Shown here piece after piece: positions 1 to 64,000 of a stretch of 64,000 nucleotides of DNA. The stretch covers positions 1 to 64,000 of IMG/VR virus record IMGVR_UViG_3300025677_000006. One strand, 5' to 3'. The position numbers were made by a program, and so were the translations under genes. Numbering within the stretch: the stretch's first letter is position 1; the number at the start of each line of letters is the position of its first letter. Source of the stretch: a virus. The notes below the pieces were generated by a model that saw nothing but the letters and a program-made list of their open reading frames with translations, searched no databases and was not told the origin of the DNA.

Positions 1-2
1 AA

Positions 3-212
3 AAGGGGGGTGATAATGGTGATAATTATTTTAAAAATAATACTATTAACATTGATAATTACATGCACGGATTGAAGGACTGCCCGTATGGCGGGGGTAA
101 ACAGAATGGGAATTCAACTAATACCACAAAGGATGGGTATGTTTACTTCTACAAGGGCTTCGATACTGCAGATTGTATCGACTTCGTTTCAAGGGTGCTT
201 AATATACAATAA
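3..212 (+). CDS. C-terminal fragment (5' truncated by window edge) of a third paralog of the 852..2189 / 4521..6158 protein family
   Basis: The frame ending at TAA 210-212 translates to ...DCPYGGGKQNGNSTNTTKDGYVYFYKGFDTADCIDFVSRVLNIQ*. This aligns with the C-terminus of ORF 852..2189 (...ACPLNGGKLYGIPTNQPDSDFYFYKGLGESDCIKFVADVLNIK*). Confidence 0.5.
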   Translation, partial: KGGDNGDNYFKNNTINIDNYMHGLKDCPYGGGKQNGNSTNTTKDGYVYFYKGFDTADCIDFVSRVLNIQ

Positions 213-219
213 AAAAAAT

Positions 220-252
220 AACCCTTTCACAAAAACCGAAAGGGTTATTTTT
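220..252. terminator. Rho-independent terminator-like hairpin between convergent genes
   Basis: 9-bp stem AACCCTTTC / GAAAGGGTT with a 9-nt loop, followed by ATTTTTCA. It lies between the stop of the plus-strand paralog fragment and the stop of the minus-strand lipoprotein gene. Confidence 0.5.
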
Positions 253-270
253 CACGTATTTTATTGTTTA

Positions 271-771
271 TTATTGCTTTTTTAGTGTATATATCGCACC
301 AACAGTATTATAACTTTCATCTGGTTCAACCATTTTTATTTTCAATGTTTTTCTTGTTTTATCGTAAGACAGCACTTCAAATACTGTATTAGATCCTATG
401 GTTATTTTATTTTCGGTGTCATGTAATTTCAATTCCCAATTATTATTATTAATATTTTCACAATTAAAAAACCAATCACAATAAGCATCAAAGTATATAA
501 TATCGGTAGGTGGTGCTAATGTTGGTTTAATATTCAAATCAAAAATAATACTACCTTTTTTTTCTTCAGGTATTATAGTCGATGTGTAAAGTTCATCGCA
601 GTTGGTAATATCAGTGTTCATATACTCGGTGGATAGGTGCTGCCAATACCCCATAAGTTCATCAAGTTCAATGATGTGGTTGAACGTTGGGGTTGGTTCT
701 TCCTTTTCATCGCAAGCGGTATTAACCAATACCATTGCGAACATCATGATAATTAAGTTCAGTCTTTTCAT
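271..771 (-). CDS. Putative secreted lipoprotein (paralog of 3896..4411)
   Basis: N-terminal signal peptide MKRLNLIIMMFAMVLVNTAC with a Cys followed by an acidic stretch (CDEKEE). Shares the ELMGYW / EELIGYW motif with 3896..4411. Confidence 0.6.
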   Translation of the reverse strand: MKRLNLIIMMFAMVLVNTACDEKEEPTPTFNHIIELDELMGYWQHLSTEYMNTDITNCDELYTSTIIPEEKKGSIIFDLNIKPTLAPPTDIIYFDAYCDWFFNCENINNNNWELKLHDTENKITIGSNTVFEVLSYDKTRKTLKIKMVEPDESYNTVGAIYTLKKQ

Positions 772-851
772 AGTTTTCAGTATTTAAGTTTGATGTATAA
801 TACGATGGTATTTTAATAATGTTACAAAAAAATATAAAATTTTTATATTAA

Positions 852-2189
852 TTGTATTTATTGTATATGGAAAAAGAGGTTGAAATATTATTAGGAAAAT
901 TTAAACACGTTAAATCGGTTAATGTTGATAACGTTGATAAGATTCAACTAATTAATAGAGAGTCTGAATTAACCGAATATGATGTTTATAGTAACGTGAA
1001 CGCATCTGAAACATACGTAACTGAACGTGAAAGAAATGCAATTTATAGAATATATGGTAGAATTGATTATGTTTCAATGCTAAATGGTTTAAAACTTGAT
1101 TATAAATATACAACAGATTATTATGAATATAGAATTGATAATTCTAAAAACATTTTTAATTCATTTAAATTTTATGTAGTTAAACCATCTGATAAAGAAT
1201 ATGTTTCATTATATAGTAGTGATTTATCAATAAAAAAATATATTAGAAAATTTGAAGTAATCGCAACACCAAACAATATTGATATATATCCTGCAGGTTT
1301 TACAAATAATATTTTTGGTAAGCAAGTTTATGCGTTTAATGTTAATATTGACATTGATGTTAGAGAAATGTATGATTATTTAGGATTTCCATTAACTGAA
1401 TTATATTTAATGCCTTGTTATATTAAAAAAAGTAACGGATTTAATACATCTGAAACTATTTCTGGTACAACATGGGAATCTAATGGTATTGAGAAAAAAA
1501 TGACATTACCATCGACATTTGATTTTAATTTTAATGTTGGTGACGTTGTTGAAACAAATACAAATCAAATTATTGGTGATTTGGTTTATTATAACGAAAA
1601 TGAATTTAAACAAAACATTAACAGTACTCAGACTTTATACATAAAAACATATCATAAAAATTCAGATAATCAAAATTCAGGTATTGTTTGGAAATATAAC
1701 CCACTAATACCACTTAGGTTGAGATATTTAAGTAATGATTTGAGTTATGTTAGTAGTGCTGAATTTGGTGGGTTAAGAATTAACACATGTTTTAGTTATG
1801 ATACAGAAATTAGCGGTGAAGTTCAATCGATTAATGATAATAGTTATCCAATTGCAGCAAATGATATCAATACCAAAAGATTTATACGACCCAATTTACA
1901 CTGGACTGATTTTATTGAAGTACCAGAAAACCATATTAAAAGTTTTAATAGTATAGAGAAAAAGGGATTTAAATATATTGATGATGTTTTTAATATCGAT
2001 GTTAATGAATTGGGTTATTATCGTAACGGTGTAAACTCACCATCATGGGGTGGTGTTGCTTGCCCATTAAATGGTGGAAAATTATATGGTATTCCCACAA
2101 ACCAACCCGACTCAGATTTTTATTTTTATAAAGGGTTGGGGGAATCTGATTGTATAAAATTTGTGGCAGATGTTCTTAACATTAAATGA
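852..2189 (+). CDS. Hypothetical protein, paralog family B (copy 1)
   Basis: 445-aa ORF. Shares conserved blocks with 4521..6158: EYDV, ERE..YR.YG, KNI.NSF.FY.VKP, ATPN...AGF, ELYL, VWKYNP.IP.RLRYLS.D. Confidence 0.6.
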   Translation: MYLLYMEKEVEILLGKFKHVKSVNVDNVDKIQLINRESELTEYDVYSNVNASETYVTERERNAIYRIYGRIDYVSMLNGLKLDYKYTTDYYEYRIDNSKNIFNSFKFYVVKPSDKEYVSLYSSDLSIKKYIRKFEVIATPNNIDIYPAGFTNNIFGKQVYAFNVNIDIDVREMYDYLGFPLTELYLMPCYIKKSNGFNTSETISGTTWESNGIEKKMTLPSTFDFNFNVGDVVETNTNQIIGDLVYYNENEFKQNINSTQTLYIKTYHKNSDNQNSGIVWKYNPLIPLRLRYLSNDLSYVSSAEFGGLRINTCFSYDTEISGEVQSINDNSYPIAANDINTKRFIRPNLHWTDFIEVPENHIKSFNSIEKKGFKYIDDVFNIDVNELGYYRNGVNSPSWGGVACPLNGGKLYGIPTNQPDSDFYFYKGLGESDCIKFVADVLNIK

Positions 2190-2382
2190 TTTTCTAAAAC
2201 ATTAATTATAATTTGTGTTTTTTTAACTCTTTTTGGTTCTTCAAAGATTTTCCAAAGACCATGTGAGGATTCAATATTCTTTGGTTAGGTTTTTATAATA
2301 TCATATTTGGTGGATTTTGGTACTAAAAAATATTCAATTCCATACAAATTAATTTCTTTATGTTTAATAATTATTTAAATTT

Positions 2383-3024
2383 TTATATTTTTTGTTTAAT
2401 TTTTTGAAAAGAAAGTGTTAATTCCTTTAAATCTTTTTCTATTAAATTACCAATTTCATTTTTACTTACTTCTGAAATTAAATCAGTTTCAATAATTGCA
2501 AATAATTTATGTTCAAACGAAAATAAACATAATCCACCATACCTATAGTCAATATTTTCAATGGGTATCCATTCTGAATTACCAATCTTGAAATGTGTGA
2601 AATTTTCAGAATGAAAAACAATTGAATTATCATTAAATTCATCCACTATATATTCAATCAAACAGTTTTTTTCAACAAAATAAAAATCGTTTTGGGGTTT
2701 GATTTCTGGATTAATTACATCCTTTTCATATATTGATGATGGTGCTGTGGGTATATTATTAAATTTAAAATGAAAAGTGTCTTTATTATCAAATAGTATA
2801 TTGTTTCTTATTCTTCCTATATACCTTGTAATTAAACATTTTTCAACATACGTGACGTATTTAAATTCTTCATCAATAGTAATTCTCCATTTAATGGCTA
2901 TTATTTTCTTTGGTTTTATGAGTTTTATTATAAAATTCTTAAAACAAAGGTAATAGTAATAACCATATCCACTTCTTAAATATGGTAATATTTTAACATT
3001 TATAAAATTTTTTATTCTTTTCAT
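2383..3024 (-). CDS. Hypothetical protein
   Basis: 213-aa ORF with no recognisable motifs. Confidence 0.4.
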   Translation of the reverse strand: MKRIKNFINVKILPYLRSGYGYYYYLCFKNFIIKLIKPKKIIAIKWRITIDEEFKYVTYVEKCLITRYIGRIRNNILFDNKDTFHFKFNNIPTAPSSIYEKDVINPEIKPQNDFYFVEKNCLIEYIVDEFNDNSIVFHSENFTHFKIGNSEWIPIENIDYRYGGLCLFSFEHKLFAIIETDLISEVSKNEIGNLIEKDLKELTLSFQKIKQKI

Positions 3025-3138
3025 TTTAATATTTTTTTATTTCAATTTCATCATCAATATCAAACATTAAATTAATATTATTAAGTAATATTTTTTATTT
3101 CAAATTTATTACTGCCAATAATAGGTATGTTAAATCCA

Positions 3139-3672
3139 TTAACTATTAATAGATTTAATATGTCTTATTGATATTAAATTTTCATCATCATTCAAATCTA
3201 AAAGTTTAAATATTTCAATGAAATCTTCTTGATTTAATGGTAATTCATATTTTTTTTCAAGTATAATTTCACACCTATTTTTCAATAATATTTTTTCGTT
3301 AAATTCATTCTTTGCAACTATTTCTTTTATATATTCATAAACATAACCAATTTTTCTTAATTTAACTTCTATGCCTTTCAACAAAGAATTTATTTGAGAA
3401 ATTTTATCGTTCTTTTCGTTGAAGTCTAAAATATTATAATCTATTCCACGTTCCATTTTATTGTATTTAAATGCGTTTAATTCAGCACACAACTTTAGTT
3501 TTTTGTTTATTAATTTTTTTCTTTTAATTTCTAACTCTTTAAAACTTAAATTTGATTCCATCAATCTACTAAGTTGTGGATTATTACTATGAATTTTTTT
3601 CTTTGATAGAAAACCAATAAATAATTTCCAAATATGTTGAAAATATAAAAATATTCTTATTATTATTTTCAT
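3139..3672 (-). CDS. Hypothetical protein (coiled-coil rich)
   Basis: 177-aa ORF, K/E-rich. Confidence 0.4.
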   Translation of the reverse strand: MKIIIRIFLYFQHIWKLFIGFLSKKKIHSNNPQLSRLMESNLSFKELEIKRKKLINKKLKLCAELNAFKYNKMERGIDYNILDFNEKNDKISQINSLLKGIEVKLRKIGYVYEYIKEIVAKNEFNEKILLKNRCEIILEKKYELPLNQEDFIEIFKLLDLNDDENLISIRHIKSINS

Positions 3673-3895
3673 AAAAATTTTTAAATTTTTGTAAATATTT
3701 ACAATGTTCTAATTTTATATTATTTTGTTTAAAATGAAACGTTAATAATTATATTTTTTAATAAATACTTTTCATTCTATAAAAAATCATAAATTTTTAT
3801 AATTCTACTAATTATAATTATATAAAGACTAAATTGAATAATCCAAACTCACCACTATTGATAGTAGTGGTGAGTTTGAACTTAATGCTAAACAT

Positions 3896-4411
3896 TTACA
3901 GTTTTTTCATTGTATAAATTGAATTAATAAAACTCATACTAGGTTTAGTTTTAGTTAATTCAAATTTCAGTATTTGTTCTTCTTTGTTGTATTCCAATAC
4001 TTGAAATAATACACGAATTTCAAGACTAAGATGGTCAGCAAAAATAATTTGATTTTTTTCAATATCTATAAAATAATAATTTTGACTACCCCAATTACCA
4101 CCACACATATCATGAAATAAACCATAGCCCCAAGGTACACCATTATCATCCGTCCAAGGATAGTCATTATTAAATTCAATTTCTAAAAGTATTGCACCTT
4201 TATCATTAAGCCACATAAGGAATTTAACATCATCACATTCCGTATATGTATTACCATCATATTCCCATTTAATTGTAGTCCAGTAACCAATTAGTTCTTC
4301 AAAACTAATAATGGGAATTGGTTTTGGTGGTTCGGGTTCAACGATTTCTTCTTTTTTACAACTGGTTGCTACAACTATTGCAATCATCATAAAATAAATT
4401 AGTTTTTTCAT
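3896..4411 (-). CDS. Putative secreted lipoprotein (paralog of 271..771)
   Basis: Signal peptide MKKLIYFMMIAIVVATSC followed by KKEEIVEPEPP. Conserved EELIGYW motif. A 13-bp inverted repeat (3844-3877) lies just downstream. Confidence 0.6.
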   Translation of the reverse strand: MKKLIYFMMIAIVVATSCKKEEIVEPEPPKPIPIISFEELIGYWTTIKWEYDGNTYTECDDVKFLMWLNDKGAILLEIEFNNDYPWTDDNGVPWGYGLFHDMCGGNWGSQNYYFIDIEKNQIIFADHLSLEIRVLFQVLEYNKEEQILKFELTKTKPSMSFINSIYTMKKL

Positions 4412-4520
4412 GGCTTTAAATATTTTTTTGTTAGTTTATTTAGTGATACGAAAATAGTAAAAAAATGTTACAAAATATTATATTATTTTAATAACTATTT
4501 ATATAAACAGAAAGTGTTTT

Positions 4521-6158
4521 ATGGATAAACAGGTAAAAATATTATTGGGTGATAAAAAAAATATAGATTCTACAAATACTGATTTGCATGATAATATATC
4601 ATTAACGAATGAAATATCTGAAATTGTTGAATATGATGTTCATAAAACTATTAGTTCTAGTGAACAATATATAAAAGAAAGAGAAAATAGTGATAATTAT
4701 AGATTTTATGGTAAATTTGAATGGATTTCGCTATTAAATAACCTCAAATTTGGTTATAATGAATTAAAGGATTTTTTTAAACCAAGTGAAAATAATTCTA
4801 AAAATATTTTAAATTCATTTGATTTTTATTTAGTTAAACCAGAATTAAATTTAGATGAAGTAGAAGAACAGCCAAAAATATTAATTGATGAAAATTTTGA
4901 TGATTGGGTAATATCAGAACCAACGGATTATCCAAGAGGATGGGATGTTATTGTTAAGGGAGATTCTTATATGTCACAAACATTAGCAAATCAAGCAGAA
5001 TTAATAGTACATCCTAGTGGTATGTTACAAAATGGTACGATTCAAATGACAAAAAACATAATAGAATCCTATGGTACTTTGGTTTTTAAAACTAAAACAA
5101 CTGTATATGGTAATGTTGAAAATGATAGTTTTAGGGTTTTATTAAAATTTGATGATGATAATTATAAAGATTTTAATGTTTCTCTTACAGAAGATGGTGA
5201 AAAAACATATACTTGTGATATTGACAATGAAAATCCTATACGTAAAATAGTTATTATAGTAAAAGGTAATTCCCTAAAAGTTTATTTAGACTATATAAAA
5301 ATTGAATTATACAATGATTCTCAAAATATTAAAAGAAAATTTAAAGTATTAGCAACGCCTAACGATTTTACTATTCATAATGCTGGTTTTTCAAAAAATG
5401 TATATAACGAACAAATTTATTATTGGGATATTGATAAAACAATTAAACTTTCTGATTTTGCAAAAGATGATGAATACCCAATAACTGAATTATATTTATA
5501 TGCTAAATATATAGAATCAAATAATGGTAATAATGATTCAGAATTGTTAAAATTTTGCACTTGGATGTATGATGAAGAAGATGATGAATATGAAATGAAA
5601 ATTTTAAACAGTAAATTATTATCAATTGGTGATTATGTTACTAATAATGAAAATGAATATATTTCTGATATTGTTAAATATGATAAAAAAAATTATAATC
5701 AAGAATTATTGTTAGAACAAAAATTCAATATATATACTTTTCATTATAATGAAGATAATTTAAAAATAAGATTAGTTTGGAAATATAATCCATTTATACC
5801 GATAAGATTAAGATATTTAAGCAGTGATGTTTATAGTATTAGTTCTAATGATAGTATATATGAAAATATTGAACAAATACCAAAACATGCAATTGATATT
5901 TTGAATAATAATACATATATTTGGAGAGAAATTTTACCAGAAGGTTATTTTGAACCATTAACGAATATTGGTGTAGACCATCCGTTTTTAAATGATAATC
6001 ATTATATTTTTACACCAACAATATTTTCAGTTACACCCGATTTAAATGATATTACAACAAAAAATATATTTGATGAACTTTGGTATACAAAAAACGGTGA
6101 AATTACTTCAATTAAACCAAAAAATAATTTAGATGATATTGGAAAACCATGCTTATAA
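4521..6158 (+). CDS. Hypothetical protein, paralog family B (copy 2, with ~130-aa insertion)
   Basis: 545 aa. Aligns with 852..2189 over N-terminal, central and C-terminal blocks. Has an extra segment of about 130 aa near residues 120-260. Confidence 0.6.
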   Translation: MDKQVKILLGDKKNIDSTNTDLHDNISLTNEISEIVEYDVHKTISSSEQYIKERENSDNYRFYGKFEWISLLNNLKFGYNELKDFFKPSENNSKNILNSFDFYLVKPELNLDEVEEQPKILIDENFDDWVISEPTDYPRGWDVIVKGDSYMSQTLANQAELIVHPSGMLQNGTIQMTKNIIESYGTLVFKTKTTVYGNVENDSFRVLLKFDDDNYKDFNVSLTEDGEKTYTCDIDNENPIRKIVIIVKGNSLKVYLDYIKIELYNDSQNIKRKFKVLATPNDFTIHNAGFSKNVYNEQIYYWDIDKTIKLSDFAKDDEYPITELYLYAKYIESNNGNNDSELLKFCTWMYDEEDDEYEMKILNSKLLSIGDYVTNNENEYISDIVKYDKKNYNQELLLEQKFNIYTFHYNEDNLKIRLVWKYNPFIPIRLRYLSSDVYSISSNDSIYENIEQIPKHAIDILNNNTYIWREILPEGYFEPLTNIGVDHPFLNDNHYIFTPTIFSVTPDLNDITTKNIFDELWYTKNGEITSIKPKNNLDDIGKPCL

Positions 6159-6964
6159 ATAAAAAAAGATTAAAATTTTCAGGAAAAGATTTAAATATAA
6201 ATTTTCAATTAAATTCTAAAAATGATATTATTATTAATTCATTGAATAATTTAGTTGAAAATGTAGGTAATTCTTTAATTAATCCAATTATTGATGAAGA
6301 AGTCTGTAGATTTAAAAAATCTAATGTTGGTGGTTCTCAAATATTTTATTTTTATTTCAAAGGTAAAACATCACACTACAACGAATTTCCTTTTGAAAAT
6401 AAAATGTTTGTGACATATAAAACAAAATTTATTCAAAATAGTTTTTTTATATTTGATTTTTATGATAGTTTTAATTCCAACACACAAAATAAAATTTTTA
6501 GAACATATTTCACAAAATTTATTGACTATGCTAATGATAATAAACCGAAATATATAATAACAACAACAAAAGATACACAACTATCTTTTTTTGATGTTCC
6601 AATATCATATATAAATAAACAAGAAAAAAACGAATTTGGTTGTTTTTTAAAGTTAAGTTTCTATAATGCAGAAACGGGTATTTTATCATTATTTTATAAT
6701 TATGCAAAATATAATAATCAGTTGATTAATAATACTGAAGAAATAATGTATTTTGATGTTATTTTTAATAAAAAAGAAAAAACATGGTACTTTAAACCAC
6801 AACCACCAATTTTATCTGAATTTAAAGCCTATGAATTACCAAAATCACAATATGTTGATAAAATTAATAATACATTTAATAAAACTAACTATATTCAACA
6901 AAAATATCCAGAAGGTGGGAATAAATTTAATCCTAATACTGGAACATATACTAATGAACAATAG
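6149..6964 (+). CDS. Hypothetical protein
   Basis: 271-aa ORF that overlaps the upstream gene end, suggesting translational coupling. Confidence 0.45.
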   Translation: MLINKKRLKFSGKDLNINFQLNSKNDIIINSLNNLVENVGNSLINPIIDEEVCRFKKSNVGGSQIFYFYFKGKTSHYNEFPFENKMFVTYKTKFIQNSFFIFDFYDSFNSNTQNKIFRTYFTKFIDYANDNKPKYIITTTKDTQLSFFDVPISYINKQEKNEFGCFLKLSFYNAETGILSLFYNYAKYNNQLINNTEEIMYFDVIFNKKEKTWYFKPQPPILSEFKAYELPKSQYVDKINNTFNKTNYIQQKYPEGGNKFNPNTGTYTNEQ

Positions 6965-6968
6965 TGTA

Positions 6969-7733
6969 TTATATAATTGTTGTTGTAAATCTTGGTTTTC
7001 TTGTGGTTTTTACAATTTCATAATCCTTTTCATCACGAATATAGCCCAATAGTTTTAATGTGTATTTAGAAACAAAATATCTATCACCATCAATATTTTC
7101 AATTGGGTTTGATTCAGTAAATCCTTCAAAAAGTAAAGGTAAAGGATTACCATTAATATGGATATAGTCTTGACGTGATGCAAAATTTCTTAACACCTGT
7201 TCATCATACTGATTAACATCAACACGATATTTGGTGAATAAAACAACTTCATATGTTAAATCAACATTAACGGGTTCTGGCATTTTAAATCTTAAATAGA
7301 TTACTTCTCCTTCATCAAGTATTGGAACATCCATATACTTAAATTTACGAAGTTGTGGCACTAAATATTTATTACCCAATCTAGTACCAATTTCTTTATT
7401 AATTCTTCTAATGGTTACATATGGTGTTGGTACGTTTTTATCATCGTCAACAAACTTCCAAGTTTTACTATATTCACCCCATCTGTCATTATCCAAATAG
7501 AATGTGGGAACTATTTTACCATCAATCACAATTTTAAGATTTTTTGAATTGATATGGTTAAATATACCCCTATCCATATCTTCTAAAAGAATTGTTCTTG
7601 GTAAATAATTCGTTTTAATATCGGTAGCATTCATCAATTCTTCAATTCTATCCATACCATATTTAAGGTATTCACTACCAATTTTTGGTGGTCGAATATC
7701 AAGTTTTGTTTTATTTTTTTTTGGAAGTGCCAT
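6969..7733 (-). CDS. Hypothetical protein (possibly structural)
   Basis: 254-aa ORF, no diagnostic motif. Confidence 0.45.
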   Translation of the reverse strand: MALPKKNKTKLDIRPPKIGSEYLKYGMDRIEELMNATDIKTNYLPRTILLEDMDRGIFNHINSKNLKIVIDGKIVPTFYLDNDRWGEYSKTWKFVDDDKNVPTPYVTIRRINKEIGTRLGNKYLVPQLRKFKYMDVPILDEGEVIYLRFKMPEPVNVDLTYEVVLFTKYRVDVNQYDEQVLRNFASRQDYIHINGNPLPLLFEGFTESNPIENIDGDRYFVSKYTLKLLGYIRDEKDYEIVKTTRKPRFTTTII

Positions 7734-7873
7734 TATTAGTTTTTTTTATAAATACTTATTTTTTTATTAATAATGGTTATATGTTTATTGGATTTATATA
7801 ATATTAATGTAAATTTTTTTGAAATTTTGTTTTTTATAAAATTAAAAATATCTTTGTATAAAAAAAATAAAAC

Positions 7874-8218
7874 ATGTTAGTTGAAAAAAAGGTACATATA
7901 GAAAATAATGAAATTGGATATGTTGATGCAATATATAATTCACAAAATATATTAAAAAGTACATATTTTCCCAAAAGTGAAAAACTTTATATTGTCTTTA
8001 ATAAAGGAAATACATATTCATATTTAAACATAACCCAAGAAATTTATGATGATTTTGAAAATGCAGAATCCCAAGGAAAATATTTTCATAGTAATATAAG
8101 AAATAATGAAAAATATCCAACATATAAAGAGTATAAACTATATCCCAATGAAATTGATGAAATAAAAAAAATAATTTCAGAATGGAAAAAAAATAATCAA
8201 ATTTTGGATGATGAATAA
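7874..8218 (+). CDS. KTSC-domain-like small protein
   Basis: Pattern ..YIVFNKGNTYSYLNITQEIYDDFENAESQGKYFHSNIR resembles the KTSC domain (V.F..G..Y.Y..V....Y..L..A.S.G.YF...I). Confidence 0.4.
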   Translation: MLVEKKVHIENNEIGYVDAIYNSQNILKSTYFPKSEKLYIVFNKGNTYSYLNITQEIYDDFENAESQGKYFHSNIRNNEKYPTYKEYKLYPNEIDEIKKIISEWKKNNQILDDE

Positions 8219-8513
8219 TATCACAATTGAACAATATGATAATTTATTTCTTTTAGTTAAGAAAATACTTGAATTTTATTCCGATGAAGAAAATTATAAA
8301 TTACCATCAAGTGATTCAAAATTTAAAGATAGAAAAATTATAATAGACAATGGTACACAAGCAAAATTTGCATTATCAAAGATAGATGAACTGATAAAGT
8401 TTAATGAAGATATTGATAATGAATATTTTGAACGTTTAAATAATGAAGATATTACTGAAAATAAAATAAATGAAATTTTTAATAATTTAGATAATTTAAC
8501 AAAAAATTTTTAA
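8208..8513 (+). CDS. Hypothetical protein
   Basis: 101-aa ORF. Confidence 0.35.
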   Translation: MMNNITIEQYDNLFLLVKKILEFYSDEENYKLPSSDSKFKDRKIIIDNGTQAKFALSKIDELIKFNEDIDNEYFERLNNEDITENKINEIFNNLDNLTKNF

Positions 8514-8532
8514 CTATTAAAATTATAAAGAA

Positions 8533-9762
8533 ATGGAAAGAAGAAATGAAAATCAAACAAAAATGAACGCTATGAAATCTCGTTCAATTATGATGATTAC
8601 ATCACTTGTTGTAATTTCTGCATTAATTCTTATTGCAATTTTTAAACTATTTGAAACAAACAATGCAGGATATTATCAAGTTAAACAATCATTAATTAGT
8701 GGTAAGTTGAGTGTTAGAAATACACCTGGTACTTATATGCAAAATTTTGGAAAAATTACTACATATCGAATTACTGATGATGTAATATTAAGTAAAGAAA
8801 AGGGTGATAAAAGTCTTACTAATAGAGAAATTAAACCTGAACGTGTACTATTTCCGAATGGTTATGCCGATATTGATTTTGTTGGTTTATATGAAATACC
8901 ATTAGTTCCAGAAATTCAAATTGAACTTCATATTAAATATGGTAATAATTCTAATCTTCAGTATATGATTAAACAACAAATTACGGAAGCATTAAAAAAT
9001 ACTGCCACATTAATGTCTGCTGAAGAAGCATATTCCAATAAACGTTCTGAATTTATTCGATTATCGAAAGAACAAGCATTATTTGGTTTATATGAATCTA
9101 AAGTAAGAAGTGAATTTATTACAAATTCAGCAGGTCAAAATCAAGAAATTAAACATTATAGTGTAAATAGAGATACTACAGGAAAACCTATAATAATGAA
9201 AGAATCGTTGCTTGGTAAATATGATATCACTTTACCACAATTTAATATTAAGGATATGGATTTTGATGATAAATTAATAGCATTAATTGATTCAAGAAAG
9301 GATGCACAAAAAGCACAACAAGATGCTATTACAGAAAAAGCCAAAGGTGAAACACGAATTGCTAAAGAAAAAGCAGACCAAGAAGTTGATAAAATTAAAC
9401 AAGTGACAATTGCACAGAAAGAAAAAGAAGTCGCAGAACTTAATGCAGAAAAAGCATATAAAGTAGCAATGTTTAAGGCAAAAGAAGCAGAAGAAGAACG
9501 TAAAGCATTAATTTCAAAGGGTCAAGGTGAAGCAGAAGCAGCAAGACTTAAGGTTTCCGCAGGACTTACACCACAAGAACGTGTTGAATGGGAATATAAA
9601 ACAAAAGTTGGTGTTGCAACTGAACTTGCTAAAATTAAAGTACCAACAATGATTATTGTGGGAAATGAAGGTAAAGGTGGTGCAAATCCAATGGATATGA
9701 TTGGTGTTAGCATGGGATTGGATGTTATGAAAAAGATGGAAGATTTGAATAAAAACAAATAA
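8533..9762 (+). CDS. SPFH/band-7 (prohibitin/HflK-like) membrane protein
   Basis: N-terminal transmembrane segment (IMMITSLVVISALILIAIF). It is followed by an SPFH-like core and a long Ala/Glu/Lys coiled coil (KAQQDAITEKAKGETRIAKEKADQEVDKIKQ...). Confidence 0.65.
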   Translation: MERRNENQTKMNAMKSRSIMMITSLVVISALILIAIFKLFETNNAGYYQVKQSLISGKLSVRNTPGTYMQNFGKITTYRITDDVILSKEKGDKSLTNREIKPERVLFPNGYADIDFVGLYEIPLVPEIQIELHIKYGNNSNLQYMIKQQITEALKNTATLMSAEEAYSNKRSEFIRLSKEQALFGLYESKVRSEFITNSAGQNQEIKHYSVNRDTTGKPIIMKESLLGKYDITLPQFNIKDMDFDDKLIALIDSRKDAQKAQQDAITEKAKGETRIAKEKADQEVDKIKQVTIAQKEKEVAELNAEKAYKVAMFKAKEAEEERKALISKGQGEAEAARLKVSAGLTPQERVEWEYKTKVGVATELAKIKVPTMIIVGNEGKGGANPMDMIGVSMGLDVMKKMEDLNKNK

Positions 9763-10008
9763 ACAAACAATAAAATAAGGGAAGTGAATAATTTTTTAAT
9801 ATTTAATTTAATAAAAAAAAAAATAAAGCCATGATAAGTTTAATTATTTTTGGAATTATAATTATTTTATTTGTTTATTATCTTATTGTAATAATAACAA
9901 TATTTCAAAGAAGTGAATTTTTTGAAAAAAATAATAATTTTATTAAGTCTTTTATTCCATTTAAAATGTTTTTTCTTAAAGGTTATAAAACAAAAGATAA
10001 ATAAAATT

Positions 10009-10482
10009 ATGAAAATTTTAATCAAATATCATAATCCTAATTGTAAAATTGAATCACATGGTAATTGGTTTGATTTAAAATCATCAATTGATATTGAATT
10101 AAATGAATTTGAACATGCATTAATACCATTGGGAGTATCAATGAAATTACCAAAATATTATCAGGGTAGTGTTGTTCCTAGAAGTGGAACTTTTTCTAAA
10201 TTCGGTGTAATTCAAGGAAATCATTACGGAGTGGTTGACGGTCCTGATAAACACACGGATGGTTATTCGGGTAATAACGATATTTGGAAATTTAGTGCTA
10301 TTGCATTAAGGTCAACAAAAATATCAACTGGTGATAGAATTTGTCAGTTTGAAATAAGACCTACAATGAAAGCACCTTGGTGGGCTAAACTTAAATGGAT
10401 TTTTGATAATAAAATTGAATTTATTGAAGTTGATAAATTAAATTCAAAAGATAGGGGTGGTTTTGGTAGTACGGGTAAATAA
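10009..10482 (+). CDS. dut: dUTPase-family protein (dUTPase / dCTP deaminase-like)
   Basis: Motifs VPRSGTFSKFG (the PRSG motif), a GVVDGPD...GYSG core, and GDRICQFEIRP. The upstream ATG at 9913 would add a hydrophobic leader, so the start at 10009 is preferred. Confidence 0.6.
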   Translation: MKILIKYHNPNCKIESHGNWFDLKSSIDIELNEFEHALIPLGVSMKLPKYYQGSVVPRSGTFSKFGVIQGNHYGVVDGPDKHTDGYSGNNDIWKFSAIALRSTKISTGDRICQFEIRPTMKAPWWAKLKWIFDNKIEFIEVDKLNSKDRGGFGSTGK

Positions 10483-10508
10483 AAACATAAAACAAAAAAA
10501 ATAAAAGC

Positions 10509-11579
10509 ATGAAACAATATATAAATTTAGTTAATAATATTTTAAAAAATGGTGTTGAAAAAGAAAGTGGTAGGGCTAATATGCCAAACACTTTAGAAAT
10601 TTCAAAAAGTTCTATAAAAATGGATTTGAAAAACGGATTTCCATTACTAACAACAAAAAAAATGTATTGGAAGGGTATTGTACATGAATTATTATGGTTT
10701 TTACGTGGTGATACCAATATTAAATATTTAGTTAATAATAATGTTAACATATGGAATGATGATGCCTATAGGTGGTATAATGATAAATATGTTAAATTAG
10801 GCGCACCTATAATATCTTTTGATGAATTTATTGATAATGTAAAAAGAGGAAAAAAAACAAAAGTTAATAACCCAAACCCAACTAAAGAACATCCATATGA
10901 AAGATATGTAACATATACATATGGTGATTTGGATAAAGTTTATGGTTATCAATGGAGAAATCAAAATGGTATTGACCAAGTTAAAGATGTTATTGATGGT
11001 TTAAAAAATAATCCATATAGTCGTTATCATATTATAAATGCTTGGAATAAATCTGATTTTAATAACATGGCATTACCACCTTGTCATTTACTTTATCATT
11101 TTATTGTAAGACCATTAACGAAAAAAGAACGCATTAAATATGCAGTAAAAGAATTAAAATTACCAAAAATGTTATTTGAAACAAATTTAGATTTATTGGA
11201 AACAAATAACATACCCAAATTTTATCTTGATTTAAACATGTATCAACGTTCATGTGATGTTGCGCTTGGTGTTCCATATAATTTAGCATCAATGAGTTTA
11301 TTATTAATGTTAATGGCAAAAGCATGTAATATGATTCCAAGTGTTGCTATATGGATTGGTGGATGTACACATATTTATCTTAATCATATTGAAAATATTA
11401 AAAATCAAACAAAAAGAAAGCCCTTTGAATTACCGAAAATGAAAATTAATAAAAATTTAAACACACTTGAAGATATAACAAATTTAACAATTGATGATTT
11501 TGAATTGGTAAATTATCAATCACATTCTAAAATAAATTTTGAATTGTTTGTTGGATTATCTAAAGACCAAAAAAAGTAA
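10509..11579 (+). CDS. thyA: Thymidylate synthase (ThyA family) with two insertions
   Basis: N-terminus MKQYINLVNNIL..GFPLLTTKKMYWKGIVHELLWFLRGDTNIKYL aligns with E. coli ThyA (MKQYLELMQKVL...[32 protein letters not shown]). Catalytic motifs ALPPCH and YQRSCDVALGVPYNLAS are present. The Asn in PYN indicates dUMP specificity. Insertions of about 60 aa and about 40 aa give 356 aa in total. Confidence 0.9.
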   Translation: MKQYINLVNNILKNGVEKESGRANMPNTLEISKSSIKMDLKNGFPLLTTKKMYWKGIVHELLWFLRGDTNIKYLVNNNVNIWNDDAYRWYNDKYVKLGAPIISFDEFIDNVKRGKKTKVNNPNPTKEHPYERYVTYTYGDLDKVYGYQWRNQNGIDQVKDVIDGLKNNPYSRYHIINAWNKSDFNNMALPPCHLLYHFIVRPLTKKERIKYAVKELKLPKMLFETNLDLLETNNIPKFYLDLNMYQRSCDVALGVPYNLASMSLLLMLMAKACNMIPSVAIWIGGCTHIYLNHIENIKNQTKRKPFELPKMKINKNLNTLEDITNLTIDDFELVNYQSHSKINFELFVGLSKDQKK

Positions 11580-11603
11580 TTAAAATTTGAATTAATTTAA
11601 TGA

Positions 11604-11861
11604 ATGACAATAATATGCATTATATTAATTATTTTATTAATATTAATAATTCTATTTCTTTCAATAGGATTATTTCTTTTTATAAAAAAAAGCATTTATT
11701 TATCTAATAAAGAAAAAGAATATATTAAATTTGTTATTGATATTTTCATTGAATTTGGTGATGATTTAGGTATTCAATCAGAAGACCAACACAAAATATT
11801 ATCAGAAGAATTGAATAAAATTAAGAATAAACATTTGTTAAATAATGGGGAAAAATTATAA
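11604..11861 (+). CDS. Small hydrophobic protein
   Basis: 85 aa, very hydrophobic N-terminus (IICIILIILLILIILFLSIGLFLFI). Confidence 0.3.
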   Translation: MTIICIILIILLILIILFLSIGLFLFIKKSIYLSNKEKEYIKFVIDIFIEFGDDLGIQSEDQHKILSEELNKIKNKHLLNNGEKL

Positions 11862-12447
11862 TGCGGTTGATGAATATTATAAAATTAATCATCAAAATGA
11901 ATTTATAATGTGTCATTATTTGAATAAAAACATGCCACTTTTTTTTGTTAAATGTGGTATTTTTTTTGAAATTCAATGTGAAAATCAATACAATAAAAAC
12001 GATATTATATTAATACAAATTAGTGGTGATAGAAAAAAGAAATTGATATGTGAATATGCCACAACACAAAAAGAATGGGATTATGAATTACCTAGAACAT
12101 ATTGGAAGGCACTAAATTTAATAGCAAGAAAAGATTACGGTAATAATTTTTCGTTATTTATTAAATCATCACCAACATTTAATAGTTTATTTGCAATAGA
12201 TTGTAGAGATAATTTTATTCAAAAAAATTTTAATCATATTGAAAAATTAAATCATTCGCTTTCTTTTGAAACGGATGATGATTTTTATAGAATATATTGG
12301 AATGATGTTGAAAAATATAAATATTGTGATGATAAAGAAAATAAAACATTAAAAAATGGTGAGATTTGTATTGTTGAGTTTAACGATTGGCAACCATTTT
12401 ATTCATTTATTTGGAGAAGATTTATAAAAAATAAAATTAAACTCTAA
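11845..12447 (+). CDS. Hypothetical protein
   Basis: 200-aa ORF. Confidence 0.4.
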   Translation: MGKNYNAVDEYYKINHQNEFIMCHYLNKNMPLFFVKCGIFFEIQCENQYNKNDIILIQISGDRKKKLICEYATTQKEWDYELPRTYWKALNLIARKDYGNNFSLFIKSSPTFNSLFAIDCRDNFIQKNFNHIEKLNHSLSFETDDDFYRIYWNDVEKYKYCDDKENKTLKNGEICIVEFNDWQPFYSFIWRRFIKNKIKL

Positions 12448-13000
12448 ATTCTCCATGTTCACCACCTTCGAATAATGCGACAACATCACTACGCACTGGA
12501 ACTGCCGTTACACGTTTCCAATATGGTTTAAATCCACCAATTGTTTTAGTTGTTTCATCGGTAACATTATTAGCATTTTCAACTTCATAAAATCTATTTT
12601 TTTCACCACTCATGTTATACATAACAATATCGCCCCTATCAATATCAATTTTTTTATCTTCCAATTCTTTTAAATAAACACCAAAAATCAAACTACCCGT
12701 ATCATCACGAACAATACCGCTTTGATTATTACCATAATATTCTTGCTTACTTTGTTCAACATTAACCATAACGGACAATCTTACTGGTGGTAAATATTTT
12801 TTATCTTTTGCTTTTGCTTGACCATAAAGGTCATGTGTTTTACTTTCAATAACATTTATTTTATATAGTATAATTTCTTGAGCATTATCTGTTTGTAAAT
12901 AATTTCTACCATACATAATATCCAAATCAAATGAATTATTGTTCATAAATAAACCCATTCGATTTGATTCTAGGTCAATAAATTGTTTTCTTTTTTTCAT
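12437..13000 (-). CDS. Hypothetical protein
   Basis: 187-aa ORF. Confidence 0.45.
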   Translation of the reverse strand: MKKRKQFIDLESNRMGLFMNNNSFDLDIMYGRNYLQTDNAQEIILYKINVIESKTHDLYGQAKAKDKKYLPPVRLSVMVNVEQSKQEYYGNNQSGIVRDDTGSLIFGVYLKELEDKKIDIDRGDIVMYNMSGEKNRFYEVENANNVTDETTKTIGGFKPYWKRVTAVPVRSDVVALFEGGEHGEFRV

Positions 13001-13228
13001 ATAAAAAAATATCTTTTATATAAATACAAATGATAAATATAAAAAATTTGGTGAAAACAATCCAATGAAAAATAGGGAAAATGTTATTAAAATGAAAAAA
13101 ACAAAAAAAGAAAGATATGGTAATGAGAATTATAATAATAGATAATTATTTATAAAAAAAAGTTTAGAAAAATAATGTCATCATTGAATTATTATCATAT
13201 TTATGATTGTGGAATATGAAATTCAAAC

Positions 13229-14350
13229 TTAAATTACAATAATAGGATATTGTAAAGGTTGAAAACCACGTTCCCTATTAACATTTTCTGCAATTTTCGC
13301 ACGTTCTTCCGTTAAATTAACCTGACTTATTTTATCCAATTGTTCAATAATAAATCTTTCAGTGTCTTCTTTAAGTTTTGTACCTTCTTCAAGTAAATGA
13401 CGATAATCCATTGTTAGTTGTTTTTCACTAACACCCAATTCACCACTATAAAATCCTCTAACACCACCAATAACAATTTTCACTTGAGCAATTAATAAAT
13501 TTCTTATTTGTTGTTGTGCAACATCATTCATATCTTCCCATTTTAATACTTTTGTTGGTGGGTCTGATGGTAATCTTACGACATCATCATTTTCTTCAAG
13601 ACATCTATCTCTATCTTTACCATTGTTTGTATCATAATACCAATACCATACTTTTCTACCAGCATAATGTTTTCCCCAACTATTTGCAATTTCATATCTA
13701 TCATTTGGTACTGGATATAAATGTAATAATTTTTCACCAGTTTCTAATCCTGTAATTCTATATGTTAAAATTGATTGTAATACTCTTTGTTTCATTCTAC
13801 GGTCTTGTGCTGCCAATAATGTTGAAAATGTTGGTTGAACATATAATGCAGGACGACCTAAATAAGACATACCCATTAATCCAGAACTCCAAGCATTTAA
13901 TGCAAATGGGTCTACTAGACCACCATCAATAATTGGTGGTGTTTCCCATAAAACTTCATTAACTTCACGACCTTTAGGTATTAAATAGTGTTGTGTGTTT
14001 TCTTCAGTTATAATAAAATCTCTTTTTAATTCCCAACCTTTTGCTCCTGGTGCATTTGTACCTAATCCCAATTGTTTAGAATAAGCATATGTAAAACTTT
14101 TCATATATGCATTGGATTTATGAGTAAATGCAGCCAAAAAATCACTATTTTCCCTATTTAATCCTTCCAAACTAACCCATTGTTGTTTAATTAACCAATT
14201 ATTAACTAACGAAGAATAATCTTCAATAACAATTTCAAGATATGAATCCATCATTTCATTAGTTATTTCAAAAGGTCTTAATGGATATCCTAAAACATGT
14301 TTAACTTTTAAATAAAGTTTATTTTTTTCTGTTGTTGATATAAGTGCCAT
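13229..14350 (-). CDS. Hypothetical protein (possibly virion structural)
   Basis: 373-aa ORF, no diagnostic motif. Confidence 0.5.
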   Translation of the reverse strand: MALISTTEKNKLYLKVKHVLGYPLRPFEITNEMMDSYLEIVIEDYSSLVNNWLIKQQWVSLEGLNRENSDFLAAFTHKSNAYMKSFTYAYSKQLGLGTNAPGAKGWELKRDFIITEENTQHYLIPKGREVNEVLWETPPIIDGGLVDPFALNAWSSGLMGMSYLGRPALYVQPTFSTLLAAQDRRMKQRVLQSILTYRITGLETGEKLLHLYPVPNDRYEIANSWGKHYAGRKVWYWYYDTNNGKDRDRCLEENDDVVRLPSDPPTKVLKWEDMNDVAQQQIRNLLIAQVKIVIGGVRGFYSGELGVSEKQLTMDYRHLLEEGTKLKEDTERFIIEQLDKISQVNLTEERAKIAENVNRERGFQPLQYPIIVI

Positions 14351-14394
14351 ATTTATAATTTAATAATTGGATTATTTAAATTTATTTCTTTAAT

Positions 14395-14402
14395 ATAAAT
14401 AC
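14395..14402 (+). promoter_or_regulatory. T4 late-promoter-like TATAAATA box upstream of 14450 gene
   Basis: Exact TATAAATA about 48 nt upstream of the ATG at 14450. Confidence 0.3.
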
Positions 14403-14449
14403 TAAAAATTGCTATAATTAGTTGTCTTATTAGAATTAATAATATATAT

Positions 14450-14938
14450 TTGCATTATATTATTTTTATTATGTTTAATATTGAATATGATATTACATTA
14501 AATGAAAATGGTAGACCTTGTGTGGATTTATCAAATGATTATGAAAATAATCCAGAAGATAGATTTTTTGCAATAGAATTAACAAGATATTTATTGGAAA
14601 AAATATATGTTGAAAAGAATGATAAGTTTTCTGAAAATGCAATTAAACACATGAATAATACTATTAAACTATTAGGACAAATAAGTGATGAAATTGCAAA
14701 AATTTTATGGAATAATATGAAAGATAAAGGAGATATTGCATTTTCTTTGAATTCAAATTATCACATACAGGTGGAAAATATTGAAGAATTGTATAATTTA
14801 GATATGAAATATATATATTATAACAATAAAATTTTTGAAAGAAAAGAAGGATTAACTGTTTTGGTTCTTAATGAAATGAAAACATATAAATTAAAAAATG
14901 GGATTTTAAACAATAATTGGATTTCTACAAATGATTAA
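14450..14938 (+). CDS. Hypothetical protein
   Basis: 162-aa ORF. Confidence 0.4.
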   Translation: MHYIIFIMFNIEYDITLNENGRPCVDLSNDYENNPEDRFFAIELTRYLLEKIYVEKNDKFSENAIKHMNNTIKLLGQISDEIAKILWNNMKDKGDIAFSLNSNYHIQVENIEELYNLDMKYIYYNNKIFERKEGLTVLVLNEMKTYKLKNGILNNNWISTND

Positions 14939-17900
14939 TAAACCAACAAAAGAACAAGAAAGAATATTTTTATTTACAAAAAAAAGACCTGAAAATATTT
15001 TAATAAAAGCATATGCTGGTACAGGTAAATGTCTTGGATATGATACACCAGTATTGATGTATGATGGAACAATAAAAAGGGTTCAAGATATAAAAATTGG
15101 TGATTTTTTAATGGGTGATGATTCATCGCCTCGTAAAGTATTGAATAAAAATATTGGATATGGTAAACTATATAAAATAAAAAATGAAATAGGATATTCT
15201 TGGGTTTGTAATGATGTTCATGTAATTACACATTACAATGAAATTTCTAAAATTTTGTTAGATACACCACTAAATGAACTCAAATATTCAAAAAAATGGA
15301 ATGGTTATTTAAAAAATATTAAATTAAAAAAATCCATTGTTGAATTTCAAGAAAATAAAACAGAAATAAATCCATATTTATTAGGATTATGGTTAGGATA
15401 TAATTTAAAAAATAATATAAAACAATTTTTATTTGTCGATTTTAGGTTAACAAGAAAAATAATAGAAAAATTGTTGGAGTTAAAAGATAATTCTTTTTTT
15501 GTTTTAAATAAAACAAGTGTTTGTTTAAATAAAAAATATGAAAAGGGTTTTTATTCCGATGATTTTCAAAAGTGTATTATTTTTAATATTGATAAAAACA
15601 AAAAGAATATTCATTTATCAATACCAGACAAATATCTAATAAATTCTATTGAAAATAGAAAAAAAATCTTGGCGGGTATTTTTGATGTTTATTATAATAA
15701 AAAAAACAGGACATCCAAACTAACAATAATTTCAAAAAGGAAAATAGTTAATTTGAAATTTTTATGTGAAAGTTTAGGTTTTATATATAAAGAGAAAAAG
15801 ATATTTTCTTTTCGAAATAACATTTTTTGGAAAATTGACATTAATGGAAATACTAGCATATTACCTTTAGTATATAAAAGAAAACAAAAAACAAATTACA
15901 ATAATTTATTTTCTTTTAAAATAAAAGAAAATATTATATCACAAGGTTTATATTTTGGATTTACTTTAAATGGTAATGGTAGATTTTTATTGGGTGATTT
16001 TACAATCACACACAATACTTCAACCATAGTTGATGCAGTAAAATTATTACCTAAAGATAAATCTATTATGTTTTTAGCGTTCAATAAACACATACAAGAA
16101 GAATTAAAAACAAAATTACCCGAATATGTTAGATGTTATACAACTTATGGTTTAGGTACGTCTGCAATTAAAAGAAAATATGGTGATAAAATACAATTCG
16201 ATGAATTTAAAATTGATAAAATAATACAATCAAAATCAAAAAATTGGAAATTAAACGATGAATTTGATGATAACGATGATATTTCTTTATATTTAAATAA
16301 TATAAAAAAAATGGTTAATTTATGTAGATTAACATTAACAACAAATTCAGAATTTATTCCAAATATTGCTGAAAAATATAATATACCAATTAAAGAAAAT
16401 AAAGATATTAAAAGAATATTAAAAATATTAGAAGAATCAACAATTGATAGAAAAAATTATGATTTTATTGATATGATATATTTACCAGCAATAGATAGTA
16501 GTATTTGGATGTTTCCTCAAGATTATATTTTTATTGATGAAGTTCAAGATTTAAATCGTTGTCAAATAAAAATTGTAGAAAAATTAATAAAAAAAGATAA
16601 AACTACTGGTAAATATATAGGTAGATTAATATCTGTTGGTGATTATTATCAATGTCAACCTAAAGGAACAAAAATATTAATGAATGATAATACAGAAAAG
16701 GATATTGAAAATTTAAATGTTGGTGATTTAATTATTTCTTACGATAGAAAAAGTAATTCCTTTATTAAAAGTAAAATTAACAATATTGGTTGTAGGTATT
16801 ATAATGGAAATTTAATAAAAATAATTTCAAGAGGATGTGAATCTAAATATACACCAGAACATAAATGTTTGGTTAAAATAAAAAAAACAAAACAATTACA
16901 ATTTGTATTGTGTTTGTTTGAATTGATGGATGAAACTCAACACATACGTATATTCACAATAAGAAATGAGATTGATTTTTTTAAAATTTTTAAGAATAAA
17001 AGTGATGTTAATAAAATTTGGATTTTAAAATCGTACTATTCTTTGTATTATGCATATAAAGATGCTAATTATTATTTAGCAAATAAAGATAAAATATTTA
17101 ATGATTTTAATAAAAATTCAAACTACCCGATATGGAATTCTAATTGGAATATGGATTATAATCAAAATTTTTTAGAAATATATGCAATTAATATTATTCC
17201 AGATTTAATGCAAATTTGCAGTTTAAATGCAAATTTGCACAACATTCAAAAAATATATGAATTAAAATATGAAAAATATTCTGGTTTAGTTTATTCTTTA
17301 GAAATTGATAAATACGAAACATATGTTGCTGATAATATATTAACACATAATTGTATATATGGATTTAATGCAGCAGATGAAAAAGCGTTTGAATGGTTTA
17401 GTAAATTCCCAAATACTAAAACACTACCATTATCAACGTCATTCAGATGTTCAAAAAATGTAATAAAAAAAGCACAAGAAATTGTACCTGATATAAAAGC
17501 ACTACCCAATGCACCTGATGGTATTGTAAGGGATGGTAATGTTTTAAAAGAAGCAGAAAGTGGTGATTTTGTTTTATGTAGAACAACAATACCATTAATT
17601 AAATTATTTTTTGAATTTTTAGAACAAGAAAAAAAAGCAATTGTGAAAGGTTCTGATATTGGTGTTCAGTTAATTGAATTAATTGGTGATATTAAATCTA
17701 TTGACAATTTAATTCTTTTTTGGGATAGAGAATTAATTAAATATAGAAAAGAATTAAAAAAGGAAGGTATTTTAAACCCAAATGAACATAGTGGTTATGT
17801 TACATTAGAAGATAAAGTAACAACATTACTTTTTTTAGCAAAATTATCAAATAGTATTGTTGATTTAAAAAATAAAATTGGTTTAATTTTTAGTGATGAA

Positions 17901-18101
17901 ATTCAAGGAATTTGCTTAAGTACAATACATAAAATAAAGGGTCTTGAAGCAAATAGGGTCTTTATAATAAGACCAGATTTATTACCAATGAAAACAACAA
18001 AAAATTGGGAATTTTTACAAGAAAAAAATTTAGAATATGTTGCATATACAAGAGCAAAAAATGAATTAATCTTTGATAGAAATTGGACAGATATCTCTTA
18101 A
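14931..18101 (+). CDS. UvrD-type SF1 DNA helicase interrupted by two inteins
   Basis: Walker A reads AYAGTGK|C...HN|TSTIV. Motif III reads VGDYYQ|C...HN|CIYGFNAADE (compare UvrD GDDDQSIYGWRGA). C-terminal motifs are STIHKIKGLEANRVFII and YVAYTRAKNEL. Removing the two inserts leaves an extein of about 494 aa. Confidence 0.8.
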   Translation: MINKPTKEQERIFLFTKKRPENILIKAYAGTGKCLGYDTPVLMYDGTIKRVQDIKIGDFLMGDDSSPRKVLNKNIGYGKLYKIKNEIGYSWVCNDVHVITHYNEISKILLDTPLNELKYSKKWNGYLKNIKLKKSIVEFQENKTEINPYLLGLWLGYNLKNNIKQFLFVDFRLTRKIIEKLLELKDNSFFVLNKTSVCLNKKYEKGFYSDDFQKCIIFNIDKNKKNIHLSIPDKYLINSIENRKKILAGIFDVYYNKKNRTSKLTIISKRKIVNLKFLCESLGFIYKEKKIFSFRNNIFWKIDINGNTSILPLVYKRKQKTNYNNLFSFKIKENIISQGLYFGFTLNGNGRFLLGDFTITHNTSTIVDAVKLLPKDKSIMFLAFNKHIQEELKTKLPEYVRCYTTYGLGTSAIKRKYGDKIQFDEFKIDKIIQSKSKNWKLNDEFDDNDDISLYLNNIKKMVNLCRLTLTTNSEFIPNIAEKYNIPIKENKDIKRILKILEESTIDRKNYDFIDMIYLPAIDSSIWMFPQDYIFIDEVQDLNRCQIKIVEKLIKKDKTTGKYIGRLISVGDYYQCQPKGTKILMNDNTEKDIENLNVGDLIISYDRKSNSFIKSKINNIGCRYYNGNLIKIISRGCESKYTPEHKCLVKIKKTKQLQFVLCLFELMDETQHIRIFTIRNEIDFFKIFKNKSDVNKIWILKSYYSLYYAYKDANYYLANKDKIFNDFNKNSNYPIWNSNWNMDYNQNFLEIYAINIIPDLMQICSLNANLHNIQKIYELKYEKYSGLVYSLEIDKYETYVADNILTHNCIYGFNAADEKAFEWFSKFPNTKTLPLSTSFRCSKNVIKKAQEIVPDIKALPNAPDGIVRDGNVLKEAESGDFVLCRTTIPLIKLFFEFLEQEKKAIVKGSDIGVQLIELIGDIKSIDNLILFWDRELIKYRKELKKEGILNPNEHSGYVTLEDKVTTLLFLAKLSNSIVDLKNKIGLIFSDEIQGICLSTIHKIKGLEANRVFIIRPDLLPMKTTKNWEFLQEKNLEYVAYTRAKNELIFDRNWTDIS
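15030..16016 (+). mobile_element. Intein 1 (~329 aa) inserted in helicase Walker A. Contains degenerate LAGLIDADG-like motifs.
   Basis: Starts with Cys right after GTGK and ends with HN before Thr(+1). Internal motifs YLLGLWLGYN and KILAGIFDVYY resemble LAGLIDADG, but with the acidic residues replaced. Confidence 0.7.
16653..17351 (+). mobile_element. Intein 2 (~233 aa) inserted in helicase motif III
   Basis: Starts CQPKG immediately after GDYYQ. Ends ILTHN, followed by Cys(+1) of CIYGF. Confidence 0.7.
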
Positions 18102-18113
18102 AATTTTAAATTT

Positions 18114-18386
18114 ATGGAATGGAAAGTAAATTTTGAAAAATATAGTGATAGAAGAATATTAGTTAAATTTAATCCCATAGAAAAAAATTTAACATTTATT
18201 GGTCAATATAAAATAAATAATAATTGGATAGATTTTTATAATGATGTCTTTTTATTAAATATAAATATTAACCAAATTGCTAATATTATGTATAAAATAC
18301 ATGAAAAATTAAATGAGTTGATTGATATTTATGAAAAATTATCGTTAGAATTGGAAAATTTTAAAACAATTGACTTTGTTGAATAA
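18114..18386 (+). CDS. Hypothetical protein
   Basis: 90-aa ORF. Confidence 0.35.
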   Translation: MEWKVNFEKYSDRRILVKFNPIEKNLTFIGQYKINNNWIDFYNDVFLLNININQIANIMYKIHEKLNELIDIYEKLSLELENFKTIDFVE

Positions 18387-18676
18387 TTTGTAACAATTTA
18401 AATTATTTATCGTATATTATAAAAATAATTAAATGATGGAAGAAACAAATAAAACCTTAAAAGAAGTATATAAGAATTCATCTGATGAAGTTAGAGAAAT
18501 TCTTAAAACTAATTGAATCTAATGTAAATGATATTAAAAATAAATTTCTTGAAATATTAAAAATATACTCTAAAAATATTATCTAAATGTTTATTATAAA
18601 GAGATATTAAATTATATTAGTTAAATTAATAATTTTTATAAGGTAAACCTGCTTATATATTCAAACCACTAATATT

Positions 18677-20134
18677 TTAATTTTTCCATAAATAACCATT
18701 TACTCTTTTTTCATTTTTACACCATCTTGATATTGTGGATTGATTAACATTTTCAAAAACACTCGCCTTTTTTGTTGATTCAAATTCAATAATTTCATTA
18801 GTTTTTAAATTAACTTTAAATACCTTTTTGCAAATTATTTCTTTTTGTTTTTCAGACAATCCAATTTGTTTTTTTGTTTTACTAATTTTTTGTTTAGTTT
18901 CTTCTGTATGGTTTTTACCTAACCAATATTTAGAAGAATTTTTACTTAAAATTAATTTATCTTGCTTTGTTTTTTTTCTACCGTATTTTTTTGCATCATT
19001 ACTACCTGCTTTTGAAATTCTTTTATTAATCCATTCTTTAGATTGTTTAATACCTAAATGAGAAATAGACATTTTATCTAAAGTTTCTTTTGTTGGTATT
19101 ATATTTTTACCACCACCTTCAATATTATAACCAAATTCTTTTTGGTTTGATTTATAATCACTAATATATTTAATTTCTTTATTGTTTAGTTCTTGAATTG
19201 TTTTTGCCGTATCAATTATTGTAAATTCAAAATTATCCCAACCATACTTATTGAATGCATTATTAATATAATCATTACCCAAACCATTTTTATATTCTAA
19301 TATTTTTTCATTTATTGAACGAATTGTTTGTCCAATATATAATTTGTTGTTTATTTTGTTTTTTATTTTATAAATAACGCCAATAATTTCATCATTTCTT
19401 TTAGGATATGGTAATATTAAATGATTTATAGATGTTTTATGTTTTTTATTATTTCTTGGTGTGTCTATAAAATAAAAATATCTATGTTTTCTATATTGTG
19501 GTAAAAATATTGCATTGGGATAGTGTTTTAAAATAACATTTTTTTTCATCGTACCCAATTTATTTCTAACCCATCTACTATATCTTAATTTACCATCAAT
19601 TAATACTGAAAATCTTTTTGTTTCTTTATTATTGGAATAATTACCAGACATAACACCAACATATAACCAATTTAATGATTGATAAATTGTTCCGATTTCA
19701 CCTGCTGCTGGGTCAACAGTTGCTGTTATTATTCTATATTTTGTATTATTTTTTAACCATTTACAAACCCTAGAAATAAAAAAAGATGCTGTATTTTTTG
19801 GTGTCCACCATAAACAAACACCCCTGCTTAATAATAAAATTTTATTTGTAAATCCATATTTATCCCAAACACCAGTATTTTCTGTATAATCATTACTAAA
19901 AACTAAAACACCACCTAGTTTTTGACCATTTTCTGTATTAAAATATATACCAAAACAATATTTAACAATATATGGCATTGTTTTTAACCATTCATATTCT
20001 ATTATAATTTTACTTGCAGTGTTTTTATCAATTAATTTAATTTCTGTATTATCTAAAGAAATGTTTTTATAATTAAAATCTAATATTTCTTCTTTTGATT
20101 TTTTTATTCTAATTTTATGTTGGTGTGCTTCCAT
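18677..20134 (-). CDS. GIY-YIG homing endonuclease-like protein fused to an N-terminal ~240-aa domain of unknown function, possibly a GNAT/Mom-like acyltransferase fold
   Basis: The C-terminal half has GIY-YIG (IIGVIYKIKNKINNKLYIGQT). It also has NUMOD3-like repeats (GKNHTEETKQKIS and similar) and a C-terminal HTH-like tail. The N-terminal half (..SRGVCLWW..ASFFISRVCKWL..ATVDPAAGEIGTIYQSLNWLYVG) has no Met before the GIY motif, so this is a single fused ORF. Confidence 0.65.
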   Translation of the reverse strand: MEAHQHKIRIKKSKEEILDFNYKNISLDNTEIKLIDKNTASKIIIEYEWLKTMPYIVKYCFGIYFNTENGQKLGGVLVFSNDYTENTGVWDKYGFTNKILLLSRGVCLWWTPKNTASFFISRVCKWLKNNTKYRIITATVDPAAGEIGTIYQSLNWLYVGVMSGNYSNNKETKRFSVLIDGKLRYSRWVRNKLGTMKKNVILKHYPNAIFLPQYRKHRYFYFIDTPRNNKKHKTSINHLILPYPKRNDEIIGVIYKIKNKINNKLYIGQTIRSINEKILEYKNGLGNDYINNAFNKYGWDNFEFTIIDTAKTIQELNNKEIKYISDYKSNQKEFGYNIEGGGKNIIPTKETLDKMSISHLGIKQSKEWINKRISKAGSNDAKKYGRKKTKQDKLILSKNSSKYWLGKNHTEETKQKISKTKKQIGLSEKQKEIICKKVFKVNLKTNEIIEFESTKKASVFENVNQSTISRWCKNEKRVNGYLWKN

Positions 20135-20170
20135 AGAAAAACATTTTTACAAAAATAGTATTATTTTGGA

Positions 20171-20204
20171 AATAAAAAAAGGGATGTGTTTAACATCCCC
20201 CTTT
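20171..20204 (-). terminator. Rho-independent terminator downstream of major capsid gene
   Basis: Hairpin GGGATGT-GTTTA-ACATCCC with a flanking A/T run (T-run on the minus strand). Confidence 0.5.
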
Positions 20205-20222
20205 AATAAAGTTAAGTACCTA

Positions 20223-21905
20223 CTAGGATAAATCACCAACACCAAATGTTGTTAATCCATCACATAAGATTTTACCATAGTAACGGTTTAGAACCATTTT
20301 CTTAGCATAACGTGTTAAAATACCACGAATTGGTGTAAAATCAAATGGATTATACATTACAGGTGTTAATTGCATAGGTATATATGGTGCATAAATATAG
20401 CCGGTTTCCAATATGCTAGTTCCTTTATGTCCAATAAGAACAGTATTAGGTGCTGAATATGGGTCACGGTAAACAACATAACGTCCACCTATTGTACCAA
20501 TTTTTTCAATACCCATATTATACTTATCTTGTTCAGGTGAAGCATTTGAAACGTGGAAATATTCTAAGTCATCAAAAACAGCAGAAACTTCAGGAGATAC
20601 AACTATCCATGATGCACCACCACGTAATGTTGACTTATTAATTTGTGCTGAAATTTGGTTAATTTTAGTAATTAACGTTTGATTCCAGTCTTTTTGTACA
20701 CCATAATAAGTATTAGTTCCTTTTCTTAATCCGTTATAATCCCAACGAGCAGTCCATGCAGCACCACGTCTTAAGTCACGTAATATTTCACGGTCAATTT
20801 CAGCAGCCATTTGTTCTGATAACAATGCAGTTAATTCTGCTTCAGCATCAATATTATGGAATGCAGAAACGTCTTGTGCTAATTCAGGTGTCCACATTGC
20901 TCTCATTTTACGAGTTTCAACACTTACAGTAACATAATCAAGAACGAATGTTACTTCTGCCATTCTTGAATCTTGTTCAAGGTCGCTATATGTTCTATAT
21001 GTTGCAGTATAAGTAGTTCCAGTTGGAATGGTTAATGCATGATAACCATCTTTACCAGGATATTGAACATCAAGTAAAACAACAATTTTACCATTTTTAT
21101 CCACAATACCCTGTCCATATTTTTGAACTTTTACGTTAAATGGTATTGGATTTCCACTTGCAATATTTTCACTTGTATAACCACTTGGTGCTGTAAAAGT
21201 TTTATTTGCTGTTACTTTTAATCCAGCAAGGAATGATTCGGTATCCATTGGTGCGCCAGCAGGACCTACCAATTTACCTGCATTATCAGTAGTAAATCCT
21301 GTGATTTCAAGAGTAACGAATTTATCTCCTGCTGTATAACCTTTAGCAGTTAAACCAGTAATTGATTTACTATCAATACTACCTTTTGATAAATCGAATA
21401 ATGAAGTACCTTCATCATTATATTCAGTTGCATAGAATGCATCGTATAATGAACGAGTTTCAAAATTAGTTGAACTTGTTGATGTTTTTTCAGCAGCATT
21501 TCCATATGCACCATCAGGTGATGTATGAATATTACCAAGTGTTGTTGTATGTGTACTATCTTGTACACGTGTACTAGCCTTTGGATTGATAAAATATAAT
21601 CTACCTAAAGGTAAGTTAAGTGCTTGTACTGAAACAATATCGTTTGCTAATAATTTTGCAAACACCCTACGAATAACAGGGAATGCAACTGTTTCAAATT
21701 GACCGCTTGATGTAGAATCAGAAGATTCTTTAAGCATATGAGATAATTGGTTTTCGAATAATTGAGCGCAATTTTCTTTAATATTGCCATCTAATCCTTC
21801 AAGTAATCCAATTTTTTCCCAACGGTTTGTCGTAATTTCTCTTTGTTCACGAAGTTGTTTAATACCAATGTTACCAACTTCGCCACTTTCCATTAAAAAT
21901 CCCAT
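20223..21905 (-). CDS. Major capsid protein, T4 gp23 family
   Basis: VIRRVFAKLLANDIVSVQALNLPLGRLYF matches T4 gp23 (MVRRAIPNLIAFDICGVQPMNSPTGQVFAL). The C-terminus YIYAPYIPMQLTPVMYNPFDFTPIRGILTRYAK matches gp23 (IYYAPYVALTPLRGSDPKNFQPVMGFKTRYG). The N-terminus has a NCAQLFENQ block as in gp23. Confidence 0.9.
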   Translation of the reverse strand: MGFLMESGEVGNIGIKQLREQREITTNRWEKIGLLEGLDGNIKENCAQLFENQLSHMLKESSDSTSSGQFETVAFPVIRRVFAKLLANDIVSVQALNLPLGRLYFINPKASTRVQDSTHTTTLGNIHTSPDGAYGNAAEKTSTSSTNFETRSLYDAFYATEYNDEGTSLFDLSKGSIDSKSITGLTAKGYTAGDKFVTLEITGFTTDNAGKLVGPAGAPMDTESFLAGLKVTANKTFTAPSGYTSENIASGNPIPFNVKVQKYGQGIVDKNGKIVVLLDVQYPGKDGYHALTIPTGTTYTATYRTYSDLEQDSRMAEVTFVLDYVTVSVETRKMRAMWTPELAQDVSAFHNIDAEAELTALLSEQMAAEIDREILRDLRRGAAWTARWDYNGLRKGTNTYYGVQKDWNQTLITKINQISAQINKSTLRGGASWIVVSPEVSAVFDDLEYFHVSNASPEQDKYNMGIEKIGTIGGRYVVYRDPYSAPNTVLIGHKGTSILETGYIYAPYIPMQLTPVMYNPFDFTPIRGILTRYAKKMVLNRYYGKILCDGLTTFGVGDLS

Positions 21906-21931
21906 TGTTTTAAATTTTTATTTATTTTTTG

Positions 21932-23503
21932 TTATTTTTTGCTTCCGTAATTAATCAACTTTTTAATTTTTTCGATATGTTGATTATTTTCATATGCAGT
22001 TTTTTCAACAACTTCGTCAAGTTTTTGCTTTGAAGACGATTGTATTGAAGCAGACACTTTCGTTTCAATGCTTTCAGTTAAAGTATTTGGTTTTTTTTGC
22101 ATTTCTACAAGTAATTCGTTATACTTTTTCTGTGACTCAGCAATATTATCAATTTTTTTAAAGTTGTTGATAATATTAATTTTATCATTTTGTGTAAGGG
22201 CAAGATTTTCGTTTACCAATAAGTTGTTGACGTGTGCTAAATTGGTATTAAATGTTGCCATTTCTTTCAATTGATTTCGATATTTTTCAAGTGCGGTTTT
22301 ATATTGTTCTAATAATTTGGATACGGTTTGTTTGTATTTTTTATTTTCATTTAATTTTTTTGTGAGTTTTTTATTCTCATTAATTAAACCATTAATCCTT
22401 CTTTCAGATTCCCTCATAGAAAAACGCATACGTTGAACATTTCCTTGTGTTTGATATTCTTTATCAGGAATATTTCCAGTTGTAGCCCTTTTATTGGGAT
22501 ATGACATTCCTAATGTTTCATCGATTTCATTATCAGCAAGTGCTGCATCGATATCATCATCAGTAATTTCAATTTCTTGAAGTTGATTATCTAATTCATC
22601 ATCAATTTCAATATCTTGAAGTTGATTATCTAATTCATCATCAATTTCAATATCTTGAAGTTCATCGTCTTCTTGAATATTAGAATCAAAATTTTGAATA
22701 ATTTCATCTAATTGATTACGCAATTCATATAGTTTATCATTCAAATTATTAGATGTTGGTTTGATTTCATTAGAATCTGAATTTTCTAATTCTTCATCAG
22801 AATTTAAGTCATCTAATTCTTCATCAGAATTTAAGTCATCTAATTCATCTTCAGAATTTAATGCATTAATTTCTTTTTCAATATCATTTAAACTAAATGT
22901 TTCGTCATCATCAATTTGAAATTCATCACTTTCATTTGCACATTCTAATGCATTACCCACTCGATTAACATCCAATTCTGTTATGTCAAATTCTTCCTTG
23001 ATGTTTTCTTTTTTTGGTGTTTTTTCTTTGAATGTATCACCATCTTTGCTTTTTTTAGTTGCAATATTTGGTGTATTAGATTCAACATCGCCCATAATTT
23101 CTTTATTTTTTTCTTCAGAAACGTTATTTTCGTTAACTTTTTTCTCATATGGGTTACTATCACCAACAGTATCAGTAATTTTTACATCTTCATCAACCAC
23201 TTTTTGTTTTTCTAATTCATCTGTGGTTTTTTTAACTTTTTTAGTTTCTTTTTCATTCTTTTTCATAACAGATTCTTCTTTTTGATTAATTTCATCATCT
23301 TCATCAGATTCTTTATTATCATCCATTTTTTTATAGGATTTTTTTGTTTTATTTTTATTTAATTCTTCATTTATAATTTCATTAAATCGTTTTGAATATT
23401 CTTCTTCTAATTTTTTATTCGCAACAATTTTAGCAGCATTCATGATTTCATCATAATCAGATAATGCTTCTTTAAGAATTGATGTTTTTTTTATATCACT
23501 CAT
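21932..23503 (-). CDS. Acidic prohead scaffold/core protein (gp22-like by position and composition)
   Basis: Highly acidic, with repeats DELDDLNSDEEL and IEIDDELDNQLQD. It sits between the protease-like gene and the capsid gene, as gp22 does in T4. Confidence 0.5.
   Translation of the reverse strand: MSDIKKTSILKEALSDYDEIMNAAKIVANKKLEEEYSKRFNEIINEELNKNKTKKSYKKMDDNKESDEDDEINQKEESVMKKNEKETKKVKKTTDELEKQKVVDEDVKITDTVGDSNPYEKKVNENNVSEEKNKEIMGDVESNTPNIATKKSKDGDTFKEKTPKKENIKEEFDITELDVNRVGNALECANESDEFQIDDDETFSLNDIEKEINALNSEDELDDLNSDEELDDLNSDEELENSDSNEIKPTSNNLNDKLYELRNQLDEIIQNFDSNIQEDDELQDIEIDDELDNQLQDIEIDDELDNQLQEIEITDDDIDAALADNEIDETLGMSYPNKRATTGNIPDKEYQTQGNVQRMRFSMRESERRINGLINENKKLTKKLNENKKYKQTVSKLLEQYKTALEKYRNQLKEMATFNTNLAHVNNLLVNENLALTQNDKINIINNFKKIDNIAESQKKYNELLVEMQKKPNTLTESIETKVSASIQSSSKQKLDEVVEKTAYENNQHIEKIKKLINYGSKK
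22568..22670. repeat. Tandem 39-nt repeat (~2.7 copies) encoding IEIDDELDNQLQD
   Basis: The unit aatttcaatatcttgaagttgattatctaattcatcatc recurs directly. Confidence 0.7.
22784..22862. repeat. Tandem 30-nt repeat (~2.6 copies) encoding LDDLNSDEE
   Basis: The unit tctaattcttcatcagaatttaagtca recurs directly. Confidence 0.7.
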
Positions 23504-23581
23504 AACAATAAAATATCAACCTAATAGTATAATTTTAATATAAATACAAACTAATTGATAAAAAGACGATTTTTACTTTAT

Positions 23582-24277
23582 TTAAAGTAAAAAATCATCT
23601 AATGTTTTTATTATTTTATTTTCGAATAGTTGTGGTTTTTTTTCAATCACATAAAATTCATTAAAATTTTTATCATCATGTCTTTTTGGAAATAAATATG
23701 CACCAGGGGTACTTGGTGTTGCCACCAAATCAAATCCAATTAATTCAAAATCATTTTGTACAATATTTTCACCATTTATTTCTTTTAAACTACCAACACC
23801 TCTACTAGATATACCCAATCTTATTTTATTTTGTAAATATAAAAGAATTTTATCACCAATAACAGAAACAATACCATATTTTAAAAAACCAGGACTTACT
23901 ATTAATTTTATTGTTCCATATAATATATTTTCGTTTTCACCAGAACCCCACCACATTTTTGTTAATAAATGGGATATATTTTGTAAAGAAATTATGCTAC
24001 TCTCAGGATGGTCTGCTTCTGAAACAGAACTATTGTTTTTTATTAATTCCTGATAAATTTCTACTTGTGGTACTAATACTTCTTTTGGATAAATCCTATC
24101 GTTTTTATTTTTAACTCCCCATTTTTGTAAAATACAATCAATTAAAATTGGTTCATTTGGGTTTATTTTAAAATCTTCATTTAGTATATTATTGTTTAAT
24201 TCGTGTGTTATAAATCCTGCATCATTTTCAATTAATATACCAAAACCAATATCACCTTTTCGTAATATTCTGCTCAT
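23582..24277 (-). CDS. Prohead core protease-like protein (gp21-like by position)
   Basis: 231 aa, located immediately upstream of the scaffold and capsid genes in gp21-gp22-gp23 order. Contains a GISSRGVGS serine motif. The assignment is by synteny more than by sequence. Confidence 0.45.
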   Translation of the reverse strand: MSRILRKGDIGFGILIENDAGFITHELNNNILNEDFKINPNEPILIDCILQKWGVKNKNDRIYPKEVLVPQVEIYQELIKNNSSVSEADHPESSIISLQNISHLLTKMWWGSGENENILYGTIKLIVSPGFLKYGIVSVIGDKILLYLQNKIRLGISSRGVGSLKEINGENIVQNDFELIGFDLVATPSTPGAYLFPKRHDDKNFNEFYVIEKKPQLFENKIIKTLDDFLL

Positions 24278-24465
24278 ATTATATATTTTATATAAATAGT
24301 TAAAATTAATGATTTGATTTAATGATTATATTATCCATTCTTTGAATAATATTTTTATCTTCATTAAGAAATAAACAATATTTCATTTTTTTTATAATAA
24401 GATTTATTGATTCATTTACTTCTTTAAATCTTTCTATTTTTTTCAAATCATTTTTTATTTTATAA

Positions 24466-24849
24466 TTATCCATTTATTTTTTCAATTATTTGGTCTAATT
24501 TTTTTAAAATTTCCTCATTACCAACCTTATCCATTTTATCGTATAAATCTAACACTATTGAAATACCATTTAAAACATGAAGTGTTTCTTTTTCTGATTC
24601 AAACCATTGTCGATTTCTTTCATCTTCACGTTTTAACATTTCAATTCTTATGTTTTCTAACGTAATTGATTGTTCTTTTCTAATTATATCTATTTTTGCA
24701 ATATGTTGTTGTTGTAATTGTTTATTTTCTTTTATTTTTTCTTGTAATTTTAAATATAAGAAAACTAACATAGTGATTATAAAAATCATCAAACCACCAA
24801 ATAGATAAAAAAACATATCATTATACCAATATATACCGTTTTGATTCAA
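24466..24849 (-). CDS. Small membrane protein with coiled coil
   Basis: Transmembrane segment FFYLFGGLMIFIITMLVFLYL. Confidence 0.4.
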   Translation of the reverse strand: MNQNGIYWYNDMFFYLFGGLMIFIITMLVFLYLKLQEKIKENKQLQQQHIAKIDIIRKEQSITLENIRIEMLKREDERNRQWFESEKETLHVLNGISIVLDLYDKMDKVGNEEILKKLDQIIEKING

Positions 24850-24928
24850 CTTTCTATTTTTAATAATAAATAGTTAAAACCCAATTAAAGTAAAATAAAA
24901 AAAAACAGTGTATTTATATTAAAATTTA

Positions 24929-25255
24929 TTGAAAATGAGTGATGGTACTAGTAATGTCATTTTAATTGACCCCAATACTTTTAACATTAACAATAGAATT
25001 GTTAATAGTATTCCACAATATCAAAATATGTATATTTTTAATGATAAAATTGAAATTAATCAAGAAATTCCTGAAAATGAATATAGTATGGAAGAAAATA
25101 TAAAAAACGATAATTTTTCAGAAATAGAATATATAGAAAATGAAACAATTGAAAAAGAAAATGAAATAATTGTCGAAAAACCAAAAAAATCCATTGCTGA
25201 TTTAAGTAAATCTGAATATAGACAATATTTAAGAACAGGTATAATTCCAGAATAA
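24929..25255 (+). CDS. Hypothetical protein
   Basis: 108-aa acidic ORF. Confidence 0.35.
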   Translation: MKMSDGTSNVILIDPNTFNINNRIVNSIPQYQNMYIFNDKIEINQEIPENEYSMEENIKNDNFSEIEYIENETIEKENEIIVEKPKKSIADLSKSEYRQYLRTGIIPE

Positions 25256-25316
25256 AAAAAGAGAATTAAAACTATTTATAAAAAAAATAAATTTGAATTA
25301 ATTAAATATATATGAT

Positions 25317-25805
25317 ATGGGTGATATGTTAATAAAAGTGCCAATGCAACACGAACCAAAAAGAAAAAATAGATATTTTGCTCATTTTGGTACTGATATT
25401 GGTATTGAAACTTGGGCAATTCGTAAATTTAAAAGACCTTCAATGAAAATAAATAAAATTGAAATACCATACATGAATGAACAGAATTATGTTGCGGGTA
25501 GATATACATGGGATTCGGTTAATGTTACTTTTCTTGACCCAATCGGTCCTTCTTCCTCACAAATTCTCATGGAATGGGTTCGTTTACATGCAGAATCCAT
25601 AACTGGTCGTATGGGTTATGCTGCTGGTTATAAAAAAACCATAACATTAGAATCGTTAGACCCAACGGGTATTGCTATTGAAAAATGGACACTTGAAGAT
25701 TGTCAAATTATTAGTATTGATTTTGGTGATAATGATTATAGTAGTGATGACCTAACTGAAATTTCATTAGAATTACAACCTTGGAGATGTATTCTTAATA
25801 TGTAA
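25317..25805 (+). CDS. Tail tube protein, T4 gp19-like
   Basis: IPYMNEQNYVAGRYTWDSVNVTFLD matches gp19 (IPVGFMNRKINVAGDRTFDDWTVTVMND). The C-terminus ISLELQPW matches gp19 (VTLALDYWE). Size is 162 aa against 163 aa for gp19. Confidence 0.7.
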   Translation: MGDMLIKVPMQHEPKRKNRYFAHFGTDIGIETWAIRKFKRPSMKINKIEIPYMNEQNYVAGRYTWDSVNVTFLDPIGPSSSQILMEWVRLHAESITGRMGYAAGYKKTITLESLDPTGIAIEKWTLEDCQIISIDFGDNDYSSDDLTEISLELQPWRCILNM

Positions 25806-25825
25806 ATATTATTTATTCTTAAGTT

Positions 25826-25866
25826 TAAAAGCAATTATATTTAATTATATAATTGCTTTTTTTAAT
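25826..25866. terminator. Bidirectional terminator hairpin
   Basis: AAAA-GCAATTATA-loop-TATAATTGC-TTTTTTT between convergent genes. Confidence 0.55.
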
Positions 25867-26773
25867 TAATAACAATATTTTTTTGAAGCATTGGTTCAAA
25901 TTGTAGTTCTTCCAACATTCTAATTATTTCTGTTTTTTCTGCTGGTAATGCAGAATATCCATGAATATGATTAATTAAAACATTTCTAAATATTTCTAAA
26001 ATTTCTAATAACACATCACCACGAACTAAAGGATGTGTATTATCAAATATTCTTTTTCTATCTTCAAATTTTAATTTTGTTGTTTTTAAATTTGGATTAC
26101 CATCATGTGAAATTAAAGCAATTTTATCACTGGTCATGATAATATTACTTTGATATTCATCTTTTTTTTCTATATTTGGTTCAAAAACTAAACTAATTTG
26201 TGCTGGATTTTTTATGTTTAATTTTAAAGGATTATCATTTTCATGTTTTCCTGCACGTATATGAACTTCATTTAATCTTAATATAACATCAGTATTAACA
26301 CGACCAATAATTGCAACATCTGTTTTTGTAGGGTAAATACCTTCAGCATCTGGATATGTAGATGGTGCTTTTTCAGGTGCTAATCCCATTTCTTTATCAA
26401 TATTAGACCTTGCACTAAAAATATAATCACCACCAATTTTATGTGGTTGTGATATAATACTACCTAACCAAAATCTACCTTTTTGATTAAAACTAATATC
26501 TTCAATGAATACCCTAACCGTTTCATTAATTTTTGGATATACATGAAAAAATTTTGGTAATAAGGGATAACACCACGATAAATTTTCAGGATTATCTTTA
26601 TCTATTTGACTATCTAAATCTGGAATATATACTTTAATTCTCATACCATCAGTCTTATCATCAATATCTAAAACAGTACCATAAAAAATTGTTCTTTGTG
26701 GTACTATTGTAGATGGTGATTTTCTTAATGGATTACTAGTATGTGTTATTTTATTTATATAACTATCTAACAT
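25862..26773 (-). CDS. Baseplate central spike / gpV-gp5 N-terminal OB-fold family protein
   Basis: FYGTVLDIDDKTDGMRIKVYIPDLD...SWCYPL..VYPKINETVRVFIEDISFNQKGRFWLGSI fits the gpV/VgrG/gp5 OB-fold signature. Confidence 0.55.
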   Translation of the reverse strand: MLDSYINKITHTSNPLRKSPSTIVPQRTIFYGTVLDIDDKTDGMRIKVYIPDLDSQIDKDNPENLSWCYPLLPKFFHVYPKINETVRVFIEDISFNQKGRFWLGSIISQPHKIGGDYIFSARSNIDKEMGLAPEKAPSTYPDAEGIYPTKTDVAIIGRVNTDVILRLNEVHIRAGKHENDNPLKLNIKNPAQISLVFEPNIEKKDEYQSNIIMTSDKIALISHDGNPNLKTTKLKFEDRKRIFDNTHPLVRGDVLLEILEIFRNVLINHIHGYSALPAEKTEIIRMLEELQFEPMLQKNIVIN

Positions 26774-26777
26774 ATTA

Positions 26778-26981
26778 TTATCTTTTATCTAATTCTTCGT
26801 GTATTAAACTATTTAATGTTTTTAAATCTTCTAAAATTTTTAAATTTTCGTTTATTTTATTTTGTAATTCTTCAACCGTCAATAAATCTTTAATAATTTC
26901 TTGTTTAAGTGATTCGTGTTCACTTCTAATATCATTACTATATTTTAGTAATTCTATTTGTGTATAATCTGTTAAATCCAT
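26778..26981 (-). CDS. Small coiled-coil protein
   Basis: 67-aa ORF. Confidence 0.35.
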   Translation of the reverse strand: MDLTDYTQIELLKYSNDIRSEHESLKQEIIKDLLTVEELQNKINENLKILEDLKTLNSLIHEELDKR

Positions 26982-26985
26982 ATTT

Positions 26986-27393
26986 TTATTGTATTATACC
27001 ATATCCTTTTGTTATCGTAATTGTTGAACCATATACTGAAACAGGACCTGCTGGTGATATTCCCGCAGCAGATAATGTTATTCCTGGTGGTATAGCAACA
27101 CTAATAATTGCATCAGTTTGAAGTGCTTTAATTATTTCTTCAACTCTAATTTTTTCCATAATTTCATCAGGATTTGCATTGCCATTTGGTAATACACCAA
27201 TTGGTAATCCTGCTTCACTTTTTCTTTTAATAATTTCATGTGCAATTTTACTTGCAGATAAACCACCACGTTGTGGAACACCAACCAAAATTAATGGTGT
27301 TGGTATTGGTGGTGGACTTCCAATTGATGATAATTTTAAAATTTTAGTAAAACCACCAATAATAGAATCAATATTGGTATAATCAATATTCAT
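26986..27393 (-). CDS. Gly/Pro-rich small protein (possible baseplate/spike-tip component)
   Basis: 135 aa with PxG-rich segments, adjacent to the spike gene. Confidence 0.35.
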   Translation of the reverse strand: MNIDYTNIDSIIGGFTKILKLSSIGSPPPIPTPLILVGVPQRGGLSASKIAHEIIKRKSEAGLPIGVLPNGNANPDEIMEKIRVEEIIKALQTDAIISVAIPPGITLSAAGISPAGPVSVYGSTITITKGYGIIQ

Positions 27394-27571
27394 TATATTT
27401 ATTTTAATGTTTTTAATTTTTTTACATTAACCCATTTCCAACCCAATATTAATCTTGTTAATATTTTTCTAACTAAATTAGGTTTAGAAGTTGTAGCCAT
27501 TTGTGTACCATTAACATTACCATCAATTAAATACACACCAACTATTTGTTTATTAACTTTTTGGTCTATAA

Positions 27572-28909
27572 TCATAATATTTTAGATTTTATTGTTGAAA
27601 CTAATGACATAAGACTATTTTCCCAAGATTCTAATCTTTCTTTCATTCGTTCTTTTATTTCTGGTTTAATTAATTTAACTAAATATTTAACAACTAAAGC
27701 AAAAATAAATGCACCTACAATAAGCATAATTTCTTTTTTCATACAAAAAATAATTCTTTTCCATTTTTTTAAATCATCTTTTGCTTTTTCTAACATAACT
27801 TCACCATTATTAACAATAGCACTATATATTGCCATTAACATTCTTACTTGTGGTGCTGTTGTAACTGCTTCTAATAATTTAAGAATAATTGTTTTTATAA
27901 ATTTAACAAAAAAACCGTCCTTAAAACTTCTTTTATCGGAATCATCAGAAGTATTTATGCTATTTTCCATTATATCACTAACAATATTACCAACTTCATT
28001 AGGATTTTTATTAGAATCATTTATATCCACCATCATTTTTTGTAATGATTCCATTGGTAATTCACCATAATATACTTCGTATTCAATTTCTTCAGGTATA
28101 AAACCTTGAACTATTTTACAATTAATATCATAAGTTACTAAACCATTAGAAATTTGTTCCGCTTCTAAATCTAAATCAGGATAATTTTCTATATTAACAT
28201 CATATGGATTATCTTCATCATTTAAAACATTTTCTAATATTTTTTCAGTTAAAAGTTCATCTAAAACCTCTTCTTTTGTTTTATTTTGTGATTTAGATAA
28301 TGTTCCAAATAATTTATCCATTGCATTGCCAACAATTTCATCTGAATTTATTATATTTGTATTATCAATAAAATTATTAAAATAATCACCAACATTTACA
28401 TCTATAGGCTTTAATAAAAAACTATCATTATCAGGATTATAATTTACTAATGTATTGTGACAAGGAATATTTGAACTTGGATTATTAATGGCATTTCTTA
28501 ACATTCTATCACCATTATTATTCGAATCACCATACAATAAATTTCCACCCTTTTCTTCATCTGTTGGCAATACTTTTAATTTTTTTTTACTATCGAGAGT
28601 TTTTACCTTAACATTTACATCAAATTCTGGTAATGAGTTATCGGCATTTGATTGAACAAATTGTTTTTTTAATCCACTTTTTAATTGAGATTCTGAATTA
28701 TTTAATATATCAACAAGAAAAGAACCAATTAAAAATTTTAATGCTTCAGTTCCTGCAATTGCTTTTAATACATCCAACATAAATGAAATAGAATCTTTAG
28801 AATTATTAACAGAAGAATAACTATCTTTTACTTCTGGTTTATTTCCAGATTTAGAAGAAAATGCTTTAATGTCTGAAAAGACATTTCTTTTATTGTTAAT
28901 TCTACTCAT
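27572..28909 (-). CDS. Hypothetical protein with C-terminal transmembrane anchor
   Basis: 445 aa, transmembrane segment IMLIVGAFIFALVVKYLV near the C-terminus. Confidence 0.45.
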   Translation of the reverse strand: MSRINNKRNVFSDIKAFSSKSGNKPEVKDSYSSVNNSKDSISFMLDVLKAIAGTEALKFLIGSFLVDILNNSESQLKSGLKKQFVQSNADNSLPEFDVNVKVKTLDSKKKLKVLPTDEEKGGNLLYGDSNNNGDRMLRNAINNPSSNIPCHNTLVNYNPDNDSFLLKPIDVNVGDYFNNFIDNTNIINSDEIVGNAMDKLFGTLSKSQNKTKEEVLDELLTEKILENVLNDEDNPYDVNIENYPDLDLEAEQISNGLVTYDINCKIVQGFIPEEIEYEVYYGELPMESLQKMMVDINDSNKNPNEVGNIVSDIMENSINTSDDSDKRSFKDGFFVKFIKTIILKLLEAVTTAPQVRMLMAIYSAIVNNGEVMLEKAKDDLKKWKRIIFCMKKEIMLIVGAFIFALVVKYLVKLIKPEIKERMKERLESWENSLMSLVSTIKSKIL

Positions 28910-29282
28910 TACTTTCTTTTCTTTTACGTTCTATTTCTTTTGCAACAAATGATAATAATTCATTTCTTCTTGCATCAGTAACATCACCCTTTTCTTCATC
29001 ATCAGAAGATGTTTTTTCGGTTTTTTTCTCAAAAACAACTTCTTTAAGATATTTAAGTAACATTATTTTTTGGTCTTGATTTTTTGCTTCAGCAGCAATA
29101 AGTTTAACAATTTGGTCACCAATAGCAGCAACTTCTCCATTGTCTTTTACTTTTAATTCCCATTTAGTAAATAATCTAGTGATTTTTGCTTTAATATTAT
29201 GGGATTCATTATATATTTCTTGAAGTAGTTTATTAACACTTTCTTCATCAAATTTTAATTCTTTACGTTTAGGTCTTGCCAT
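28902..29282 (-). CDS. Hypothetical protein
   Basis: 126-aa charged ORF. Confidence 0.4.
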   Translation of the reverse strand: MARPKRKELKFDEESVNKLLQEIYNESHNIKAKITRLFTKWELKVKDNGEVAAIGDQIVKLIAAEAKNQDQKIMLLKYLKEVVFEKKTEKTSSDDEEKGDVTDARRNELLSFVAKEIERKRKESNE

Positions 29283-29326
29283 AATTATTAGTTTTAGTAC
29301 ATATAAATAGTAATAATTAAAATTTA

Positions 29327-30187
29327 TTAATCATCATATATTTCTTTTTTTTCAAAAAAATAAATATCTTTAAATGGTTTTATTCCCATTCTTATTTCTT
29401 TTGTGTTTAATCCTGTTTGTTCTTTTAAAAATAATAGAATTTTATTTTTTGTAAATTTATTTGTTATTTTTTTATTATAATTACCTTCTGGTGTTTCTTC
29501 CATAAATAATTCTTGCCAATTTGATAAAATATTTATTATAGCATCCCCAACAATAATTTCATTTTTTTTTAAATTTTTATCGTTTTCTAATTTATTTTGA
29601 ATTTTTTTTATAATATTATTAATTAATATTTCTAATTTATTAAGATAATCAATATCCATTTCATAAATATAGTCATTTTCTTTATTAATTTCTTCTATAT
29701 ATTCATCGTAGCATAAATTAACCATCTTATCGTTATATGTTTTTTTACTATGGTCTTTATAGTAATTACGAACAATTGTTTGACAATAACTATATGCTTT
29801 AGAACAGAAAATTCTATATTTAATATTTTCATTATTATTTTTTAACGAAAGTAATTTTTCATCAGCATTTTTTTTATATAAGAATCTATAACCATCACCC
29901 AATTTAATCCATTTTTCATCATGATAAAATTCAATAATATATGGTTTATATTTAACCATTTGGTCAATCATATGGCTAAGAGCATTTGATTCAATTTCTT
30001 CCATTTCATAATTACCAATATGTATTGGATATCTTCTTAATATTGACTGTATCATTTTTCTAAATGGTTCTATTAAAATCTCATTATAAATTCTATTTTT
30101 TTCTTCTTTAGAATTTGATTTAATATAATTTATAACAGCCCTTTCTTCTTTTTCACCAAAATATTGATTAGTTTCTTCTTTTTCCAT
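29327..30187 (-). CDS. Hypothetical protein. Weak resemblance to T4 gp55-type late sigma factor.
   Basis: The N-terminal region (INYIKSN...IYNEILIEPFRKMIQSILRRY...ESNALSHMIDQMVKYKP) is loosely gp55-like. This is not secure. Confidence 0.25.
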   Translation of the reverse strand: MEKEETNQYFGEKEERAVINYIKSNSKEEKNRIYNEILIEPFRKMIQSILRRYPIHIGNYEMEEIESNALSHMIDQMVKYKPYIIEFYHDEKWIKLGDGYRFLYKKNADEKLLSLKNNNENIKYRIFCSKAYSYCQTIVRNYYKDHSKKTYNDKMVNLCYDEYIEEINKENDYIYEMDIDYLNKLEILINNIIKKIQNKLENDKNLKKNEIIVGDAIINILSNWQELFMEETPEGNYNKKITNKFTKNKILLFLKEQTGLNTKEIRMGIKPFKDIYFFEKKEIYDD

Positions 30188-30287
30188 TCAATAAAAAACA
30201 TTAAAAATAATATGATATTTTCACATATTTTTCATATTCATTTTTTATTATATATTTATATTTAAATAAATTTATAAATAAAAATGT

Positions 30288-31109
30288 TTATTTTTCTTGA
30301 AGTTTACTTATATCAATTTCTCTATCTGTAGTGAAATTAGACTCTTTAAACGCAGTTTCAAACCAAAATTTTCGTTCATCCATTGGCATATTTTTTAAAT
30401 ATCCATCAAATAAACTACCTTCACGATTAATTAAATGTCTATATCCGATTTTTGGTATTGCAAATATTTTAGATGCATTATTTAATGCTCTAAGAATAAA
30501 TTCATACATAAAAGTTAGTTTTATGTTTCTTTTATATCTACCCAAATTAATAAATTCAGATTTTTTTATTGCAGCACCACTTAATTTAAAATCAGTATAT
30601 TGTTTTATTGAATTTAAATTCAAATATCCCAATTCACCATTTTCACCAACAAATTGTTGTGACCAAACCATTTCATTAGTTAATTTAATACCTTTATTTT
30701 CATTTGTTACTTCAATCATCATTATTAAAAAAATATCAATGTTGGGATATGCTTTTACATATTCATTAATATTTTTTAAATACGTTAACCCCAATTCGTC
30801 ATCAAATTCAAGAACAGTAAAATAATCAGTATTAACACTATCAACAGCAAGATTTACCTGAGATTGATAATCAGTATTTCCATTATTTTTTATTAGTTTA
30901 AAATTATAATTAAAATATTTTTCTTTAATAAAATTATTAATTTCATTTTCTATTGTTGATGAATAAACAATTAAAACGTCTGGTTTTTCAACTTCTTGTT
31001 GATTTATAATTGATTCAATCGCTTTATTTAAATATGTTGAAATATTATCATTAAATTCATGTATTGGAATTATTATTGATGTACTATTCATTTTCTTTAG
31101 TATTTTCAT
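30288..31109 (-). CDS. Glycosyltransferase, GT-A (family 2-like)
   Basis: SIIIPIHEF..AIESIINQ......VLIVYSST, then TVLEFDDEL (a DxD-like motif). Confidence 0.5.
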   Translation of the reverse strand: MKILKKMNSTSIIIPIHEFNDNISTYLNKAIESIINQQEVEKPDVLIVYSSTIENEINNFIKEKYFNYNFKLIKNNGNTDYQSQVNLAVDSVNTDYFTVLEFDDELGLTYLKNINEYVKAYPNIDIFLIMMIEVTNENKGIKLTNEMVWSQQFVGENGELGYLNLNSIKQYTDFKLSGAAIKKSEFINLGRYKRNIKLTFMYEFILRALNNASKIFAIPKIGYRHLINREGSLFDGYLKNMPMDERKFWFETAFKESNFTTDREIDISKLQEK

Positions 31110-32262
31110 TATTGTTATTTTTATTAGATTCTAATGCGGATTTAAATAAATTAATTCTTTCGTTTACATATCCACTATAAATCTCAACCAATTCTTTTTC
31201 AGAATTATCTTGATTGTATTTTGATGCAATCTTATCCATATTATCATAAATTTCTTTAGATATATTATCATCTAAAAATTTGACTAATGTATCTGCAATT
31301 AAAATTGGTAAATCATAATAATTATTAGTCCAAACGCCACAATTATCAATTGCTTTTATTGGTTTATCACCATCTTCACTTCTTTCAACCATATATTCAG
31401 GAATAATATCTGGTTTTAAACAAATAGGAACAACGCCTGATTTCATACATTCAAGAGGAAATGTACCAAAACTTGAGATTCTATCAATCCAAACAGCAGC
31501 AAAATTTTCACTCAATCTTTTTGCAAAATCAACCCTACGCATTTGTTGTGGTGGTTTACTTTTAGTTAACATTGGGTCAAAAGTAATCCAATTAAATTCA
31601 GGGTATTTAAGAAAAAACAATTTAACTAATTTACTAATTTCATTTGGATTTCTACCAATAATTGATACTACTGGTTTTTTTGGTCTTTCTGTTTTTTCAA
31701 AATAATCAGGAATTCCTATTGTATATGATTTAGTTTTATATTTTTTTCCAAAATATAATTCAATAAATTCCTCAAGTGTTTTTGAAGTAGTAATAATATT
31801 ATTAATACCAAACATTTCCCAATTTATACCTGGTATTAAACTATTTAACATATAATCAATAGATTGTAAAAATCCTATTCTTAAACAAGGTAAATTTTTA
31901 GTATGTTCCATGATATTTGAATAAACTTCAGGAATTATCATAATATCTTCAGGACCGACACTTAATTTATTATTTTCATCCATTGATAAATGTTTAATAT
32001 CGGTTAATTCACTCTCAATCCAATTAGGTTTTACATAATCATTTTTTTCTGTGAATATAATTACATCATATCCCATTCTTTTTACAACAGTGGCATGAAA
32101 ATATAACTCATATATACTTGCTACTGGTGATTGTGATTCGGGTATACAAAAAATAAATTTAGATTTTTTATTTTCTAAATTATTTAAAGAAATTTTAATT
32201 TTTTCAAATTTTTCTTTTTCAACATCTTCAATTGATTTTTCAATATTTTTATCCATTTTCAT
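31084..32262 (-). CDS. Glycosyltransferase, GT-B (GT1/GT4-like) fold
   Basis: C-terminal FGTFPLECMKSGVVPICLKPD resembles the GT4 E..G-P-nucleotide-binding region. Confidence 0.4.
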   Translation of the reverse strand: MKMDKNIEKSIEDVEKEKFEKIKISLNNLENKKSKFIFCIPESQSPVASIYELYFHATVVKRMGYDVIIFTEKNDYVKPNWIESELTDIKHLSMDENNKLSVGPEDIMIIPEVYSNIMEHTKNLPCLRIGFLQSIDYMLNSLIPGINWEMFGINNIITTSKTLEEFIELYFGKKYKTKSYTIGIPDYFEKTERPKKPVVSIIGRNPNEISKLVKLFFLKYPEFNWITFDPMLTKSKPPQQMRRVDFAKRLSENFAAVWIDRISSFGTFPLECMKSGVVPICLKPDIIPEYMVERSEDGDKPIKAIDNCGVWTNNYYDLPILIADTLVKFLDDNISKEIYDNMDKIASKYNQDNSEKELVEIYSGYVNERINLFKSALESNKNNNNENTKENE

Positions 32263-33001
32263 TTTTTTTATATTTTATTATTTTTTCAAAATCCTTATTT
32301 TCTATTAATTCTGCTATTTGTAAAATTTCCATTGAATATGAATTAAACTTTTCATTATATGGTCTTTTTACTTTTATTAGTTTTTTAAACCAAGGTGTTC
32401 CTAATTTTAATATTTCTGGGTCTGTTGTTATTAAAATATCAATATTATTCCACATTTCAATAGATTTTTTTACAAATCGAATGTTTTCAAATCTACTTTT
32501 AATTTTACTTAAAAAGAATAATGTGGGTGGTATACTAAATCTATTTTCAACAGAAAATAATGTAAAATTAACAGTATCACAATATTTATCATAAAATTTA
32601 TTAACATCAACATCCATATTTCTATACATCATCGGTGCTGAACCATGTATTTCAAATAAGTAATCTTCATACATGAATCTATTATAAACTTCTTTTGATG
32701 TTAATTTTATTTTATTCTCCTTTTTAAATAATAAAAAATCAGCAGGTGCTTCATTTTTATCATTCAATTGATATTCTAATGGACTTATATTTTCTGGAAT
32801 ATCTTCTGGCTCTTTAAGTTCTTTAATTATTTCTTCAACATCATTAAATTTATAATTATTAAAGAAATCATAAACATATTCCTGTTCTTTTGGAACACCA
32901 TCTAAACCAAATTCTTCAACATAATACTTATCAAATTGTAACCATTTCGCCCTTAATATTTCATCAATATCAATTCCAACATTTTTTTTATTTATTTTCA
33001 T
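32249..33001 (-). CDS. HAD-family 5'(3')-deoxyribonucleotidase-like protein
   Basis: N-terminal VGIDIDEIL (a DxDx motif), as in NT5C-type nucleotidases. Confidence 0.4.
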   Translation of the reverse strand: MKINKKNVGIDIDEILRAKWLQFDKYYVEEFGLDGVPKEQEYVYDFFNNYKFNDVEEIIKELKEPEDIPENISPLEYQLNDKNEAPADFLLFKKENKIKLTSKEVYNRFMYEDYLFEIHGSAPMMYRNMDVDVNKFYDKYCDTVNFTLFSVENRFSIPPTLFFLSKIKSRFENIRFVKKSIEMWNNIDILITTDPEILKLGTPWFKKLIKVKRPYNEKFNSYSMEILQIAELIENKDFEKIIKYKKNENG

Positions 33002-33266
33002 TTTCTAATTCATTTATTTGATAATTAAGTAAATTATTTAATTTTTTCATCATTTCATTATGTTCTTTAATTAATGCTTCTTCAGTAACATATCTCGGAT
33101 TAATACATTCAATTTTAGTATCAATTGTATTTGTTGGTATAACTATTATTTCACCTTCAAATCTTTCAGGTGTAATTTTTTTTGTAACTTTTTTTACAAA
33201 ATCTTCAATATCTGCTAATCTAATATTAGCAACACCAACATAAATAACTAAAATCATATTACTCAT
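32988..33266 (-). CDS. Hypothetical protein
   Basis: 92-aa ORF. Confidence 0.35.
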   Translation of the reverse strand: MSNMILVIYVGVANIRLADIEDFVKKVTKKITPERFEGEIIVIPTNTIDTKIECINPRYVTEEALIKEHNEMMKKLNNLLNYQINELENENK

Positions 33267-33390
33267 TTTTAATTAATATTTTTCTATATATATAATACGT
33301 TTTTTTTATAAAAATCTTGAAATTTTTATAATTTTATTTTTTTGTAGTATTTATAAAAAAAATAATGGTTATTTATAAAAATTTATAAAA

Positions 33391-34320
33391 ATGTCTGAAG
33401 AAAAAAATTTTTCTCAAAAAAAGGGTATTTCTGACCTTCTAAAAAAATATAGAAGTCAAAAAGATAATGTTGAAAATGAAAATACAAATCAAATCAACAT
33501 TCCAAAACCACAAGAAAATACACCTAATTTACAACAATTTAATCATGAAGAATTTGAAAAAGCCATGTCTAAAGAAACCGACCCAGATTTAATTACAACT
33601 TATGAAATTGTTAAATTACCATCTAAAGGTTTATTTTATAAAAATGGTCTTTCTGAAATAAATGTCGAATATATGACATCAAAAGATGAAGATTTATTAA
33701 CTACTTCATCATTAATTGAAAGTGGTGTTGTTTTAGACTTACTATTGAAAAGAAAAATAAAAACACCAAATGTTAATCCAGAAGATTTATTACCAGGTGA
33801 CCGTAATGCAATTTTACTGTTTTTACGTATAACAAGTTATGGTTCTGATTATACTGTTCAAGTAACTGACCCAAGAACAGGTGTTCCATTTAAAACAACA
33901 GTTGATTTAACAAAACTTAAATATAAAAAAATTGAAGAAAAACCAAACGATAATGGTTTGTTTAGTGTTGATTTACCAATGCGTAAAAAAAATGTACTTT
34001 TTAAACTATTAACTGTTGGTGAAGATACAAGAATATATAAAACTGCTGAATCTTTAAAAGAAGCAAAAAATGAAGAATTTAGTCAGTATTCTACCATGAG
34101 ATTAGTTGCAAGTATTGTATCAATAGATGGTAATACTAATAAAACATATATTAGTAAGTTTGTTGATGCAATGCCAGCATTGGATGCATACGCAATTCGT
34201 AAAAAAATGTTGGATGTTAGTCCTGATGTTGATATGGATTATGTCTTTACTGCTAAAGATGGATATACTTTCAATGCTAATTTAACAATTGGTTTAGATT
34301 TTTTTTTCCCAAGCATCTAG
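33391..34320 (+). CDS. Hypothetical protein upstream of tape-measure-like gene. Candidate tail assembly chaperone with -1 frameshift extension.
   Basis: 309-aa ORF ending just after a T9 run (34299-34307). The -1 frame stays open for a further 67 codons (PKHLAEDYKKMVNEEIY...KKRPRF) to a stop at 34509-34511. Confidence 0.5.
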   Translation: MSEEKNFSQKKGISDLLKKYRSQKDNVENENTNQINIPKPQENTPNLQQFNHEEFEKAMSKETDPDLITTYEIVKLPSKGLFYKNGLSEINVEYMTSKDEDLLTTSSLIESGVVLDLLLKRKIKTPNVNPEDLLPGDRNAILLFLRITSYGSDYTVQVTDPRTGVPFKTTVDLTKLKYKKIEEKPNDNGLFSVDLPMRKKNVLFKLLTVGEDTRIYKTAESLKEAKNEEFSQYSTMRLVASIVSIDGNTNKTYISKFVDAMPALDAYAIRKKMLDVSPDVDMDYVFTAKDGYTFNANLTIGLDFFFPSI

Positions 34321-34491
34321 CGGAAGATTATAAAAAAATGGTAAATGAAGAAATTTATGTTCTTACTAAACACGCTAAATTTCAAAGCGAATATATTGAA
34401 AATATACCCGTTTATCGAAGAAGATATTTTTTATATCTGTTTGAAAAAGAAATGGAAGAATTAAAAAAACTACAAGAAAAAGAAATCAAAA

Positions 34492-34530
34492 AAAGACCAA
34501 GATTTTAAAATTTTGGTCTTTTTTTATTTA
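34492..34530 (+). terminator. Rho-independent terminator
   Basis: AAAGACCAA-GATTTTAAAATT-TTGGTCTTT followed by TTTTATTT. Confidence 0.6.
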
Positions 34531-34596
34531 TAATAATCGTAATTTAAAATTTTATTAAAATTTACCAATAACTATTTATAGTAAAATATTATCACT

Positions 34597-37197
34597 ATGA
34601 GCAAAATGTCACCTGAAGAAGTTAGAAAAACATTTGAAGAATATCAAAAATTAAATAAAGAACTTCAAAAATCAAGAAAATCTTTAATTAATCTTGGTGA
34701 TTATGAACGTGCTAGAGCAATTACTGTTGAAATTATTGCAAATAATGAAAAAATTGTAAATCAATTAAAAAATAATACTAAAGGTTTAACAGACGAACAA
34801 TTAAAACAATACAATAAATTAATTGATATTCAAAAAGAATTAAATAACGAACTTGATAATGAATATAAAAGAAGAAAACATATTATAAGTTCATTAAAAC
34901 ATAGTTTTGATTTATTAGTAAGTGGTTATAAATATTTACAACAACAGGATAAAATCATAAAAAATACCATTCTTAATCTAGGAATGAGTGGGAACAAAGC
35001 AGAATTAATGCGAGGTTCTTTTGAAAGAAGTGCAATGTTTGTTGCTAGATTGGGTGGTAATCTTGAAGTTATTCAAACCATGATGACTGGATTTGCCGAT
35101 GAAACAGGTAGGTCACGTGCATTAACATCAGATATGGTTAAGGATATTACTGTTATTGGTAAAGGTACTGGTCTTGGAATTGAACAGGCAACTAAACTTT
35201 CAGCACAATTTGAAGCAATTGGTATTAATACAAAAGGTGCTTTAGATTATGTTCAGGGTGTTGTTGATACTTCTGAAAGAATGGGTGTTAATACCACAAA
35301 AGTATTAAAAAATATTACTGATAATTTTAAAAAACTACAAACCTTCCATTTTCAACAGGGTGTTAGAGGTTTTAGAGAAATGGCAGAATATGCTGAAAAA
35401 TTTAAAGTTGATATTTCCGATGCATTAAATTCTGCTGAAATTGCAAGAACACTTGAAGGGGCTATTGGTATGGTAGCAAATTTACAGGTAATGGGTGGTG
35501 AATTTGCTAAATTGGATATGTTTGAAACACTATATTTTGCACGTAATGACCCTGCTAAACTTCAAGCAAAAATTGGGGAAATGACAAAGGGTATTGTTAC
35601 ACTTCGTAAAAATAGTGAAGGTACTTTTGAAAAATTTATTAGTCCTGCTGACCGTGATAGGCTTGCTGCTGCTGGTAAAGCATTGGGTATTACTACGGAT
35701 AAAATGACAGAAATGGCATTAAGAGCATTTGATATCGGAAAAATGTCACAGGAATTATCTGGTATGGGTTTAACAAATGAACAAAAACAACTAATTGAAG
35801 GTGCTGCATTTTTTAATCAACAAACTGGTAAATTTCAAGTTCAACTTGGTGAAGATATGAAAAATATCAGTGAATTAACAATACAACAGGCTAAATCTTT
35901 TGCACAAGAACAAAAACTATTAAAAGACCGTGCAAAAGAAGCAATGACTTTTGATGAAACATTTAAAGCAACAATAGAAATGTTAAAAGCAGGATTATTA
36001 CCATTATTAAATAATATAAATAAAGCATTGTTATGGATAAGTAAGTATTCAGATAAATTATTTGAAGGAAAGGGTATTGTTATTGCTGCTACCACATTAT
36101 TTGCTGGTGCTAAATTATTTTTTCTTTCTTCAAAACTTCTTAATAGAGCATTTGATAATTACATATCATATAATAAATTAAGTTTTAGAAATTTAGCAGC
36201 AACTAATTCTGGTGGTCTTTCTAGTCTTTTTAGTAAAAGTGTTGGTATTGGTGATTCATTAACACCAACAACAGGAAAAGGAAGTAGTGGTTTAGCAGAT
36301 ATGAGAAGGGGTATTGGTGCTGGTGCTGAAGCAGAGGGTAGGGGTATTGGTGCTGGTGCTGAAGCAAAGGGTAGGGGTATTGGTGCTGGTGCTGAAGCAA
36401 AGGGTATTGGAATGAAAAGACTTGGTACTGGTGCAGGTATTGGTGCTGCTGCTTTAGGAATTGGTGGCGGTGTTGCACTTGCTGCTGTTGGTATTAGTAA
36501 ACTTGCCGATTCTATGAGCAAATTGGATGAAAAACAATTATCTGTTTTAAAAGGAATTGCCATGACATTAGCCATTTCGTTTCCTGCTGCTGCTCTTGGT
36601 ATTGCTATTGCAGGTGCTGCTGGTGCACTTGCTGCTCCAGGATTATATGCACTTAGTGTTGCTGCTTTAGGAATAGGTGCTGCTGTTGGTATTGCTGCTG
36701 TTGGAATAGGAATTATGGCAAAAGGAATTGGTGAAATGATTGAAAAAAGTAAAGGTGCTGGTGATGCAATGCTTAGTGTTGGACTTGGTGTTAAGGCATT
36801 ATCATTAGCAATGATGGGTTTTACAGCAGGTGCTTTAGGTTTGGGAGTATTTGCATTAACAATGAAAACAATAGCAAAACATGCCGATGCTGTTGAAAAG
36901 GTAGGTAATGCTTTTGGTAATATAAAAGCAGTAATGTCTGGAACAAAAGAAGATTTTGAAGCCGTTGAAAGTGCAGTTAAATTAATTTCAAGTGTGAATA
37001 CAAATAAAGGTAGTGTATTTGCTGAACTTGCAGCATTATTAAAAACACCTTTAAAAGTAGAATTTGAAAAAAATACAATACCTATTCAAACTGATGTAAC
37101 GCTTGAAGTTGATGGTGAAAAATTAATGAATAAATCATTTACGAATAGAATTGCTGTTCAAAAATCAAATGATGCTAAACTTGGTAAGGTAAATTAA
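34597..37197 (+). CDS. Tail tape-measure-like protein
   Basis: 866 aa. N-terminal coiled coil, a central Gly/Ala-rich hydrophobic block with several transmembrane-like segments, and a tandem GIGAGAEAKGR repeat. It lies downstream of the candidate frameshift gene. Confidence 0.5.
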   Translation: MSKMSPEEVRKTFEEYQKLNKELQKSRKSLINLGDYERARAITVEIIANNEKIVNQLKNNTKGLTDEQLKQYNKLIDIQKELNNELDNEYKRRKHIISSLKHSFDLLVSGYKYLQQQDKIIKNTILNLGMSGNKAELMRGSFERSAMFVARLGGNLEVIQTMMTGFADETGRSRALTSDMVKDITVIGKGTGLGIEQATKLSAQFEAIGINTKGALDYVQGVVDTSERMGVNTTKVLKNITDNFKKLQTFHFQQGVRGFREMAEYAEKFKVDISDALNSAEIARTLEGAIGMVANLQVMGGEFAKLDMFETLYFARNDPAKLQAKIGEMTKGIVTLRKNSEGTFEKFISPADRDRLAAAGKALGITTDKMTEMALRAFDIGKMSQELSGMGLTNEQKQLIEGAAFFNQQTGKFQVQLGEDMKNISELTIQQAKSFAQEQKLLKDRAKEAMTFDETFKATIEMLKAGLLPLLNNINKALLWISKYSDKLFEGKGIVIAATTLFAGAKLFFLSSKLLNRAFDNYISYNKLSFRNLAATNSGGLSSLFSKSVGIGDSLTPTTGKGSSGLADMRRGIGAGAEAEGRGIGAGAEAKGRGIGAGAEAKGIGMKRLGTGAGIGAAALGIGGGVALAAVGISKLADSMSKLDEKQLSVLKGIAMTLAISFPAAALGIAIAGAAGALAAPGLYALSVAALGIGAAVGIAAVGIGIMAKGIGEMIEKSKGAGDAMLSVGLGVKALSLAMMGFTAGALGLGVFALTMKTIAKHADAVEKVGNAFGNIKAVMSGTKEDFEAVESAVKLISSVNTNKGSVFAELAALLKTPLKVEFEKNTIPIQTDVTLEVDGEKLMNKSFTNRIAVQKSNDAKLGKVN
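36311..36409 (+). repeat. Tandem 33-nt repeat x3 (GIGAGAEA[E/K]GR) inside tape-measure-like gene
   Basis: ggtattggtgctggtgctgaagca[g/a]agggtagg repeated three times. The antisense translation gives the spurious PA-rich and QHQ ORFs. Confidence 0.8.
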
Positions 37198-37653
37198 AAA
37201 ATAATTTAATAAAAATAAAAACAATAAAAATTTGCAAATGTCAAAAATTTTTTATAACTTTGCCAAGATTTTTATTTTCAATGTAAAAACAATAAAAAGG
37301 TAATATTTATTTATTTCAAATAAAAGTAAATAAAAATTCTATTCAAAATCTTTTTTCGTTTCTACGAAACAAAATCAAAGTTATAATGTTTATAATTAAA
37401 TTCTACGAATTTAACAAAAAACTTAGATGAAGGGCATATTATATTCAAAAATTTAAAATTTTTTTCATTTAAAAAAATCTTACCATTATAATTCATAATT
37501 TAAAAATTAAAAATTATTAACACACCTCAATAAAGGAATTGGTTTAATTCAAAATTAAATTTTTCGAAAAAGAATATATTTTCCCAATGTAAAGATAATA
37601 CATATAAAACAATTTAACAAGTATTTATTAAAAATATATAGGATTATATACCA

Positions 37654-40600
37654 ATGGATATTAATTTACCTGAAAATAGTTCAAATTTAATAAGAAAAGA
37701 TTATATTATTTATAATGATATAAATTATACTCTTGAAGAATTTCTTAATGTAATTTTAAATTTAAATAATTTTGACAATAAAAATAATATCCATTATGGT
37801 GATGGTGTTTATACTTTTGATGAATTTATAAATTTTATATTATATAGAAATCTTAAAGAAAATAGATATAGTTTTGATTTAGATTATAAAGATTATGCTA
37901 CATCAAGTGCTGGAAATTTATTTAGATTTAATAATGATACTAAATTAGGTAATTTTGGAAATGCACTTCTTGATGTTATACCTCAATATAATTCATTAAA
38001 TTTATCAAATACTTTAATTGGTCGTGGAATTGATTTTGGATTATTTGGTAACATAACACCATTGGAAAGTATTGGTAGTGTTATGTTAGGTAAACAAATG
38101 ACATTTAATGCTGTATCACAAGCAGCACGTACTACTGCCGATTATCTACCAAGTATTAATATTCAAAATTTATTTACGAATGAACCAATTTTTAGTAAAC
38201 CTGCTGATTATAGTATTACTAAATTAAATATTACTGGTTTTGATTTTGTTGATAATTTATTATCACCATCATTTTATAAATCACAACGTATTGATAGTAA
38301 TTATGAACATATTATAAACGAAAATGAAATTGTTGATTATACAGGTAAAGGTCAATTAAATGAATTGTTTAGACAACTAAATTTTAATTTTTATAAATTT
38401 AATTCGTTATATGAATATCGTGTTAAATATAATATAAAAGGACAAAAAGATTTAATTGATGAATTGAAAGGAAAAAGATTTGATTTTTTTTATAATCCAT
38501 ATTCAATATTATATGGTTCTGATATGATTAAAACATATTCAGATAAATTACCTGAAACATATGCTGGTGCAGAAGAATATGTTTCAGATATTCATGATAT
38601 ATCATTTTTTTATGGTAAAACAACTAATCAAGAGTTAACAGAAATTCCTAAAGATTTTATAACTAATTATGATTCTGAAGATGATATTCAAAATAACTTA
38701 ATTTGGGGTAAGGATGGTGTTGGACAAATTGTACATTTTAATTTAGATAATTCAAGGGATAAATATACAAAAGAATTAATTAATAATAATATTGAAAATT
38801 TCAAAATTAAAAGAGGTTTACTTGAATATACTAAAAATTTATTAAACGTATCATCTGGTTTTTATGTTGATATGACCAAAAAAATATATAGAGATTTAAA
38901 TAAAAGAATATATGGATTTAATGGTTCTCCTGTATGGGAAAAAGAATTAACAAAATATTCATCAAAAAATTTTAAAGGTAGAAAAGAAGGTATTCGTCAG
39001 CATAATGCATTGGATAAATATGATAAATTTGTAAAGGCAATTAGGTTTGATGGTAATATAGCATATAATAAGAGTGGTAATAATAAAGATTCTGTAATAT
39101 ATAATTCAGTAATGCCAAAAATACATCCAATTAGAGATGATAAAGGAAATGTTGATAATAAAAACATGATGTTTAGCATTGAAAATCTTGCTGTTACTGC
39201 TGTTAAGGATGAATTAAATAATATTGGTTATATTGATGATGAAGATGGTTCTCAAATACCGATAAGTGAGGTAGGACCGTTCAACGGTCGTATTATGTGG
39301 TTTCCACCATACGGAATTGAACTTAATGAAACTTCAACAGCAAAATTTGACTCTACTGTTATGGTGGGTAGAAATGAACCAATATATACATATATGAATT
39401 CAGAAAGAAGTGCAACACTTTCTTTTGTTCTCCTTATTGACCATCCACCTCATTTAATTAACTATATGGGTGAAGAAGAATATAAAAAGAAAATTGCTAA
39501 TTTCTTTGCTTTTGGGGGTGATGATTATTATGAAGATAGTGTTAGTATTAGTGATTTAACAAAAAGAATTGAAGATATAAAACAAGAAATAGATAATATA
39601 AAAAAAGATAATTTAATTAATTCTGGTGAAATAGTTGCTGATGGATTAAATTTAGAAAATTTACCTTCAATTTATTTTCCAAATGATTATCCAAAAGAAG
39701 GTGGGGTTTCAAATGTTATTGATTATATATATAATAATAAATATGAAATAAGTAATAAAAATTCTACAATAGAGGGTGATGAAGGTAGTTCAGGATTAAA
39801 TGACAATATATATGTTTTAAGTGCAGATACATCACAATATAATGCAATTAATGAAAATTGTTTATTGAATAAGACATTAAAAGAAGTTTATGTTGATAAT
39901 AATAATAAAAAGGTTATTGGTATTAAACTTGAAGGTTATGCATCAAGACATGGTGATAATATAGTTGGTTATAATACAATTTTGGTTGAAAGAAGACTTG
40001 AAGCAGCAAAAATTTTTATTTTAAAAAGATTAAATGCATTATTTCCTAATAATGATTTTGTTGATGAAGATATTTTTATTGAAATAGTAAATAAAGGTTC
40101 TAATTATAGTGATGATGTAGATGATAAAAATATTAATGAAGTAAAAGGTGATAGAAGGGTTGAATTAAGTTTTGTTCATAATGGAAAAACAATATCTGAA
40201 GATGGTACTGTTAGTGACAATCAATATGAATTAGAAATAAAAGAATTAGAAAAAGAATTAGAAAATTTATATACAACATTATATAGAGCAAGAAATAGAA
40301 AGGATAATATATTTACAGAAAGAACAAAAGAAGATAAAGCGATTTTTGATAATTTTGAATCAATAAAAACGAATCATTATAAACCCATGTATCATTCTCA
40401 AACACCAGAGGATTTTCATAAAAGATTAACGTTTTTACAGCAATGTACTAGACAAGGTTCTTCAGTTAGAAATAGAAATATAAAAGATAAAGATAATTTA
40501 ACATCAAAAAATTCAGTTTTTGGTAAGCAACCAATATGTATTTTAAGGGTTGGTGATTTCTTTTATACAAAGGTAATTATTAATAATGTTACTGTTGATT

Positions 40601-40902
40601 ACAACGATACAACATGGGATATGAATCCTGAAGGATTTGGTATGCAACCAATGATTGCAAAGGTTACATTACAAATGAATGTATTGGGTGGTCAATCACT
40701 GTCAGGACCTATCGATGCACTTCAAAATGCTGTATCGTATAACTATTATGCCAATTCAACTTTTACTAATACAGGGATTTATAAAAAGGCAAGTAGAATT
40801 GCAAGGGAACAACAAGCATATTTTAAAGAAATAAAAAAGGATATTATTGATAATATGAAAAGTAGATATAACGAATTAAAAACAAATAATAATTTATCAT
40901 AA
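37654..40902 (+). CDS. Large virion-associated protein with OmpA-like peptidoglycan-binding motif
   Basis: 1082 aa. The segment GIKLEGYASRHGDNIVGYNTILVERRLEAAKIFILKRL fits the OmpA/MotB C-terminal consensus (G.TD..G....N..LS..RA..V...L). Confidence 0.45.
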   Translation: MDINLPENSSNLIRKDYIIYNDINYTLEEFLNVILNLNNFDNKNNIHYGDGVYTFDEFINFILYRNLKENRYSFDLDYKDYATSSAGNLFRFNNDTKLGNFGNALLDVIPQYNSLNLSNTLIGRGIDFGLFGNITPLESIGSVMLGKQMTFNAVSQAARTTADYLPSINIQNLFTNEPIFSKPADYSITKLNITGFDFVDNLLSPSFYKSQRIDSNYEHIINENEIVDYTGKGQLNELFRQLNFNFYKFNSLYEYRVKYNIKGQKDLIDELKGKRFDFFYNPYSILYGSDMIKTYSDKLPETYAGAEEYVSDIHDISFFYGKTTNQELTEIPKDFITNYDSEDDIQNNLIWGKDGVGQIVHFNLDNSRDKYTKELINNNIENFKIKRGLLEYTKNLLNVSSGFYVDMTKKIYRDLNKRIYGFNGSPVWEKELTKYSSKNFKGRKEGIRQHNALDKYDKFVKAIRFDGNIAYNKSGNNKDSVIYNSVMPKIHPIRDDKGNVDNKNMMFSIENLAVTAVKDELNNIGYIDDEDGSQIPISEVGPFNGRIMWFPPYGIELNETSTAKFDSTVMVGRNEPIYTYMNSERSATLSFVLLIDHPPHLINYMGEEEYKKKIANFFAFGGDDYYEDSVSISDLTKRIEDIKQEIDNIKKDNLINSGEIVADGLNLENLPSIYFPNDYPKEGGVSNVIDYIYNNKYEISNKNSTIEGDEGSSGLNDNIYVLSADTSQYNAINENCLLNKTLKEVYVDNNNKKVIGIKLEGYASRHGDNIVGYNTILVERRLEAAKIFILKRLNALFPNNDFVDEDIFIEIVNKGSNYSDDVDDKNINEVKGDRRVELSFVHNGKTISEDGTVSDNQYELEIKELEKELENLYTTLYRARNRKDNIFTERTKEDKAIFDNFESIKTNHYKPMYHSQTPEDFHKRLTFLQQCTRQGSSVRNRNIKDKDNLTSKNSVFGKQPICILRVGDFFYTKVIINNVTVDYNDTTWDMNPEGFGMQPMIAKVTLQMNVLGGQSLSGPIDALQNAVSYNYYANSTFTNTGIYKKASRIAREQQAYFKEIKKDIIDNMKSRYNELKTNNNLS

Positions 40903-40913
40903 ATTTTATTATT

Positions 40914-41234
40914 ATGCCAAAATTAGATTATAATAGATATGCCATATTAAAAAAGCCTGATGGTTCAATTGAACCCATGCCTTTTGTTGATTTACCTGTT
41001 AATACTAGTGATAAGTATATTTTTTGGAGTAGTGGTAGTGATAGGTTAGATAAATTATCACAAAAATATTATAATAATCCTTTTTACGATTTTTTAATAT
41101 TATATGCCAATAATGAATATACAAATGAATTTGATATTCCTGATAATGCATTGATTAGAATACCATTCCCATTAGAGAGGGCAATTTATGATTATGAATT
41201 AATTTTAAAAAATCATATGCAACAATTTATTTGA
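40914..41234 (+). CDS. Hypothetical protein
   Basis: 106-aa ORF. Confidence 0.4.
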   Translation: MPKLDYNRYAILKKPDGSIEPMPFVDLPVNTSDKYIFWSSGSDRLDKLSQKYYNNPFYDFLILYANNEYTNEFDIPDNALIRIPFPLERAIYDYELILKNHMQQFI

Positions 41235-41283
41235 TAATTTAATTTATTTATATTAATATTGCAAAATATTAAATTTTTTATAA

Positions 41284-43398
41284 ATGAAAAATAATATTGT
41301 TGTTGTTTTTTCATCCCATTTATCTGAAGAAGAAAATCAGAAATTTATTAAACATATTAACAATACCATTGGTAAAGTTAAACATGATGTAATTTGCTAT
41401 TCAAATTTTAATCAGTATAGTCTTACTGAAATTTATAATAAAGCGATTAAAGAACATTATAAAAAGGATTCTATATTTGTTGTTTGTCATAATGATATTA
41501 TTATAGGTACGAGAGATTGGGGTAAATTATTGCTTTTTAAATTTAATCAAACAAATTTTGATATTATTGGTGTTGCAGGTAGTACCTATTTACCTGAATC
41601 CTGTGTATGGTGGGAAGATAGAACAAAAATGGTTGGTATTGTTGACCATACGGATGGATATTCTATTTGGACAAGTGAATATTCTAAAGAAAAAAAGGGT
41701 GTGATTACACCAGTTGTTTTGGTTGATGGTCTTTTTATTTCTTTTAATCCCGATACGATTGTACATAGATTTGATGAAGAATTTAAAGGGTTTCATCTTT
41801 ATGATTTATCATTTTGTATTCCAAATTGGCTTGATGGTTGTAATATTGGTGTAACAACAGATATTAGAATATTACATAAATCAATTGGTGAAACAAATCA
41901 ACAATGGGATGAAAATAGAAAACAATTAGCGGAAAAATATTATGATGAATTACCAATAACAATATTACCAGAATATAATGATTTAATTGTTAATTTATTA
42001 ACAGAGCCAAAAGTAACAGTAATTATTCCAACAAAAAATAATTTAAAGTATATTAAAAATAATATTTATTCTTGGAATAATGTTGTTAATTATGATAATT
42101 ATGAAATAATTATTGCTGATACGGGTAGTGATGAAAGTGTAATTAAGGAATATGATTCATTTCTTTCAAATAAAATTAAATTAATAAAATATAATTATTA
42201 TAATTTTGCTAAAATAAATAATGATGTAGTAAAAAATCATACATCTAATGATACAGAATTAATACTATTTTGTAATGATGATATAAAATTATTAAATGAT
42301 AGTCTTAGTAGATGTATTGAAATTTATAATCAAAATAAAGATACTGTTGGTACTATTGGTATTAGATTACATTATGGGGATGGTAGTATTCAACATAATG
42401 GGATTTTAATGTATAAAGAAAATAATATTTTAAGACTTACACATAAAGATATTAGAAAAACTGAAAATTATTTTACTGGTATTAATTACGATTCATTGGG
42501 AAATACTGGTGGGTTTATGTTAATTAAAAAAGATTTATTTTTAAAATATGGTGGGTTTAATGAAAACTATATTGAATGTTTGGAAGATGTTGAATTAAAT
42601 ATTAAATGTAAATACGATGGATTAAAAAATATTACAGTTAGTGATGCTGTTGCAATTCATTATGAATCTATAAGTAGAAATAAAATTTTGGGTGGTAATG
42701 AAAGATTTATGGTTGATTATAATAGATTGATGAATTTTGTAAACGATTTTGAAAATAAAGAAAGAGAAATTAAAAGAAATAAAGAAAATAAAAATCCAAT
42801 TATTAATATTATAACAAGAACACACGATAGACCTAAACATTTTAAAATATGTAGAGATTCAATTTTAAATCAAACATATAAAAATATTAATCATATTGTT
42901 GGTAGTGATATTGATTGTGATTATTGTGATGATTATATTAAATTAGAATTACAAGAAGTTCAACCAAAACCAGATAATTTGGCATCATATCCTGCACCTT
43001 GGAATTTACACATAAATGTTTTACATAACTATGTAAAAGAAGGTTGGATTATGTATTTAGATGATGATGATATGTTTATTAATGAAAATTCTTTAAGTAT
43101 AATAGTGAATCATATTGAAAATGAAGATGAATTATTGCTTTGGAGAGTAAACATTAATGGAAGAATAGTTCCAGATGATAATGGTTTTGGAAAAATTATT
43201 GCAGGGAATATATCTGGTATTGGTTTTATGTTTCATTCGAAATATTTACCAATTGATTGGGTGTCTTGGAATTTTGGTGATTATAGGGCTATTAAACAAT
43301 TAGAAAATAAAAAATTAAAACAGAAATGGATTAACCAAGTGTTAACAAAAACACAAGGTGTTCCAAATTTAGGAAAAAAACCAAATGATTATGAATAG
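41284..43398 (+). CDS. Multi-domain glycosyltransferase (at least two or three GT-A-like modules)
   Basis: VTVIIPTKNNLKYIK......YEIIIADTGSDE (GT2 signature). A second block has INIITRTHDRPKHFKICRDSILNQTY. An N-terminal module starts IVVVFSSHLSEEE. Total 704 aa. Confidence 0.6.
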   Translation: MKNNIVVVFSSHLSEEENQKFIKHINNTIGKVKHDVICYSNFNQYSLTEIYNKAIKEHYKKDSIFVVCHNDIIIGTRDWGKLLLFKFNQTNFDIIGVAGSTYLPESCVWWEDRTKMVGIVDHTDGYSIWTSEYSKEKKGVITPVVLVDGLFISFNPDTIVHRFDEEFKGFHLYDLSFCIPNWLDGCNIGVTTDIRILHKSIGETNQQWDENRKQLAEKYYDELPITILPEYNDLIVNLLTEPKVTVIIPTKNNLKYIKNNIYSWNNVVNYDNYEIIIADTGSDESVIKEYDSFLSNKIKLIKYNYYNFAKINNDVVKNHTSNDTELILFCNDDIKLLNDSLSRCIEIYNQNKDTVGTIGIRLHYGDGSIQHNGILMYKENNILRLTHKDIRKTENYFTGINYDSLGNTGGFMLIKKDLFLKYGGFNENYIECLEDVELNIKCKYDGLKNITVSDAVAIHYESISRNKILGGNERFMVDYNRLMNFVNDFENKEREIKRNKENKNPIINIITRTHDRPKHFKICRDSILNQTYKNINHIVGSDIDCDYCDDYIKLELQEVQPKPDNLASYPAPWNLHINVLHNYVKEGWIMYLDDDDMFINENSLSIIVNHIENEDELLLWRVNINGRIVPDDNGFGKIIAGNISGIGFMFHSKYLPIDWVSWNFGDYRAIKQLENKKLKQKWINQVLTKTQGVPNLGKKPNDYE

Positions 43399-44104
43399 TA
43401 AAGTAGATATTTACATTGCATCATTATGGCGACAAGGTCATGCCGTTGTTGCAATTAATTCGCTAAGAAGTCAACCAGAATTTGGTACAGCAACAATTAC
43501 GTGTAATAATTGGACTGATGAGCAATGGGAATATATTAATAAAGAATTGGGCGATGATATGCGAATTAAATTATATAGGGGTAATAATGAAAAGGGTAGT
43601 AATGAAAAATTAAAATATATTGCTCATGGTAATAATTATTATATTGCGTTGGCTGATGATGATTTAATATATCCACACGATTATTTAGGTAAATTAATTA
43701 ATGGTTGTGAGAAATATAATGCACATGTTTCATTACATGGTGTTGTATTATTGAAAGGTATTATTAATAGTTATTATAGAGATAGAATTGTTTATAGGGC
43801 GTTAGGTACTGTTTTATTGGATCAAGAAGTCGATATTGTTAGTAATTGTGGTAGTTTATTTAAACGTAATTTTTATAATGATTTAGATAAATGGTATGAT
43901 TACTGTGGTAATGTATCAATGGATGATTTATATGTTAATTATTTTGCGAAAAAAAATGGGATAAAACGGTATGTTTTGTCACATGTTGAAGGGTATTTAA
44001 AACACAAAAAACAATATCCTGAAGATAATTATGTTTTTGATAAACACAAAAACGATGATAGTGTGCAAACTAATTTTATTAATAACGTATTTTTAAAGGT
44101 GTGA
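43385..44104 (+). CDS. Glycosyltransferase-like protein
   Basis: 239 aa with YIALADDDLIYP (a DxD-like motif). The ATGA overlap with the upstream gene suggests coupling. Confidence 0.4.
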   Translation: MIMNSKVDIYIASLWRQGHAVVAINSLRSQPEFGTATITCNNWTDEQWEYINKELGDDMRIKLYRGNNEKGSNEKLKYIAHGNNYYIALADDDLIYPHDYLGKLINGCEKYNAHVSLHGVVLLKGIINSYYRDRIVYRALGTVLLDQEVDIVSNCGSLFKRNFYNDLDKWYDYCGNVSMDDLYVNYFAKKNGIKRYVLSHVEGYLKHKKQYPEDNYVFDKHKNDDSVQTNFINNVFLKV

Positions 44105-44721
44105 TTGATAATAATAGTACTGATGGTACAACACAATGGTTAAAATCTATTGTAGTTGATGGATATTATAAAATAAAGCCAATTTTTTTAGATTATAATT
44201 CAGGTGATTTTGGTGGGACTAAATTGGGTTATGAAAATTTGGATGATGATTGTGTTTATACTATGCAATGGGATAATGATCGTCCACCAATAACAGAAAA
44301 TTTTTTGGATAAAATTGTGAATATAATGGATGCCTTTCGAAATATTGGTCAATTAATGTTAAAAAGAACGGGTGTTGGTAATATAATTCAACCAATAAAT
44401 ATTCAAGAATATAATGGTGTTTTTTTTGGTGATGTTAATACGGTAACTTGTGTTAATATACAGAGAAGAAAAGTAATTGATGATATTAATTATTGGGTTT
44501 GTGATGAATCTGTTTATTGGGATTTTATGATAAATCAAGAAATGCTTAAACGTGGTTATCAATTAAAAAAGTGTTTAAATGTAATTGTGTCGCATATTGA
44601 TGTGTTTCCAGAATTAAATTTTAATTTACAAAAATTAAAATTTCCAAATTATTTTAATAATAAAAGTAAGATTAACTACACCGAGATTGATTATAATTGT
44701 GATAATAATGAGAAAAAATAA
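44101..44721 (+). CDS. Hypothetical protein (GTG start overlapping upstream stop; begins VIDNNSTDGT)
   Basis: 206-aa ORF. The N-terminal DNNSTDGT resembles the GT2 DxGSTDGT motif, but no upstream partner is in frame. Confidence 0.35.
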   Translation: MIDNNSTDGTTQWLKSIVVDGYYKIKPIFLDYNSGDFGGTKLGYENLDDDCVYTMQWDNDRPPITENFLDKIVNIMDAFRNIGQLMLKRTGVGNIIQPINIQEYNGVFFGDVNTVTCVNIQRRKVIDDINYWVCDESVYWDFMINQEMLKRGYQLKKCLNVIVSHIDVFPELNFNLQKLKFPNYFNNKSKINYTEIDYNCDNNEKK

Positions 44722-45421
44722 AAACAATATTAAGAGAATAATAAAAAAAAGGATTAATATTATTAATTCTAATAATATTTTTATTGAAAATAATATTAAT
44801 GACAATAAAATATATATTAACCAAAAAAACATTAATGATAATTTAATAGTCAATGATGTTGATGTTAACAATATTAGTAATACATATGATTATGCTTATA
44901 TTTTTAATAACAAAAAACATAATACAGAATTAAAAACATTGGTGTTAATCTCAAATTATATGAGAATTGACATGTTGACTATGATATTAAATGAAATAAA
45001 AGAATATAATAATATTGATTATTATATATTTGATGATAGGTCAGATTATGTTTTGGATGATAATCGTTTTATTGTGAATAGTGAGCATAGAGGTAAACAT
45101 CAATATTGGAAAACATTTGATGAGATGTTTAAAATGTGTGAAAAATCGAATTATGATGTGTATTGTTTCATTCCAAATGATTTTTTAAATATTAATTTTA
45201 GTAGAATATTTAAATACGCATCATTATTGTCAGAGTATTATTATGTTTTTAATATTATTAATGATGGTAGGTTAGAATCGTGGACAGGAAAAAAATCATA
45301 TAAAATTTCAGATGATATTTATATATCATTTTTTACTGATTGTGGTTTTTTTACAAATAGAAAAACATTAGAAAAATTAAAATTTACAATATTTCCAATA
45401 AAAAAAAAAATGATAAAATGA
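44687..45421 (+). CDS. Hypothetical protein with low-complexity K/N/I-rich N-terminus
   Basis: 244-aa ORF. The C-terminal half has DYYIFDDRSDY (a DxD-like motif). Confidence 0.35.
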   Translation: MIIIVIIMRKNKNNIKRIIKKRINIINSNNIFIENNINDNKIYINQKNINDNLIVNDVDVNNISNTYDYAYIFNNKKHNTELKTLVLISNYMRIDMLTMILNEIKEYNNIDYYIFDDRSDYVLDDNRFIVNSEHRGKHQYWKTFDEMFKMCEKSNYDVYCFIPNDFLNINFSRIFKYASLLSEYYYVFNIINDGRLESWTGKKSYKISDDIYISFFTDCGFFTNRKTLEKLKFTIFPIKKKMIK

Positions 45422-45575
45422 GTTCAGGTGTTGGTAGACAATTGTCAATAAGATTGCGTGATTTAAAAATACCAATATTTACACCTATTAAAAGTTTTGC
45501 ATATCATGGTGACCATGAATCATTAATGAATCCTGAAGTTAGAAAAATTCATAAAATAATTTCATTATAAAAAGA

Positions 45576-46010
45576 ATGAATATGAAAAATAATGTTGTTA
45601 TAAAAAATTTTAAATATGATAATTTTCAATATTCATTTAAAGGAGTTGAAAATGAACATATTTTTAAACAAATACCTTGGTATGAACAAGAATTATTAGA
45701 ATATATTAGTAATTTAAATTTAAATGGTGTTTATGTTGATGTTGGTGGTAATATAGGAAATCATTCATTATTTTTTGCCAATCATTGTAATTCAACAAAA
45801 TTATATATATTTGAACCAGAAAATTTTTGTTTTAACATTTTAAATGAGAATTTATCAAAAAATTCAAAAAAACAATATGTTTTAAGAAATATTGCTTTAT
45901 GGAACAAAAAAGATGAATTAAATTTAATTAAATATGAAACATATCAAAATACTGGAATATCGAAAGTAATTGAAAAAAATAAAAACAATGACAATTTATT
46001 ATTTATAAAA
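45576..46010 (+). pseudogene. FkbM-family methyltransferase, N-terminal portion, interrupted by IS insertion
   Basis: VYVDVGGNIGNHSLFFANH is the FkbM SAM-binding motif. The reading frame runs into IS sequence after ...DNLLFIK. Confidence 0.6.
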
Positions 46011-46055
46011 CGGAGCGTAAAACCCACAAATCTTTAGTTTGTGGGATGTAAGCGA

Positions 46056-46469
46056 CTAGCCCTGATTGAGAATATACTCACGAATGGTATCAGGAGAAGC
46101 CTCACCAATTGAGCAAACGAAATAACCATCTGACCAAAAAGTGTGTTCTTTCCAAAAATGTTTAAATAAGAATGACCTGTGAGATGAACGCCAAATGTGA
46201 TAGGCAGATTCTTGTTTTAACTTACGAACTATTGAAGTAATGGATAAACTAGGAATGTAGCGAATAAGAAAGTGAATGTGGTCTAAATCAGATTCAAAGA
46301 CTTCAATTTCAAAATCTGAATTAGAAGTAATGTTTAAAAGAATAGAACGCATATCATCTTTTAACTGACCAACAAGCAACTTTTTACGGTACTTGCAGAC
46401 AAAAATAAGATGGCACTTGAGATAATGCTTTGAACGATTTGTAGAAATGTACTGTGATTTTTTAGACAT
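46056..46469 (-). CDS. tnpA: IS200-type HUH (Y1) transposase TnpA
   Basis: 137 aa with HIHFLI (the HuH motif) and a conserved Tyr region, typical of the IS200 TnpA family. Confidence 0.85.
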   Translation of the reverse strand: MSKKSQYISTNRSKHYLKCHLIFVCKYRKKLLVGQLKDDMRSILLNITSNSDFEIEVFESDLDHIHFLIRYIPSLSITSIVRKLKQESAYHIWRSSHRSFLFKHFWKEHTFWSDGYFVCSIGEASPDTIREYILNQG

Positions 46470-46559
46470 AACGAAGCAAGTTTTTGTGAAAGTTTTTACC
46501 CAAAGACGGAACTTTTACAAAACTTGCGTATTTAGTATAAATATAGTATATTTGTAAAC

Positions 46560-47750
46560 GTGAAAACAATATATAGGACATATCGCTTTGAATTAAGACC
46601 GACACAAGACCAAAAAGTGTTGCTGGATAAACACTTCGGGTGTGTTAGGTTCGTGTACAATTACTTTCTGAATGAGCGTAAAGAACAGTATCAGGCAAAC
46701 AAGAAGTCTGACAACTATTATGTTCAAGCAAAAACTTTGACTGAATTAAAAAAGCAAGAGGAAACTGCTTGGCTTAAAGAAGTAAACAGCCAAACCCTGC
46801 AATTTGCTTTAAGGTCTTTGGATACTGCATTCCTTAACTTCTTTCGTGGCAATGCCAAGTTTCCAAGATTTAAGTCTAAGAAAAGAAGGAATAGTTTCAC
46901 CGTACCACAACACACAAAATTAGAAGGTAGTAAAATTCACGTACCTAAATTCAAAGAAGGGATTAAATGTATTGTTCACCGTGAAATAAGGGGCGATGTT
47001 GGCAAAATGACCTTTACTAAAACACCGACTGGAAGATACTATGTTTCAATTTTAACCGAAGAACAATATCAACCAAAAGAAAAAACTGGTGCTGTATGTG
47101 GTGTGGATTTAGGTTTGAAAGATTTTGCCATTACTTCTGACGGCATCAAATTCAAGAATAACAGATATACCAAGAAATATGAAAGAGATTTAGCGAAAGC
47201 ACAAAAACATCTTTCTCGTAAGCAAAAAGGTAGCAATTCGTTTGAAAGACAAAAACGAAAAGTTGCCAAAATACACGAGAAAATATCCAACACAAGACAA
47301 GATGTATTGCATAAGGTATCGCATCAACTTGTTTCTGATTATGACATAATTGCTTTGGAAGACCTTAATGTAAAGGGAATGATGAGCAATAGAAAATTAT
47401 CAAAACACATTGCAGATGCAAGTTGGGGTACATTTGTGAGATTCTTGGAGTACAAAGCAGATTGGAACGATAAACAAGTTGTTAAAATCAATCGCTTTTA
47501 CCCCTCAAGCAAAACTTGTAATGTGTGTGGATGGATAAATCAAGATTTAAATCTTTCGGTTCGTGAATGGACTTGCAAAAATGGACATAAATTAGACCGT
47601 GATTTAAATGCAGCAAAGGTCATTCTGAAAGAAGGATTGAAAATAATATCGGGTGGGACGCTCGATAACACGGATGGAGATGGTGTAAGAAGTAGTAATA
47701 CTCAACTATCTGCGAAGTCCGAAGCCCATTTGTCTTTAGCAAATGGGTAG
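46560..47750 (+). CDS. tnpB: IS605 OrfB / TnpB RNA-guided nuclease family protein
   Basis: 396 aa. N-terminal YRFELRPT..Q, a RuvC-like core, and a C-terminal zinc finger CNVCGW...CKNGHKLDRDLNAA. Confidence 0.85.
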   Translation: MKTIYRTYRFELRPTQDQKVLLDKHFGCVRFVYNYFLNERKEQYQANKKSDNYYVQAKTLTELKKQEETAWLKEVNSQTLQFALRSLDTAFLNFFRGNAKFPRFKSKKRRNSFTVPQHTKLEGSKIHVPKFKEGIKCIVHREIRGDVGKMTFTKTPTGRYYVSILTEEQYQPKEKTGAVCGVDLGLKDFAITSDGIKFKNNRYTKKYERDLAKAQKHLSRKQKGSNSFERQKRKVAKIHEKISNTRQDVLHKVSHQLVSDYDIIALEDLNVKGMMSNRKLSKHIADASWGTFVRFLEYKADWNDKQVVKINRFYPSSKTCNVCGWINQDLNLSVREWTCKNGHKLDRDLNAAKVILKEGLKIISGGTLDNTDGDGVRSSNTQLSAKSEAHLSLANG

Positions 47751-48008
47751 TTCACAATTTCAAATACATTGGATGATGAAATTTCATTAAATGAAAATGT
47801 TGTGTTGATTAAAATAGATACTGAAGGTGCTGAAAGAAAAATACTTGATGGTGGTATAAATTTAATAAAAAACAAATTACCTGTTATTATTTGTGAAGCA
47901 GCAACAAGTGAAGAATTTAAAGAAATTGATGATTTTTTAAAACCTTTGGGATATAAAACACCCACAAGAAGATTTAATGCAACACCAACATATATTTGGG
48001 TTTGTTAA
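47751..48008 (+). pseudogene. FkbM-family methyltransferase, C-terminal portion (continuation after IS)
   Basis: TLDDEISLNENVVLIKIDTEGAERKILDGGINLI matches the FkbM C-terminal KIDvEGaE motif. It is in frame directly after the IS right end. Confidence 0.55.
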
Positions 48009-48038
48009 ACTATATTTATTATGTAAAAAAATAATATT

Positions 48039-48794
48039 ATGGATAAAGTATTAGTTATTGGTGATAGTTGTATTGATGAATTTCAATATGGTGTTTGTGA
48101 AAGAATTAGTCCTGAAGCACCAGTGCCTATTTTTAAGAGTTTGTATGGTGTTCAATCTAGTGGTATGGCAAGTAATGTTAAAAATAATTTAGAAGGTTTA
48201 GGTATTTCGTGTGATATAATTACAAATACTATGGTAAAACCACATAAATTAAGATTTGTTGATAAAAAAACAAATCAAATGTTACTTAGGGTTGATGGTT
48301 ATGATAGGATTGTTGAAAAAGCAGAAGAATATTTAGTTAATATTAATTTTAATGATTATGATGCTATTGTAATTTCAGATTATGATAAAGGTTTTCTTAC
48401 TGAAAATACTATAACAAATATAACAAATAAACACAAATTAGTTTTTTTAGATAGCAAAAAAAAGTTTGGAAAATGGGCAGATGGTATAGAATTCATAAAA
48501 GTTAATGAAAATGAGTTTAATAATAATTCAAAGTATTTAATTGATGATTTTAAGGGTGAATTAATTATTACCTTGGGGGATGAAGGTGCTAGACATAATG
48601 ATGTTTTATATCATGTTGAACAACAATATGCTATTATTAATTTAGCGGGTGCTGGTGATACTTTTTTTGCAGGTTTTGTGGCAAATTATTTAGAATTTGG
48701 AAATATTCCAAAAGCAATTAATTTTGCAAATAAATGTGCTTCTTGGGTTGTTTCCCAAAAAGGTGTTGGTGTTATAAATAAAAGTAATATATGA
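48039..48794 (+). CDS. hldA: D-glycero-beta-D-manno-heptose-7-phosphate kinase (HldE kinase domain / HldA-like, PfkB family)
   Basis: [29 protein letters not shown] aligns with E. coli HldE ([28 protein letters not shown]). Also has the GAGDTF PfkB motif. Confidence 0.8.
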   Translation: [251 protein letters not shown]

Positions 48795-49174
48795 TAAAAA
48801 TTTTAAACATAAATGATTTGGATTTTGAATCTATTGTTGAGAAAAAATGGGGTCGTGAAATAATACTACATAATGATGAAAATTATTGTGGTAAAATACT
48901 TCAATTTAAATCTGGTTCTAAATTTAGTATGCATTACCATTTAAAAAAAGAAGAAACCTTTTATGTAAATAAAGGAAAATTAATATTAAATTATATTGAT
49001 ACTAATGATGCTACTGAATATTCAAGAGAACTTAATATTGGTGATGTTATTCATATTGAACAGGGTGACCCACATCAAATAATAGCATTGGAAGATAGTG
49101 AAATTATTGAAATATCAACACAACATTTTGATTTTGATAGTTATAGAATAAGAAAGGGTGATAGTCAATCATGA
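48791..49174 (+). CDS. Cupin-domain protein (possible sugar-nucleotide epimerase/isomerase)
   Basis: 127 aa. KWGREI...SMHYH...ETFYV..G is a cupin-like His cluster. It sits inside the heptose operon with ATGA overlaps on both sides. Confidence 0.45.
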   Translation: MIKILNINDLDFESIVEKKWGREIILHNDENYCGKILQFKSGSKFSMHYHLKKEETFYVNKGKLILNYIDTNDATEYSRELNIGDVIHIEQGDPHQIIALEDSEIIEISTQHFDFDSYRIRKGDSQS

Positions 49175-49461
49175 TAATTTATGTAGATATTGATAATACA
49201 ATATGTTATACGAATGGAAATGATTATGTTAATTCAATACCAAATTTTGAAAACATCAAAAAGGTAAATAAACTATATGATGATGGTAATATAATAATAT
49301 ATTGGACAGGAAGGGGTATGAAAAGTGGTTTAGATTGGACTAATTTAACAAAAAAACAACTATCTGATTGGGGTTGTAAATATAATGAATTAATAATGAA
49401 TAATAAACCAGCCTTTGATTTATTAATAGATGATAAGGCAATAAAAATTGATGAATTATGA
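49171..49461 (+). CDS. Minimal HAD-superfamily phosphatase (GmhB-like candidate)
   Basis: 96 aa carrying all four HAD motifs: DIDNT (I), IYWTGR (II), NNKP (III), LLIDDKA (IV). Confidence 0.5.
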   Translation: MIIYVDIDNTICYTNGNDYVNSIPNFENIKKVNKLYDDGNIIIYWTGRGMKSGLDWTNLTKKQLSDWGCKYNELIMNNKPAFDLLIDDKAIKIDEL

Positions 49462-49883
49462 GAGTTTGGGTAAATGGTTGTTTTGATATTCTTCATAGTG
49501 GTCATATTGATTTATTGTGGTTTGCAAAAAGATATGGTGTTACTAAAAAGAAACAAAATAAATTAAATAAACTATTTGTTGGTTTAGATAGTGATGAACG
49601 TATAAAAGAATTAAAAGGGGATAATCGTCCAATAAATGATTTAGAAACAAGAGTTAAAATAATGTCAAGTTTAAATATGGTTGATGTTGTTGCTATATTT
49701 AATACGGATGATGAATTAAAAAATTATATAAAGAACTTAAAAATTGATTGTATGGTTGTTGGTGATGAATATAAAAATAAAACAGTTATTGGTTCTGAGT
49801 ATTCAAAATATGGTGTTGTTTATTATCCAAAAACAAACGGAAAATCAACAACCGATATTATTAATAAAATAAAGAAATTATGA
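49458..49883 (+). CDS. hldC: D-glycero-beta-D-manno-heptose-1-phosphate adenylyltransferase (HldE domain II / HldC)
   Basis: [16 protein letters not shown]...[16 protein letters not shown].LETRV...GDEY...[10 protein letters not shown] aligns along its length with the E. coli HldE C-terminal domain ([50 protein letters not shown]). Confidence 0.85.
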   Translation: [141 protein letters not shown]

Positions 49884-50794
49884 TTGTAATTACTGGTGGT
49901 GATGGTTTTATTGGTAGAAATTTAGTGTTTGAATTTTCTATAACGAATAATAAATTACCAATTAAAATTCTTGATACTAAAAGAGAAAGTTTAAATGATA
50001 TTTATATTTGGTTAACAAATAATGCTAGTAGTATTAAAACTATTATTCATTTGGGTGCAATTACAGATACTACATTAGAAAATAGTGAACTTTTTTATGA
50101 ATATAATTTAGGTATGTCTATGTTTATTTGGAAACTATGTTCTAAATATGATATAACATTAATTTATGCTAGTTCTGCTGCAACGTATGGTGATGGTAGT
50201 TATGGTTTTGATGATAAATCGGATATTTGGAAATTAAAACCATTGAATTTATATGGTTGGTCAAAACATAATTTTGATTTATGGTCACAATTAGAACATA
50301 AATCACCTAAGAATTGGTATGGTTTGAAGTTTTTTAATGTGTATGGTAAATTTGAAGAATATAAACTTAGAATGTCTTCAATGATATATCAAATATATAA
50401 TCAAATTATTGATAATGGGTATGTAAAATTATTTAAATCAAACACATTTAATATTTTGGATGGTGAACAGAAAAGAGATTTTATTCATATTGATGATGTT
50501 GTAAATGTTATAATATTTTTAATAAATAGATTACCAAAATCAGGTATTTATAATGTTGGAACAGGAATTGCAAGGTCGTTTAATGATATTGCTAATATTA
50601 TTTTTCACAATTTAGGAATACCACCTAATATTAAGTATATTGATATTCCAGATAGTATATCAGATAAATATCAAAATTTTACAGAAGCAAAAATTGATAA
50701 ATTAAAAGAAATTGGTTATTCTATTAAATTTAAGAGTTTAGAATATGGAATTAGTGAATATTTAAAATATTTAAATTATTTAAAAAAATGGTAA
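49880..50794 (+). CDS. hldD: ADP-L-glycero-D-manno-heptose-6-epimerase (HldD/RfaD, SDR family)
   Basis: MIVITGGDGFIGRNL, YASSAATYG, KPLNLYGWSK (the YxxxK motif), FFNVYG, KRDFIHIDDV, NVGTG..RSF and YQNFTEAKIDKLKEIGY all match E. coli HldD. Confidence 0.85.
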   Translation: MIVITGGDGFIGRNLVFEFSITNNKLPIKILDTKRESLNDIYIWLTNNASSIKTIIHLGAITDTTLENSELFYEYNLGMSMFIWKLCSKYDITLIYASSAATYGDGSYGFDDKSDIWKLKPLNLYGWSKHNFDLWSQLEHKSPKNWYGLKFFNVYGKFEEYKLRMSSMIYQIYNQIIDNGYVKLFKSNTFNILDGEQKRDFIHIDDVVNVIIFLINRLPKSGIYNVGTGIARSFNDIANIIFHNLGIPPNIKYIDIPDSISDKYQNFTEAKIDKLKEIGYSIKFKSLEYGISEYLKYLNYLKKW

Positions 50795-51429
50795 AGATTG
50801 GTAATATTATTTATGAAGATGAATTGGTAAATCATATTATGGTTGATTATGTTAACTACATAAAAGAACCAATTGAATATTCAATTATTGATAAATCTTT
50901 ACCAACATTATACGTTGGATGGAATTTTATGAAATCAACAAATCAAGATAATGAAATTATACAAAATGCCGATATTCTAAAAAAGAAAATAATAACCAAT
51001 GAACTGTATTGGGAATTTTCTTTTAATGAGAATAAATCATCACACATTAAAGGTATTGAGAAATTTATAAATTTATTACCAGAATTTTATTTTTCACCAA
51101 AATATATGTATGTTGATTTAGACCCTGTTTTTTTCCATTTAAGAAATGTTGAAGATTTAATGGATGTATTACCAAAAACAATAGATTTGTTTTATCAGTA
51201 TAAAGATGAAATAATTTATGTATTATTTGATAATAAAATATGGGGTATTAATTTAAATATTTATAAGTTTTTTCAATTTGATGTTGAATTATTAAATACT
51301 TCTATTTCTAATAGATGTTATAAGTATGGTTATTATGATGTTGATGGTGAAATTTATAATAAATATAAAAAACTACTTCCTGATTTTACCAAATTAAAAA
51401 GATATATAGTTACAATATTATCAAAATGA
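50788..51429 (+). CDS. Hypothetical protein (last gene of heptose operon by overlap)
   Basis: 213 aa. Overlaps hldD by 7 nt. Confidence 0.4.
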   Translation: MVKIGNIIYEDELVNHIMVDYVNYIKEPIEYSIIDKSLPTLYVGWNFMKSTNQDNEIIQNADILKKKIITNELYWEFSFNENKSSHIKGIEKFINLLPEFYFSPKYMYVDLDPVFFHLRNVEDLMDVLPKTIDLFYQYKDEIIYVLFDNKIWGINLNIYKFFQFDVELLNTSISNRCYKYGYYDVDGEIYNKYKKLLPDFTKLKRYIVTILSK

Positions 51430-51655
51430 ATGTTAAGTAGTATTTATAATAAATAAATTATAATTGCTATGGAAAATAAAATTGATAAAGTAATTGACGA
51501 TTTTATTGATAATGAAAATCAAGAAACCCAAAATAAAGAATTTAATAAAAGGGTTATAAAAAAAAGTGATAATTCTATTATTGAACGTCTTGATAAAATC
51601 ATTATTGCAGAAAATGGTAAACAATTACTAAGAGAGGTTTATTAATAACATTCAT

Positions 51656-52360
51656 ATGAAAAAAAATATTAGTTTAAATCCAATAGATAAGCATTTGGAT
51701 AGAATAAAATATGTTGTAGATTATAAAATTAACGAATCTGCTAGATATATACCAATTAGTAATTTAGATGAATTTGACGAAATTCCAAATACTAATGAAG
51801 CGGATGATGTTGTAAATGATGATAATTTAGAAAAAAAACCAAAAATTAATAATCCTGAAAAACAAGAGGATGATACTGGTGGAGTTCCAGCAGAAACGCC
51901 AATACCTTCATTTGATGCAGAAAATCCCAATGAAAATCCAAATAATGAATTAAATAATGAACCTGTAAATGAACCTCAAGAAAATGTTGATAATATTCAA
52001 AATGATATTATTAGACATAATATTGAAGCCATGAAAACTATTCATAGTGAATTGGAAAATCTTAACAATATGGTTCAATCGTTAAATTCAAAATTGGATG
52101 TTTTAAATTCTGATGTGGAAGAAGTTCGTGAACCATCAACCGTTGAAAAATTAACATCAAGAAAAAATGTTAGTTATCCATATTATTTTAATTTAAACGA
52201 TATGTGGAGTAATAATTGGTTTAATAATAAATATAATACTGGTGATAATATGGAAAATGGTGTTAGAGAATTACCTGATGGTACTTTTATTGCAGATTTT
52301 GATGATTTACCACAAAAATCAAGAATTGATATAAAAAATAGTTTTACTGAAATTGATTAG
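51656..52360 (+). CDS. Hypothetical acidic protein
   Basis: 234 aa with an N/E/P-rich low-complexity region. Confidence 0.35.
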   Translation: MKKNISLNPIDKHLDRIKYVVDYKINESARYIPISNLDEFDEIPNTNEADDVVNDDNLEKKPKINNPEKQEDDTGGVPAETPIPSFDAENPNENPNNELNNEPVNEPQENVDNIQNDIIRHNIEAMKTIHSELENLNNMVQSLNSKLDVLNSDVEEVREPSTVEKLTSRKNVSYPYYFNLNDMWSNNWFNNKYNTGDNMENGVRELPDGTFIADFDDLPQKSRIDIKNSFTEID

Positions 52361-52809
52361 TGATGGTGTTAAAAGGAAATCAACATAGTAAAGAAAGATT
52401 TTTTGATTTATTTAAAAAAGTTAATTATATTAATGAATCTAAATTATCACCAGAAAAAAAAATGAAAATCCTTAATGATTTTGTGAATTTTGTTGGAAAT
52501 AAATTGGATATTATGGATAATTTACCAAATATAAAAATATCTAATGATGATTTTGCAGCAAAAAAAATGAAATCATTTGGTAAATATACACCAGATTTAA
52601 AAGAAATTGTTGTTGTAATGGTAAATAGAAATTTGGCAGATGTTTTAAGAACATTAGCACATGAAATAGTCCATCATAAACAGAATTTAGAAAATAAATT
52701 AGATGTTAATTCAAATGATGATGGTAGTGATATTGAAAATGAAGCCAATGCATTAGCAGCAGTTTTTATGAGAGAATATGGTAAAAATAATCCTATAATA
52801 TTTGAATAA
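52360..52809 (+). CDS. Small HExxH-motif protein (possible zinc metallopeptidase-like)
   Basis: LAHEIVHH motif in a 149-aa ORF. Confidence 0.35.
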   Translation: MMVLKGNQHSKERFFDLFKKVNYINESKLSPEKKMKILNDFVNFVGNKLDIMDNLPNIKISNDDFAAKKMKSFGKYTPDLKEIVVVMVNRNLADVLRTLAHEIVHHKQNLENKLDVNSNDDGSDIENEANALAAVFMREYGKNNPIIFE

Positions 52810-52811
52810 TT

Positions 52812-54887
52812 ATGAGAGTTTTTAGTCCAATTGGTAGTAAAGAAAGATTATTTGAAATGCTTCAAAGAGTAAATAAAATTACTTTAAATGAGGAAAATAT
52901 AATAAATAATCCAATAGAAAATTTAAAAATAGTATTCAATCAACTACTTAATGATGAAATTGAAATTAAAAGAATAACAAATGATATTGAATCAAATGAA
53001 TGTTATACAACAATTGATTGTTTAGGTGAAAATAATAGAGAAATTAATTTTGTTTTCAAAAGTGAATTTATTGAAAGGGAAACTGATGGTGTAATTGAAA
53101 TTGAAGATTCAAAATTAATTAATTTTTTTATGGGCAATGATGGTGATTCATTAAACATTGATGAAAACACACTAAAAGAATTTAATGATGATTATAATAC
53201 AGAAATTATTGATTTTATTTCTAATTATATTAATTTTGAAGATGATATGAAATCAAAGGTTGATGATTTGGATGAAGTTATTAAATTAATTGATAATATT
53301 CCATATAAAAGAAGTACAGAAGAATTACAAAATCATAAATCCTATGTTGATGAAAAACCAACAAATCCGAATCTTAGAGTAAACTCACCCGAATTAAATT
53401 CATATGTTACTGAAAATAATGATGATTTTGATGATGATTTTAATTATGATGATTTAGATGATGAAGATTTGGATGATGGATTAGATTATGATGATAATTT
53501 TGGAAATAATTTAAATAATGATATTGATTTTGATGATGATTCCAATTTAGTAAATAAATATAGTGATAAGGATGCAATGAAGTATAAAGATTTAGAAAAT
53601 GATTATGATGATGAAAACATATCTAATTTAGATTATGAAAATATGGAAAGTTCATCAGAAGATGATGAATTATATAATAAAGCATTTGATAATTTAATGA
53701 TGAAAAATAAAACACAAAAAAATCCAAATTATTTTCCGTCAAAATCTGAAGTTGAAAGAGAAGTAAATAGAATTTCTAATTTAAATAAAGAACCCGAAAA
53801 AAGAAAAAAAGGAATGAGAATGGCTAAAAATAAAACACGTGTATATCCATCATGGGCTGATAATTATTTAAGTGAAAATAAATTAAAAAACACAAATGTT
53901 GATTATATTGAATGGAAGTATTTTAATTCAACTAGTGATGAATTTAAAACGTTTTTAATAAAAAGAGCAGATAATATAATCACTAATAAATATGGTATTA
54001 ATAAATTCAAAATACCAAAAGAAAAATATCATAATTTGATAAGAGATTTAGTCGTTGTATTATTTAAAGAACATATAAGAAGTATGAATGAATCTGAAGA
54101 TGATGTCATTAAGAATGCTGAAGATAATGAAAATCTTAATATTGGTGATGTTGTTGAAGTAAATGGAATAGAAGGTACATTTCAAATAGGTGTTTTAGCA
54201 AGAGAAGGTAAACCTTTTATAATGCCTTTTGATATGAATACAAAAAAACCATATACAAGATTTAGAATATATCTATTTTCATTGAAAGATACTAACATGA
54301 AAAGAATTATGAGGTTTTCAGAAACTGATGGTGGTTTTATTATTGAATCAGAAGAAGAAATTGAAACAACTGAAAAAAATAATTTAGATATTGAAAATCT
54401 TGCAAAAAAAAGGGATGAAATCGGTGACCAAATTGAAGGTGGTCTTGGTGATGATAAGTCACCATTGGAATTTGACCCAGAACAAATTAAATTGGGAATG
54501 AAGGTTGAAATGGAACATACTAATGACCCTATGATTGCATTGGAAATAGCATTAGACCATTTAACTGAAGACCCTAAATATTATACTGTTAAAGAAGACC
54601 CAGAAATAAGCGCACAATTTAATGCAAGTAAGGAAGCAAGTGAATATGATAATGAAAAGGAATTGGTAGATGAATTGTTGGGTTATAAGCCAATAAATGT
54701 TGGTGATTTAACTGAAGAAATTGTTGGTTCTGATAATGCAAAATCGGTTGTGGGTGGTCAAAGTTCTGATAATAATGATGATGAAATAAAAAAATATCAG
54801 GAATATGAAAAGAAAGATTTTAATAGTTTAAGGGATGATGAAAAAGAAGAATTTTTTGAATTATGGAAAAAATATAGAGAAAAATAA
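52812..54887 (+). CDS. Hypothetical protein with strongly acidic D/N-rich central region
   Basis: 691-aa ORF. Confidence 0.4.
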   Translation: MRVFSPIGSKERLFEMLQRVNKITLNEENIINNPIENLKIVFNQLLNDEIEIKRITNDIESNECYTTIDCLGENNREINFVFKSEFIERETDGVIEIEDSKLINFFMGNDGDSLNIDENTLKEFNDDYNTEIIDFISNYINFEDDMKSKVDDLDEVIKLIDNIPYKRSTEELQNHKSYVDEKPTNPNLRVNSPELNSYVTENNDDFDDDFNYDDLDDEDLDDGLDYDDNFGNNLNNDIDFDDDSNLVNKYSDKDAMKYKDLENDYDDENISNLDYENMESSSEDDELYNKAFDNLMMKNKTQKNPNYFPSKSEVEREVNRISNLNKEPEKRKKGMRMAKNKTRVYPSWADNYLSENKLKNTNVDYIEWKYFNSTSDEFKTFLIKRADNIITNKYGINKFKIPKEKYHNLIRDLVVVLFKEHIRSMNESEDDVIKNAEDNENLNIGDVVEVNGIEGTFQIGVLAREGKPFIMPFDMNTKKPYTRFRIYLFSLKDTNMKRIMRFSETDGGFIIESEEEIETTEKNNLDIENLAKKRDEIGDQIEGGLGDDKSPLEFDPEQIKLGMKVEMEHTNDPMIALEIALDHLTEDPKYYTVKEDPEISAQFNASKEASEYDNEKELVDELLGYKPINVGDLTEEIVGSDNAKSVVGGQSSDNNDDEIKKYQEYEKKDFNSLRDDEKEEFFELWKKYREK

Positions 54888-54987
54888 ATTTAAATAATAT
54901 TTCTTTTTTGAAAAAGGACTACTTATTGTAGTCTTTTTTTGTTGTTGTTGAAAATATTACTATTTATATTAGAATAAATTTATCATT

Positions 54988-56403
54988 ATGAGTAGAATTA
55001 GAAGTTATTTTAAAAAGTCAAATACTTTAATAACAAATAATACAACAAATAATTCTCAAAATCCTGTTACCGAAATATCATATGGTACTTATGATGGTTG
55101 TGTTAGTAGATATATTTTTGATATTGATTTTTCTTTATTAAGAAAAAGAATAGAAAGGGGTATTATTATTCAAAACAATATTAAAAAACATATTTTACAC
55201 ATGACAAATACAATTGGTAGGGATTTAAAATATGTTGGAAAAAAATCATATTCGGAAATGATTGAAAGAGCAAGTAGTTTTGAATTGGAAGTTTTTAATC
55301 TTTCTGAAGATTGGGATGAAGGAAATGGTTATGATTTATTATATGATGATACATTTGCTGATAAATCATCAAAACATGCATCCAATTGGTTTAATAGAAA
55401 AACAAATTTATTTTGGAATGTAGATGGTGTTTATTCAACTGGTAATACTGAAATTATTGGAAATCAAAGATTTGAAAAGGGTAATGAAAATATTGAAATT
55501 GATATTACTGATTATGTAAACCAAAGATTATTTGAAAATGAATATAGTGGTAATACTGTTTTTAGTGGTGATTCTTTTGGTTTAGGGATTAAGTTTTTAG
55601 ACTTATATGAATCTTTGGAAACAGATTTTAGACATGCAGTTGCTTTTCATACAAATAAAACAAACACGTGGTATGAACCGTATGTTGAAACAATTTATGA
55701 TGATATCATATTAGATGATAGAAATTATTTTTATTTAGATAAAAAAAATAGATTATATTTATATACAAATTCTATTAGTATTTTAAATAATAATGAAATT
55801 ATTGTTAATCATGTAAATATATATGATAATAATAATAATTTTATTGAAACCATTAGTGGTGATTCAATTACGAATGTTGGTAATGGAATTTATTTTGTTG
55901 AATATAAAATAAATTCAAATGAATATCCTGATAGTGTTTTATTTGTAGATGAATGGAATTTAACAATGAATGGAGTTGAAAGTAATTATTATAGTAAATT
56001 TTATTTGATATCACCAGAAAAATATTTTATAATTAATGAAGAATCACAACTAAATTTAGAAAATTATCATTTTAATTTTTGGGGAATTAAAGAATCTGAA
56101 CAAATAAAATCTGGTGATATAAGGAAAATAAAAATATCGGTTAAAGAATTGTATACAAACCAAAACAATTTTATTCCATTAAATATTGAATATAGAGTAT
56201 ATATAAAAATTAGTGATGGATATGAAATTGATGTAATACCATTTACTAGTGTAAATAGAACCAAATTTGGATATTATTTTAATTTAGATACATCGTGGTT
56301 AATACCACAAGTTTATTATATTCAAATTAAGTTAAAATCGGGCGAATATTTTGATATAAAACAACCATTATCGTTTGAAATAGTAAATGATGGATTTTTT
56401 TAA
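54988..56403 (+). CDS. Hypothetical protein
   Basis: 471-aa ORF. Confidence 0.4.
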   Translation: MSRIRSYFKKSNTLITNNTTNNSQNPVTEISYGTYDGCVSRYIFDIDFSLLRKRIERGIIIQNNIKKHILHMTNTIGRDLKYVGKKSYSEMIERASSFELEVFNLSEDWDEGNGYDLLYDDTFADKSSKHASNWFNRKTNLFWNVDGVYSTGNTEIIGNQRFEKGNENIEIDITDYVNQRLFENEYSGNTVFSGDSFGLGIKFLDLYESLETDFRHAVAFHTNKTNTWYEPYVETIYDDIILDDRNYFYLDKKNRLYLYTNSISILNNNEIIVNHVNIYDNNNNFIETISGDSITNVGNGIYFVEYKINSNEYPDSVLFVDEWNLTMNGVESNYYSKFYLISPEKYFIINEESQLNLENYHFNFWGIKESEQIKSGDIRKIKISVKELYTNQNNFIPLNIEYRVYIKISDGYEIDVIPFTSVNRTKFGYYFNLDTSWLIPQVYYIQIKLKSGEYFDIKQPLSFEIVNDGFF

Positions 56404-56508
56404 TTATTAGTTGAATTTATTTGTATATTTGAAAAAACTGAAATATATTTGTATTGTAATTTAATTTTAATTGTAAAAATAATAACTGTAACTTAAAAAA
56501 CTGAAATT

Positions 56509-57765
56509 ATGAGTAATGTAACTGAAGGAAAATCACCACAAGGTGGTGATTTATCACAACTGAAAAAAATGTTTGCTGACTATCAAAAAAAACAATCACA
56601 AGCAAACAAAAAAACATCATCCCGTGAAAATATTCTTGCTAAGTATTTTGTGCCTAGAAATACGAAAGAAACGTTTAGAATATTACCACCAAAACAAGGT
56701 AGAAAACATATTGAAGAAGCCTATTTTCATGTTGTTACTACAAACATTGCGGGTGGTGTAAAAAAGCATGGTACAATTCTTTATTGTCCTGCACACAATG
56801 ACCCTAGAGTTCCAAAAATTGGTAGTGATGGTAAACCTATGTTAGACCAAAACAATAATCCAATTTTAGTTCCAGCACCATGTCCTCTATGTGCAAAGTA
56901 TAAAAAACTATTATCACAACAAGACCCATCATTAATTGGTGTTAAGAAAGAGGAAATGAATGATGTTCAAAAAAGAATAAAGGCAAAAAACGATGAAATA
57001 TATAAAGAAGCCATTAAATGGGAAGCAAAGAAATTTTATATAATTCGTGGTATTGATAAAGGTGCTGAAAAGGATGGTGTTAAATTTTGGAGATTTAAAC
57101 ACAATTATAAAAATCAAGGAACTCTTGATAAACTACTTCCAATTTTAGAAGATTATATGATGATGAATCAAGCAGATTTTTCAGACCCATATAATGGAAC
57201 TGATTTAAATATTATAATGACTGATAGTGAATTTAATGGTCGTGTTTATAAGGCAATATCAGCAATTACAGCAAGAGGAAAATCTAAATTATCACAAGAC
57301 CCTCTTGTGATGAAACAATGGCTTGATGATGATATTAGTTGGAGAGATGTTTTCTTACCAAAGAAAGCACCAAATATAACACCATTTGAATTTTTAGAAA
57401 TGGTTGTAAGTGGTACTAATCCATATTGGGATGATACTGATGCAAAAAATAAACGTTGGGTATTTCCAAATAGACCTGATTTGGAAGAATTAGCAAATAC
57501 ACGTAAAATGAATTTAGATTCAACTGAAGATGATAATTTTGAATATGCTTCTGATTTAGAGGATGTTGAATATCCACGTGTAACAATAAGCAATATAACC
57601 GAATCTGATGTTGGAACATATGATGATGATGCTACTGATTTAGGTAGTGATGTTATGGAAAATGAAGATGATTTGAATGAGAATGATTCAAATGATGATT
57701 CAGAAATAAGTGATTTTTCTGATTATGATATGGATTCTGATGATTATGATGATTTACCATTTTAA
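56509..57765 (+). CDS. Single-stranded DNA-binding protein, T4 gp32 family
   Basis: ETFRILPP matches gp32 (AVIRFLPS). A zinc-ligand cluster LYCPAHND...PAPCPLCAKY parallels the gp32 His/Cys3 site. KFWRFKHNYK matches gp32 (KVFKYRFGKK). The C-terminal tail is acidic. Confidence 0.7.
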   Translation: MSNVTEGKSPQGGDLSQLKKMFADYQKKQSQANKKTSSRENILAKYFVPRNTKETFRILPPKQGRKHIEEAYFHVVTTNIAGGVKKHGTILYCPAHNDPRVPKIGSDGKPMLDQNNNPILVPAPCPLCAKYKKLLSQQDPSLIGVKKEEMNDVQKRIKAKNDEIYKEAIKWEAKKFYIIRGIDKGAEKDGVKFWRFKHNYKNQGTLDKLLPILEDYMMMNQADFSDPYNGTDLNIIMTDSEFNGRVYKAISAITARGKSKLSQDPLVMKQWLDDDISWRDVFLPKKAPNITPFEFLEMVVSGTNPYWDDTDAKNKRWVFPNRPDLEELANTRKMNLDSTEDDNFEYASDLEDVEYPRVTISNITESDVGTYDDDATDLGSDVMENEDDLNENDSNDDSEISDFSDYDMDSDDYDDLPF

Positions 57766-57774
57766 TTTATTTTT

Positions 57775-57820
57775 AAATCCAATTGGTGTTGATTAAAATA
57801 CCAATTGGATTTTTTTTTAT
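57775..57820 (+). terminator. Strong rho-independent terminator
   Basis: 13-bp stem AAATCCAATTGGT / ACCAATTGGATTT with a 12-nt loop, followed by T9. Confidence 0.65.
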
Positions 57821-57845
57821 TTAATTTTAATAAAATTTATATATA

Positions 57846-58988
57846 ATGAAAAACGATTCTTTAAATTTAGATAGTGATGGTATTCAAGGAAATAAAAGAA
57901 AACCAACACCCAAAAAAACATTTTCTTTAGAGAACTTTAAGAAAAAGGCAAATGTTGAAGATGTACCCAATAAACCATTAGAATGGATTACTTTATCTTC
58001 AGGTTTTAAAAAAGCAACAGGTCTTCCTGGTGTAGCAAAGGGTTATGTTAATTTATTTCGTGGACATACAAATACAGGAAAGTCAACAGCAATTTGTGAA
58101 ACATTAGTTGAATCTCAAAAAATGGGAATTTTACCTATTCTAATAGATACAGAAAATAATATGGGTAAAGGTAATTATCGATTAAGTGAGTTGGGTTTTG
58201 ATTTTGATAATTATATAAGAGTGGATAATGATTATCTTTTGACTGAATTTGGAAAAAAACAAAATAAAAATAGAAATGAAGCATCAATTGAAGATTTAGC
58301 AAAATGTTTTTATTATTTTTTAGACATGCAAGAATCTGGTGAATTACCATACGATTTATTATTTGCAATTGATTCTATTGGTACATTAAATTGTATAAAA
58401 ACAATTGATGCAGCAGAAAAAGACGATACACAAAACAATATGTGGAATGCTGGTGCATATGAAAAATCTTTTATGTATTTGTTAAATAATATAATACCAA
58501 GTAGTAGAAAGGGTAATAGAAAATATACAAATACTGTAGCAGCAGTTCAAAAAATTTGGATTGATAATATGAATAAAGGTGTGGTAAAACATAAAGGTGG
58601 TGAAACTTGGTATTTAGGTTCTAGGTTAATATATCATTTTGGTGGAATTATTACACATGGAACTAAAGCAGCAGTTGCTGAGAGTAAAAAACGTGTTGTT
58701 TCATATGGTATTGATACAAAAATTGGTGTTGCAAAAAACCATATTGACGGTCCGTTGGGTGGTATATCAATGCAAGGTAGAATTGTTTCAACACCATTGG
58801 GTTTTGTACATCCTGATGATATTCCTGATTTCAAGAAAAAACATATTCTTTATTTTAGAAATCTTTTTGGTGATGATTCTATTAATGAAAATGATTTAGT
58901 TCTTTCAACAAAGAACATTGATGGGGAAGGAAAAATATCATTTGAAGATGATATTGTAGAACATATGGATTTTGAAGATGAAGATTAG
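57846..58988 (+). CDS. RecA/UvsX-family recombinase-like ATPase
   Basis: Walker A FRGHTNTGKSTAI. LLFAIDSIGTL matches the UvsX IDSLGNL Walker B region. Size is 380 aa against 391 aa for UvsX. Confidence 0.55.
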   Translation: MKNDSLNLDSDGIQGNKRKPTPKKTFSLENFKKKANVEDVPNKPLEWITLSSGFKKATGLPGVAKGYVNLFRGHTNTGKSTAICETLVESQKMGILPILIDTENNMGKGNYRLSELGFDFDNYIRVDNDYLLTEFGKKQNKNRNEASIEDLAKCFYYFLDMQESGELPYDLLFAIDSIGTLNCIKTIDAAEKDDTQNNMWNAGAYEKSFMYLLNNIIPSSRKGNRKYTNTVAAVQKIWIDNMNKGVVKHKGGETWYLGSRLIYHFGGIITHGTKAAVAESKKRVVSYGIDTKIGVAKNHIDGPLGGISMQGRIVSTPLGFVHPDDIPDFKKKHILYFRNLFGDDSINENDLVLSTKNIDGEGKISFEDDIVEHMDFEDED

Positions 58989-60015
58989 GACATTATTGGT
59001 TGATTCATCATACTTATTACAACGTTCATTTCACGGTGCAAGAGATACTTACACCGTGAAATTTGGACATATTGGTGGATTATATCAATTTTTAACAACT
59101 GTTCGTAAATTAATAAAAACACATAAAATTAATAAAGTTGTTTTAGTTTGGGATGGTGAAAATAGTGGAATATATAGACATAGAATTGATAGTAATTACA
59201 AATCGAATAGAAAAAACAAAGAATGGTATCGTAAAATTGAAATGAGTGATGTTGAAATAAAAAAAGAAAAAGAAAAAGAAGAATCAATATTAAAACAGAA
59301 AAAAAGAATACAAGCATATGCAGAAGAATTATTTTTAAGACAAATAGAAGTTGACGAAATAGAAGGTGATGATTTAATTGCAAAATATTGTATTGAATAT
59401 CATGATAAAGAAGAAATTTTATTATATTCAAATGACAAAGATTTTCTTCAATTATTAGATTTAAATATTTTAATTTTATTTCCAAATAAAGAACAACCAA
59501 TAAATAAAATTAATTATATTATGCACTTTAGTCATCATTATACAAATGCTTTAGTTTATAAAATAATTTGTGGCGATGCTTCAGATAATATAAAAGGTAT
59601 TGATGGATTGGGTGAAAAAAGTTTATTGAAATATTTTCCAGAATTAAAATTTAAAAAATTGACTGTTCGTGAAATTTGTATTAAAGCAAAAGAATTTAAT
59701 GAAAATAGATTAAAAGAAAATAAAAAACCAATAAAGGCATTGGATAATTTATTGAACAATGTGAATAGATTAAAAACAAATTATAAATTAGTTAATTTAA
59801 AAAATCCAATACTTAATGAAAAAGCAAAGGAAGAATTATTACAATTAGAAGTACCATTATCTCCAGAAAATAGGGGGAGTAAAAATTTGTATAATATGAT
59901 GATTGAAGATGATTTTTTAAGTGTTTATGGTAGCACTTTTCCTAATTACGTTGAACCGTTTTATACTGTAATTATGAATGAAAAAAAATTATTAACTGAA
60001 TATTATAAAAAATAA
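58972..60015 (+). CDS. RNase H / 5'-3' flap endonuclease (T4 rnh / FEN family)
   Basis: LLVDSSYLLQRSFHG (the vDG..l..Ra motif), VVLVWDG, LYSNDKDFLQLL, and GDASDNIKGIDGLGEKSLLKYF (helix-3-turn-helix motif). Confidence 0.8.
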   Translation: MKMKIRTLLVDSSYLLQRSFHGARDTYTVKFGHIGGLYQFLTTVRKLIKTHKINKVVLVWDGENSGIYRHRIDSNYKSNRKNKEWYRKIEMSDVEIKKEKEKEESILKQKKRIQAYAEELFLRQIEVDEIEGDDLIAKYCIEYHDKEEILLYSNDKDFLQLLDLNILILFPNKEQPINKINYIMHFSHHYTNALVYKIICGDASDNIKGIDGLGEKSLLKYFPELKFKKLTVREICIKAKEFNENRLKENKKPIKALDNLLNNVNRLKTNYKLVNLKNPILNEKAKEELLQLEVPLSPENRGSKNLYNMMIEDDFLSVYGSTFPNYVEPFYTVIMNEKKLLTEYYKK

Positions 60016-60083
60016 TATTTTTTTTGTTTATTATTAAAATATAATATATTTTTATACAATAAAACTTTTTAAATTATACGAAA

Positions 60084-60623
60084 ATGGAAGAAAAAGATGT
60101 TAATATTTTTAAATTTTCTTTATCACAGGGTGATATAATTTTATGTGAAAAAATTTTTGATGGAAATGTTTTTAGTCCGTATGTTAGATATTCAGTGGAT
60201 ATTAGAGATATTTTACCAAAAATAATAACAAGATTACAAAAACTATTATCCAAACAACAATATAGTCATATATATTATGTAGGTAAGGATAGTATTAATT
60301 CAGAAAATTTAACACATTATGATTTTTTAAATTATAATAATCATATAATTAATTCTTTTCCTAAAAAACAAAGAGAAGAATTAAAATATCAACCAAAACC
60401 AATCATTTTACATATTGAAGATAAAATCATAAAAGGTGTTGAATGTAAAATTGGGTTATATGTTAATGACAATCCAATTGTAGAAAGATTATTTTATGTT
60501 GATAGATTTAATCCTGATGTTCGATGGTCTGTTGATATTGTTGAATGTGTTGTTGATATTACAAATCAGATTTTCGAAAAAATGAAAATGTGTGATATTA
60601 TAAATATGCAATATTCTTATTAA
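60084..60623 (+). CDS. Hypothetical protein
   Basis: 179-aa ORF. Confidence 0.4.
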   Translation: MEEKDVNIFKFSLSQGDIILCEKIFDGNVFSPYVRYSVDIRDILPKIITRLQKLLSKQQYSHIYYVGKDSINSENLTHYDFLNYNNHIINSFPKKQREELKYQPKPIILHIEDKIIKGVECKIGLYVNDNPIVERLFYVDRFNPDVRWSVDIVECVVDITNQIFEKMKMCDIINMQYSY

Positions 60624-60642
60624 CAATAATTTTATATAAAAA

Positions 60643-62379
60643 ATGGATGGTGTTGTAGAAAATACATTTACAGCATATTTGGGATATGAATTTCAACAAA
60701 AATTAATGTGGCAATTATTGGTTGAACCAGAATTTGCAGAAAAAACAATTCTTAATTTAGAAATTGAATATTTTGATGACCCAATTTTAAAAAGATTGTT
60801 TATAATAATTTTAGAATTTTATAAAGAATTTGAAAAAGTTCCTAATCTTCAGAATAAAAGCATTTATCAAGCAATAAATACATATAAAACACCAAATAAT
60901 TCAATAGAAGAAGAATCGTTGTTTTCTATAATTAAACGTCTTGAATTATGGAATGAAAGGATTATTAATAAGCAAATGTTGTATGATGGGGATGTTATTA
61001 GAAAAAGTACAAACATTTTTATTAAACAACAAGAATATCGTAAATTATCAGATTATATTCATGAAAATGTAAAAACGGGTGATATTAAAAATAAATATGT
61101 TGTTGGTTTAATTGAAGAAAAAATAAGAACAATATCGTTGATTGATTCTGAAGATGATTCTGAAGAAGTTATTGAAGGAATTGATATTGCATTAAGAAAA
61201 GAATTTAGAAAAACAATACCAACTGGTGTTGGTGTAATTGATGCATTAAGTGGTGGTGGTTTGGGTAGGGGTGAAATTGGTTTAATTTTATCTCCATCGG
61301 GTGTTGGAAAAACAACCTTATTAACTGTTATTGCAAACACTGCATATGAAAATGAAAAAAACGTAGCACAAATAATATTTGAAGATACTAAAGACCAAAT
61401 AAAACGTAAACATTATACAATATGGGCTAAATCAGCATTGAGTAAATTGGATGATGAAGATGAAAACGAAAGAGTTAGTAATGTTGTATATGAAAAAGTA
61501 AAACAATTAAAAGGTAAGGGCAAGTTAGTTATTAAAAGATTTAGTCAAGATAATACAACAATATTAGATATTCGAAATTGGATGATTGGTTATGAAAAAA
61601 AATATGGTTTTAAATTTGATTTATTGGTTCTTGATTATCTTGATTGTTTAGAACCACACAAAAAAGCATACGATAGAAATGATGCAGAATTAATAATTGT
61701 AAAGGGATTTGAATCACTTGCTGGTGATTTAGATATTCCTGCTTGGTCTGCTATTCAAAGTAATCGTTCTGGTTTTGGTGCAGAATTTATAGAACCACAT
61801 CAATCAGGTGGTAATATAAAAAGAATTCAAAAATCACATTTTTTTATGAGTGTCGCTAAAACTGATGAACAAAAAGAAGCGCATTTAGCAAATATTTTTA
61901 TTATTAAAGCAAGATTTGCACAAGATGGTCAAAGATTTGAAGATTGTATTTTTAATAACGACACAATGCAAATTGTAATTGAAGATAGTAGATATAAATA
62001 TTCAAAAACATATAAAAATTTAAAACATTATAATGAAAAAGATAAAGAAACTTTTGATGAAAAGGCTAGTAAAATGTTAGAAGAAAAATCATCAACAATG
62101 AAAATACATGAAGCAATTTGCACTACAAATAATCTAAAAGAAAAAGAAGAATCTGATAGAATTAATGATTTATTGTTAAAAAACAGGGAAGAAACGAATG
62201 AAAATAAAGATGATGTAAATAATTTGGATGAAAAAGAAATAGAAAATAACTTAAATTTAGAATCGAATTCTAATAATTTAAAGGTAGATAATAAAATTTA
62301 TTTTGATAATAATGATGATGAAATAGAATCATTATTAGAAAAATTACGTAAAAATCAAGATGTTATAAAAAAAGAATGA
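60643..62379 (+). CDS. DnaB-family replicative DNA helicase (gp41-like)
   Basis: RecA-like core with Walker A GEIGLILSPSGVGKTTLL and Walker B LLVLDYLDCL. The C-terminal extension is acidic. Confidence 0.6.
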   Translation: MDGVVENTFTAYLGYEFQQKLMWQLLVEPEFAEKTILNLEIEYFDDPILKRLFIIILEFYKEFEKVPNLQNKSIYQAINTYKTPNNSIEEESLFSIIKRLELWNERIINKQMLYDGDVIRKSTNIFIKQQEYRKLSDYIHENVKTGDIKNKYVVGLIEEKIRTISLIDSEDDSEEVIEGIDIALRKEFRKTIPTGVGVIDALSGGGLGRGEIGLILSPSGVGKTTLLTVIANTAYENEKNVAQIIFEDTKDQIKRKHYTIWAKSALSKLDDEDENERVSNVVYEKVKQLKGKGKLVIKRFSQDNTTILDIRNWMIGYEKKYGFKFDLLVLDYLDCLEPHKKAYDRNDAELIIVKGFESLAGDLDIPAWSAIQSNRSGFGAEFIEPHQSGGNIKRIQKSHFFMSVAKTDEQKEAHLANIFIIKARFAQDGQRFEDCIFNNDTMQIVIEDSRYKYSKTYKNLKHYNEKDKETFDEKASKMLEEKSSTMKIHEAICTTNNLKEKEESDRINDLLLKNREETNENKDDVNNLDEKEIENNLNLESNSNNLKVDNKIYFDNNDDEIESLLEKLRKNQDVIKKE

Positions 62380-62543
62380 AAATTTTATTAAATTTTGTAA
62401 CATTTTATAAAAATTATCGTATTTATATCTACAAATAATATTTTTCTAAAAATTTGCATTTTAATTTTTTTTATTTATCTTTGCAGTGATTATTGAAGAT
62501 ATGTTCTTTTAAGATATGTAAACAGAAACTGGTTGTTAATACA

Positions 62544-62616
62544 GTACAATTAACTCAATGGATAGAGTGTTCATTCACAATATGAAATATTGTTGGTTCG
62601 ATTCCAACATTGTAAA
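62544..62616 (+). tRNA. tRNA (73 nt), anticodon unclear (loop TCACAAT, formally ACA)
   Basis: Canonical cloverleaf. Acceptor GTACAAT/ATTGTAA with a G1:A72 mismatch. D-arm ACTC-AATGGATA-GAGT. Anticodon stem TTCAT/ATGAA. T-arm GTTGG-TTCGATT-CCAAC. Confidence 0.5.
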
Positions 62617-62648
62617 AAAATAACAAACAAATTTTCTGTTTTTTGAAA

Positions 62649-62734
62649 TTGCGGTGTGGAGAAATGGTATCTCGCCTGCCTCATAAGCACGGAGTCCCTA
62701 TTGGGTTTAAATGGGTTCGATTCCCATCACCGCT
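62649..62734 (+). tRNA. Type II tRNA (86 nt, long variable arm), anticodon loop CTCATAA (CAT)
   Basis: Acceptor TGCGGTG/CACCGCT with a T1:T72 mismatch. D-arm GAGA-AATGGTA-TCTC. A 19-nt variable arm. T-arm ATGGG-TTCGATT-CCCAT. Confidence 0.5.
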
Positions 62735-62759
62735 ACAAAAAAACGTTCTTTATATAAAT

Positions 62760-62892
62760 GGGGAGTTAGCAAAATTAATACAAAAAATATTATACAATTA
62801 CTTATTTGATATAAGAACTAATAGTATTTACAGTTAGGAAAATGCAATTGTTTTGGATACAATGATTTGTAGGTTCGAGTCCTACACTCCCC
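62760..62892 (+). tRNA. tRNA-Pro(TGG)-like gene with ~68-nt AT-rich insertion between 5' acceptor/positions 8-9 and D/anticodon region
   Basis: The 3' part (62841-62892) is canonical. Anticodon stem ATTGT/ACAAT, loop TTTGGAT, T-arm GTAGG-TTCGAGT-CCTAC, 3' acceptor ACTCCCC. The perfectly matching 5' acceptor GGGGAGT+TA lies at 62760-62768. Confidence 0.35.
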
Positions 62893-62921
62893 GCAGTTTG
62901 GGAAAACTAGAAATGTTTACA

Positions 62922-63007
62922 GTAAATATCGGTTCGAATCCGATATTATCCTACCATAATGGATAATTAGCCGAATTGGTTTAGGCACAAGTAGTTTAAA
63001 CTTGCAA
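62922..63007 (+). ncRNA. tRNA-like element with permuted order (variable/T-arm/3' acceptor first, then 5' acceptor/D-arm/anticodon arm)
   Basis: T-arm ATCGG-TTCGAAT-CCGAT, then 3' acceptor ATTATCC (62927-62950), then a 9-nt spacer. Next come the exact complement GGATAAT+TA, D-arm GCC-GAATTGGTTTA-GGC, and stem-loop CAAGT-AGTTTAA-ACTTG (62960-63003). The previous T-loop is only 59 nt away, so a normal tRNA cannot fit. Confidence 0.3.
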
Positions 63008-63189
63008 AAAAAGAAAATATTTCTAAACTATTCCCTTTTTTATAGAAGAAGAACTGGATGTATTTTCAGTAATATGTGCAAATATATTTACAAAAAAATA
63101 TAACCAAGTTACTTCTTTTTTTTTGCTTTTTTTGTAACATTTTTTAAATACATTCGTAAAATATATTATAATTTTAAATTGGTTTAATT

Positions 63190-63582
63190 ATGGAAAATTT
63201 AGTTTTAACCCAAAAAATGTTGGGAACTATTAAACAAACTTTAATTGATGGTCTTACTGTTGCATCTGGTAGTAAGAGTAGTGCGACTTATTATCATAGT
63301 AGGGATGAACAGATTGTTGCAATTCGAAAAGAAATTAATAAAATGTATAAGATTTCAAAAGAATTGCCACTTTTAATTGCATGTCAGAAAGGTGTTACAG
63401 GAAAATTTATTTCTGAAGTATTATTAAATGAATTTAAAAATACTTCAAGGGGTGGTGCTTGTAATATTATAAGCCCAATTGATTGGTATGATAATGGTTT
63501 ATCTGATAAAGCAATTTTAATTGCTTTGAATAATTTAAATATTGATAATGGAATACCGGTTGCAAATATATTGTCGTTTTAA
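63190..63582 (+). CDS. Hypothetical protein
   Basis: 130-aa ORF. Confidence 0.4.
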   Translation: MENLVLTQKMLGTIKQTLIDGLTVASGSKSSATYYHSRDEQIVAIRKEINKMYKISKELPLLIACQKGVTGKFISEVLLNEFKNTSRGGACNIISPIDWYDNGLSDKAILIALNNLNIDNGIPVANILSF

Positions 63583-63644
63583 TACAATATATTTGTTGTT
63601 ATAAGTATGTATTATTTTTGTTTTACCTTATAAAATATTAGAAT

Positions 63645-63860
63645 ATGGAAATTAGTAATTATGATATACTTCACAAATCAATGTGGAACTCTTATGAAGA
63701 AATAAAAAAATCAAATTTTGAAATGGGTGGTATGGAAGATGATAAAAGAATTGAAATTTTAGAGTTTTATTTACTACCATATTTTATTAAGTACGAAGAA
63801 TTTGAAATAGCACAAGAATTGACAACACAAATAAATATAATTAAATCAAAACAAAAATAA
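63645..63860 (+). CDS. Hypothetical small protein
   Basis: 71-aa ORF. Confidence 0.3.
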   Translation: MEISNYDILHKSMWNSYEEIKKSNFEMGGMEDDKRIEILEFYLLPYFIKYEEFEIAQELTTQINIIKSKQK

Positions 63861-63877
63861 AATTACTTATAACGGCT

Positions 63878-63987
63878 GGGTGTATATGTAGTGTGAGATT
63901 TGAAATACTAACTTTCACTTAACTGATGAAACAAATTAAAAGAAATAACGTACAATAAACAGACGAACCTCACATTACGTATACACC
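63878..63987 (+). repeat. Long-range inverted repeat (19-nt arms, ~70-nt spacer) at the window end
   Basis: GGTGTATATGTAGTGTGAG ... CCTCACATTACGTATACACC. The two differing positions give G.U pairs only when the plus strand is read as RNA. Confidence 0.5.
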
Positions 63988-64000
63988 TTGTTATGTGTAG

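Follow-up and report, generated by a model that had tools for sequence, protein, structure and literature searches.

How can a phage helicase gene be interrupted at two of its catalytic motifs and still provide a working enzyme, and what has become of the elements that interrupt it? The question is raised by a complete open reading frame on the plus strand of the window (the whole 64,000-nucleotide stretch of viral DNA that was analysed), located at 14931-18101 and consisting of 1056 codons (123.9 kDa) plus the stop. Its start is overlapped by the last 8 nt of an upstream ORF (14450-14938). Given that stops make up about 10.7% of random codons at the local G+C content of 21%, the chance probability of a frame this long remaining open is around 1×10−52, and the ORF was therefore taken to be real. 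The source is an uncultured T4-like phage, and a Gp23-type major capsid gene lying 2 kb from the helicase gene supports the phage origin proposed in the original prediction.

Exactly the same protein has already been deposited at NCBI (HPC09580.1), and in the collection it recurs, identical over all 1056 aa, in 69 blocks. We read 23 contigs with this protein, the longest being 220-240 kb, and the four that were compared did not differ in their DNA. Because of this identity there was no polymorphism with which selection on the Hint and nuclease parts could be tested. The sole full-length variant of the protein had one changed extein residue, and a megablast search for near-identical DNA in cultured phages returned none. 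The recurrence of the identical protein, together with a 3.2 kb open frame at 21% G+C, indicates that the gene is in use.

Removal of the two inserts left a joined extein of 494 aa (57.4 kDa), the size that had been predicted for a UvrD-type helicase within this ORF. It is made up of three plus-strand segments: the first (14931-15029, aa 1-33) ends within Walker A, after AGTGK, the second (16017-16652, aa 363-574) carries the remainder of Walker A (TST), motif II (FIDEVQD) and motif III as far as GDYYQ, and the third (17352-18098, aa 808-1056) completes motif III with CIYGF and includes the UvrD_C domain. The Pfam UvrD-helicase score increased from 36 to 77 bits once both inserts were removed, and UvrD_C scored 43 bits on the intein-free sequence. 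In the joined extein Walker A reads GTGKTST, motif II IDEVQD and motif III GDYYQCIYGF; no helicase motif is damaged and the frame is without disruption. When the spliced sequence was compared with intein-free helicases of cultured phages, a single tblastn piece covered 94-98% of its length, and the extein aligned with more than 100 intein-free metagenomic homologs of 490-496 aa at 73-79% identity across 99-100% of the length. Among the metagenomic homologs with empty alleles (n = 113), all but one are 490-498 aa, and in 111 of them the Gln of motif III is followed by Gly. Judged from these profiles and motifs, the extein is a UvrD/Rep/PcrA-type SF1 helicase.

Both inserts have the boundaries of inteins exactly as claimed, running from Cys1 to His-Asn and followed by a +1 Thr at Walker A and a +1 Cys at motif III, and both scored above the cut-offs when aligned with intein and Hint profiles. 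Intein 1 occupies site a in the P-loop (15030-16016, plus strand; aa 34-362, 329 aa) and has a PI-SceI-type Hint domain. It splits Walker A at AGTGK/CLGYD...FTITHN/TST, with Cys34 (codon TGT, nt 15030) as its N-terminus, NDVH (nt 15210-15221) as block B and THN at its C-terminus. The Pfam Hom_end_hint match begins at the first residue and reaches 54 bits (cut-off 32.1). In block B the His is kept and Asn replaces Thr at the first position, a change that is probably tolerated since it is common to the whole site-a family.

A degenerate LAGLIDADG domain is nested in intein 1 (15366-15899, plus strand). The segments LLGLWLGYN (nt 15378-15404) and ILAGIFDVYY (nt 15666-15695), which had been picked out as its two motifs, aligned with LLGLWLGDG and LLAGIIDTDG in an alignment with 73 site-a inteins. 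The catalytic acidic residues are indeed substituted: in both motifs a Tyr codon, TAT, stands in place of that for Asp, and a single transversion separates it from GAT. Nearly all site-a relatives of 336-350 aa have GDG and DxDG where intein 1 has GYN and DVYY, a few relatives carry single substitutions (e.g. GNG, GDS, DSNG), and intein 1 is about 11 residues shorter than the intact relatives. The Pfam LAGLIDADG profiles (PF05204, PF14528 and PF03161) gave no match to intein 1 at E≤1, whereas PF05204 (Hom_end) and PF14528 (LAGLIDADG_3) are matched by its relatives. A profile HMM of the relatives' intact LAGLIDADG domain still found the intein 1 copy with 73 bits (E = 1×10−24). Identity is 33% in the nuclease domain and 56% in the Hint parts, giving a ratio of 0.59 compared with 0.9-1.0 among the relatives, which indicates that the nuclease domain has diverged faster than the Hint part. 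Given that both catalytic residues are Tyr, intein 1 was classified as derived from the LAGLIDADG family and not as an active member. Some LAGLIDADG enzymes have unusual active sites; as judged by residue identity alone, the intein 1 nuclease is probably inactive.

Intein 2 occupies site c in motif III (16653-17351, plus strand; aa 575-807) with the junctions GDYYQ/CQPKG...NILTHN/CIYGF. Its N-terminus is Cys575 (codon TGT, nt 16653), block B is TPEH (nt 16851-16862) and the C-terminal THN is followed by the +1 Cys. It scored 37.6 bits with Pfam Intein_splicing (cut-off 35.8) and 16.4 bits with TIGR01443 intein_Cterm (cut-off 15.6). Its description simply as a 233-aa intein was correct in length and incomplete in content, since it holds the decayed remnant of a second nested domain that is not of the LAGLIDADG type. 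In an alignment of 36 site-c inteins the intact members were 298-311 aa long, with a conserved nested domain of 146 aa. The GIY-YIG-like remnant of this domain in intein 2 (16881-17198, plus strand; hmmsearch against the family profile, E = 3×10−8) consists of two fragments corresponding to profile positions 2-67 and 107-146, with positions 68-106 deleted. The invariant residues are replaced (Y12E, G23F, R39F, E43S and E64A) or, in the case of S68, P74 and Q75, deleted, and the ratio of nested-domain to Hint identity is 0.52. From the identity of the residues alone, this nuclease too is probably inactive, and both inteins, not one, would thus be without their presumed homing nuclease.

The reading that we favour, with a probability of roughly 0.85, is that a 124-kDa precursor is spliced by two class-1 inteins to a 57-kDa helicase and that the nucleases of both inteins have decayed. 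The class-1 splicing residues (Cys1, the block B His, His-Asn and the +1 nucleophile) are complete in both, so that splicing probably takes place at both sites, and most likely the two inteins still splice and no longer home. After translation each intein would excise itself through an N-S acyl shift at Cys1, transfer of the acyl group to the +1 Thr (intein 1) or the +1 Cys (intein 2), cyclisation of the terminal Asn assisted by the penultimate His, and a final shift giving a peptide bond. The product would be a UvrD-type SF1 helicase with Walker A (GTGK-TST) and motif III (GDYYQ-CIYGF) restored, and the freed inteins would be of 38.8 and 27.8 kDa. Both elements would represent old invasions whose homing cycle has entered its decay phase. 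Intein 1 would descend from a PI-SceI-like LAGLIDADG intein that has since lost both catalytic Asp residues, and intein 2 from an SPO1-type motif III intein whose nested domain has since been shortened by about 40 residues and stripped of the invariant ones. Given the loss of nuclease residues in both, neither would be able to cut an empty allele, and they would persist only because a working helicase still needs splicing.

If decay had gone further, one or both inteins could be splicing-dead and the gene a dying or dead pseudogene, its frame being open by chance or because of a recent origin. The decay of both nuclease domains fits such a course, and given that the sample is clonal, a recent inactivating change would be invisible as polymorphism. 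However, the splicing residues are all present, the helicase motifs and the frame are intact, identity to the intein-free homologs is high, the allele is unchanged in at least 23 assemblies, and the odds against so long a chance frame at this G+C content are extreme. We therefore consider inactivation of the gene improbable.

The inteins might also have been domesticated, the inner domains being kept as DNA-binding or regulatory modules that make splicing a conditional switch of the helicase. Regulatory roles have been proposed for inteins that cluster in ATPase motifs (PMC4760082), and the inner domains have not been cut to mini-intein size, although mini-inteins of 144-149 aa exist among the relatives and are viable at site a. 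Against this, the inner domains have diverged faster than the Hint parts around them (ratios of 0.59 and 0.52) and have lost conserved segments, and this combination of fast divergence and deletions indicates relaxed constraint and not a new function. Nor was any new conserved motif found in common with other decayed copies (P0075, P0050, P0096 and P0099), making domestication very improbable. A reading of the inserts as accessory domains of the helicase, which the original prediction had itself named as what would refute it, found nothing in its favour and was ruled out by profile matches, fold and empty alleles, since both pass the Pfam intein/Hint cut-offs and most close homologs lack both of them exactly at the predicted junctions.

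A further question is the nature of the domain from which the intein 2 remnant derives. The intact site-c nested domain has a predicted beta-beta-alpha-beta-alpha topology in which Y12 (beta1), R39 and E43 (alpha1) and E64 (alpha2) are invariant, and the first non-Hint matches of a full-intein model of an intact site-c relative were GIY-YIG nucleases. When compared by hhalign with a 13-sequence GIY-YIG alignment, the match was not significant (probability about 1%, P = 0.056) and the register was correct, in that the family Tyr coincided with the Tyr of GIY, the Gly with that of YIG and the Glu with the metal-binding Glu75 of I-TevI; the second motif reads R-I-G in place of Y-I-G. The same comparison with a 4-sequence GIY-YIG alignment was negative. 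Among 24 site-c nested domains none matched PF01541 or any other Pfam family at E≤10, and searches with the nested domain against PHROGs, PDB profiles and, by Foldseek, PDB structures were also negative. A search seeded with the GIY-YIG ORF of the window itself, intended to give a deeper profile, collected 8 sequences only.

A divergent GIY-YIG nuclease is a possible identity for the site-c nested domain. In the intein literature, as far as it could be searched, this nuclease class has not been reported inside inteins. We give about even odds to the wider proposal that a homing nuclease with the GIY-YIG fold is nested in frame in SPO1-type motif III inteins, that intein 2 holds a decayed remnant of it, and that a full homing cycle of gain, decay and shrinkage is recorded here for a new combination of intein and nuclease. 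Motif III inteins of this type in UvrD helicases fall, at 50% identity, into at least 1676 clusters; the allele was already known from the SPO1 genome, and its nested domain is without annotation in Pfam, PHROGs and PDB. If the domain is a true divergent GIY-YIG nuclease, inteins would carry a wider range of homing nucleases than is now known. The main value of the window gene is as a pointer to this domain. The gene itself adds two more intein alleles, both apparently nuclease-dead, that exemplify a late stage of decay in the homing cycle at two catalytic motifs within the same enzyme and may be of modest use in splicing studies as naturally minimised inteins from an AT-rich phage.

The presence of two inteins in one helicase had been called a striking case of stacking, a judgement that did not hold when intein occupancy was counted in the 120 best database relatives. 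Three sites are used in these relatives, the P-loop (a), motif II at DE/C (b) and motif III (c), and the same a+c pair was present in 9, a+b in 1, b+c in 1 and all three in 2, so that a single SF1 helicase family displays every occupancy state from empty through triple. The SPO1 and CampHawk records moreover already label the motif III insert an intein (PMC3868849). Arrangements of this kind are known and widespread, and the present gene adds one more. The P-loop is a documented intein hot spot, with insertion after the Walker A Lys in DnaB, MCM and RFC, and DnaB can carry inteins at sites a and b, that is, several in the catalytic motifs of one helicase (PMC4760082). In contrast to the hexameric DnaB, the host here is of the SF1 UvrD type and both nuclease domains are decayed.

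Intein 1 resembles the PI-SceI (VMA1) type in combining Hom_end_hint with a nested LAGLIDADG domain and in its position in an ATPase P-loop after the Walker A Lys, and differs from it in that both catalytic Asp are Tyr and the Pfam endonuclease profiles are silent. Homologous inteins with 31% identity over the full length are present in the helicases of Bacteroides phage BS162P1 and the Salmonella Kenya-K phages. Nuclease ORFs lying out of frame or antisense have been reported inside actinophage inteins; of these, the two inteins of the window contain only two short antisense ORFs, of 65 and 72 aa, as candidates. The likeness to GIY-YIG nucleases (I-TevI, the UvrC N-domain, SLX1 and T4 EndoII) is limited to the intact site-c nested domain, and the intein 2 copy has lost every one of the corresponding residues.

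For intein 2 the closest parallel is the intein in the UvrD-type helicase gp34.33 of Bacillus phage SPO1, which belongs to the same allele and is inserted at the same point of motif III (GDDDQ/CQPAG...VTHN/SMYSF in SPO1, GDYYQ/CQPKG...LTHN/CIYGF in intein 2); inteins of this type are also found in CampHawk, vB_BsuM-Goe2 and Vibrio phage RYC. SPO1 is a herellevirus and the host of the window inteins a T4-like phage, and identity between the two intein families is only about 28%. They nevertheless have the Hint sequence family in common, and the SPO1 intein likewise contains a nested domain of 146 aa, which matches the site-c family profile with E = 2×10−32. The SPO1 copy (275 aa) has kept this domain with the conserved Tyr, Gly, Arg and second Glu, whereas intein 2 has lost these residues together with about 40 others.

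The helicase ORF (14931-18101, + strand) starts with ATG and comprises 1056 codons. The locus has 21% G+C and stops are expected in about 10.7% of random codons; a frame that stays open for this long is not due to chance (P ~1e-52 at local composition). In the translated ORF intein 1 occupied aa 34-362 (nt 15030-16016, + strand, 329 aa; AGTGK↓CLGYD...FTITHN↓TST, arrows marking the junctions) and intein 2 aa 575-807 (nt 16653-17351, + strand, 233 aa; GDYYQ↓CQPKG...NILTHN↓CIYGF), which are exactly the boundaries of the original prediction. Inteins and exteins did not differ in G+C (range 0.205-0.254), so composition shows no sign of recent import. The three extein pieces joined give 494 aa and 57.4 kDa, and removal of the inteins raised the UvrD-helicase score from 36 to 77 bits.

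The Pfam Hom_end_hint match for intein 1 begins at residue 1 (54 bits; cut-off 32.1), and Intein_splicing covers intein 2 over its full length (37.6 bits; cut-off 35.8); TIGR01443 (intein_Cterm) also matches intein 2. Cys1, the block B His (within NDVH and TPEH in inteins 1 and 2, respectively) and a C-terminal His-Asn pair are present in both inteins, and the +1 nucleophile is Thr after intein 1 and Cys after intein 2. The joined extein aligned in a single piece with intein-free helicases of cultured phages over 94-98% of the extein length, the best match being Chryseobacterium phage MA9V-3 (37.5% identity), and over 100 metagenomic homologs without inteins, 490-496 aa long, matched it at 73-79% identity and 99-100% coverage. 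Among these sequence-based lines of evidence, the empty-allele comparison argues most strongly that both inserts are inteins, and together with the profiles and splicing residues it bears out the original assignment.

A homolog search with the full precursor returned more than 1000 proteins, and inserts mapped in the best 120 of these fell at three intein sites. Site a follows the Walker A Lys, site b splits motif II (VDE↓C...HN↓CQD) and site c splits motif III (GDxxQ↓C...THN↓S/C-IYGF). PF05204 and PF14528 are both found in the site-a inteins of 336-350 aa, nearly all of which retain LxGxWxGDG and LLAGxxDxDG. The counterparts in intein 1 are LLGLWLGYN and ILAGIFDVYY, in which Tyr replaces the catalytic Asp of each motif (the TAT codons differ from GAT by one transversion), as expected from the degenerate LAGLIDADG domain that had been predicted. 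Pfam did not detect the endonuclease domain of intein 1 at E<=1, and an HMM built from the relatives' endonuclease domain scored it at 73 bits (E 1e-24); given that the relatives' HMM still matches while Pfam does not, the domain is homologous but degraded. Compared with ten close relatives, intein 1 shows 56% identity across the Hint parts and 33% across the nuclease domain; the resulting ratio of 0.59, against 0.9-1.0 among the relatives themselves, indicates that constraint on the nuclease domain has relaxed. The relatives also include further-decayed site-a inteins of 244-270 aa and true mini-inteins of 144 and 149 aa, and the site-a inteins cover the entire homing-cycle series.

Intact site-c inteins are 298-311 aa long, with a conserved 146-aa domain nested between the two Hint halves that has invariant residues Y12, M14, G23, R39, E43, W49, E64, S68, P74 and Q75. 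Intein 2 is, as originally described, a 233-aa intein; the decay of its nested domain had gone unseen. It lacks the 29-residue insert of the N-terminal Hint half and nested-domain profile positions 68-106, and it carries the substitutions Y12E, G23F, R39F, E43S and E64A. Its identity to relatives drops from about 50% over the Hint halves to 26% over the nested domain (ratio 0.52). Given the shortened domain, the replaced invariant residues and the low ratio, intein 2 is likewise nuclease-decayed.

We estimate a probability of roughly 85% that the ORF encodes an SF1 helicase precursor with two inteins that can splice but no longer home, splice competence being deduced from the agreement of profiles, splicing residues and empty-allele comparison, and loss of homing from the decay of both nuclease domains. 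The double-intein helicase was in this respect correctly recognized in the original prediction. The alternatives have little support: it is very unlikely that the helicase gene is dead, and about as unlikely that the inteins have been domesticated as regulatory elements. Non-intein inserts, such as helicase accessory domains, are excluded by the Hint/intein profiles, splicing residues and empty-allele homologs.

Of main interest is the uncharacterised domain nested in the intact site-c relatives. Pfam searches of 24 members, and PHROGs and PDB profile searches, gave no assignment. Its family comprises 1676 clusters at 50% identity (E<=1e-3), and an Intein_splicing match was present in 8/9 members checked, including all four UvrD-type helicases (the remaining member is a 195-aa fragment without a Pfam match); the family is thus large and intein-bound. 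AlphaFold models were confident (pLDDT 93 for the intact site-c intein of homolog P0025 and 86 for the domain alone), with a predicted beta-beta-alpha-beta-alpha topology followed by two helices, and Foldseek against PDB found no match. Comparison with a small GIY-YIG alignment by hhalign gave a probability of only about 1% (P 0.056), in a register that pairs the invariant Tyr with the GIY Tyr, the invariant Gly with the YIG Gly and the invariant Glu64 with Glu75 of I-TevI. A divergent GIY-YIG-fold nuclease is on balance the likeliest identity, not an established one. Whatever its fold, the domain is very probably the homing endonuclease of site-c inteins, given that close homologs of the helicase carry these inteins patchily and that the inteins hold no other candidate nuclease. 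GIY-YIG was not listed as an in-frame intein nuclease in the literature searched: Dassa et al. 2009 described it as "not known to be present in inteins" (PMC2677866), and the nuclease types listed in a 2025 survey were LAGLIDADG, HNH, VSR-like and EndoVII-like alone (10.1101/2025.01.02.630785).

In 111/113 intein-free close homologs (P0121-P0233) Gly follows the motif III Gln, and in the site-c intein-bearing proteins collected the +1 residue is Ser (60) or Cys (26). Gly is unable to act as +1 nucleophile. The empty alleles therefore lack a splicing nucleophile and their invasion would require co-conversion of the flanking codon, or else Gly may mark resistant alleles.

A Gp23-type major capsid gene (20226-21905, - strand, 238 bits) lies 2 kb from the helicase gene, and its nearest phages, the uncultured 484-kb phage LR756508 and the Flavobacterium phage immuto group, are at only about 31% identity. 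Contigs with an identical helicase reach 220-240 kb, and the phage is a deep-branching T4-like phage of jumbo size and about 21% G+C. Elsewhere in the window are a DnaB-like helicase gene and a weak, sub-threshold RecA-like match. Directly downstream of the DnaB-like gene are two adjacent tRNA genes (62544-62736, + strand), called by ARAGORN as tRNA-Cys (anticodon printed aca) and tRNA-Met (cat). A 485-aa ORF (18680-20134, - strand) combines, as an in-frame fusion, a Mom-family domain (PF25680, aa 31-245, 92 bits) with a GIY-YIG nuclease domain (PF01541, aa 252-331); in other identical-helicase contigs the region holds either a 402-aa ORF preceding a TnpB gene or distinct ORFs for GIY-YIG and Mom, and the GIY-YIG part at the 3' end of mom looks like a mobile homing-endonuclease gene. 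This phage genome also encodes a 396-aa TnpB (46560-47747, + strand; HTH_OrfB_IS605, OrfB_IS605 and Cas12f1-like TNB domains) and a 704-aa protein with two glycosyltransferase domains (41284-43395, + strand; Glyco_tranf_2_5 and Glycos_transf_2), which may be linked to modification of phage DNA or surface.

The sequence collection lists the same 1056-aa protein in 69 blocks; of the contigs that encode it 23 were read, and the helicase gene DNA was identical across the four contigs compared. The NCBI entry of the protein is HPC09580.1, [quoted passage not shown], a generic name under what is probably a wrong taxonomic bin.

Among the best 120 homologs and the window protein, 62 were occupied at site a only, 25 at c only, 18 at b only, 9 at a + c, 1 at a + b, 1 at b + c and 2 at all three sites; a search with the extein alone returned nearest relatives that were mostly intein-free. 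From these counts, double occupancy is a recurrent state of the helicase family and no peculiarity of this phage, and the idea that two inteins in one helicase make a striking case was not borne out, stacking being common among relatives. This occupancy fits the published clustering of inteins in ATPase motifs, UvrD included (PMC4760082).

A prohead protease (Peptidase_S77; 18430-19420, - strand) on the contig of homolog P0002 carries an Intein_splicing match, so a structural/maturation gene of a related phage also holds an intein. Streptococcus suis prophages (H48-H62) have full-length homologs of this site-c intein type (28.8% identity, 100% coverage), and since the genes they interrupt bear the annotation adenine-specific DNA methyltransferase, inteins of the type are also present in a non-helicase host. 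The same allele as intein 2 is found in gp34.33 of Bacillus phage SPO1 (GDDDQ↓C...THN↓SMYSF), annotated as an "apparent intein, 275 aa, starting with aa 292" and with a nested domain of the same family (profile match at E 2e-32), as well as in CampHawk, Goe2 and Vibrio phage RYC. The window inteins are new members of known alleles; their helicase family commonly stacks inteins, and the protein has already been deposited.

Follow-up and report, generated by a model that had tools for sequence, protein, structure and literature searches.

A conserved two-frame arrangement in a T4 gp26-family gene points to a programmed −1 shift in a phage tail assembly chaperone

In the window analysed here, a stretch of 64,000 nucleotides of viral DNA (positions 1 to 64,000 of the IMG/VR record IMGVR_UViG_3300025677_000006), the plus-strand gene at 33,391–34,320 encodes 309 aa; the protein belongs to the T4 gp26 'baseplate hub' family, and its predicted fold resembles that of tail assembly chaperones. 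From the comparison of related sequences, we consider it likely that this gp26-family chaperone gene yields two proteins with a common N-terminus by means of a −1 shift within a run of nine T residues near its 3′ end. Normal decoding would give the 309-aa short form ending in ...DFFFPSI. Meanwhile, a fraction of the expression events would move to the −1 frame within the T9 run and give a 372-aa long form (...DFFFPKHLAEDYKKMV...RPRF) with a 66-residue helical C-terminal extension. The likeliest route would be the tandem slippage of two tRNA-Phe on the heptamer T TTT TTC. The initial annotation of this DNA had proposed a programmed −1 frameshift of the G/GT type at this place, and the proposal has since gained support from the invariant slip run, the coding signature of the −1 frame, the loss of a start codon in several relatives, the frames used by distant relatives, the homologue P0261 and the chaperone fold of the upstream product.

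Read directly, the 3′ terminus is GAT TTT TTT TTC CCA AGC ATC TAG, and the 309-aa ORF ending in a T9 run with the heptamer T TTT TTC is indeed as it had been described. The T9 run occupies positions 34,299–34,307 of the plus strand (34,299–34,308 together with the C that follows it), and the heptamer at 34,302–34,308 lies in the X XXY YYZ phase of a canonical −1 site, which makes this segment the proposed recoding site. The zero-frame stop codon TAG (34,318–34,320, plus strand) stands two codons past the Pro codon and overlaps the −1-frame Leu-Ala codons CTA GCG. The −1 frame is open from position 34,281, right behind a TAA at 34,278–34,280, and continues without a break to the next stop. The extension encoded in this frame (34,308–34,508, plus strand) comprises 66 codons (PKHLAEDYKKMVNEEIYVLTKHAKFQSEYIENIPVYRRRYFLYLFEKEMEELKKLQEKEIKKRPRF; residues P307–F372 of the long form) followed by a TAA at 34,506–34,508. 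The uninterrupted extension noted earlier is thus open to its stop as claimed, but it was given one codon too many (67) and a stop three nucleotides too far downstream (34,509–34,511).

The T9 run by itself is nothing unusual in this window, which has a GC content of 24.8% and contains 65 runs of at least eight A or T residues, ten of them with a length of at least nine. Open alternative frames at gene ends are also frequent here because many genes overlap, and for the same reason a chance count of such frames is uninformative. Judging from the sequences compared, it is conservation that takes the slip site beyond chance. No stimulatory RNA structure was detected 3′ of the slip site (fold z = −0.3); in the consensus fold past the site the U run itself pairs with a downstream A run and nothing else is formed, and no Rfam frameshift element was found. 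The G/GT site of lambda is not known to need such a structure either.

The comparison set consisted of 81 related viral loci from metagenomes with a protein identity of 55–67% and a GC content of 25–41%. The initial annotation had suggested looking for the same arrangement in relatives, and both the T run in the required phase and the −1 peptide recur in all 81 loci. The motif GA[TC]TTTTTTTTCCC is present in 79 of them, and two more carry GATTTTTTTTCCCCC with the in-phase heptamer T TTT TTT. The run consists of nine T residues in 71 loci and of eight in ten loci. The slip run is constrained at the nucleotide level: its three Phe codons show no synonymous change at all, whereas TTC makes up 17% of the Phe codons elsewhere in the same genes, and the codons next to the run vary freely. 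The zero-frame stop follows two codons past the Pro codon in all main-motif loci but one (78 of 79) and also in L069 and L070, and it comes one codon later in L081; among the main-motif loci it is TAG in 73 cases, TAA in five and TGA in one. The zero-frame product of L069 and L070 becomes DFFSPGT while the shifted product is still DFFFP. As several loci have a −1-frame TGA directly before the T run, entry into this frame must fall within the run. Both frames are under purifying selection. The same terminus, DFFFPxx, was found in each of the best 120 of 1226 matching protein homologues, and a search across 1.84 billion representatives gave 2329 matches; of the 150 listed, almost all share this end point.

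The extension is 62–75 aa long among the relatives and conserved in sequence, with a codon-position entropy of 0.50, 0.19 and 1.05. Between the zero-frame stop and the ATG at 34,338 lie six −1-frame codons, A E D Y K K (34,320–34,337, plus strand), which carry a coding signature. The entropy by −1 codon position is 0.26, 0.23 and 0.99 in this segment, and the six most variable of its 18 columns are exactly the third positions of the −1 frame. By this signature, the −1 frame is coding upstream of the ATG even though no start codon precedes those six codons.

The ATG itself (34,338–34,340, plus strand) corresponds to Met317 of the long product and is a possible secondary start of a free 56-aa peptide. 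It is used by gene callers, which predict ORFs of 56–59 aa from it in the window and the relatives. The codon is present in 55 of the 61 aligned relatives (approximately 90% of the clade) and is replaced in the six others by TTA (L042 and L053), ATT (L087), ATA (L085), CTT (L019) or TTG (L040). Its context is A-rich and resembles that of other starts of this phage. As Shine-Dalgarno-like motifs are found for only two of the window's 43 genes, the GGNGA sequence ahead of the ATG is best read as Gly-Glu coding rather than as a ribosome binding site.

Distant representatives of the family were sampled one by one. The homologous extension is found in the +1 frame in Flavobacterium phage immuto, Microcystis phage Mel-JY01, Listeria phage LIS04, Bacillus phage HSE3 and Streptococcus phage GXN1 as well as in LR756508 and L096, and in the −1 frame in Xanthomonas phage Xoo-sp13, LR756511 and L095. 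Where distant relatives have no upstream start codon, the frames join at a conserved FF motif, and in immuto, Mel-JY01 and LIS04 no start codon stands ahead of the conserved part of the extension. Several of these junctions are not homopolymers: they read TTT CTT TGG in immuto, TTC TTT CGT in HSE3 and GXN1, and AAC TTT CTA in LR756508. In the homologue P0261, known as a protein sequence from a single 2.5-kb contig, the extension is fused to the upstream part in frame. Two loci were left out as support, namely L098, which has tandem gp26-like paralogues, and L099, in which the extension has its own ATGs. In the annotated phage records examined, the gene is called a "baseplate hub subunit"; the extension is either given as a small hypothetical protein or left out, and neither the shift nor the long product is marked.

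The 309-aa protein matched PF12322 (T4_baseplate) over residues 70–288, scoring 40.3 bits (cut-off 24.5; E = 3.6e-10), and all 22 clade members examined matched this family. It also matched the 'baseplate hub' profile phrog_150 (E = 2.6e-10). Adding the extension stretched this match to positions 15–281 of the 282 in the profile and raised the score from 41.2 to 46.0 bits. No Pfam family besides PF12322 gave a sequence match for the protein or its clade, none of the Phage_TAC_* families of Pfam appeared at E ≤ 1 among the 22 clade members, and PDB sequence searches with the fusion and its profile returned no matches. A Foldseek search of BFVD with the model of the 309-aa protein gave 60 matches at E ≤ 1e-3. 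Wherever a function was named for a match, it was baseplate hub or baseplate protein; examples are the SP-15 protein (E = 5e-18) and entries called 'Baseplate hub assembly protein, bacteriophage T4-like'. The three best structural matches of the gp26-like model in the PDB were all three solved phage tail assembly chaperones. The upstream product, as modelled, has the tail-assembly-chaperone (TAC) fold. The model of the fused product, built from a mixed alignment, was poor (pLDDT 62); the extension was predicted to be helical, and a Foldseek search of the PDB with this model gave no match.

Downstream of the two-frame region, a terminator scan identified a terminator-like hairpin with a T tract (34,488–34,525, plus strand), and the stop codon of the extension sits in its loop, in agreement with the earlier placement of this stop within a terminator hairpin. 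The stems were counted across relatives by script. The hairpin is found at this position in most of the 62 relatives, with compensatory changes in the stem and 12 different arm pairs, and it is followed by TTTTGTATTTATA in most of them. In the window, two TATTTATA motifs (34,525–34,532 and 34,573–34,580, together spanning 34,525–34,580 of the plus strand) lie between the hairpin and the next gene. As this octamer occurs 15–40 nt upstream of many starts in the window, we regard its copies as candidate phage promoters.

The next gene (34,597–37,197, plus strand) lies outside the recoding unit and encodes an 866-aa probable tape measure protein. Its N-terminal half is coiled-coil-like and its C-terminal segments are hydrophobic and rich in Gly and Ala, and the gene at this position encodes 817–866 aa in 49 relatives. 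No tape measure family match was obtained for the protein in Pfam, PHROGs, NCBIfam, a tblastn search against phages or a PDB profile search, with 16 family members scanned; the one similarity obtained, a weak one between profiles, was found by hhalign with immuto's annotated tape measure protein (E = 1.4e-3, probability 17%). Annotated tape measure genes hold the next-gene position in immuto, LIS04 and HSE3. The order of sheath, tube, gp26-like gene, extension and tape measure gene was observed in immuto, LIS04, HSE3 and Mel-JY01. In the window itself, sheath and tube genes are not present upstream of 33,391–34,320, where the genes lie on the minus strand.

The lambda proteins gpG and gpGT reportedly arise by a −1 frameshift, and a frameshift in the tail assembly genes is said to be conserved among long-tailed double-stranded DNA phages. 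The gene described here resembles lambda G/GT in its two predicted products with a shared N-terminus, in a slip site located a few codons before the zero-frame stop, in the TAC fold of the upstream domain and, if the 866-aa gene is indeed the tape measure gene, in its position directly upstream of it. As in lambda and other long-tailed phages, the arrangement is kept while the sequence diverges, and the shift is −1 or +1 depending on the lineage. It differs in the length of the protein, which at 309 aa is approximately doubled, in a short extension (62–75 aa) that is predicted to be helical, in the use of a T run instead of G GGA AAG as the slip site, and in matching PF12322 as its only Pfam family. 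A conserved hairpin and a promoter-like motif also precede the probable tape measure gene here; we know of no such elements between the chaperone and tape measure genes of lambda or P2. In the contractile-tailed phage P2, the E/E+E′ frameshift is reported to lie in the FETUD tail operon. In P2, the sheath and tube genes are followed by the chaperone gene, whose −1 shift occurs on a T-rich heptamer, and then by the tape measure gene, and distant gp26-like relatives have this order as well; the P2 chaperone, however, belongs to another protein family, and the window lacks adjacent sheath and tube genes.

By analogy with lambda gpG/gpGT and P2 E/E+E′, the chaperone domain shared by both forms would coat the probable tape measure protein of the downstream gene, while the extension, carried by a minority of the molecules, would recruit another tail component, for example the tube or the hub. 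The slip rate would then set the ratio of the short form to the long form. The two-frame architecture, the constraints on the slip run and on the −1 frame and the chaperone-like fold are observed, whereas the molecular step of the shift, the efficiency of this step and the partners bound are inferred.

The same 372-aa protein could be produced by the RNA polymerase. If the polymerase slipped on T9 (A9 in the template) and added one U, the mRNA would read GAU UUU UUU UUU CCC AAG..., and the predicted product would be identical to that of the ribosomal shift. As far as the compared sequences tell, the evidence fits ribosomal frameshifting and transcriptional slippage on T9 alike. Runs of such length support productive transcriptional slippage in bacteria, as in Shigella mxiE (T9) and Thermus dnaX (A9), where, as here, a homopolymer lies at the junction of overlapping frames and one added mRNA nucleotide fuses them. 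The eight or nine T residues at the frame junction of every close relative and the lack of a detected stimulator structure for the ribosome are both in favour of slippage by the polymerase. However, unlike in mxiE and dnaX, the run is here also a perfect −1 heptamer and always keeps the X XXY YYZ phase, an argument that is weak because the DFFFP residues also force the phase. Distant relatives (immuto, HSE3, GXN1 and LR756508) reach the same extension without a homopolymer, which makes ribosomal shifting the more general mechanism in the family. We regard transcriptional slippage as possible rather than probable at this site, and the two mechanisms may also act together.

It could be supposed, on the other hand, that there is no recoding and that the T9 run just encodes Phe-Phe-Phe. 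The ATG at 34,338 would then start an independent gene, perhaps coupled to termination at the TAG at 34,318–34,320. Such a gene was proposed earlier with a length of 57 aa; it has 56, and as the sole route to the extension it is disfavoured by the coding signature that reaches six codons upstream of the ATG and by the replacement of this ATG with the non-start codons TTA, ATT and CTT in L042, L053, L087 and L019. The prediction by gene callers, the wide occurrence of the ATG in an A-rich context, the overlapping ATGs of the extension in L099 and the separate hypothetical protein listed for annotated phages all speak for it. They have to be set against the invariant Phe codons, the relatives without a start before the conserved part of the extension (immuto, Mel-JY01 and LIS04), the in-frame fusion in P0261 and the completion of the phrog_150 profile by the extension. 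We consider an independent gene improbable, although a separately initiated 56-aa peptide may be made in addition to the long form. A homopolymer miscall hiding a true T10, which would fuse both frames, is conceivable since some sequencing platforms are error-prone on such runs, and a pseudogene or a phase-variable tract would likewise make the T9 run an artefact or a defect. The out-of-frame arrangement was, however, found in 81 independent metagenomic loci and in all 120 listed close homologues (of 1226 matches), the latter drawn from several sources; a length variant that joins the frames occurred in neither set, and purifying selection acts on both frames. An error or defect is accordingly hardly credible, and the initial suggestion of a phase-variable or error-prone tract can be discarded.

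T4 gene 26 encodes a baseplate hub assembly chaperone that is the founding member of the PF12322 family. T4 gp26 is a homologue of the 309-aa protein in sequence and structure and has an equivalent Phe-Phe C-terminus (...GLKEFFELL* in T4 and ...GLDFFFPSI* in the window). It differs in that there is no extension: gene 25 comes directly next, and gene 26 is not beside the tape measure gene 29. T4 makes a second product instead, 26′, which is annotated as a CDS of its own and covers the 3′ portion of gene 26 without a change of frame. On balance, we lean towards the wider reading that the PF12322 family, which numbers thousands of proteins from contractile-tailed and jumbo phages, is a family of G/GT-type chaperones, in which recoding at the Phe-Phe motif is ancient, has switched between −1 and +1 by lineage and has gone unannotated, and from which T4 is a derived case that lost the extension. 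If this is true, the loss would explain why no G/GT-like frameshift is, to our knowledge, known in T4.

Two-frame recoding of a tail chaperone, familiar from lambda G/GT, is here proposed for the T4 gp26 family, for which we found no record of it. No account of frameshifting in any gene of this family turned up in the literature searched, which is weak evidence given the thin coverage of subscription journals. The predicted 372-aa product has been missed in every phage record examined. The arrangement is present in several cultivated phages as well as in 81 or more loci from metagenomes, and the gp26-like family comprises 2329 representative clusters at 50% identity. The fold and the gene architecture link T4 gp26, which so far has had a vague role in hub assembly, with the well-understood G/GT chaperones, and they provide a concrete, testable model for tail length and hub assembly in jumbo myophages. 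With its natural range of −1 and +1 shifts at a single homologous position, the family also lends itself to work on the evolution of frameshift sites.

The ORF at positions 33391-34320 (+) encodes a protein of 309 aa, which matched the PF12322 family (T4_baseplate, the family of T4 gp26) with an E-value of 3.6e-10, over the curated cut-off, as well as phrog_150 'baseplate hub'. The Foldseek search against BFVD retrieved gp26-like 'baseplate hub (assembly)' proteins of many myophages. The three best PDB matches of the protein model are all described as phage tail assembly chaperones (PMC9603447), and gp26 is listed as a hub assembly chaperone in a review of the T4 tail (PMC3004832). Based on the family match, the fold matches and these descriptions, we assign the product to the gp26 family, with a predicted chaperone-like fold. 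The window is clearly phage DNA, with genes for the major head protein, helicases, a DnaB-like helicase and homing endonucleases, and since related contigs reach 320-365 kb, it probably originates from a jumbo phage. The major head protein (20223-21905, -) matched phrog_138 (E 8e-65) at residues 248-536 only, and its N-terminal region of about 250 aa lies outside this match. In the 485-aa ORF at 18677-20134 (-), a Mom-like DNA modification domain occupies residues 21-261 and a GIY-YIG/HNH-type homing-endonuclease domain occupies residues 245-484.

The 309-aa ORF ends with GAT TTT TTT TTC CCA AGC ATC TAG and thus contains a T9 run (34299-34307, +) and the in-phase X XXY YYZ heptamer T TTT TTC (34302-34308). 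The -1 frame is open from 34281, just after the TAA at 34278-34280, through to the TAA at 34506-34508, and a -1 shift would give a product of 372 aa (M1-F306 followed by P307-F372). The initial annotation set this stop at 34509-34511, one codon too far, and assigned 57 aa to the alternative gene starting at ATG 34338, the computed length of which is 56 aa; it rightly placed the stop inside a terminator hairpin, since a terminator-like hairpin (34488-34525, +), followed by a T tract, has the stop in its loop. The window has a GC content of 24.8% and 65 A or T runs of at least 8 nt, and because its genes overlap, alternative frames are often open at the ends of genes. Neither the run nor the open frame alone is remarkable here, and the case depends on the comparison with relatives.

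A search of 5.8 billion proteins yielded 1226 homologues of the 309-aa protein. The best 120 of them (60-74% identity, about 300-310 aa) all end with DFFFPxx, and they covered the fused query to only 80-83%. The DNA of 81 related viral contigs (25-41% GC) was used for the nucleotide comparison, in which GA[TC] TTT TTT TTC CC was present in 79 of the 81 loci. The other two (L069 and L070; 3895-3918) carry GAT TTT TTT TCC CCC, with an in-phase T TTT TTT one codon earlier; their zero-frame product changes to DFFSPGT, and the shifted product still contains DFFFP and reads DFFFPRNLAGEY. As DFFFP is kept in the -1 product only, the shifted product and the run appear to be under selection. The zero-frame stop is two codons past the Pro in 78 of the 79 main-motif loci and also in L069 and L070, and the -1 peptide (62-75 aa) is conserved as P..LAGEYKKMV.EEIYILTKHAKFQA.YIE.[IL]P[IV]YRRRHFL.LL.KE.EE. 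The three Phe codons of the run are invariant; elsewhere in the same genes Phe is encoded by TTT 627 times and by TTC 131 times, and the codons directly upstream of the run vary freely among the relatives. The T9 tract had also been regarded as a possible phase-variable or error-prone homopolymer. Since the frame break is conserved and an in-frame run length was found in none of the 81 loci, sequencing error, a pseudogene and phase variation are excluded as its cause.

The initial annotation proposed a programmed -1 frameshift and, alternatively, an independent gene starting at ATG 34338. About 90% of the clade retain this ATG, the A-rich context of which resembles other starts in the window, so a free 56-aa peptide may also be made. 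However, the coding signature already covers the six codons (A-G-E-Y-K-K in the -1 frame) that separate the zero-frame stop from the ATG, whose positional entropies (0.26, 0.23 and 0.99) follow the same pattern as those of the extension 3' of the ATG (0.50, 0.19 and 1.05). The third positions are exactly the six most variable among these 18 columns, the probability of which is 1 in 18,564 for that phase. The ATG itself is replaced in six related loci, by TTA (L042, L053), ATT (L087), ATA (L085), CTT (L019) or TTG (L040). In several loci, TGA shuts the -1 frame directly before the T run, so translation of the six codons before the ATG can begin only by frame entry within the run. As Shine-Dalgarno-like motifs precede only 2 of the 43 genes (long ORFs) in the window, where A/T-rich sequence lies upstream of the starts, the conserved GGNGA before the ATG is Gly-Glu coding sequence and not a ribosome binding site; this also suggests a host not reliant on Shine-Dalgarno initiation. 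With the extension added, the phrog_150 match covered positions 15-281 instead of 15-233 of the 282 in the profile and scored 46.0 instead of 41.2 bits. HMMER, run against 1.84 billion representatives, identified 2329 members of the family; of the 150 listed, nearly all stop at query positions 306-309, and one, P0261, a homologue known from its protein sequence alone, continues in frame through the extension (...ITPEFLGVTPDYRKNLDEEIFLVWYY...). These six lines of observation favour recoding over a separate small gene. The 56-aa ORF (P0121, identical to window positions 34338-34508) is an NCBI hypothetical protein of 'MAG TPA ... [archaeon]'; its source contig resembles a phage that was placed in the bin of an archaeon or given an archaeal label.

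The hairpin over the stop of the extension is present in most relatives (L001-L088) with compensatory stem changes: the 37 loci having a perfect 7-bp stem contain 12 different arm pairs, including GACCGAG/CTCGGTC, GACCAAG/CTTGGTC, GATCGAG/CTCGATC, GGCCGAG/CTCGGCC and TAGTCCA/TGGACTA. Its 5' arm codes for the C-terminal R-P-R of the extension, and a conserved TTTTGTATTTATA follows it (together 34488-34532). The conserved hairpin and TTTTGTATTTATA therefore suggest that the chaperone gene, extension included, forms a transcription unit of its own. Over the whole window, the octamer TATTTATA shows no enrichment (42 found, 34 +/- 5 expected). It lies in the correct orientation 15-40 nt upstream of many gene starts (for example, at 4496, 33348, 33370, 34525, 34573, 41245 and 54961 on the + strand and at 7747, 13019, 23539, 24291 and 29302 on the - strand), and thus may be a phage-specific promoter element.

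In many distant relatives, a homologous extension is present in another frame. It is in the +1 frame in Flavobacterium phage immuto (junction TTT CTT TGG CCT), Microcystis phage Mel-JY01 (TTT TTT TGG CCT), Listeria phage LIS04 (GAG TTT TTT AGT), Bacillus phage HSE3 and Streptococcus phage GXN1 (both TTC TTT CGT CCC), Huge phage LR756508 (AAC TTT CTA) and the viral locus L096 (AAT TTT TTT TGG), and in the -1 frame in Xanthomonas jumbo phage Xoo-sp13 (GCT TTT TTT ATT, with an in-phase T TTT TTT), LR756511 and L095 (T9). The frames meet at a conserved Phe-Phe motif wherever the junction is readable (all but LR756511, L098 and L099). No start codon is present where the conserved part of the extension begins in immuto, Mel-JY01 or LIS04. 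The base after UUU is C or U in the +1 lineages, so that tRNA-Phe could shift by one base downstream and pair again. The annotated records list a 'baseplate hub subunit', either with a hypothetical protein or with nothing after it, and none of them has a joined CDS. Two loci are ambiguous as cases of recoding: L098 has two tandem PF12322 genes (3001-3936 and 4214-5146) that are not followed by an obvious tape measure gene, and a stop in every frame separates the extension-like ORF between these paralogues from the first gene; in L099, the extension has its own ATGs.

No stimulatory RNA structure was found near the slip site (fold z-score -0.3), the only pairing in the consensus fold was between the U run and the A-rich Y-K-K codons downstream of it, and the Rfam search returned no relevant element. 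The U9CCC slip region (34298-34310) is complementary to GG..UAUAAAAAAAU (34322-34339, the Y-K-K-M codons), both sides being conserved. This pairing is unlikely to act as a classical stimulator, since it is weak (-4.3 kcal/mol), lacks covariation and involves the slip site. The 372-aa product would arise from tandem -1 slippage on U UUU UUC; RNA polymerase adding one U at the T9 tract would give the same protein, and the sequence alone does not separate the two routes. Some relatives reach the extension with no homopolymer, which argues for ribosomal shifting as the general mechanism in the gp26-like family.

Sheath, tube, gp26-like gene, extension and a long gene follow one another in immuto, LIS04, HSE3 and Mel-JY01, and the long gene is annotated as the tape measure in all of these but Mel-JY01; this order puts the gp26-like gene in the classic position of a chaperone. 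T4 gp26 ends at the point equivalent to the window protein (...GLKEFFELL*), but T4 has no extension and its gene 25 directly follows gene 26. The downstream 866-aa gene of the window matched no family; its composition is tape-measure-like, its counterparts in 49 relatives encode 817-866 aa, and a profile comparison matched it weakly to the tape measure of immuto (E 1.4e-3, probability 17%). The 106-aa ORF at 40914-41234 (+) weakly matched gp25-like baseplate wedge PHROGs (E 3e-3 and 5e-3), and the order of chaperone, 866-aa, 1082-aa and gp25-like genes fits a tail/baseplate module. Several glycosyltransferase genes flank this cluster or lie inside it (30288-31109, -; 41284-43398, +; 43385-44104, +), one encoding 704 aa with two GT2 domains. 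The 396-aa ORF at 46560-47750 (+) strongly matched the transposase family phrog_506 (E 2e-135) and appears to be a mobile element within the phage genome.

Conserved frameshifting in tail assembly chaperone genes is textbook knowledge, so the gp26-family case would be an addition to a known kind of system and not a new kind. In the literature, the coverage of which is incomplete, we found no description of a frameshift in any gp26-family gene or of gp26 as a G/GT-type chaperone. By analogy with lambda G/GT, the domain shared by both forms would act on the tape measure, and the extension would recruit a tube or hub component. From the lineages sampled, it is plausible that PF12322 as a whole corresponds to G/GT in T4-like and jumbo myophages, T4 having lost the extension.

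Follow-up and report, generated by a model that had tools for sequence, protein, structure and literature searches.

IS608 of Helicobacter pylori is the mechanistic paradigm for single-strand transposition by Y1 HUH transposases; its genes are co-oriented and overlapping, and tetranucleotides at the hairpin feet reportedly pair with the cleavage sites, AAAG with TTAC and GAAT with TCAA. ISDra2 of Deinococcus radiodurans has the pentanucleotide TTGAT as target and TAM, located 5' of the left end and not duplicated upon insertion, together with subterminal hairpins and a structured RNA that covers the 3' end of tnpB as well as the right end. For ISGst2 of Geobacillus stearothermophilus, TTTAT is the target and was experimentally shown to be the TAM of GstTnpB2, and TnpB with its omega-RNA cuts the vacant donor site, the transposon being then restored by recombination (Meers et al., 2023; PMC10055086). 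In phages, the IS200/IS605 elements ISCaje1-4 were described in 2010 in the virulent T4-like Campylobacter phages CP220 and CPt10; most of them carry tnpB only and one carries tnpA and tnpB, they occupy differing sites in sibling phages, and the target motif reported for them is ATTTT (PMC2853527).

The element described here lies in a window of 64,000 nt of viral DNA, the whole stretch analysed (Table 1), and its biology is ordinary and canonical for IS200/IS605, with a TnpA, a TnpB and an omega-RNA whose roles are assigned by homology. By inspection, its hairpin-foot tetranucleotides AAAA and GAAG can be matched with TTAT and TCAC, respectively; these pairings follow the guide and cleavage-site pattern reported for IS608, whereas the cleavage sequences and the gene layout differ from those of that element. 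Likeness to ISDra2 extends to a TnpB that aligns from end to end with the structures 8bf8, 8exa and 8h1j (E = 2e-76) and shares its RuvC D-E-D residues with them, to a TnpA that matches ISDra2 TnpA structures, and to the target arrangement, hairpins and structured RNA mentioned above. In contrast, the target is TTTAT instead of TTGAT, tnpA and tnpB are divergent (IS605-type layout), the zinc finger lacks the fourth cysteine, and the replicon is a phage. With ISGst2 the element shares TTTAT and the occurrence of gene-less PATE-like derivatives alongside full elements; it differs in lineage and host, in being known from sequence alone, and in that vacant and filled alleles are here separate natural phage genomes. 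ISCaje1-4 likewise belong to IS200/IS605 and reside in AT-rich virulent myoviruses, at sites that differ among siblings, whereas the DNA is unrelated: blastn of the 3.8-kb region against a phage database in distant mode gave weak tnpB and tnpA matches only, mainly to Helicobacter phages and a Parabacteroides phage (65%). An empty-site allele and an omega-RNA analysis are absent from the 2010 report (PMC2853527).

Table 1. Features of the element and of the interrupted gene (positions in the window).
Feature	Position	Strand	Basis
fkbM, 5' part (143 codons plus 2 nt)	45576-46006	+	ORF list
TTTAT target pentanucleotide, predicted TnpB TAM	46002-46006	+	directly 5' of left end; empty L143 site
Complete IS200/IS605-family insertion sequence (1,749 bp)	46007-47755	+	alignment with the empty site breaks at 46006/47756; identical copy in L224
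Left end (LE)	46007-46055	+	AAAA at 46019-46022 beside hairpin foot; conserved in related copies
Left-end hairpin, CCCACAAA-TCTTTAG-TTTGTGGG	46023-46045	+	sequence
tnpA, 137-aa Y1 HUH transposase	46056-46469	-	Pfam Y1_Tnp, E = 5.6e-32
Divergent tnpA-tnpB intergenic region (90 nt)	46470-46559	.	gene coordinates
tnpB, 396 aa, GTG start	46560-47750	+	Pfam HTH_OrfB_IS605, OrfB_IS605 and Cas12f1-like_TNB
Predicted omega-RNA (reRNA) scaffold (~187 nt)	47569-47755	+	overlaps tnpB 3' end and right end; covariation
Right-end (RE) core	47721-47755	+	GAAG at 47721-47724; terminal cleavage tetranucleotide TCAC at 47752-47755
Right-end hairpin, CCCATTTG-TCTTTAG-CAAATGGG	47725-47747	+	sequence
fkbM, 3' part (KIDTEGAE motif to stop codon)	47756-48008	+	Methyltransf_21 match; identity with L143 from 47756
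Predicted omega-RNA guide (16 nt), AATTTCAAATACATTG	47756-47771	+	analogy with ISDra2 and Gst TnpB (PMC13565253, PMC10055086)

The interrupted fkbM gene and its empty allele

The insert stood out by its base composition, with 35.2% GC as compared to 24.8% in the whole window and 23.5% in the 6-kb flanks and a sharp step at both ends; the initial annotation had rightly pointed to the raised GC content but had set it at about 40%. It had also proposed an IS200/IS605 element with TnpA and TnpB splitting a phage fkbM gene, and this was borne out by the profile matches (Pfam matches being found for both proteins) and by the empty site of a sibling phage. The two FkbM pieces, when joined, gave a protein of 227 aa that matched Methyltransf_21 end to end (the C-terminal fragment alone, at 47769-48008, matched this profile with E = 2.5e-10) and was 99% identical to an intact FkbM (P0121). 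The latter is encoded by the sibling phage contig L143, where the site is empty (...TTTAT/AATTTC...) and where an uninterrupted FkbM of 225 aa displays the predicted junction (...LLFI/ISNTLDD...). Since this contig has both the empty site and the intact gene, the insertion into fkbM is proven, and the possibility that the N- and C-terminal FkbM fragments are separate genes is ruled out. This also explains why fkbM is annotated as two fragments. Downstream of the insertion, the window and L143 were 99.98% identical over 10.25 kb, an identity beginning exactly at 47756. The element itself was considered as the boundary between the two haplotypes, and this was rejected: the break in identity, at around 45472, precedes the insertion by some 535 bp. 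Upstream, the window-type haplotype carries a GT2 module and the L143-type haplotype a Methyltransf_23 module.

The ends of the element could be fixed exactly because of the empty allele and of a second insertion with unambiguous junctions, and they lie 4 and 10 nt from those given earlier (46011-47765). This second insertion is a 100% identical copy of the 1,749 bp, found in the sibling contigs L224 and L225 at another TTTAT site, inside a Methyltransf_23 gene; L143 is empty at this site too (its positions 7822/7823). Thus, siblings carry the identical element at two different TTTAT sites and a third sibling at neither, which indicated that the element moved recently within the phage lineage. 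Both filled/empty comparisons displayed exact insertions of 1,749 bp after TTTAT, with no target-site duplication.

The interrupted fkbM ORF enters the element and ends at a stop codon at 46037, giving a product of 153 aa. An exact look-up of this shortened protein retrieved no gene record, and the cluster table placed it on two JGI contigs; filled alleles were retrieved with a 151-aa call that starts at the second ATG (P0219). Judging from the sequence, fkbM is inactivated by the insertion, and the glycan-modification cluster of this phage is partly dispensable. Three further assemblies, made independently in different studies (L226, L227 and L228), contain the same insertion.

Transposition proteins, ends and predicted omega-RNA

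The divergent tnpA with HIHFLI and the tnpB with a RuvC core and a zinc finger that had been read from the ORFs are both present and supported by Pfam. The Y1_Tnp match of TnpA covered positions 3-121 of the 121 of the profile. In alignments with the TnpA of ISDra2 (2xm3) and IS608 (2a6m), at E ~4e-13, the HUH motif and the catalytic tyrosine were in register, DHIHFLI of the present protein matching DHVHLLL and REYILNQ matching QKYIESQ. In TnpB, the Cas12f1-like_TNB domain was found with E = 1.1e-22, and the RuvC triad (D in GVDLG, E in ALEDL, D in DRDLNAA) was intact and aligned with the catalytic positions of ISDra2 TnpB. Its zinc finger has the form CxxC...Cx3H (CKNGH) instead of CxxC...CxxC, the fourth cysteine of ISDra2 (CPNCG) being missing; conservation of this arrangement in the close family suggests that the altered finger is functional. 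Of 8,000 candidates scored against this TnpB, 7,996 reached E <= 1e-20, the best of them being 94% identical. A domesticated, nuclease-dead TnpB of the TldR type was rejected, as the catalytic residues are retained and the element, with tnpA and its two ends undamaged, is demonstrably mobile.

The intergenic region between the two genes presumably holds promoters. In a consensus scan, promoter-like sites were fewer than in shuffled controls, terminators were lacking, and no sigma-70-like promoter was identified for tnpB or the omega-RNA; their expression may come from read-through from phage genes or from non-canonical phage promoters.

Both subterminal hairpins with the common loop TCTTTAG, as described earlier, were present, and the stem of the right-end hairpin showed compensatory changes across 41 related copies. 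All 41 copies end at TTCAC (...TAGTTCAC), and the sequences just 3' of it are unrelated among them. TTTAT preceded each of the 32 distinct insertion sites of the element family.

An omega-RNA at the tnpB 3' end had also been anticipated, starting at about 47600. Covariation supported its presence, whereas the conserved structure began further upstream, at around 47569. The predicted RNA comprises six helices, including a long-range one of GGACU (47569-47573) with AGUUC (47749-47753). In RNAalifold with the 41 copies, 16 of the 33 consensus pairs had compensatory changes; 97.5% of cells were paired as compared to 28-48% with slid partners, and none of 500 shuffles reached the values observed. 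The stretch folded as a single sequence with a minimum free energy of -51 kcal/mol (z = -3.7). Gene-less derivatives of the family keep nt 1-89 at the left end and nt 1563-1749 at the right end, the latter being exactly the predicted scaffold. A permissive Rfam scan (E <= 1, 45400-48200, both strands) gave no match to a curated omega-RNA family. The covariation establishes the structure, and the function would be that described for the TnpB systems of ISDra2 and Geobacillus. The predicted guide is flanking phage DNA beyond the right end, occurs once in the window, and is also the sequence that follows TTTAT at the vacant site in L143.

Taken together, these results make it very probable that the 1,749 bp are an autonomous and recently mobile IS200/IS605 element, inserted 3' of TTTAT, that inactivates fkbM in an AT-rich tailed phage and operates by the TnpA and omega-RNA mechanism proposed as follows. 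By analogy with IS608 and ISDra2, TnpA would recognise the subterminal hairpins and would excise the top strand and integrate it in single-stranded form (peel and paste), the cleavage sites TTAT on the left and TCAC on the right being read by the hairpin-foot tetranucleotides AAAA and GAAG. The last ~187 nt, along with ~16 nt of flanking phage DNA, would be transcribed as omega-RNA, and TnpB loaded with this RNA would cut copies of the locus that lack the element (TAM TTTAT followed by AATTTCAAATACATTG), with the element-bearing copy as repair template. In the phage, cut and repair would thus restore the element after its excision.

Spread of the element and competing readings

In co-infections, the same reaction would turn empty siblings like L143 into element-bearing ones, resulting in a homing-like spread. 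It is a tentative proposal, with clearly less than even chances, that this IS lineage is phage-adapted and spreads among co-infecting tailed phages by RNA-guided homing; such homing has been named 'transposon non-restorative homing' (PMC13565253). Under this reading, the window phage, L224/L225 and L143 would represent states of such a gene drive caught in nature, and the recurrent inactivation of glycan methyltransferase genes might be under selection as well. Both insertions could instead have come from the host and not from phage-to-phage movement. If homing is true, TnpB elements would constitute a second class of homing endonuclease in phages, one that is programmable, and one derivative (L211), which has a GIY-YIG homing endonuclease gene in place of tnpA and the larger part of tnpB within identical IS ends, would mark an exchange between both classes. 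The value of the locus lies in the natural set that surrounds it, phages that are ~99.9-100% identical in shared flanks with the element at one site, at the other or at neither; the two junctions, as well as the predicted TAM and guide, are exactly known. This set can be used to test TnpB-driven homing between co-infecting viruses, which earlier publications have only put forward as an idea.

It is rather improbable that the insertion is kept because it benefits the phage, either as an adaptive knockout of a glycan methyltransferase or with TnpB as a weapon against co-infecting siblings. Both insertions known in the lineage disrupt methyltransferases encoded in one glycan cluster, several samples contain the filled fkbM allele, and interference competition between phages by intron endonucleases is documented in work that PMC13565253 cites. 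Moreover, fkbM was independently inactivated in L224 and L225 by a nonsense mutation (TTG>TAG, 158-aa product). However, two insertions are too few to indicate targeting beyond chance when there are ~980 TTTAT sites per 64 kb, and intact FkbM alleles are the commoner form in the database, one of them (P0215) alone being present on 20 contigs. The shortened FkbM of L224 and L225 was also considered as an indel scar of TnpB cleavage, and rejected: the change is a substitution located 50 nt downstream, and the target is intact.

An IStron-like self-splicing insertion, in which a group I intron is combined with IS605 and fkbM would be expressed after RNA splicing, is very unlikely. TnpB-bearing IStrons have been described (PMC10690162, PMC4227781), the element lies within a coding gene in sense orientation for tnpB, and both fkbM halves and tnpB share one reading frame; nevertheless, the Rfam scan (again at E <= 1 over 45400-48200 on both strands) found no group I intron nor any other family, the 49 nt from the left boundary to the tnpA stop codon are too short for the 5' domain of a ribozyme, tnpA is antisense, and the closest relatives are equally compact in architecture. 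The missing group I intron therefore indicated that the element is not an IStron and that fkbM is not rescued at the RNA level. An assembly chimera between the phage contig and a bacterial IS, to which the sharp GC steps and the proneness of IS elements to misassembly could point, has a negligible probability in view of the identical junctions in the three other assemblies, of the ORF that becomes identical to a natural allele once the element is removed, and of junctions that fit the TTTAT/TTCAC rule of the family.

The initial annotation had suggested a recent acquisition from a bacterial host: the recency is supported by the 99.98% identical flank and the 100% identical second copy, whereas a bacterial source is not, the closest copies being viral. 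Outside the lineage, the closest one (97.9% identity) is on a viral contig (L123) and lacks the first 99 nt; a full copy on IMGVR_UViG_3300030397_000356 was 99.2% identical over the first 511 nt (L102) and 94.6% in the half that holds tnpB (L141). Among bacterial genome assemblies, a Flavobacteriales MAG had the best copy, with only 89% identity at the protein level. Exact matches to the end hairpins of the family occurred in 104 and 37 IMG/VR stretches; together with the Campylobacter phage report of 2010 (PMC2853527), this makes the earlier statement on the rarity of IS elements in lytic T4-like genomes an overstated one. The IS lineage is a common one among phage contigs from the environment, very large ones included.

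With regard to the phage itself, its major head protein was only 31.6% identical to proteins of a Flavobacterium phage and of uncultured huge phages, and the MAG labels of related contigs included Bacteroidota, CPR bacteria and DPANN archaea.

Anatomy and boundaries of the element

The surroundings are those of a tailed-phage genome: the window encodes a major head protein (phrog_138), a DnaB-like helicase and a UvsX-like recombinase, and the element is surrounded by a gene cluster for glycosyltransferases, a PfkB kinase, a cupin, a nucleotidyltransferase and an epimerase. Between about 45950 and 47800, GC content climbed from about 20% to 30-38%. The initial annotation had described an IS200/IS605 insertion sequence here, with two hairpins, tnpA and tnpB, splitting an fkbM methyltransferase gene. 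Both hairpins were found, Pfam profiles matched each of the two proteins, and four ORFs were delimited in the region (Table). A single copy of the element occurs in the window (GC 35.2% vs. 24.8% for the window).

Table. Features of the element and of the interrupted gene (window coordinates)
Feature	Position	Strand	Assignment or sequence
153-aa ORF	45576-46037	+	fkbM 5' piece running into element
Left hairpin	46023-46045		CCCACAAA-TCTTTAG-TTTGTGGG
137-aa ORF	46469..46056	-	Y1_Tnp IS200-like transposase (TnpA); Pfam E = 5.6e-32
396-aa ORF, GTG start	46560-47750	+	TnpB; Pfam HTH_OrfB_IS605, OrfB_IS605, Cas12f1-like_TNB
Predicted omega-RNA scaffold	47569-47755
Right hairpin	47725-47747		CCCATTTG-TCTTTAG-CAAATGGG
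Predicted guide	47756 to about 47771		AATTTCAAATACATTG
79-aa ORF	47769-48008	+	C-terminal part of FkbM methyltransferase domain (Pfam)

Removal of 46007-47755 fused the fkbM pieces in frame into a 227-aa protein covering the whole Methyltransf_21 profile. A database search with this joined protein retrieved a 225-aa FkbM (P0121), 99% identical and with exactly the predicted junction (...DNLLFI/ISNTLDDEIS...). It is encoded by the 20.3-kb contig of a sibling phage, L143 (Logan SRR27686863_1182), which was 99.98% identical to window 47756-58008 (2 mismatches in 10,253 nt) and read ...TTATTATTTAT/AATTTCAAATACATTGG... across the empty position (site A). This uninterrupted allele bears out the proposed splitting of fkbM. 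The target was not duplicated on insertion. At site A, element and flank share two A residues and the junction was ambiguous by 2 nt; this was resolved by an insertion at a second position, site B, where element and flank have no bases in common (...AAATTTTTTAT/AAAACGG...GTTCAC/TGATTATAATATTGAA); the element is therefore AAAACGG...TAGTTCAC, window 46007-47755, and the ends originally assigned (46011-47765) were 4 and 10 nt off.

TnpB residues 8-9 to 393 aligned with the ISDra2 TnpB structures 8bf8, 8exa and 8h1j (E = 2e-76), with GVDLG, ALEDL and DRDLNAA falling where the RuvC D-E-D triad lies. TnpA aligned with the TnpA structures of ISDra2 and IS608, its HUH motif and catalytic Tyr being in register. 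Since the catalytic residues align with these solved structures, both genes are apparently functional. In the zinc finger's second half, ISDra2 TnpB has CPNCG and the present TnpB CKNGH (CxxC...CKNGH; window 47576-47590, residues about 340-344), without the fourth Cys. This deletion was conserved in the close family and absent from some more distant copies; the relatives L147, L173, L112, L005 and L099 keep the extra codons (TGT GG.) at that position. All testable hallmarks of an IS200/IS605-family member and of a TnpB OMEGA system are present in the element, which failed the tests for an IStron, having no ribozyme, and for a domesticated TldR.

Allele states at two sites

Further sibling contigs were reached through cluster members of the FkbM fragment. 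Site A was filled as in the window in L226, L227 and L228, each from a different study, with 99.7-100% identity over the element or the part held by each contig. In L224 (JGI 3300010347, 54.7 kb) and L225 (ENA ERZ795050) fkbM was not interrupted by the element, which occupied site B, 1.4 kb upstream of fkbM and within a class I SAM methyltransferase gene (Methyltransf_23; L143 7701-8285), with 1749/1749 identity to the window copy in L224 and 99.5% in L225. L143 was empty at both sites. Because three states (A filled, B filled, both empty) occur in near-identical genomes, whose compared flanks were otherwise 99.9-100% identical, the alignments indicate that the element has moved very recently within this phage lineage. 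Beyond routine annotation, this is a natural filled/empty allele set at two sites, with an exactly predictable guide and TAM (the motif required by TnpB beside its target).

The few differences between the window copy and those of L225 and L226 were clustered in a 70-nt tnpB stretch (IS positions 1090-1157, window 47096-47163), which suggests that a patch underwent gene conversion with another IS variant, and not that point mutations arose at scattered positions. A mosaic module swap also distinguished the sibling phages (window 44096-45471 vs. L143 7690-9070), with a GT2-like 206-aa gene plus 244-aa and 50-aa ORFs on the window side and the Methyltransf_23 gene plus a 301-aa ORF in L143; identity between them rose from ~50-70% to ~100% at ~45472, ~535 bp upstream of the IS.

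Ends, target and predicted omega-RNA

Exact matches to the 23-nt left-end hairpin were found in 104 IMG/VR stretches, and to the 31-nt right terminus in 37. The nearest viral-contig copies (84-98% identity) all had a common terminal base; the L123 copy was 97.9% identical and lacked the first 99 nt, and a full copy ran across L141 and L102, neighbouring stretches of a single 62-kb contig. All 41 distinct related right ends stopped at ...TAGTTCAC, with unrelated sequence beyond. TTTAT was present at 32/32 distinct left junctions, with unrelated sequence upstream and the conserved CGGAGCG beginning 4 nt (3-5 nt) after it. The tetranucleotides lying 5' of each hairpin foot correspond to the cleavage sites as AAAA/TTAT (left) and GAAG/TCAC (right). 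In IS608, Barabas et al. in 2008 reportedly described AAAG pairing with TTAC and GAAT with TCAA, which is the same relation; the comparison, made by inspection, is a check of consistency and no more.

Several distinct IS subfamilies, with TTTAT or TTCAT as targets, have the 23-nt hairpin CCCACAAATCTTTAGTTTGTGGG (IMG/VR loci L004-L107) at the left end; at other loci the identical hairpin is at the right end, with TAGTTCAC, TAGTTTAC or TAGTTGAC after it. Some of the loci lay in contigs of 270-350 kb. The hairpin appears to be one module common to many phage-borne IS200/IS605 lineages.

Rfam contained no family matching the predicted omega-RNA, and the RNA structure was therefore tested directly by aligning the 3'-terminal 240 nt from 41 copies. 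The consensus comprised 33 pairs in six helices, with compensatory double changes in 16 of the 33; paired cells amounted to 97.5% vs. 28-48% with partners slid 1-3 columns, and none of 500 column shuffles reached any observed measure. The outermost helix joins GGACU (47569-47573) with AGUUC (47749-47753), two bases short of the element end, and the single-sequence fold of 47569-47755 (MFE -51 kcal/mol, z = -3.7) gave the same helices. Gene-less, PATE/MITE-like miniatures of about 275 bp, preceded by TTTAT (L115, L119, L127, L137, L140), had the left end (about nt 4-89) joined to nt 1563-1749; their 3' part begins exactly at GGACTTGC, the 5' strand of the outermost helix, and keeps the whole predicted scaffold. 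Covariation, fold and miniature start point place the predicted scaffold and guide (Table), and the covariation in 41 copies supports the omega-RNA anticipated at the 3' end of tnpB. The predicted guide was unique in the window, and in the empty allele TTTAT directly precedes the sequence matching it. TTTAT is the experimentally validated TAM of GstTnpB2 (PMC10055086). A single viral contig, IMGVR_UViG_3300045902_000325, has two of the gene-less miniatures.

Consequences, origin and proposed mechanism

The interrupted fkbM encodes 144 native and 9 element-encoded residues before a stop, and since an Rfam search found no ribozyme at the element locus, the gene is inactivated. In L224 and L225, fkbM (L224:4001-4477; L225:3165-3641) has been inactivated independently by a TTG>TAG change to a stop codon, which lies at the equivalent of window about 47806, 50 nt downstream of the site A target; TTTAT and the guide target are intact. 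The IS copy of these two contigs breaks a second methyltransferase gene of the same cluster. This suggests that the glycan-cluster methyltransferases are dispensable. Intact fkbM alleles were commoner in the database, one other intact protein (P0215) alone being on 20 contigs. Two events, against some 980 TTTAT sites in 64 kb of the genome, are too few to show that methyltransferase loss is selected.

The best bacterial-assembly matches were Bacteroidota (Flavobacteriales MAG, 89%; Algoriphagus, 85%; Sphingobacterium, 74-79% over the full length), other matching MAG contigs being labelled Saccharibacteria, Patescibacteria, Methanobacterium, Pacearchaeota and Woesearchaeota. Closer copies lay in viral contigs, and the acquisition from a bacterial host first proposed is therefore only a possibility; circulation among phages is at least as likely. 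A head-tail adaptor gene adjoins the element in the viral contig L102, a baseplate wedge gene occurs in the miniature-bearing L140, and the genome of L031, which is distantly related to the window phage, has a copy of 85% identity at another location. The breadth of the lineage in viral contigs adds to the element's value. Cases of IS200/IS605 elements in virulent phages are already on record: ISCaje1-4 occur in Campylobacter phages (PMC2853527), cyanophage A-1(L) carries tnpB (10.64898/2026.02.14.705889), and transposase matches in Helicobacter phages were obtained in a phage-database search.

Sibling phage contigs and close IS copies were also deposited in MAGs labelled 'archaeon', Woesearchaeota, Pacearchaeota, Saccharibacteria and Patescibacteria (for example HPC09830.1, HPC09834.1; L147, L152, L169, L211); such labels may reflect mis-binning of AT-rich phage contigs, or hint at host range. 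L211:1610-2751 (BPGB01000011.1, Candidatus Woesearchaeota MAG label) is a derivative of the same IS, with left (nt 1-133) and right (last 246 nt) ends 98.5 and 100% identical, in which a gene for a 235-aa GIY-YIG plus NUMOD-like homing endonuclease (Pfam) replaces tnpA and most of tnpB: a protein-guided homing endonuclease within the shell of an RNA-guided one.

TnpB-assisted transposon retention is an established mechanism for bacterial elements. For this element, whose anatomy, junctions and mobility are established, analogy with IS608 and ISDra2 suggests that TnpA would excise and integrate a single strand 3' of TTTAT. TnpB with its omega-RNA would cut the vacant site, the filled copy then acting as repair template, as modelled from studies of ISDra2 and of Geobacillus (PMC10055086; review PMC13565253). 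In a phage that has its own recombinase and replicates many genomes in each cell, excised copies would be restored, and empty co-infecting siblings such as L143 would be converted to filled; the latter step, 'non-restorative homing' into co-infected phages, is a proposal in PMC13565253. A promoter scan detected no consensus promoter. At sites A and B tnpB runs in the same direction as the flanking phage genes, and read-through transcription from these could therefore supply TnpB and omega-RNA.

Elsewhere in the window, a 485-aa ORF (18677-20134, minus strand) sits immediately beside the gene for the major head protein; in it a GIY-YIG/HNH-type homing endonuclease region (phrog_314, phrog_7168) is fused to a Mom-like domain for DNA modification (phrog_1384). 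ARAGORN identified a tRNA-Cys with the unusual anticodon ACA (62544-62616) adjoining a tRNA-Met.

What the first reader, a model, noticed from the sequence alone, without database searches (positions are those of the whole stretch)
48039..51429. Phage-encoded ADP-L-glycero-D-manno-heptose biosynthesis operon lacking GmhA, with embedded cupin and 96-aa HAD phosphatase
Five or six genes are joined by 4-nt ATGA overlaps. They encode a heptose-7-P kinase ([15 protein letters not shown]) and a cupin. Next come a minimal HAD phosphatase with all four catalytic motifs in 96 aa, a heptose-1-P adenylyltransferase ([11 protein letters not shown]) and an ADP-heptose 6-epimerase (YASSAATYG, YGWSK). This rebuilds the nucleotide-activated heptose pathway normally used for LPS inner core or capsule. 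Finding it complete inside a T4-like phage, beside a glycosyltransferase island, suggests the phage makes its own activated heptose. The heptose could glycosylate virion proteins or DNA, or remodel the host envelope. The SIS-type isomerase GmhA is absent from the window; the cupin could be a non-orthologous isomerase or a C3/C5 epimerase making a modified heptose.
Basis: partly seen in the sequence, partly recalled or inferred. Interest (0 to 1): 0.75.

Follow-up and report, generated by a model that had tools for sequence, protein, structure and literature searches.

The report
Phage ADP-heptose operon with cupin
A distant T4-like phage carries five overlapping genes that most likely make the activated sugar ADP-heptose; the same module is already annotated in marine cyanophages, and its one unclear enzyme, a small cupin, probably replaces the usual first enzyme, GmhA.

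Summary
Five + strand genes (48039-50794) are joined by four ATGA overlaps. Their best profile matches are heptose-7-P kinase (HldA-like), a metal cupin, a 96-aa capless HAD phosphatase, heptose-1-P adenylyltransferase (HldC-like) and ADP-heptose 6-epimerase. Only the epimerase passes its curated cut-off. No SIS-type GmhA is in the window.

The sixth ORF (50788-51429) is a lineage core gene at the island border. It is not part of the module.

The module is not new. The same five families are annotated in at least 12 cultured cyanomyoviruses (P-SSM2, S-SM2, P-TIM68 and others) and have been discussed in print as LPS or capsule genes. There the HAD is labelled 'phosphoheptose isomerase' and the cupin 'cysteine dioxygenase'; my results contradict both labels.

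New here:
- The cupin family occurs fused to the HAD, the kinase or the adenylyltransferase.
- It sits beside HldE in giant-virus contigs and beside HldE plus GT9-like heptosyltransferases in DPANN archaea.
- It almost never co-occurs with SIS GmhA in viral heptose loci (0 of 80, and 1 of 80 in the reverse test).

This favours the cupin as a sedoheptulose-7-P isomerase but does not prove it. Fold searches do not settle the question. The acceptor of the heptose is unknown.

The parts
48039..48794 (+). [quoted passage not shown]
   Evidence: PF00294 2e-17. TIGR02198 rfaE_dom_I is the best hit at 3.5e-35 and 121.7 bits, below the 345-bit cut-off. phrog_8133 3e-70. 35-44% identical to cyanophage 'putative carbohydrate kinase / ADP-heptose synthase' genes.
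48791..49174 (+). Small metal cupin (127 aa); proposed sedoheptulose-7-P isomerase, function inferred
   Evidence: Cupin_1/Cupin_2. phrog_7851 1.5e-38. H48, H50, E55 and H95 plus about 18 other positions are invariant. AlphaFold2 model pLDDT 92.5. Fused to the HAD, kinase or nucleotidyltransferase in other lineages. In viral cupin loci the kinase lies a median 95 nt away, the closest of the four partners.
49171..49461 (+). Minimal capless HAD phosphatase (96 aa); proposed heptose-1,7-bisphosphate 7-phosphatase, a GmhB analogue
   Evidence: DIDNT, T46, K79 and D88 motifs. TIGR01689 EcbF-BcbF 3.4e-7, below cut-off. phrog_1238 5e-26. The family profile hits PDB 9iqw at 6.7e-20 and 1xpj at 1.5e-12.
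49458..49883 (+). [quoted passage not shown]
   Evidence: PF01467 3.3e-15. TIGR02199 rfaE_dom_II is the best hit at 1.5e-31 and 109.2 bits, below the 181.5-bit cut-off. phrog_7878 1.1e-36.
49880..50794 (+). HldD-type ADP-L-glycero-D-manno-heptose 6-epimerase (SDR, 304 aa)
   Evidence: TIGR02197 1.6e-93 and 313.4 bits, above the 274.6-bit cut-off. PF01370 1.3e-29. GGDGFIG, SS and YGWSK motifs.
41284..45421 (+). Upstream glycosyltransferase island (three ORFs with GT2-type matches, the third weak, plus one unassigned ORF); probable consumers of the nucleotide sugar
   Evidence: PF13712 plus PF00535 (41284-43398), PF00535 (43385-44104) and a weak PF00535 match (44101-44721). Related phages have a variable island in the same slot.
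45576..48008 (+). FkbM-family methyltransferase gene of the island, split by an IS200/IS605 element (tnpA 46056-46469 on the - strand, tnpB 46560-47750 on the + strand)
   Evidence: The N-terminal half matches TIGR01444 positions 1-85 of 143. The C-terminal half matches PF05050 positions 103-172 of 173. Y1_Tnp and OrfB_IS605/TNB. GC is 34% in this interval against about 24% elsewhere.
50788..51429 (+). ORF6 (213 aa): a conserved lineage gene at the right border of the island, probably not part of the sugar module
   Evidence: More than 500 relatives, the best 120 at 57-66% identity and about 211 aa, with no Pfam match. It is present next to the island even when the HAD, nucleotidyltransferase and epimerase (L012) or the cupin (L255) are missing. 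It occurs in only 5 of 80 viral cupin loci. The structure model is poor (pLDDT 63) and has no significant fold match.

Best explanation
The five overlapping genes at 48039-50794 form one translationally coupled operon. [quoted passage not shown]

Proposed route:
1. Sedoheptulose-7-P from the host pentose-phosphate pool is isomerised to D-glycero-D-manno-heptose-7-P by the metal cupin. This step is inferred from context only.
2. The PfkB kinase phosphorylates C1. This rests on homology.
3. The 96-aa HAD removes the 7-phosphate. This rests on motifs and context.
4. The HIGH-motif nucleotidyltransferase adds AMP. This rests on homology.
5. The SDR epimerase inverts C6. This rests on homology above the curated cut-off.

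The neighbouring glycosyltransferases and the methyltransferase (here disrupted by an IS element) then presumably build a heptose-containing glycan. Its acceptor, host envelope or virion protein, is not determined.

The confidence of 0.65 is for the operon making ADP-heptose. The cupin-as-isomerase step alone is about 0.45-0.5.
For: The four ATGA overlaps and the motifs come. The same gene set recurs in cultured cyanomyoviruses and in relatives of this phage (L010 and L254).

Evidence that the cupin belongs to the pathway:
- Of the 80 best viral loci with a cupin relative, 69 carry the kinase, 67 the nucleotidyltransferase and 59 the HAD within 10 kb. The kinase lies a median 95 nt from the cupin.
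- Fusions exist with each partner: HAD-cupin (15 of 80 viral loci; P0034, P0038, P0276 and others), kinase-cupin (P0411), and NT-cupin and cupin-NT (P0403, P0317).
- Giant-virus contigs place a HAD-cupin fusion 1-3 genes from an HldE-like fusion whose best NCBIfam hit is HldE (E 1e-95).
- Archaeal (DPANN) genome bins place the cupin with HldE and GT9-like heptosyltransferases.

Evidence that the cupin stands in for GmhA:
- SIS GmhA is absent from the window.
- It is absent from all 160 cupin-anchored loci.
- It is absent from every cyanophage record, by tblastn at E<=1e-3.
- Of 80 viral GmhA-anchored loci, 27 carry a heptose kinase but only 1 carries the cupin.
- Caulobacter phage Cr30 pairs the kinase with a SIS GmhA and has no cupin.

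The metal ligands H48, H50, E55 and H95 are invariant. Cupin phosphomannose isomerases and lyxose isomerases are among the top fold matches. Sedoheptulose-7-P to manno-heptose-7-P is the one-carbon homologue of the phosphomannose isomerase reaction (established chemistry).
Against: - No enzyme was assayed.
- The kinase (121.7 against 345 bits) and the nucleotidyltransferase (109.2 against 181.5 bits) fall below their equivalog cut-offs.
- The HAD is not in the GmhB subfamily.
- One viral locus, L224, has both SIS GmhA and the cupin.
- 61 of 80 cellular cupin loci show no HldE within 10 kb.
- Some loci have the cupin beside a DegT aminotransferase and without a kinase.
- Relatives of this phage carry truncated sets: the kinase and cupin only in L012, the kinase only in L255.
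- The window has GT2-type transferases but no GT9-type heptosyltransferase.
Confidence: 0.65

Rival explanations
1. The operon makes ADP-heptose, but the cupin is not the isomerase. The host's own GmhA supplies heptose-7-P. The cupin is a CapF/WbuC-like metal-dependent epimerase or keto-isomerase that acts on a keto-sugar nucleotide to give a modified heptose.
Confidence: 0.25
2. The genes activate a different sugar, for example a hexose route (fructose-6-P to mannose-6-P, then mannose-1,6-bisphosphate, mannose-1-P and NDP-mannose). The resemblance to the heptose enzymes reflects only shared folds.
For: The kinase and the nucleotidyltransferase are below their equivalog cut-offs. The kinase is short, 251 aa against a 315-position model. 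JGI names the cupin family 'mannose-6-phosphate isomerase-like'.
Against: The epimerase passes the HldD equivalog cut-off (313.4 against 274.6 bits), and C6 epimerisation of this type needs a heptose. The heptose models beat the next-best kinase and nucleotidyltransferase models by 15-24 orders of magnitude in E-value. Cellular and giant-virus partners are clear HldE relatives, and the archaeal neighbours are GT9-like heptosyltransferases.
Confidence: 0.06
3. This rival concerns the destination only. The heptose is put on phage DNA, for example on 5-hydroxymethylcytosine, as an anti-restriction hypermodification, and not on envelope or virion glycans.
For: A preprint reports that a phage gene cluster encoding a HAD/APH-like bifunctional enzyme, a cytidylyltransferase and a GT-B DNA glycosyltransferase installs mono- and di-heptose on 5hmC when expressed in E. 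coli (10.1101/2023.12.21.572611). The window also carries a Mom-like DNA-modification domain.
Against: The window encodes a genuine thymidylate synthase (TIGR03284, 260.7 bits against a 108.35-bit cut-off) and a dUTPase, and shows no hydroxymethylase, C5-methyltransferase or TET-like gene. The adjacent transferases are GT2 family, together with a methyltransferase, which is typical of polysaccharide clusters. Only 64 kb of the genome was seen.
Confidence: 0.06

Closest known systems
[quoted passage not shown]
   Same: A PfkB-type anomeric kinase, a HIGH-motif adenylyltransferase, a HAD phosphatase and an SDR 6-epimerase. The order of chemistry is the same. The kinase and the adenylyltransferase are split, as in HldA/HldC organisms.
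   Different: There is no SIS-type GmhA. The phosphatase is a 96-aa capless HAD of the TIGR01689/9iqw type, not the GmhB subfamily. An extra metal cupin is present. The kinase is truncated to 251 aa. No GT9 heptosyltransferase is in the window.
Cyanomyovirus 'LPS/heptose' gene cluster (T4-like gene clusters 304-308; P-SSM2, P-SSM5, S-SM2, P-TIM68, S-CAM1, S-CAM3, S-SSM7, S-T4 and others)
   Same: The same five protein families lie in one cluster beside glycosyltransferases. Kinase identity is 35-44% and cupin identity 43-51%. The cluster has been described in print as LPS or capsular-polysaccharide modification genes (PMC7378029, PMC7824862).
   Different: The gene order differs. The window phage is not a cyanophage relative at the DNA level (no megablast match), has 24% GC, and its major head protein is only about 31% identical to any phage in the collection. 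The cyanophage records label the HAD 'phosphoheptose isomerase' and the cupin 'cysteine dioxygenase'.
Caulobacter phage Cr30 heptose cluster
   Same: A T4-like phage with a heptose-7-P kinase, a glycosyltransferase and a nucleotide-sugar epimerase in one cluster.
   Different: Cr30 carries a true SIS GmhA next to the kinase and has no cupin, which is the reverse of the window.
Cupin-fold aldose-ketose isomerases (archaeal cupin phosphomannose and phosphoglucose isomerases, D-lyxose isomerase)
   Different: Sequence identity is only 20-25%, and these are no closer than non-isomerase cupins. Membership is not shown.
CapF (Cap5F) C-terminal cupin domain and the WbuC cupin family
   Different: CapF's cupin is fused to an SDR and acts on a UDP-keto-sugar (from memory). 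This family is instead fused to a HAD, a kinase or an adenylyltransferase.
TIGR01689 EcbF/BcbF 'capsule biosynthesis phosphatase' family (PDB 9iqw, 1xpj)
   Same: The closest relatives of the 96-aa HAD: profile E 6.7e-20 and 1.5e-12 over the whole length, with the same four motifs.
   Different: The window protein scores 30.3 bits against a cut-off of 162 and is 30-40 residues shorter. I did not find the substrate of that family.
Phage gene cluster that heptosylates 5hmC DNA (contig 53; 10.1101/2023.12.21.572611)
   Same: Phage-encoded HAD-like, kinase-like and cytidylyltransferase-fold enzymes that activate a heptose.
   Different: That cluster uses an APH-like kinase and a GT-B DNA glycosyltransferase in a 5hmC context. 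None of these is seen in the window.

Membership tests
HldA / HldE domain I (TIGR02198 heptose-7-phosphate kinase) | Best-scoring family among the PfkB kinases | tested here: met
   TIGR02198 scores 3.5e-35; the next different enzyme, fructoselysine kinase, scores 2.7e-11.
HldA / HldE domain I (TIGR02198 heptose-7-phosphate kinase) | Score above the curated equivalog cut-off (345 bits) | tested here: not met
   121.7 bits in two stretches; the protein has 251 aa against a 315-position model.
HldA / HldE domain I (TIGR02198 heptose-7-phosphate kinase) | PfkB signature motifs: the N-terminal substrate-lid region and the C-terminal GAGD anion hole | tested here: met
   ISPEAPVPI at residue 23 and GAGDTF at residue 204.
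HldC / HldE domain II (TIGR02199 heptose-1-phosphate adenylyltransferase) | Best-scoring family, with the HxGH nucleotidyltransferase motif | tested here: met
   TIGR02199 scores 1.5e-31 against 2.2e-16 for TagD-type glycerol-3-P cytidylyltransferase. [11 protein letters not shown] at residue 6.
HldC / HldE domain II (TIGR02199 heptose-1-phosphate adenylyltransferase) | Score above the curated cut-off (181.5 bits) | tested here: not met
   109.2 bits.
HldD / GmhD ADP-glyceromanno-heptose 6-epimerase (TIGR02197) | Score above the curated equivalog cut-off (274.6 bits), with the SDR GxxGxxG and S...YxxxK motifs | tested here: met
   313.4 bits, E 1.6e-93, covering residues 2-298. GGDGFIG, YASSAATYG and YGWSK.
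GmhB (D,D-heptose 1,7-bisphosphate phosphatase, HAD subfamily IIIA) | Sequence membership in the GmhB or histidinol-phosphatase-like HAD subfamily | tested here: not met
   No GmhB model was hit in NCBIfam or Pfam. The only hits were TIGR01689 (3.4e-7), HAD_PNKP and Hydrolase_3, all weak.
HAD superfamily phosphatase | The four catalytic motifs: DxDxT, a Thr/Ser, a Lys, and an acidic motif IV | tested here: met
   D6, D8, T10, T46, K79 and D88 are invariant across 8 family members. The profile hits solved HADs 9iqw and 1xpj.
GmhA (SIS-fold sedoheptulose-7-P isomerase) | A SIS-domain protein related to GmhA encoded in the window | tested here: not met
   phmmer gave a best E of 1.1. A profile of 62 viral GmhA sequences gave no hit at E<=0.01. 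The ~100-aa proteins labelled 'phosphoheptose isomerase' in PHROG 1238 and in the cyanophage records are HADs, not SIS proteins.
Cupin superfamily, metal-binding class | Motif 1 G(x)5HxH(x)3-4E(x)6G and motif 2 with a conserved His | tested here: met
   Both motifs are present. H48, H50, E55 and H95 are invariant in 36 close and 80 cellular homologues. The model has pLDDT 92.5 and a cupin fold.
Cupin-type sugar-phosphate isomerase (PMI/PGI/lyxose isomerase-like) | Specific sequence or structural similarity beyond the generic cupin fold; isomerase activity | tested here: inconclusive
RmlC-like C3/C5 nucleotide-sugar epimerase | A metal-independent cupin with His/Tyr-type acid-base residues and no His/His/Glu/His site (criterion from memory) | tested here: not met
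Cysteine dioxygenase (the label of phrog_7851 and of the RefSeq cyanophage records) | A three-His iron site in which the cupin motif-1 Glu is replaced (criterion from memory) | tested here: not met
   E55 is invariant in all homologues examined. Identity to the cysteine dioxygenase structures is 13-15%. The context is always a glycan cluster.
T4-like (gp23-type) myovirus | gp23-like major head protein, prohead protease, baseplate hub and UvsX-type recombinase | tested here: met
   phrog_138 7.8e-65, phrog_207 7.1e-37, phrog_150 2.6e-10 and phrog_97 5e-8. Identity to known phages is only about 31%.

The most novel reading that the evidence does not exclude
The small metal cupin is a previously unrecognised sedoheptulose-7-phosphate isomerase that replaces SIS-type GmhA by non-orthologous displacement. 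Together with an HldA/HldC (or HldE) pair and a minimal HAD, it gives a self-sufficient route from sedoheptulose-7-P to ADP-heptose. That route is shared by T4-like phages, giant viruses of eukaryotic algae (whose hosts would have no heptose pathway) and DPANN archaea. This would imply virus-made heptose glycans in hosts that cannot make heptose themselves.
Probability: 0.45. Interest if true: 0.6.

Novelty: new member of a known kind. Interest (0 to 1): 0.42.

Why it matters
As a gene cluster this is ordinary for large marine T4-like phages. It is another copy, in a new low-GC lineage, of the heptose or 'LPS' auxiliary module known from cyanomyoviruses.

Its value lies in what it points to.

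First, public annotations of two of its five genes are contradicted by my results. They hide the fact that the module has exactly one enzyme of unknown role and exactly one missing pathway step.

Second, the fusion and co-occurrence data make a specific enzymological claim directly testable: that this cupin is a sedoheptulose-7-P isomerase. If true, the claim would explain how viruses of eukaryotes and of heptose-free hosts can make ADP-heptose.

Third, ADP-heptose is a building block of LPS and of protein and DNA glycans. Knowing which viruses make it autonomously therefore bears on superinfection exclusion, virion glycosylation and DNA hypermodification.

Tried and rejected
- **Nearest phage by DNA.** Megablast of 24 kb against 50,697 phage records found no match. 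Blastn found only short 70-85% stretches inside the HAD and kinase genes.
- **Cupin against solved structures by sequence.** Only generic cupin hits, E>=5e-5.
- **ORF6 as a possible sixth enzyme or transferase.** There were no Pfam, NCBIfam or PHROG hits. The model was poor (pLDDT 63), and Foldseek gave no hit at E<=0.001. I rejected it as a module member on its distribution.
- **Promoter and terminator scans.** Counts were at or below shuffled expectation in this AT-rich DNA, so they are uninformative.
- **Literature on the HAD family.** The search for 9IQW, BcbF, EcbF and 1XPJ returned only unrelated acronyms.
- **Literature on the cupin idea.** No paper held sedoheptulose, cupin, isomerase and heptose together. 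None described a giant-virus heptose pathway.
- **Organism names for cupin relatives.** The cluster look-up returned none.
- **Split methyltransferase.** Aligning the methyltransferase of relative L012 to the two halves found no tblastn hit. The split was shown with profile coordinates instead.
- **C-terminal ~250-aa domain fused to the cupin in P0278 and P0368.** No Pfam hit, and no homologue in the window.
- **DegT aminotransferase as a regular cupin partner.** Rejected: it is near the cupin in 6 of 80 viral and 6 of 80 cellular loci.

Full report
**1. What is in the sequence**

The window is about 24% GC throughout.

| ORF | Coordinates | Length |
|---|---|---|
| Kinase | 48039-48794 | 251 aa |
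| Cupin | 48791-49174 | 127 aa |
| HAD | 49171-49461 | 96 aa |
| Nucleotidyltransferase | 49458-49883 | 141 aa |
| Epimerase | 49880-50794 | 304 aa |
| ORF6 | 50788-51429 | 213 aa |

The first four junctions are exact ATGA stop/start overlaps. The fifth, between the epimerase and ORF6, is a 7-nt ATGGTAA overlap. Promoter and terminator scans are uninformative in this AT-rich DNA.

**2. Family assignments**

- **Kinase.** It is a PfkB kinase whose best NCBIfam model is rfaE_dom_I, heptose-7-P kinase (E 3.5e-35, 121.7 bits). That is far ahead of any other sugar kinase but below the curated cut-off of 345 bits, partly because the protein is short.
- **Nucleotidyltransferase.** Its best match is rfaE_dom_II (1.5e-31, 109.2 bits, cut-off 181.5). 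Glycerol-3-P cytidylyltransferase scores 2.2e-16.
- **Epimerase.** It passes the ADP-glyceromanno-heptose 6-epimerase equivalog cut-off (313.4 against 274.6 bits).
- **Cupin.** It matches only the generic Cupin_1 and Cupin_2 models, plus weak sub-threshold hits to lyxose isomerase, mannose-6-P isomerase and WbuC cupins.
- **96-aa protein.** It has no Pfam hit and a weak hit to TIGR01689, 'capsule biosynthesis phosphatase'.

A profile of eight relatives of the 96-aa protein keeps D6, D8, T10, T46, K79 and D88 invariant. It matches two solved minimal HADs over their whole length: 9iqw at E 6.7e-20 and 1xpj at E 1.5e-12. The 96-aa protein is therefore a capless HAD phosphatase, but it is not a member of the GmhB subfamily.

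The test was run and did not refute.

**3. GmhA is absent, and ORF6 is not part of the module**

No SIS or GmhA relative is found in six-frame translations of the window. This holds for E. coli GmhA (best E 1.1) and for a profile built from 62 distinct viral GmhA sequences.

ORF6 has more than 500 relatives, about 211 aa long; the best 120 are 57-66% identical. In related phage contigs it always sits at the right border of a variable glycan island, ahead of the same downstream genes. This is true when the full module is present (L010, L254). It is also true when only the kinase and cupin remain (L012) and when only the kinase and a GH16 gene remain (L255). ORF6 occurs in only 5 of 80 viral loci that carry the cupin. 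Its structure model is poor and has no significant fold match. I treat ORF6 as a lineage core gene of unknown function.

**4. Surroundings**

Upstream is a GT2 island (41284-44721, with an unassigned ORF reaching 45421) and an FkbM-family methyltransferase. An IS200/IS605 element (tnpA plus tnpB, 34% GC) has split the methyltransferase in two.

The phage has a gp23-type major head protein, a prohead protease, a baseplate hub, a UvsX-like protein and a DnaB-like helicase. Its head protein is only about 31% identical to anything in the phage collection, and there is no DNA-level match. 'T4-like' therefore holds only in the broad sense.

The window encodes a genuine thymidylate synthase and a dUTPase. 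It shows no hydroxymethylase or TET-type gene.

**5. The module is already known**

Blastn and tblastn find the same families clustered in cultured cyanomyoviruses and in marine single-virus genomes. These include S-SM2, P-TIM68, P-SSM2, P-SSM5, S-CAM1, S-CAM3, S-SSM7, S-SSM6a, S-T4 and the Sf-CH and Sf-FS phages. The kinase is in 34 records and the cupin in 35, and the two sets are nearly identical.

In S-SM2 the genes carry the notes 'T4-LIKE GC 304-308'. In P-TIM68 the kinase lies next to a transketolase-like gene. [quoted passage not shown] A comparative review describes cyanophage clusters with PfkB kinases, HIGH nucleotidyltransferases, NAD-dependent epimerases, 'cupin fold sugar isomerases' and glycosyltransferases. 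It interprets them as outer-polysaccharide diversification that blocks superinfection (PMC7824862). PHROGs holds a family for each of the five proteins.

The finding is therefore a new member of a known kind. Two public labels are contradicted here:
- The ~100-aa HAD is called 'phosphoheptose isomerase', yet it has the HAD motifs and no SIS domain.
- The cupin is called 'cysteine dioxygenase', yet it keeps the motif-1 glutamate and always sits in glycan clusters.

**6. What the cupin is**

The family is tight. Twenty-five positions are invariant in 36 close homologues. They include the metal ligands H48, H50, E55 and H95 and several Lys and Arg residues. Twenty-two of them, including all four metal ligands, are also kept (98% or more, most in all) in 80 homologues from prokaryotic genomes and genome bins. 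In a library of 1.84 billion representatives, 153 clusters match at E<=1e-30. At least 591 IMG/VR contigs encode a relative, against 155 loci in 185,579 species genomes.

Three lines of evidence tie the cupin to the heptose enzymes.

*(a) Neighbourhood.* Of the 80 best viral loci, 69 have the kinase, 67 the nucleotidyltransferase and 59 the HAD within 10 kb. The kinase is the closest partner, at a median gap of 95 nt.

*(b) Fusions.* Each of the three partner enzymes is found fused to the cupin.
- HAD-cupin fusions occur in 15 of those 80 loci, and as P0034, P0038, P0111, P0276, P0279, P0334 and P0389.
- A kinase-cupin fusion exists (P0411).
- Both orders of nucleotidyltransferase and cupin exist (P0403, P0317).

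*(c) Spread across hosts.*
- HAD-cupin fusions sit 1-3 genes from an HldE-like fusion (best hit HldE, E 1e-95) in contigs that also carry Rpb2-type RNA polymerase, topoisomerase II and DVNP, and in contigs named GVMAG. These are giant viruses of eukaryotes.
- In Woesearchaeota and Nanoarchaeota genome bins the cupin sits with HldE, an SDR and a GT9-like heptosyltransferase (best hit heptosyltransferase II, 114 bits, cut-off 134.6).

**7. Is the cupin the missing isomerase?**

*Evidence for:*
- SIS GmhA is absent from all 160 cupin-anchored loci.
- It is absent from every cyanophage record, by tblastn at E<=1e-3.
- In 80 viral loci anchored on GmhA, 27 have a heptose kinase but only one (L224) has the cupin.
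- Caulobacter phage Cr30 shows the alternative arrangement: kinase, SIS GmhA, glycosyltransferase and epimerase, with no cupin.
- Eukaryotic hosts of giant viruses are not known to have GmhA (general knowledge). A virus with only HldE plus HAD-cupin therefore needs an isomerase.
- The conversion of sedoheptulose-7-P to manno-heptose-7-P is the one-carbon homologue of the phosphomannose isomerase reaction, which other metal cupins catalyse.

*Evidence against:*
- L224 has both genes.
- 61 of 80 cellular loci show no HldE near the cupin. This is weak evidence, because gmhA and hldE are also unlinked in E. coli.
- One phage-like contig has the cupin beside a DegT aminotransferase and no kinase, although DegT is a rare neighbour.

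I put the isomerase reading at about 0.45-0.5 and a CapF/WbuC-like sugar-nucleotide modifying role at about 0.25. An RmlC-type C3/C5 epimerase is unlikely, because the full metal site is invariant. No paper in the searchable library links a cupin to sedoheptulose-7-P isomerisation or describes a giant-virus heptose pathway.

**8. Mechanism and destination**

[quoted passage not shown] The strength of support differs by step:
- Kinase, nucleotidyltransferase and epimerase: homology.
- HAD: motifs and context.
- Cupin: context only.

The acceptor is unknown. The island has soluble GT2 enzymes and a methyltransferase. No flippase, polymerase or GT9 enzyme was seen in the window. The island lies between large unassigned proteins next to the baseplate hub and the replication genes. 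Remodelling of the host envelope, which is the published idea for cyanophages, and glycosylation of the virion both remain open. Heptosylation of DNA has a precedent in a preprint, but nothing in this window supports it.

**9. Verdict**

The remaining interest is the cupin hypothesis, which can now be tested directly.

Noticed in passing
window 45576-48008: An IS200/IS605 element has inserted into an FkbM-family methyltransferase gene. It consists of a Y1 transposase (46056-46469, - strand) and TnpB (46560-47750, + strand) and has 34% GC against about 24% elsewhere. The N-terminal half of the methyltransferase is at 45576-46037 and the C-terminal half at 47769-48008. A perfect hairpin, CCCACAAATCTTTAGTTTGTGGG, sits at about 46024-46046, near one end of the element.
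   Followed up: partly
window 18677-20134 (- strand): A 485-aa protein joins an N-terminal Mom-like DNA-modification domain (phrog_1384, 1e-25) to a C-terminal GIY-YIG / group I intron-type homing endonuclease (TIGR01453, above cut-off). It lies immediately next to the major head gene.
   Followed up: no
window 20223-21905 (- strand): The major head protein is 560 aa. The PHROG gp23-type profile matches only residues 248-536 in its best stretch, so there may be a long divergent N-terminal part or an insertion.
   Followed up: no
window 10509-11579: The thymidylate synthase is 356 aa and matches the ThyA models in 2-3 separate stretches, with a gap between about residues 201 and 237. This suggests an insertion in an otherwise genuine ThyA.
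   Followed up: no
window 62544-62736: Two adjacent tRNA genes: tRNA-Cys (anticodon ACA as reported by ARAGORN, which is unusual) and tRNA-Met (CAT).
   Followed up: no
L001 5899-6210 and 7540-7869; L002 5779-6117; phrog_1238; phrog_7851: Public labels look wrong. The ~100-aa HAD phosphatases of cyanophages are annotated 'phosphoheptose isomerase', and the cupin is annotated 'cysteine dioxygenase'. The stand-alone adenylyltransferase is labelled 'bifunctional heptose 7-phosphate kinase/heptose 1-phosphate adenyltransferase'.
   Followed up: yes
L224 7853-15751 (IMGVR_UViG_3300027631_002279): This is the only viral locus found with both a SIS GmhA (9983-10573) and a cupin relative (15362-15751). 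It also has a Cr30-type kinase and a nucleotidyltransferase. It is an exception to the either-or pattern.
   Followed up: partly
L012 9249-11024; L255 7516-9633: Relatives of the window phage carry truncated modules in the same slot: the kinase plus cupin only (L012), or the kinase followed by a GH16 glycoside hydrolase (L255). The island turns over quickly, and the kinase is its most persistent gene.
   Followed up: partly
L002 2354-4242 (Prochlorococcus phage P-TIM68): A transketolase-like gene lies directly upstream of the heptose kinase. Transketolase can produce sedoheptulose-7-P, so this may feed the pathway.
   Followed up: no
P0278 residues 229-484; P0368 residues 123-388: Two cupin fusion proteins carry a shared C-terminal domain of about 250 aa (31% identical to each other, with an HMGLGD motif). 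It has no Pfam match and no homologue in the window. It could be a transferase.
   Followed up: partly
L004 and L007/L008 (giant-virus contigs): Giant-virus contigs encode an HldE-like kinase/adenylyltransferase fusion next to the HAD-cupin fusion, among GT10/GT11 fucosyltransferase-like, FkbM and DegT genes. No HldD-like epimerase is detected within 10 kb in L007/L008 (L004 was not scanned for one). I found no report of a giant-virus heptose pathway in the searchable literature.
   Followed up: partly
L110 (contig filed as Prochlorococcus sp. AG-409-P03): The region around the cupin carries a dCMP deaminase, a RecA/UvsX-like gene and DUF932. It looks like cyanophage DNA inside a single-cell genome and not host sequence.
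   Followed up: no
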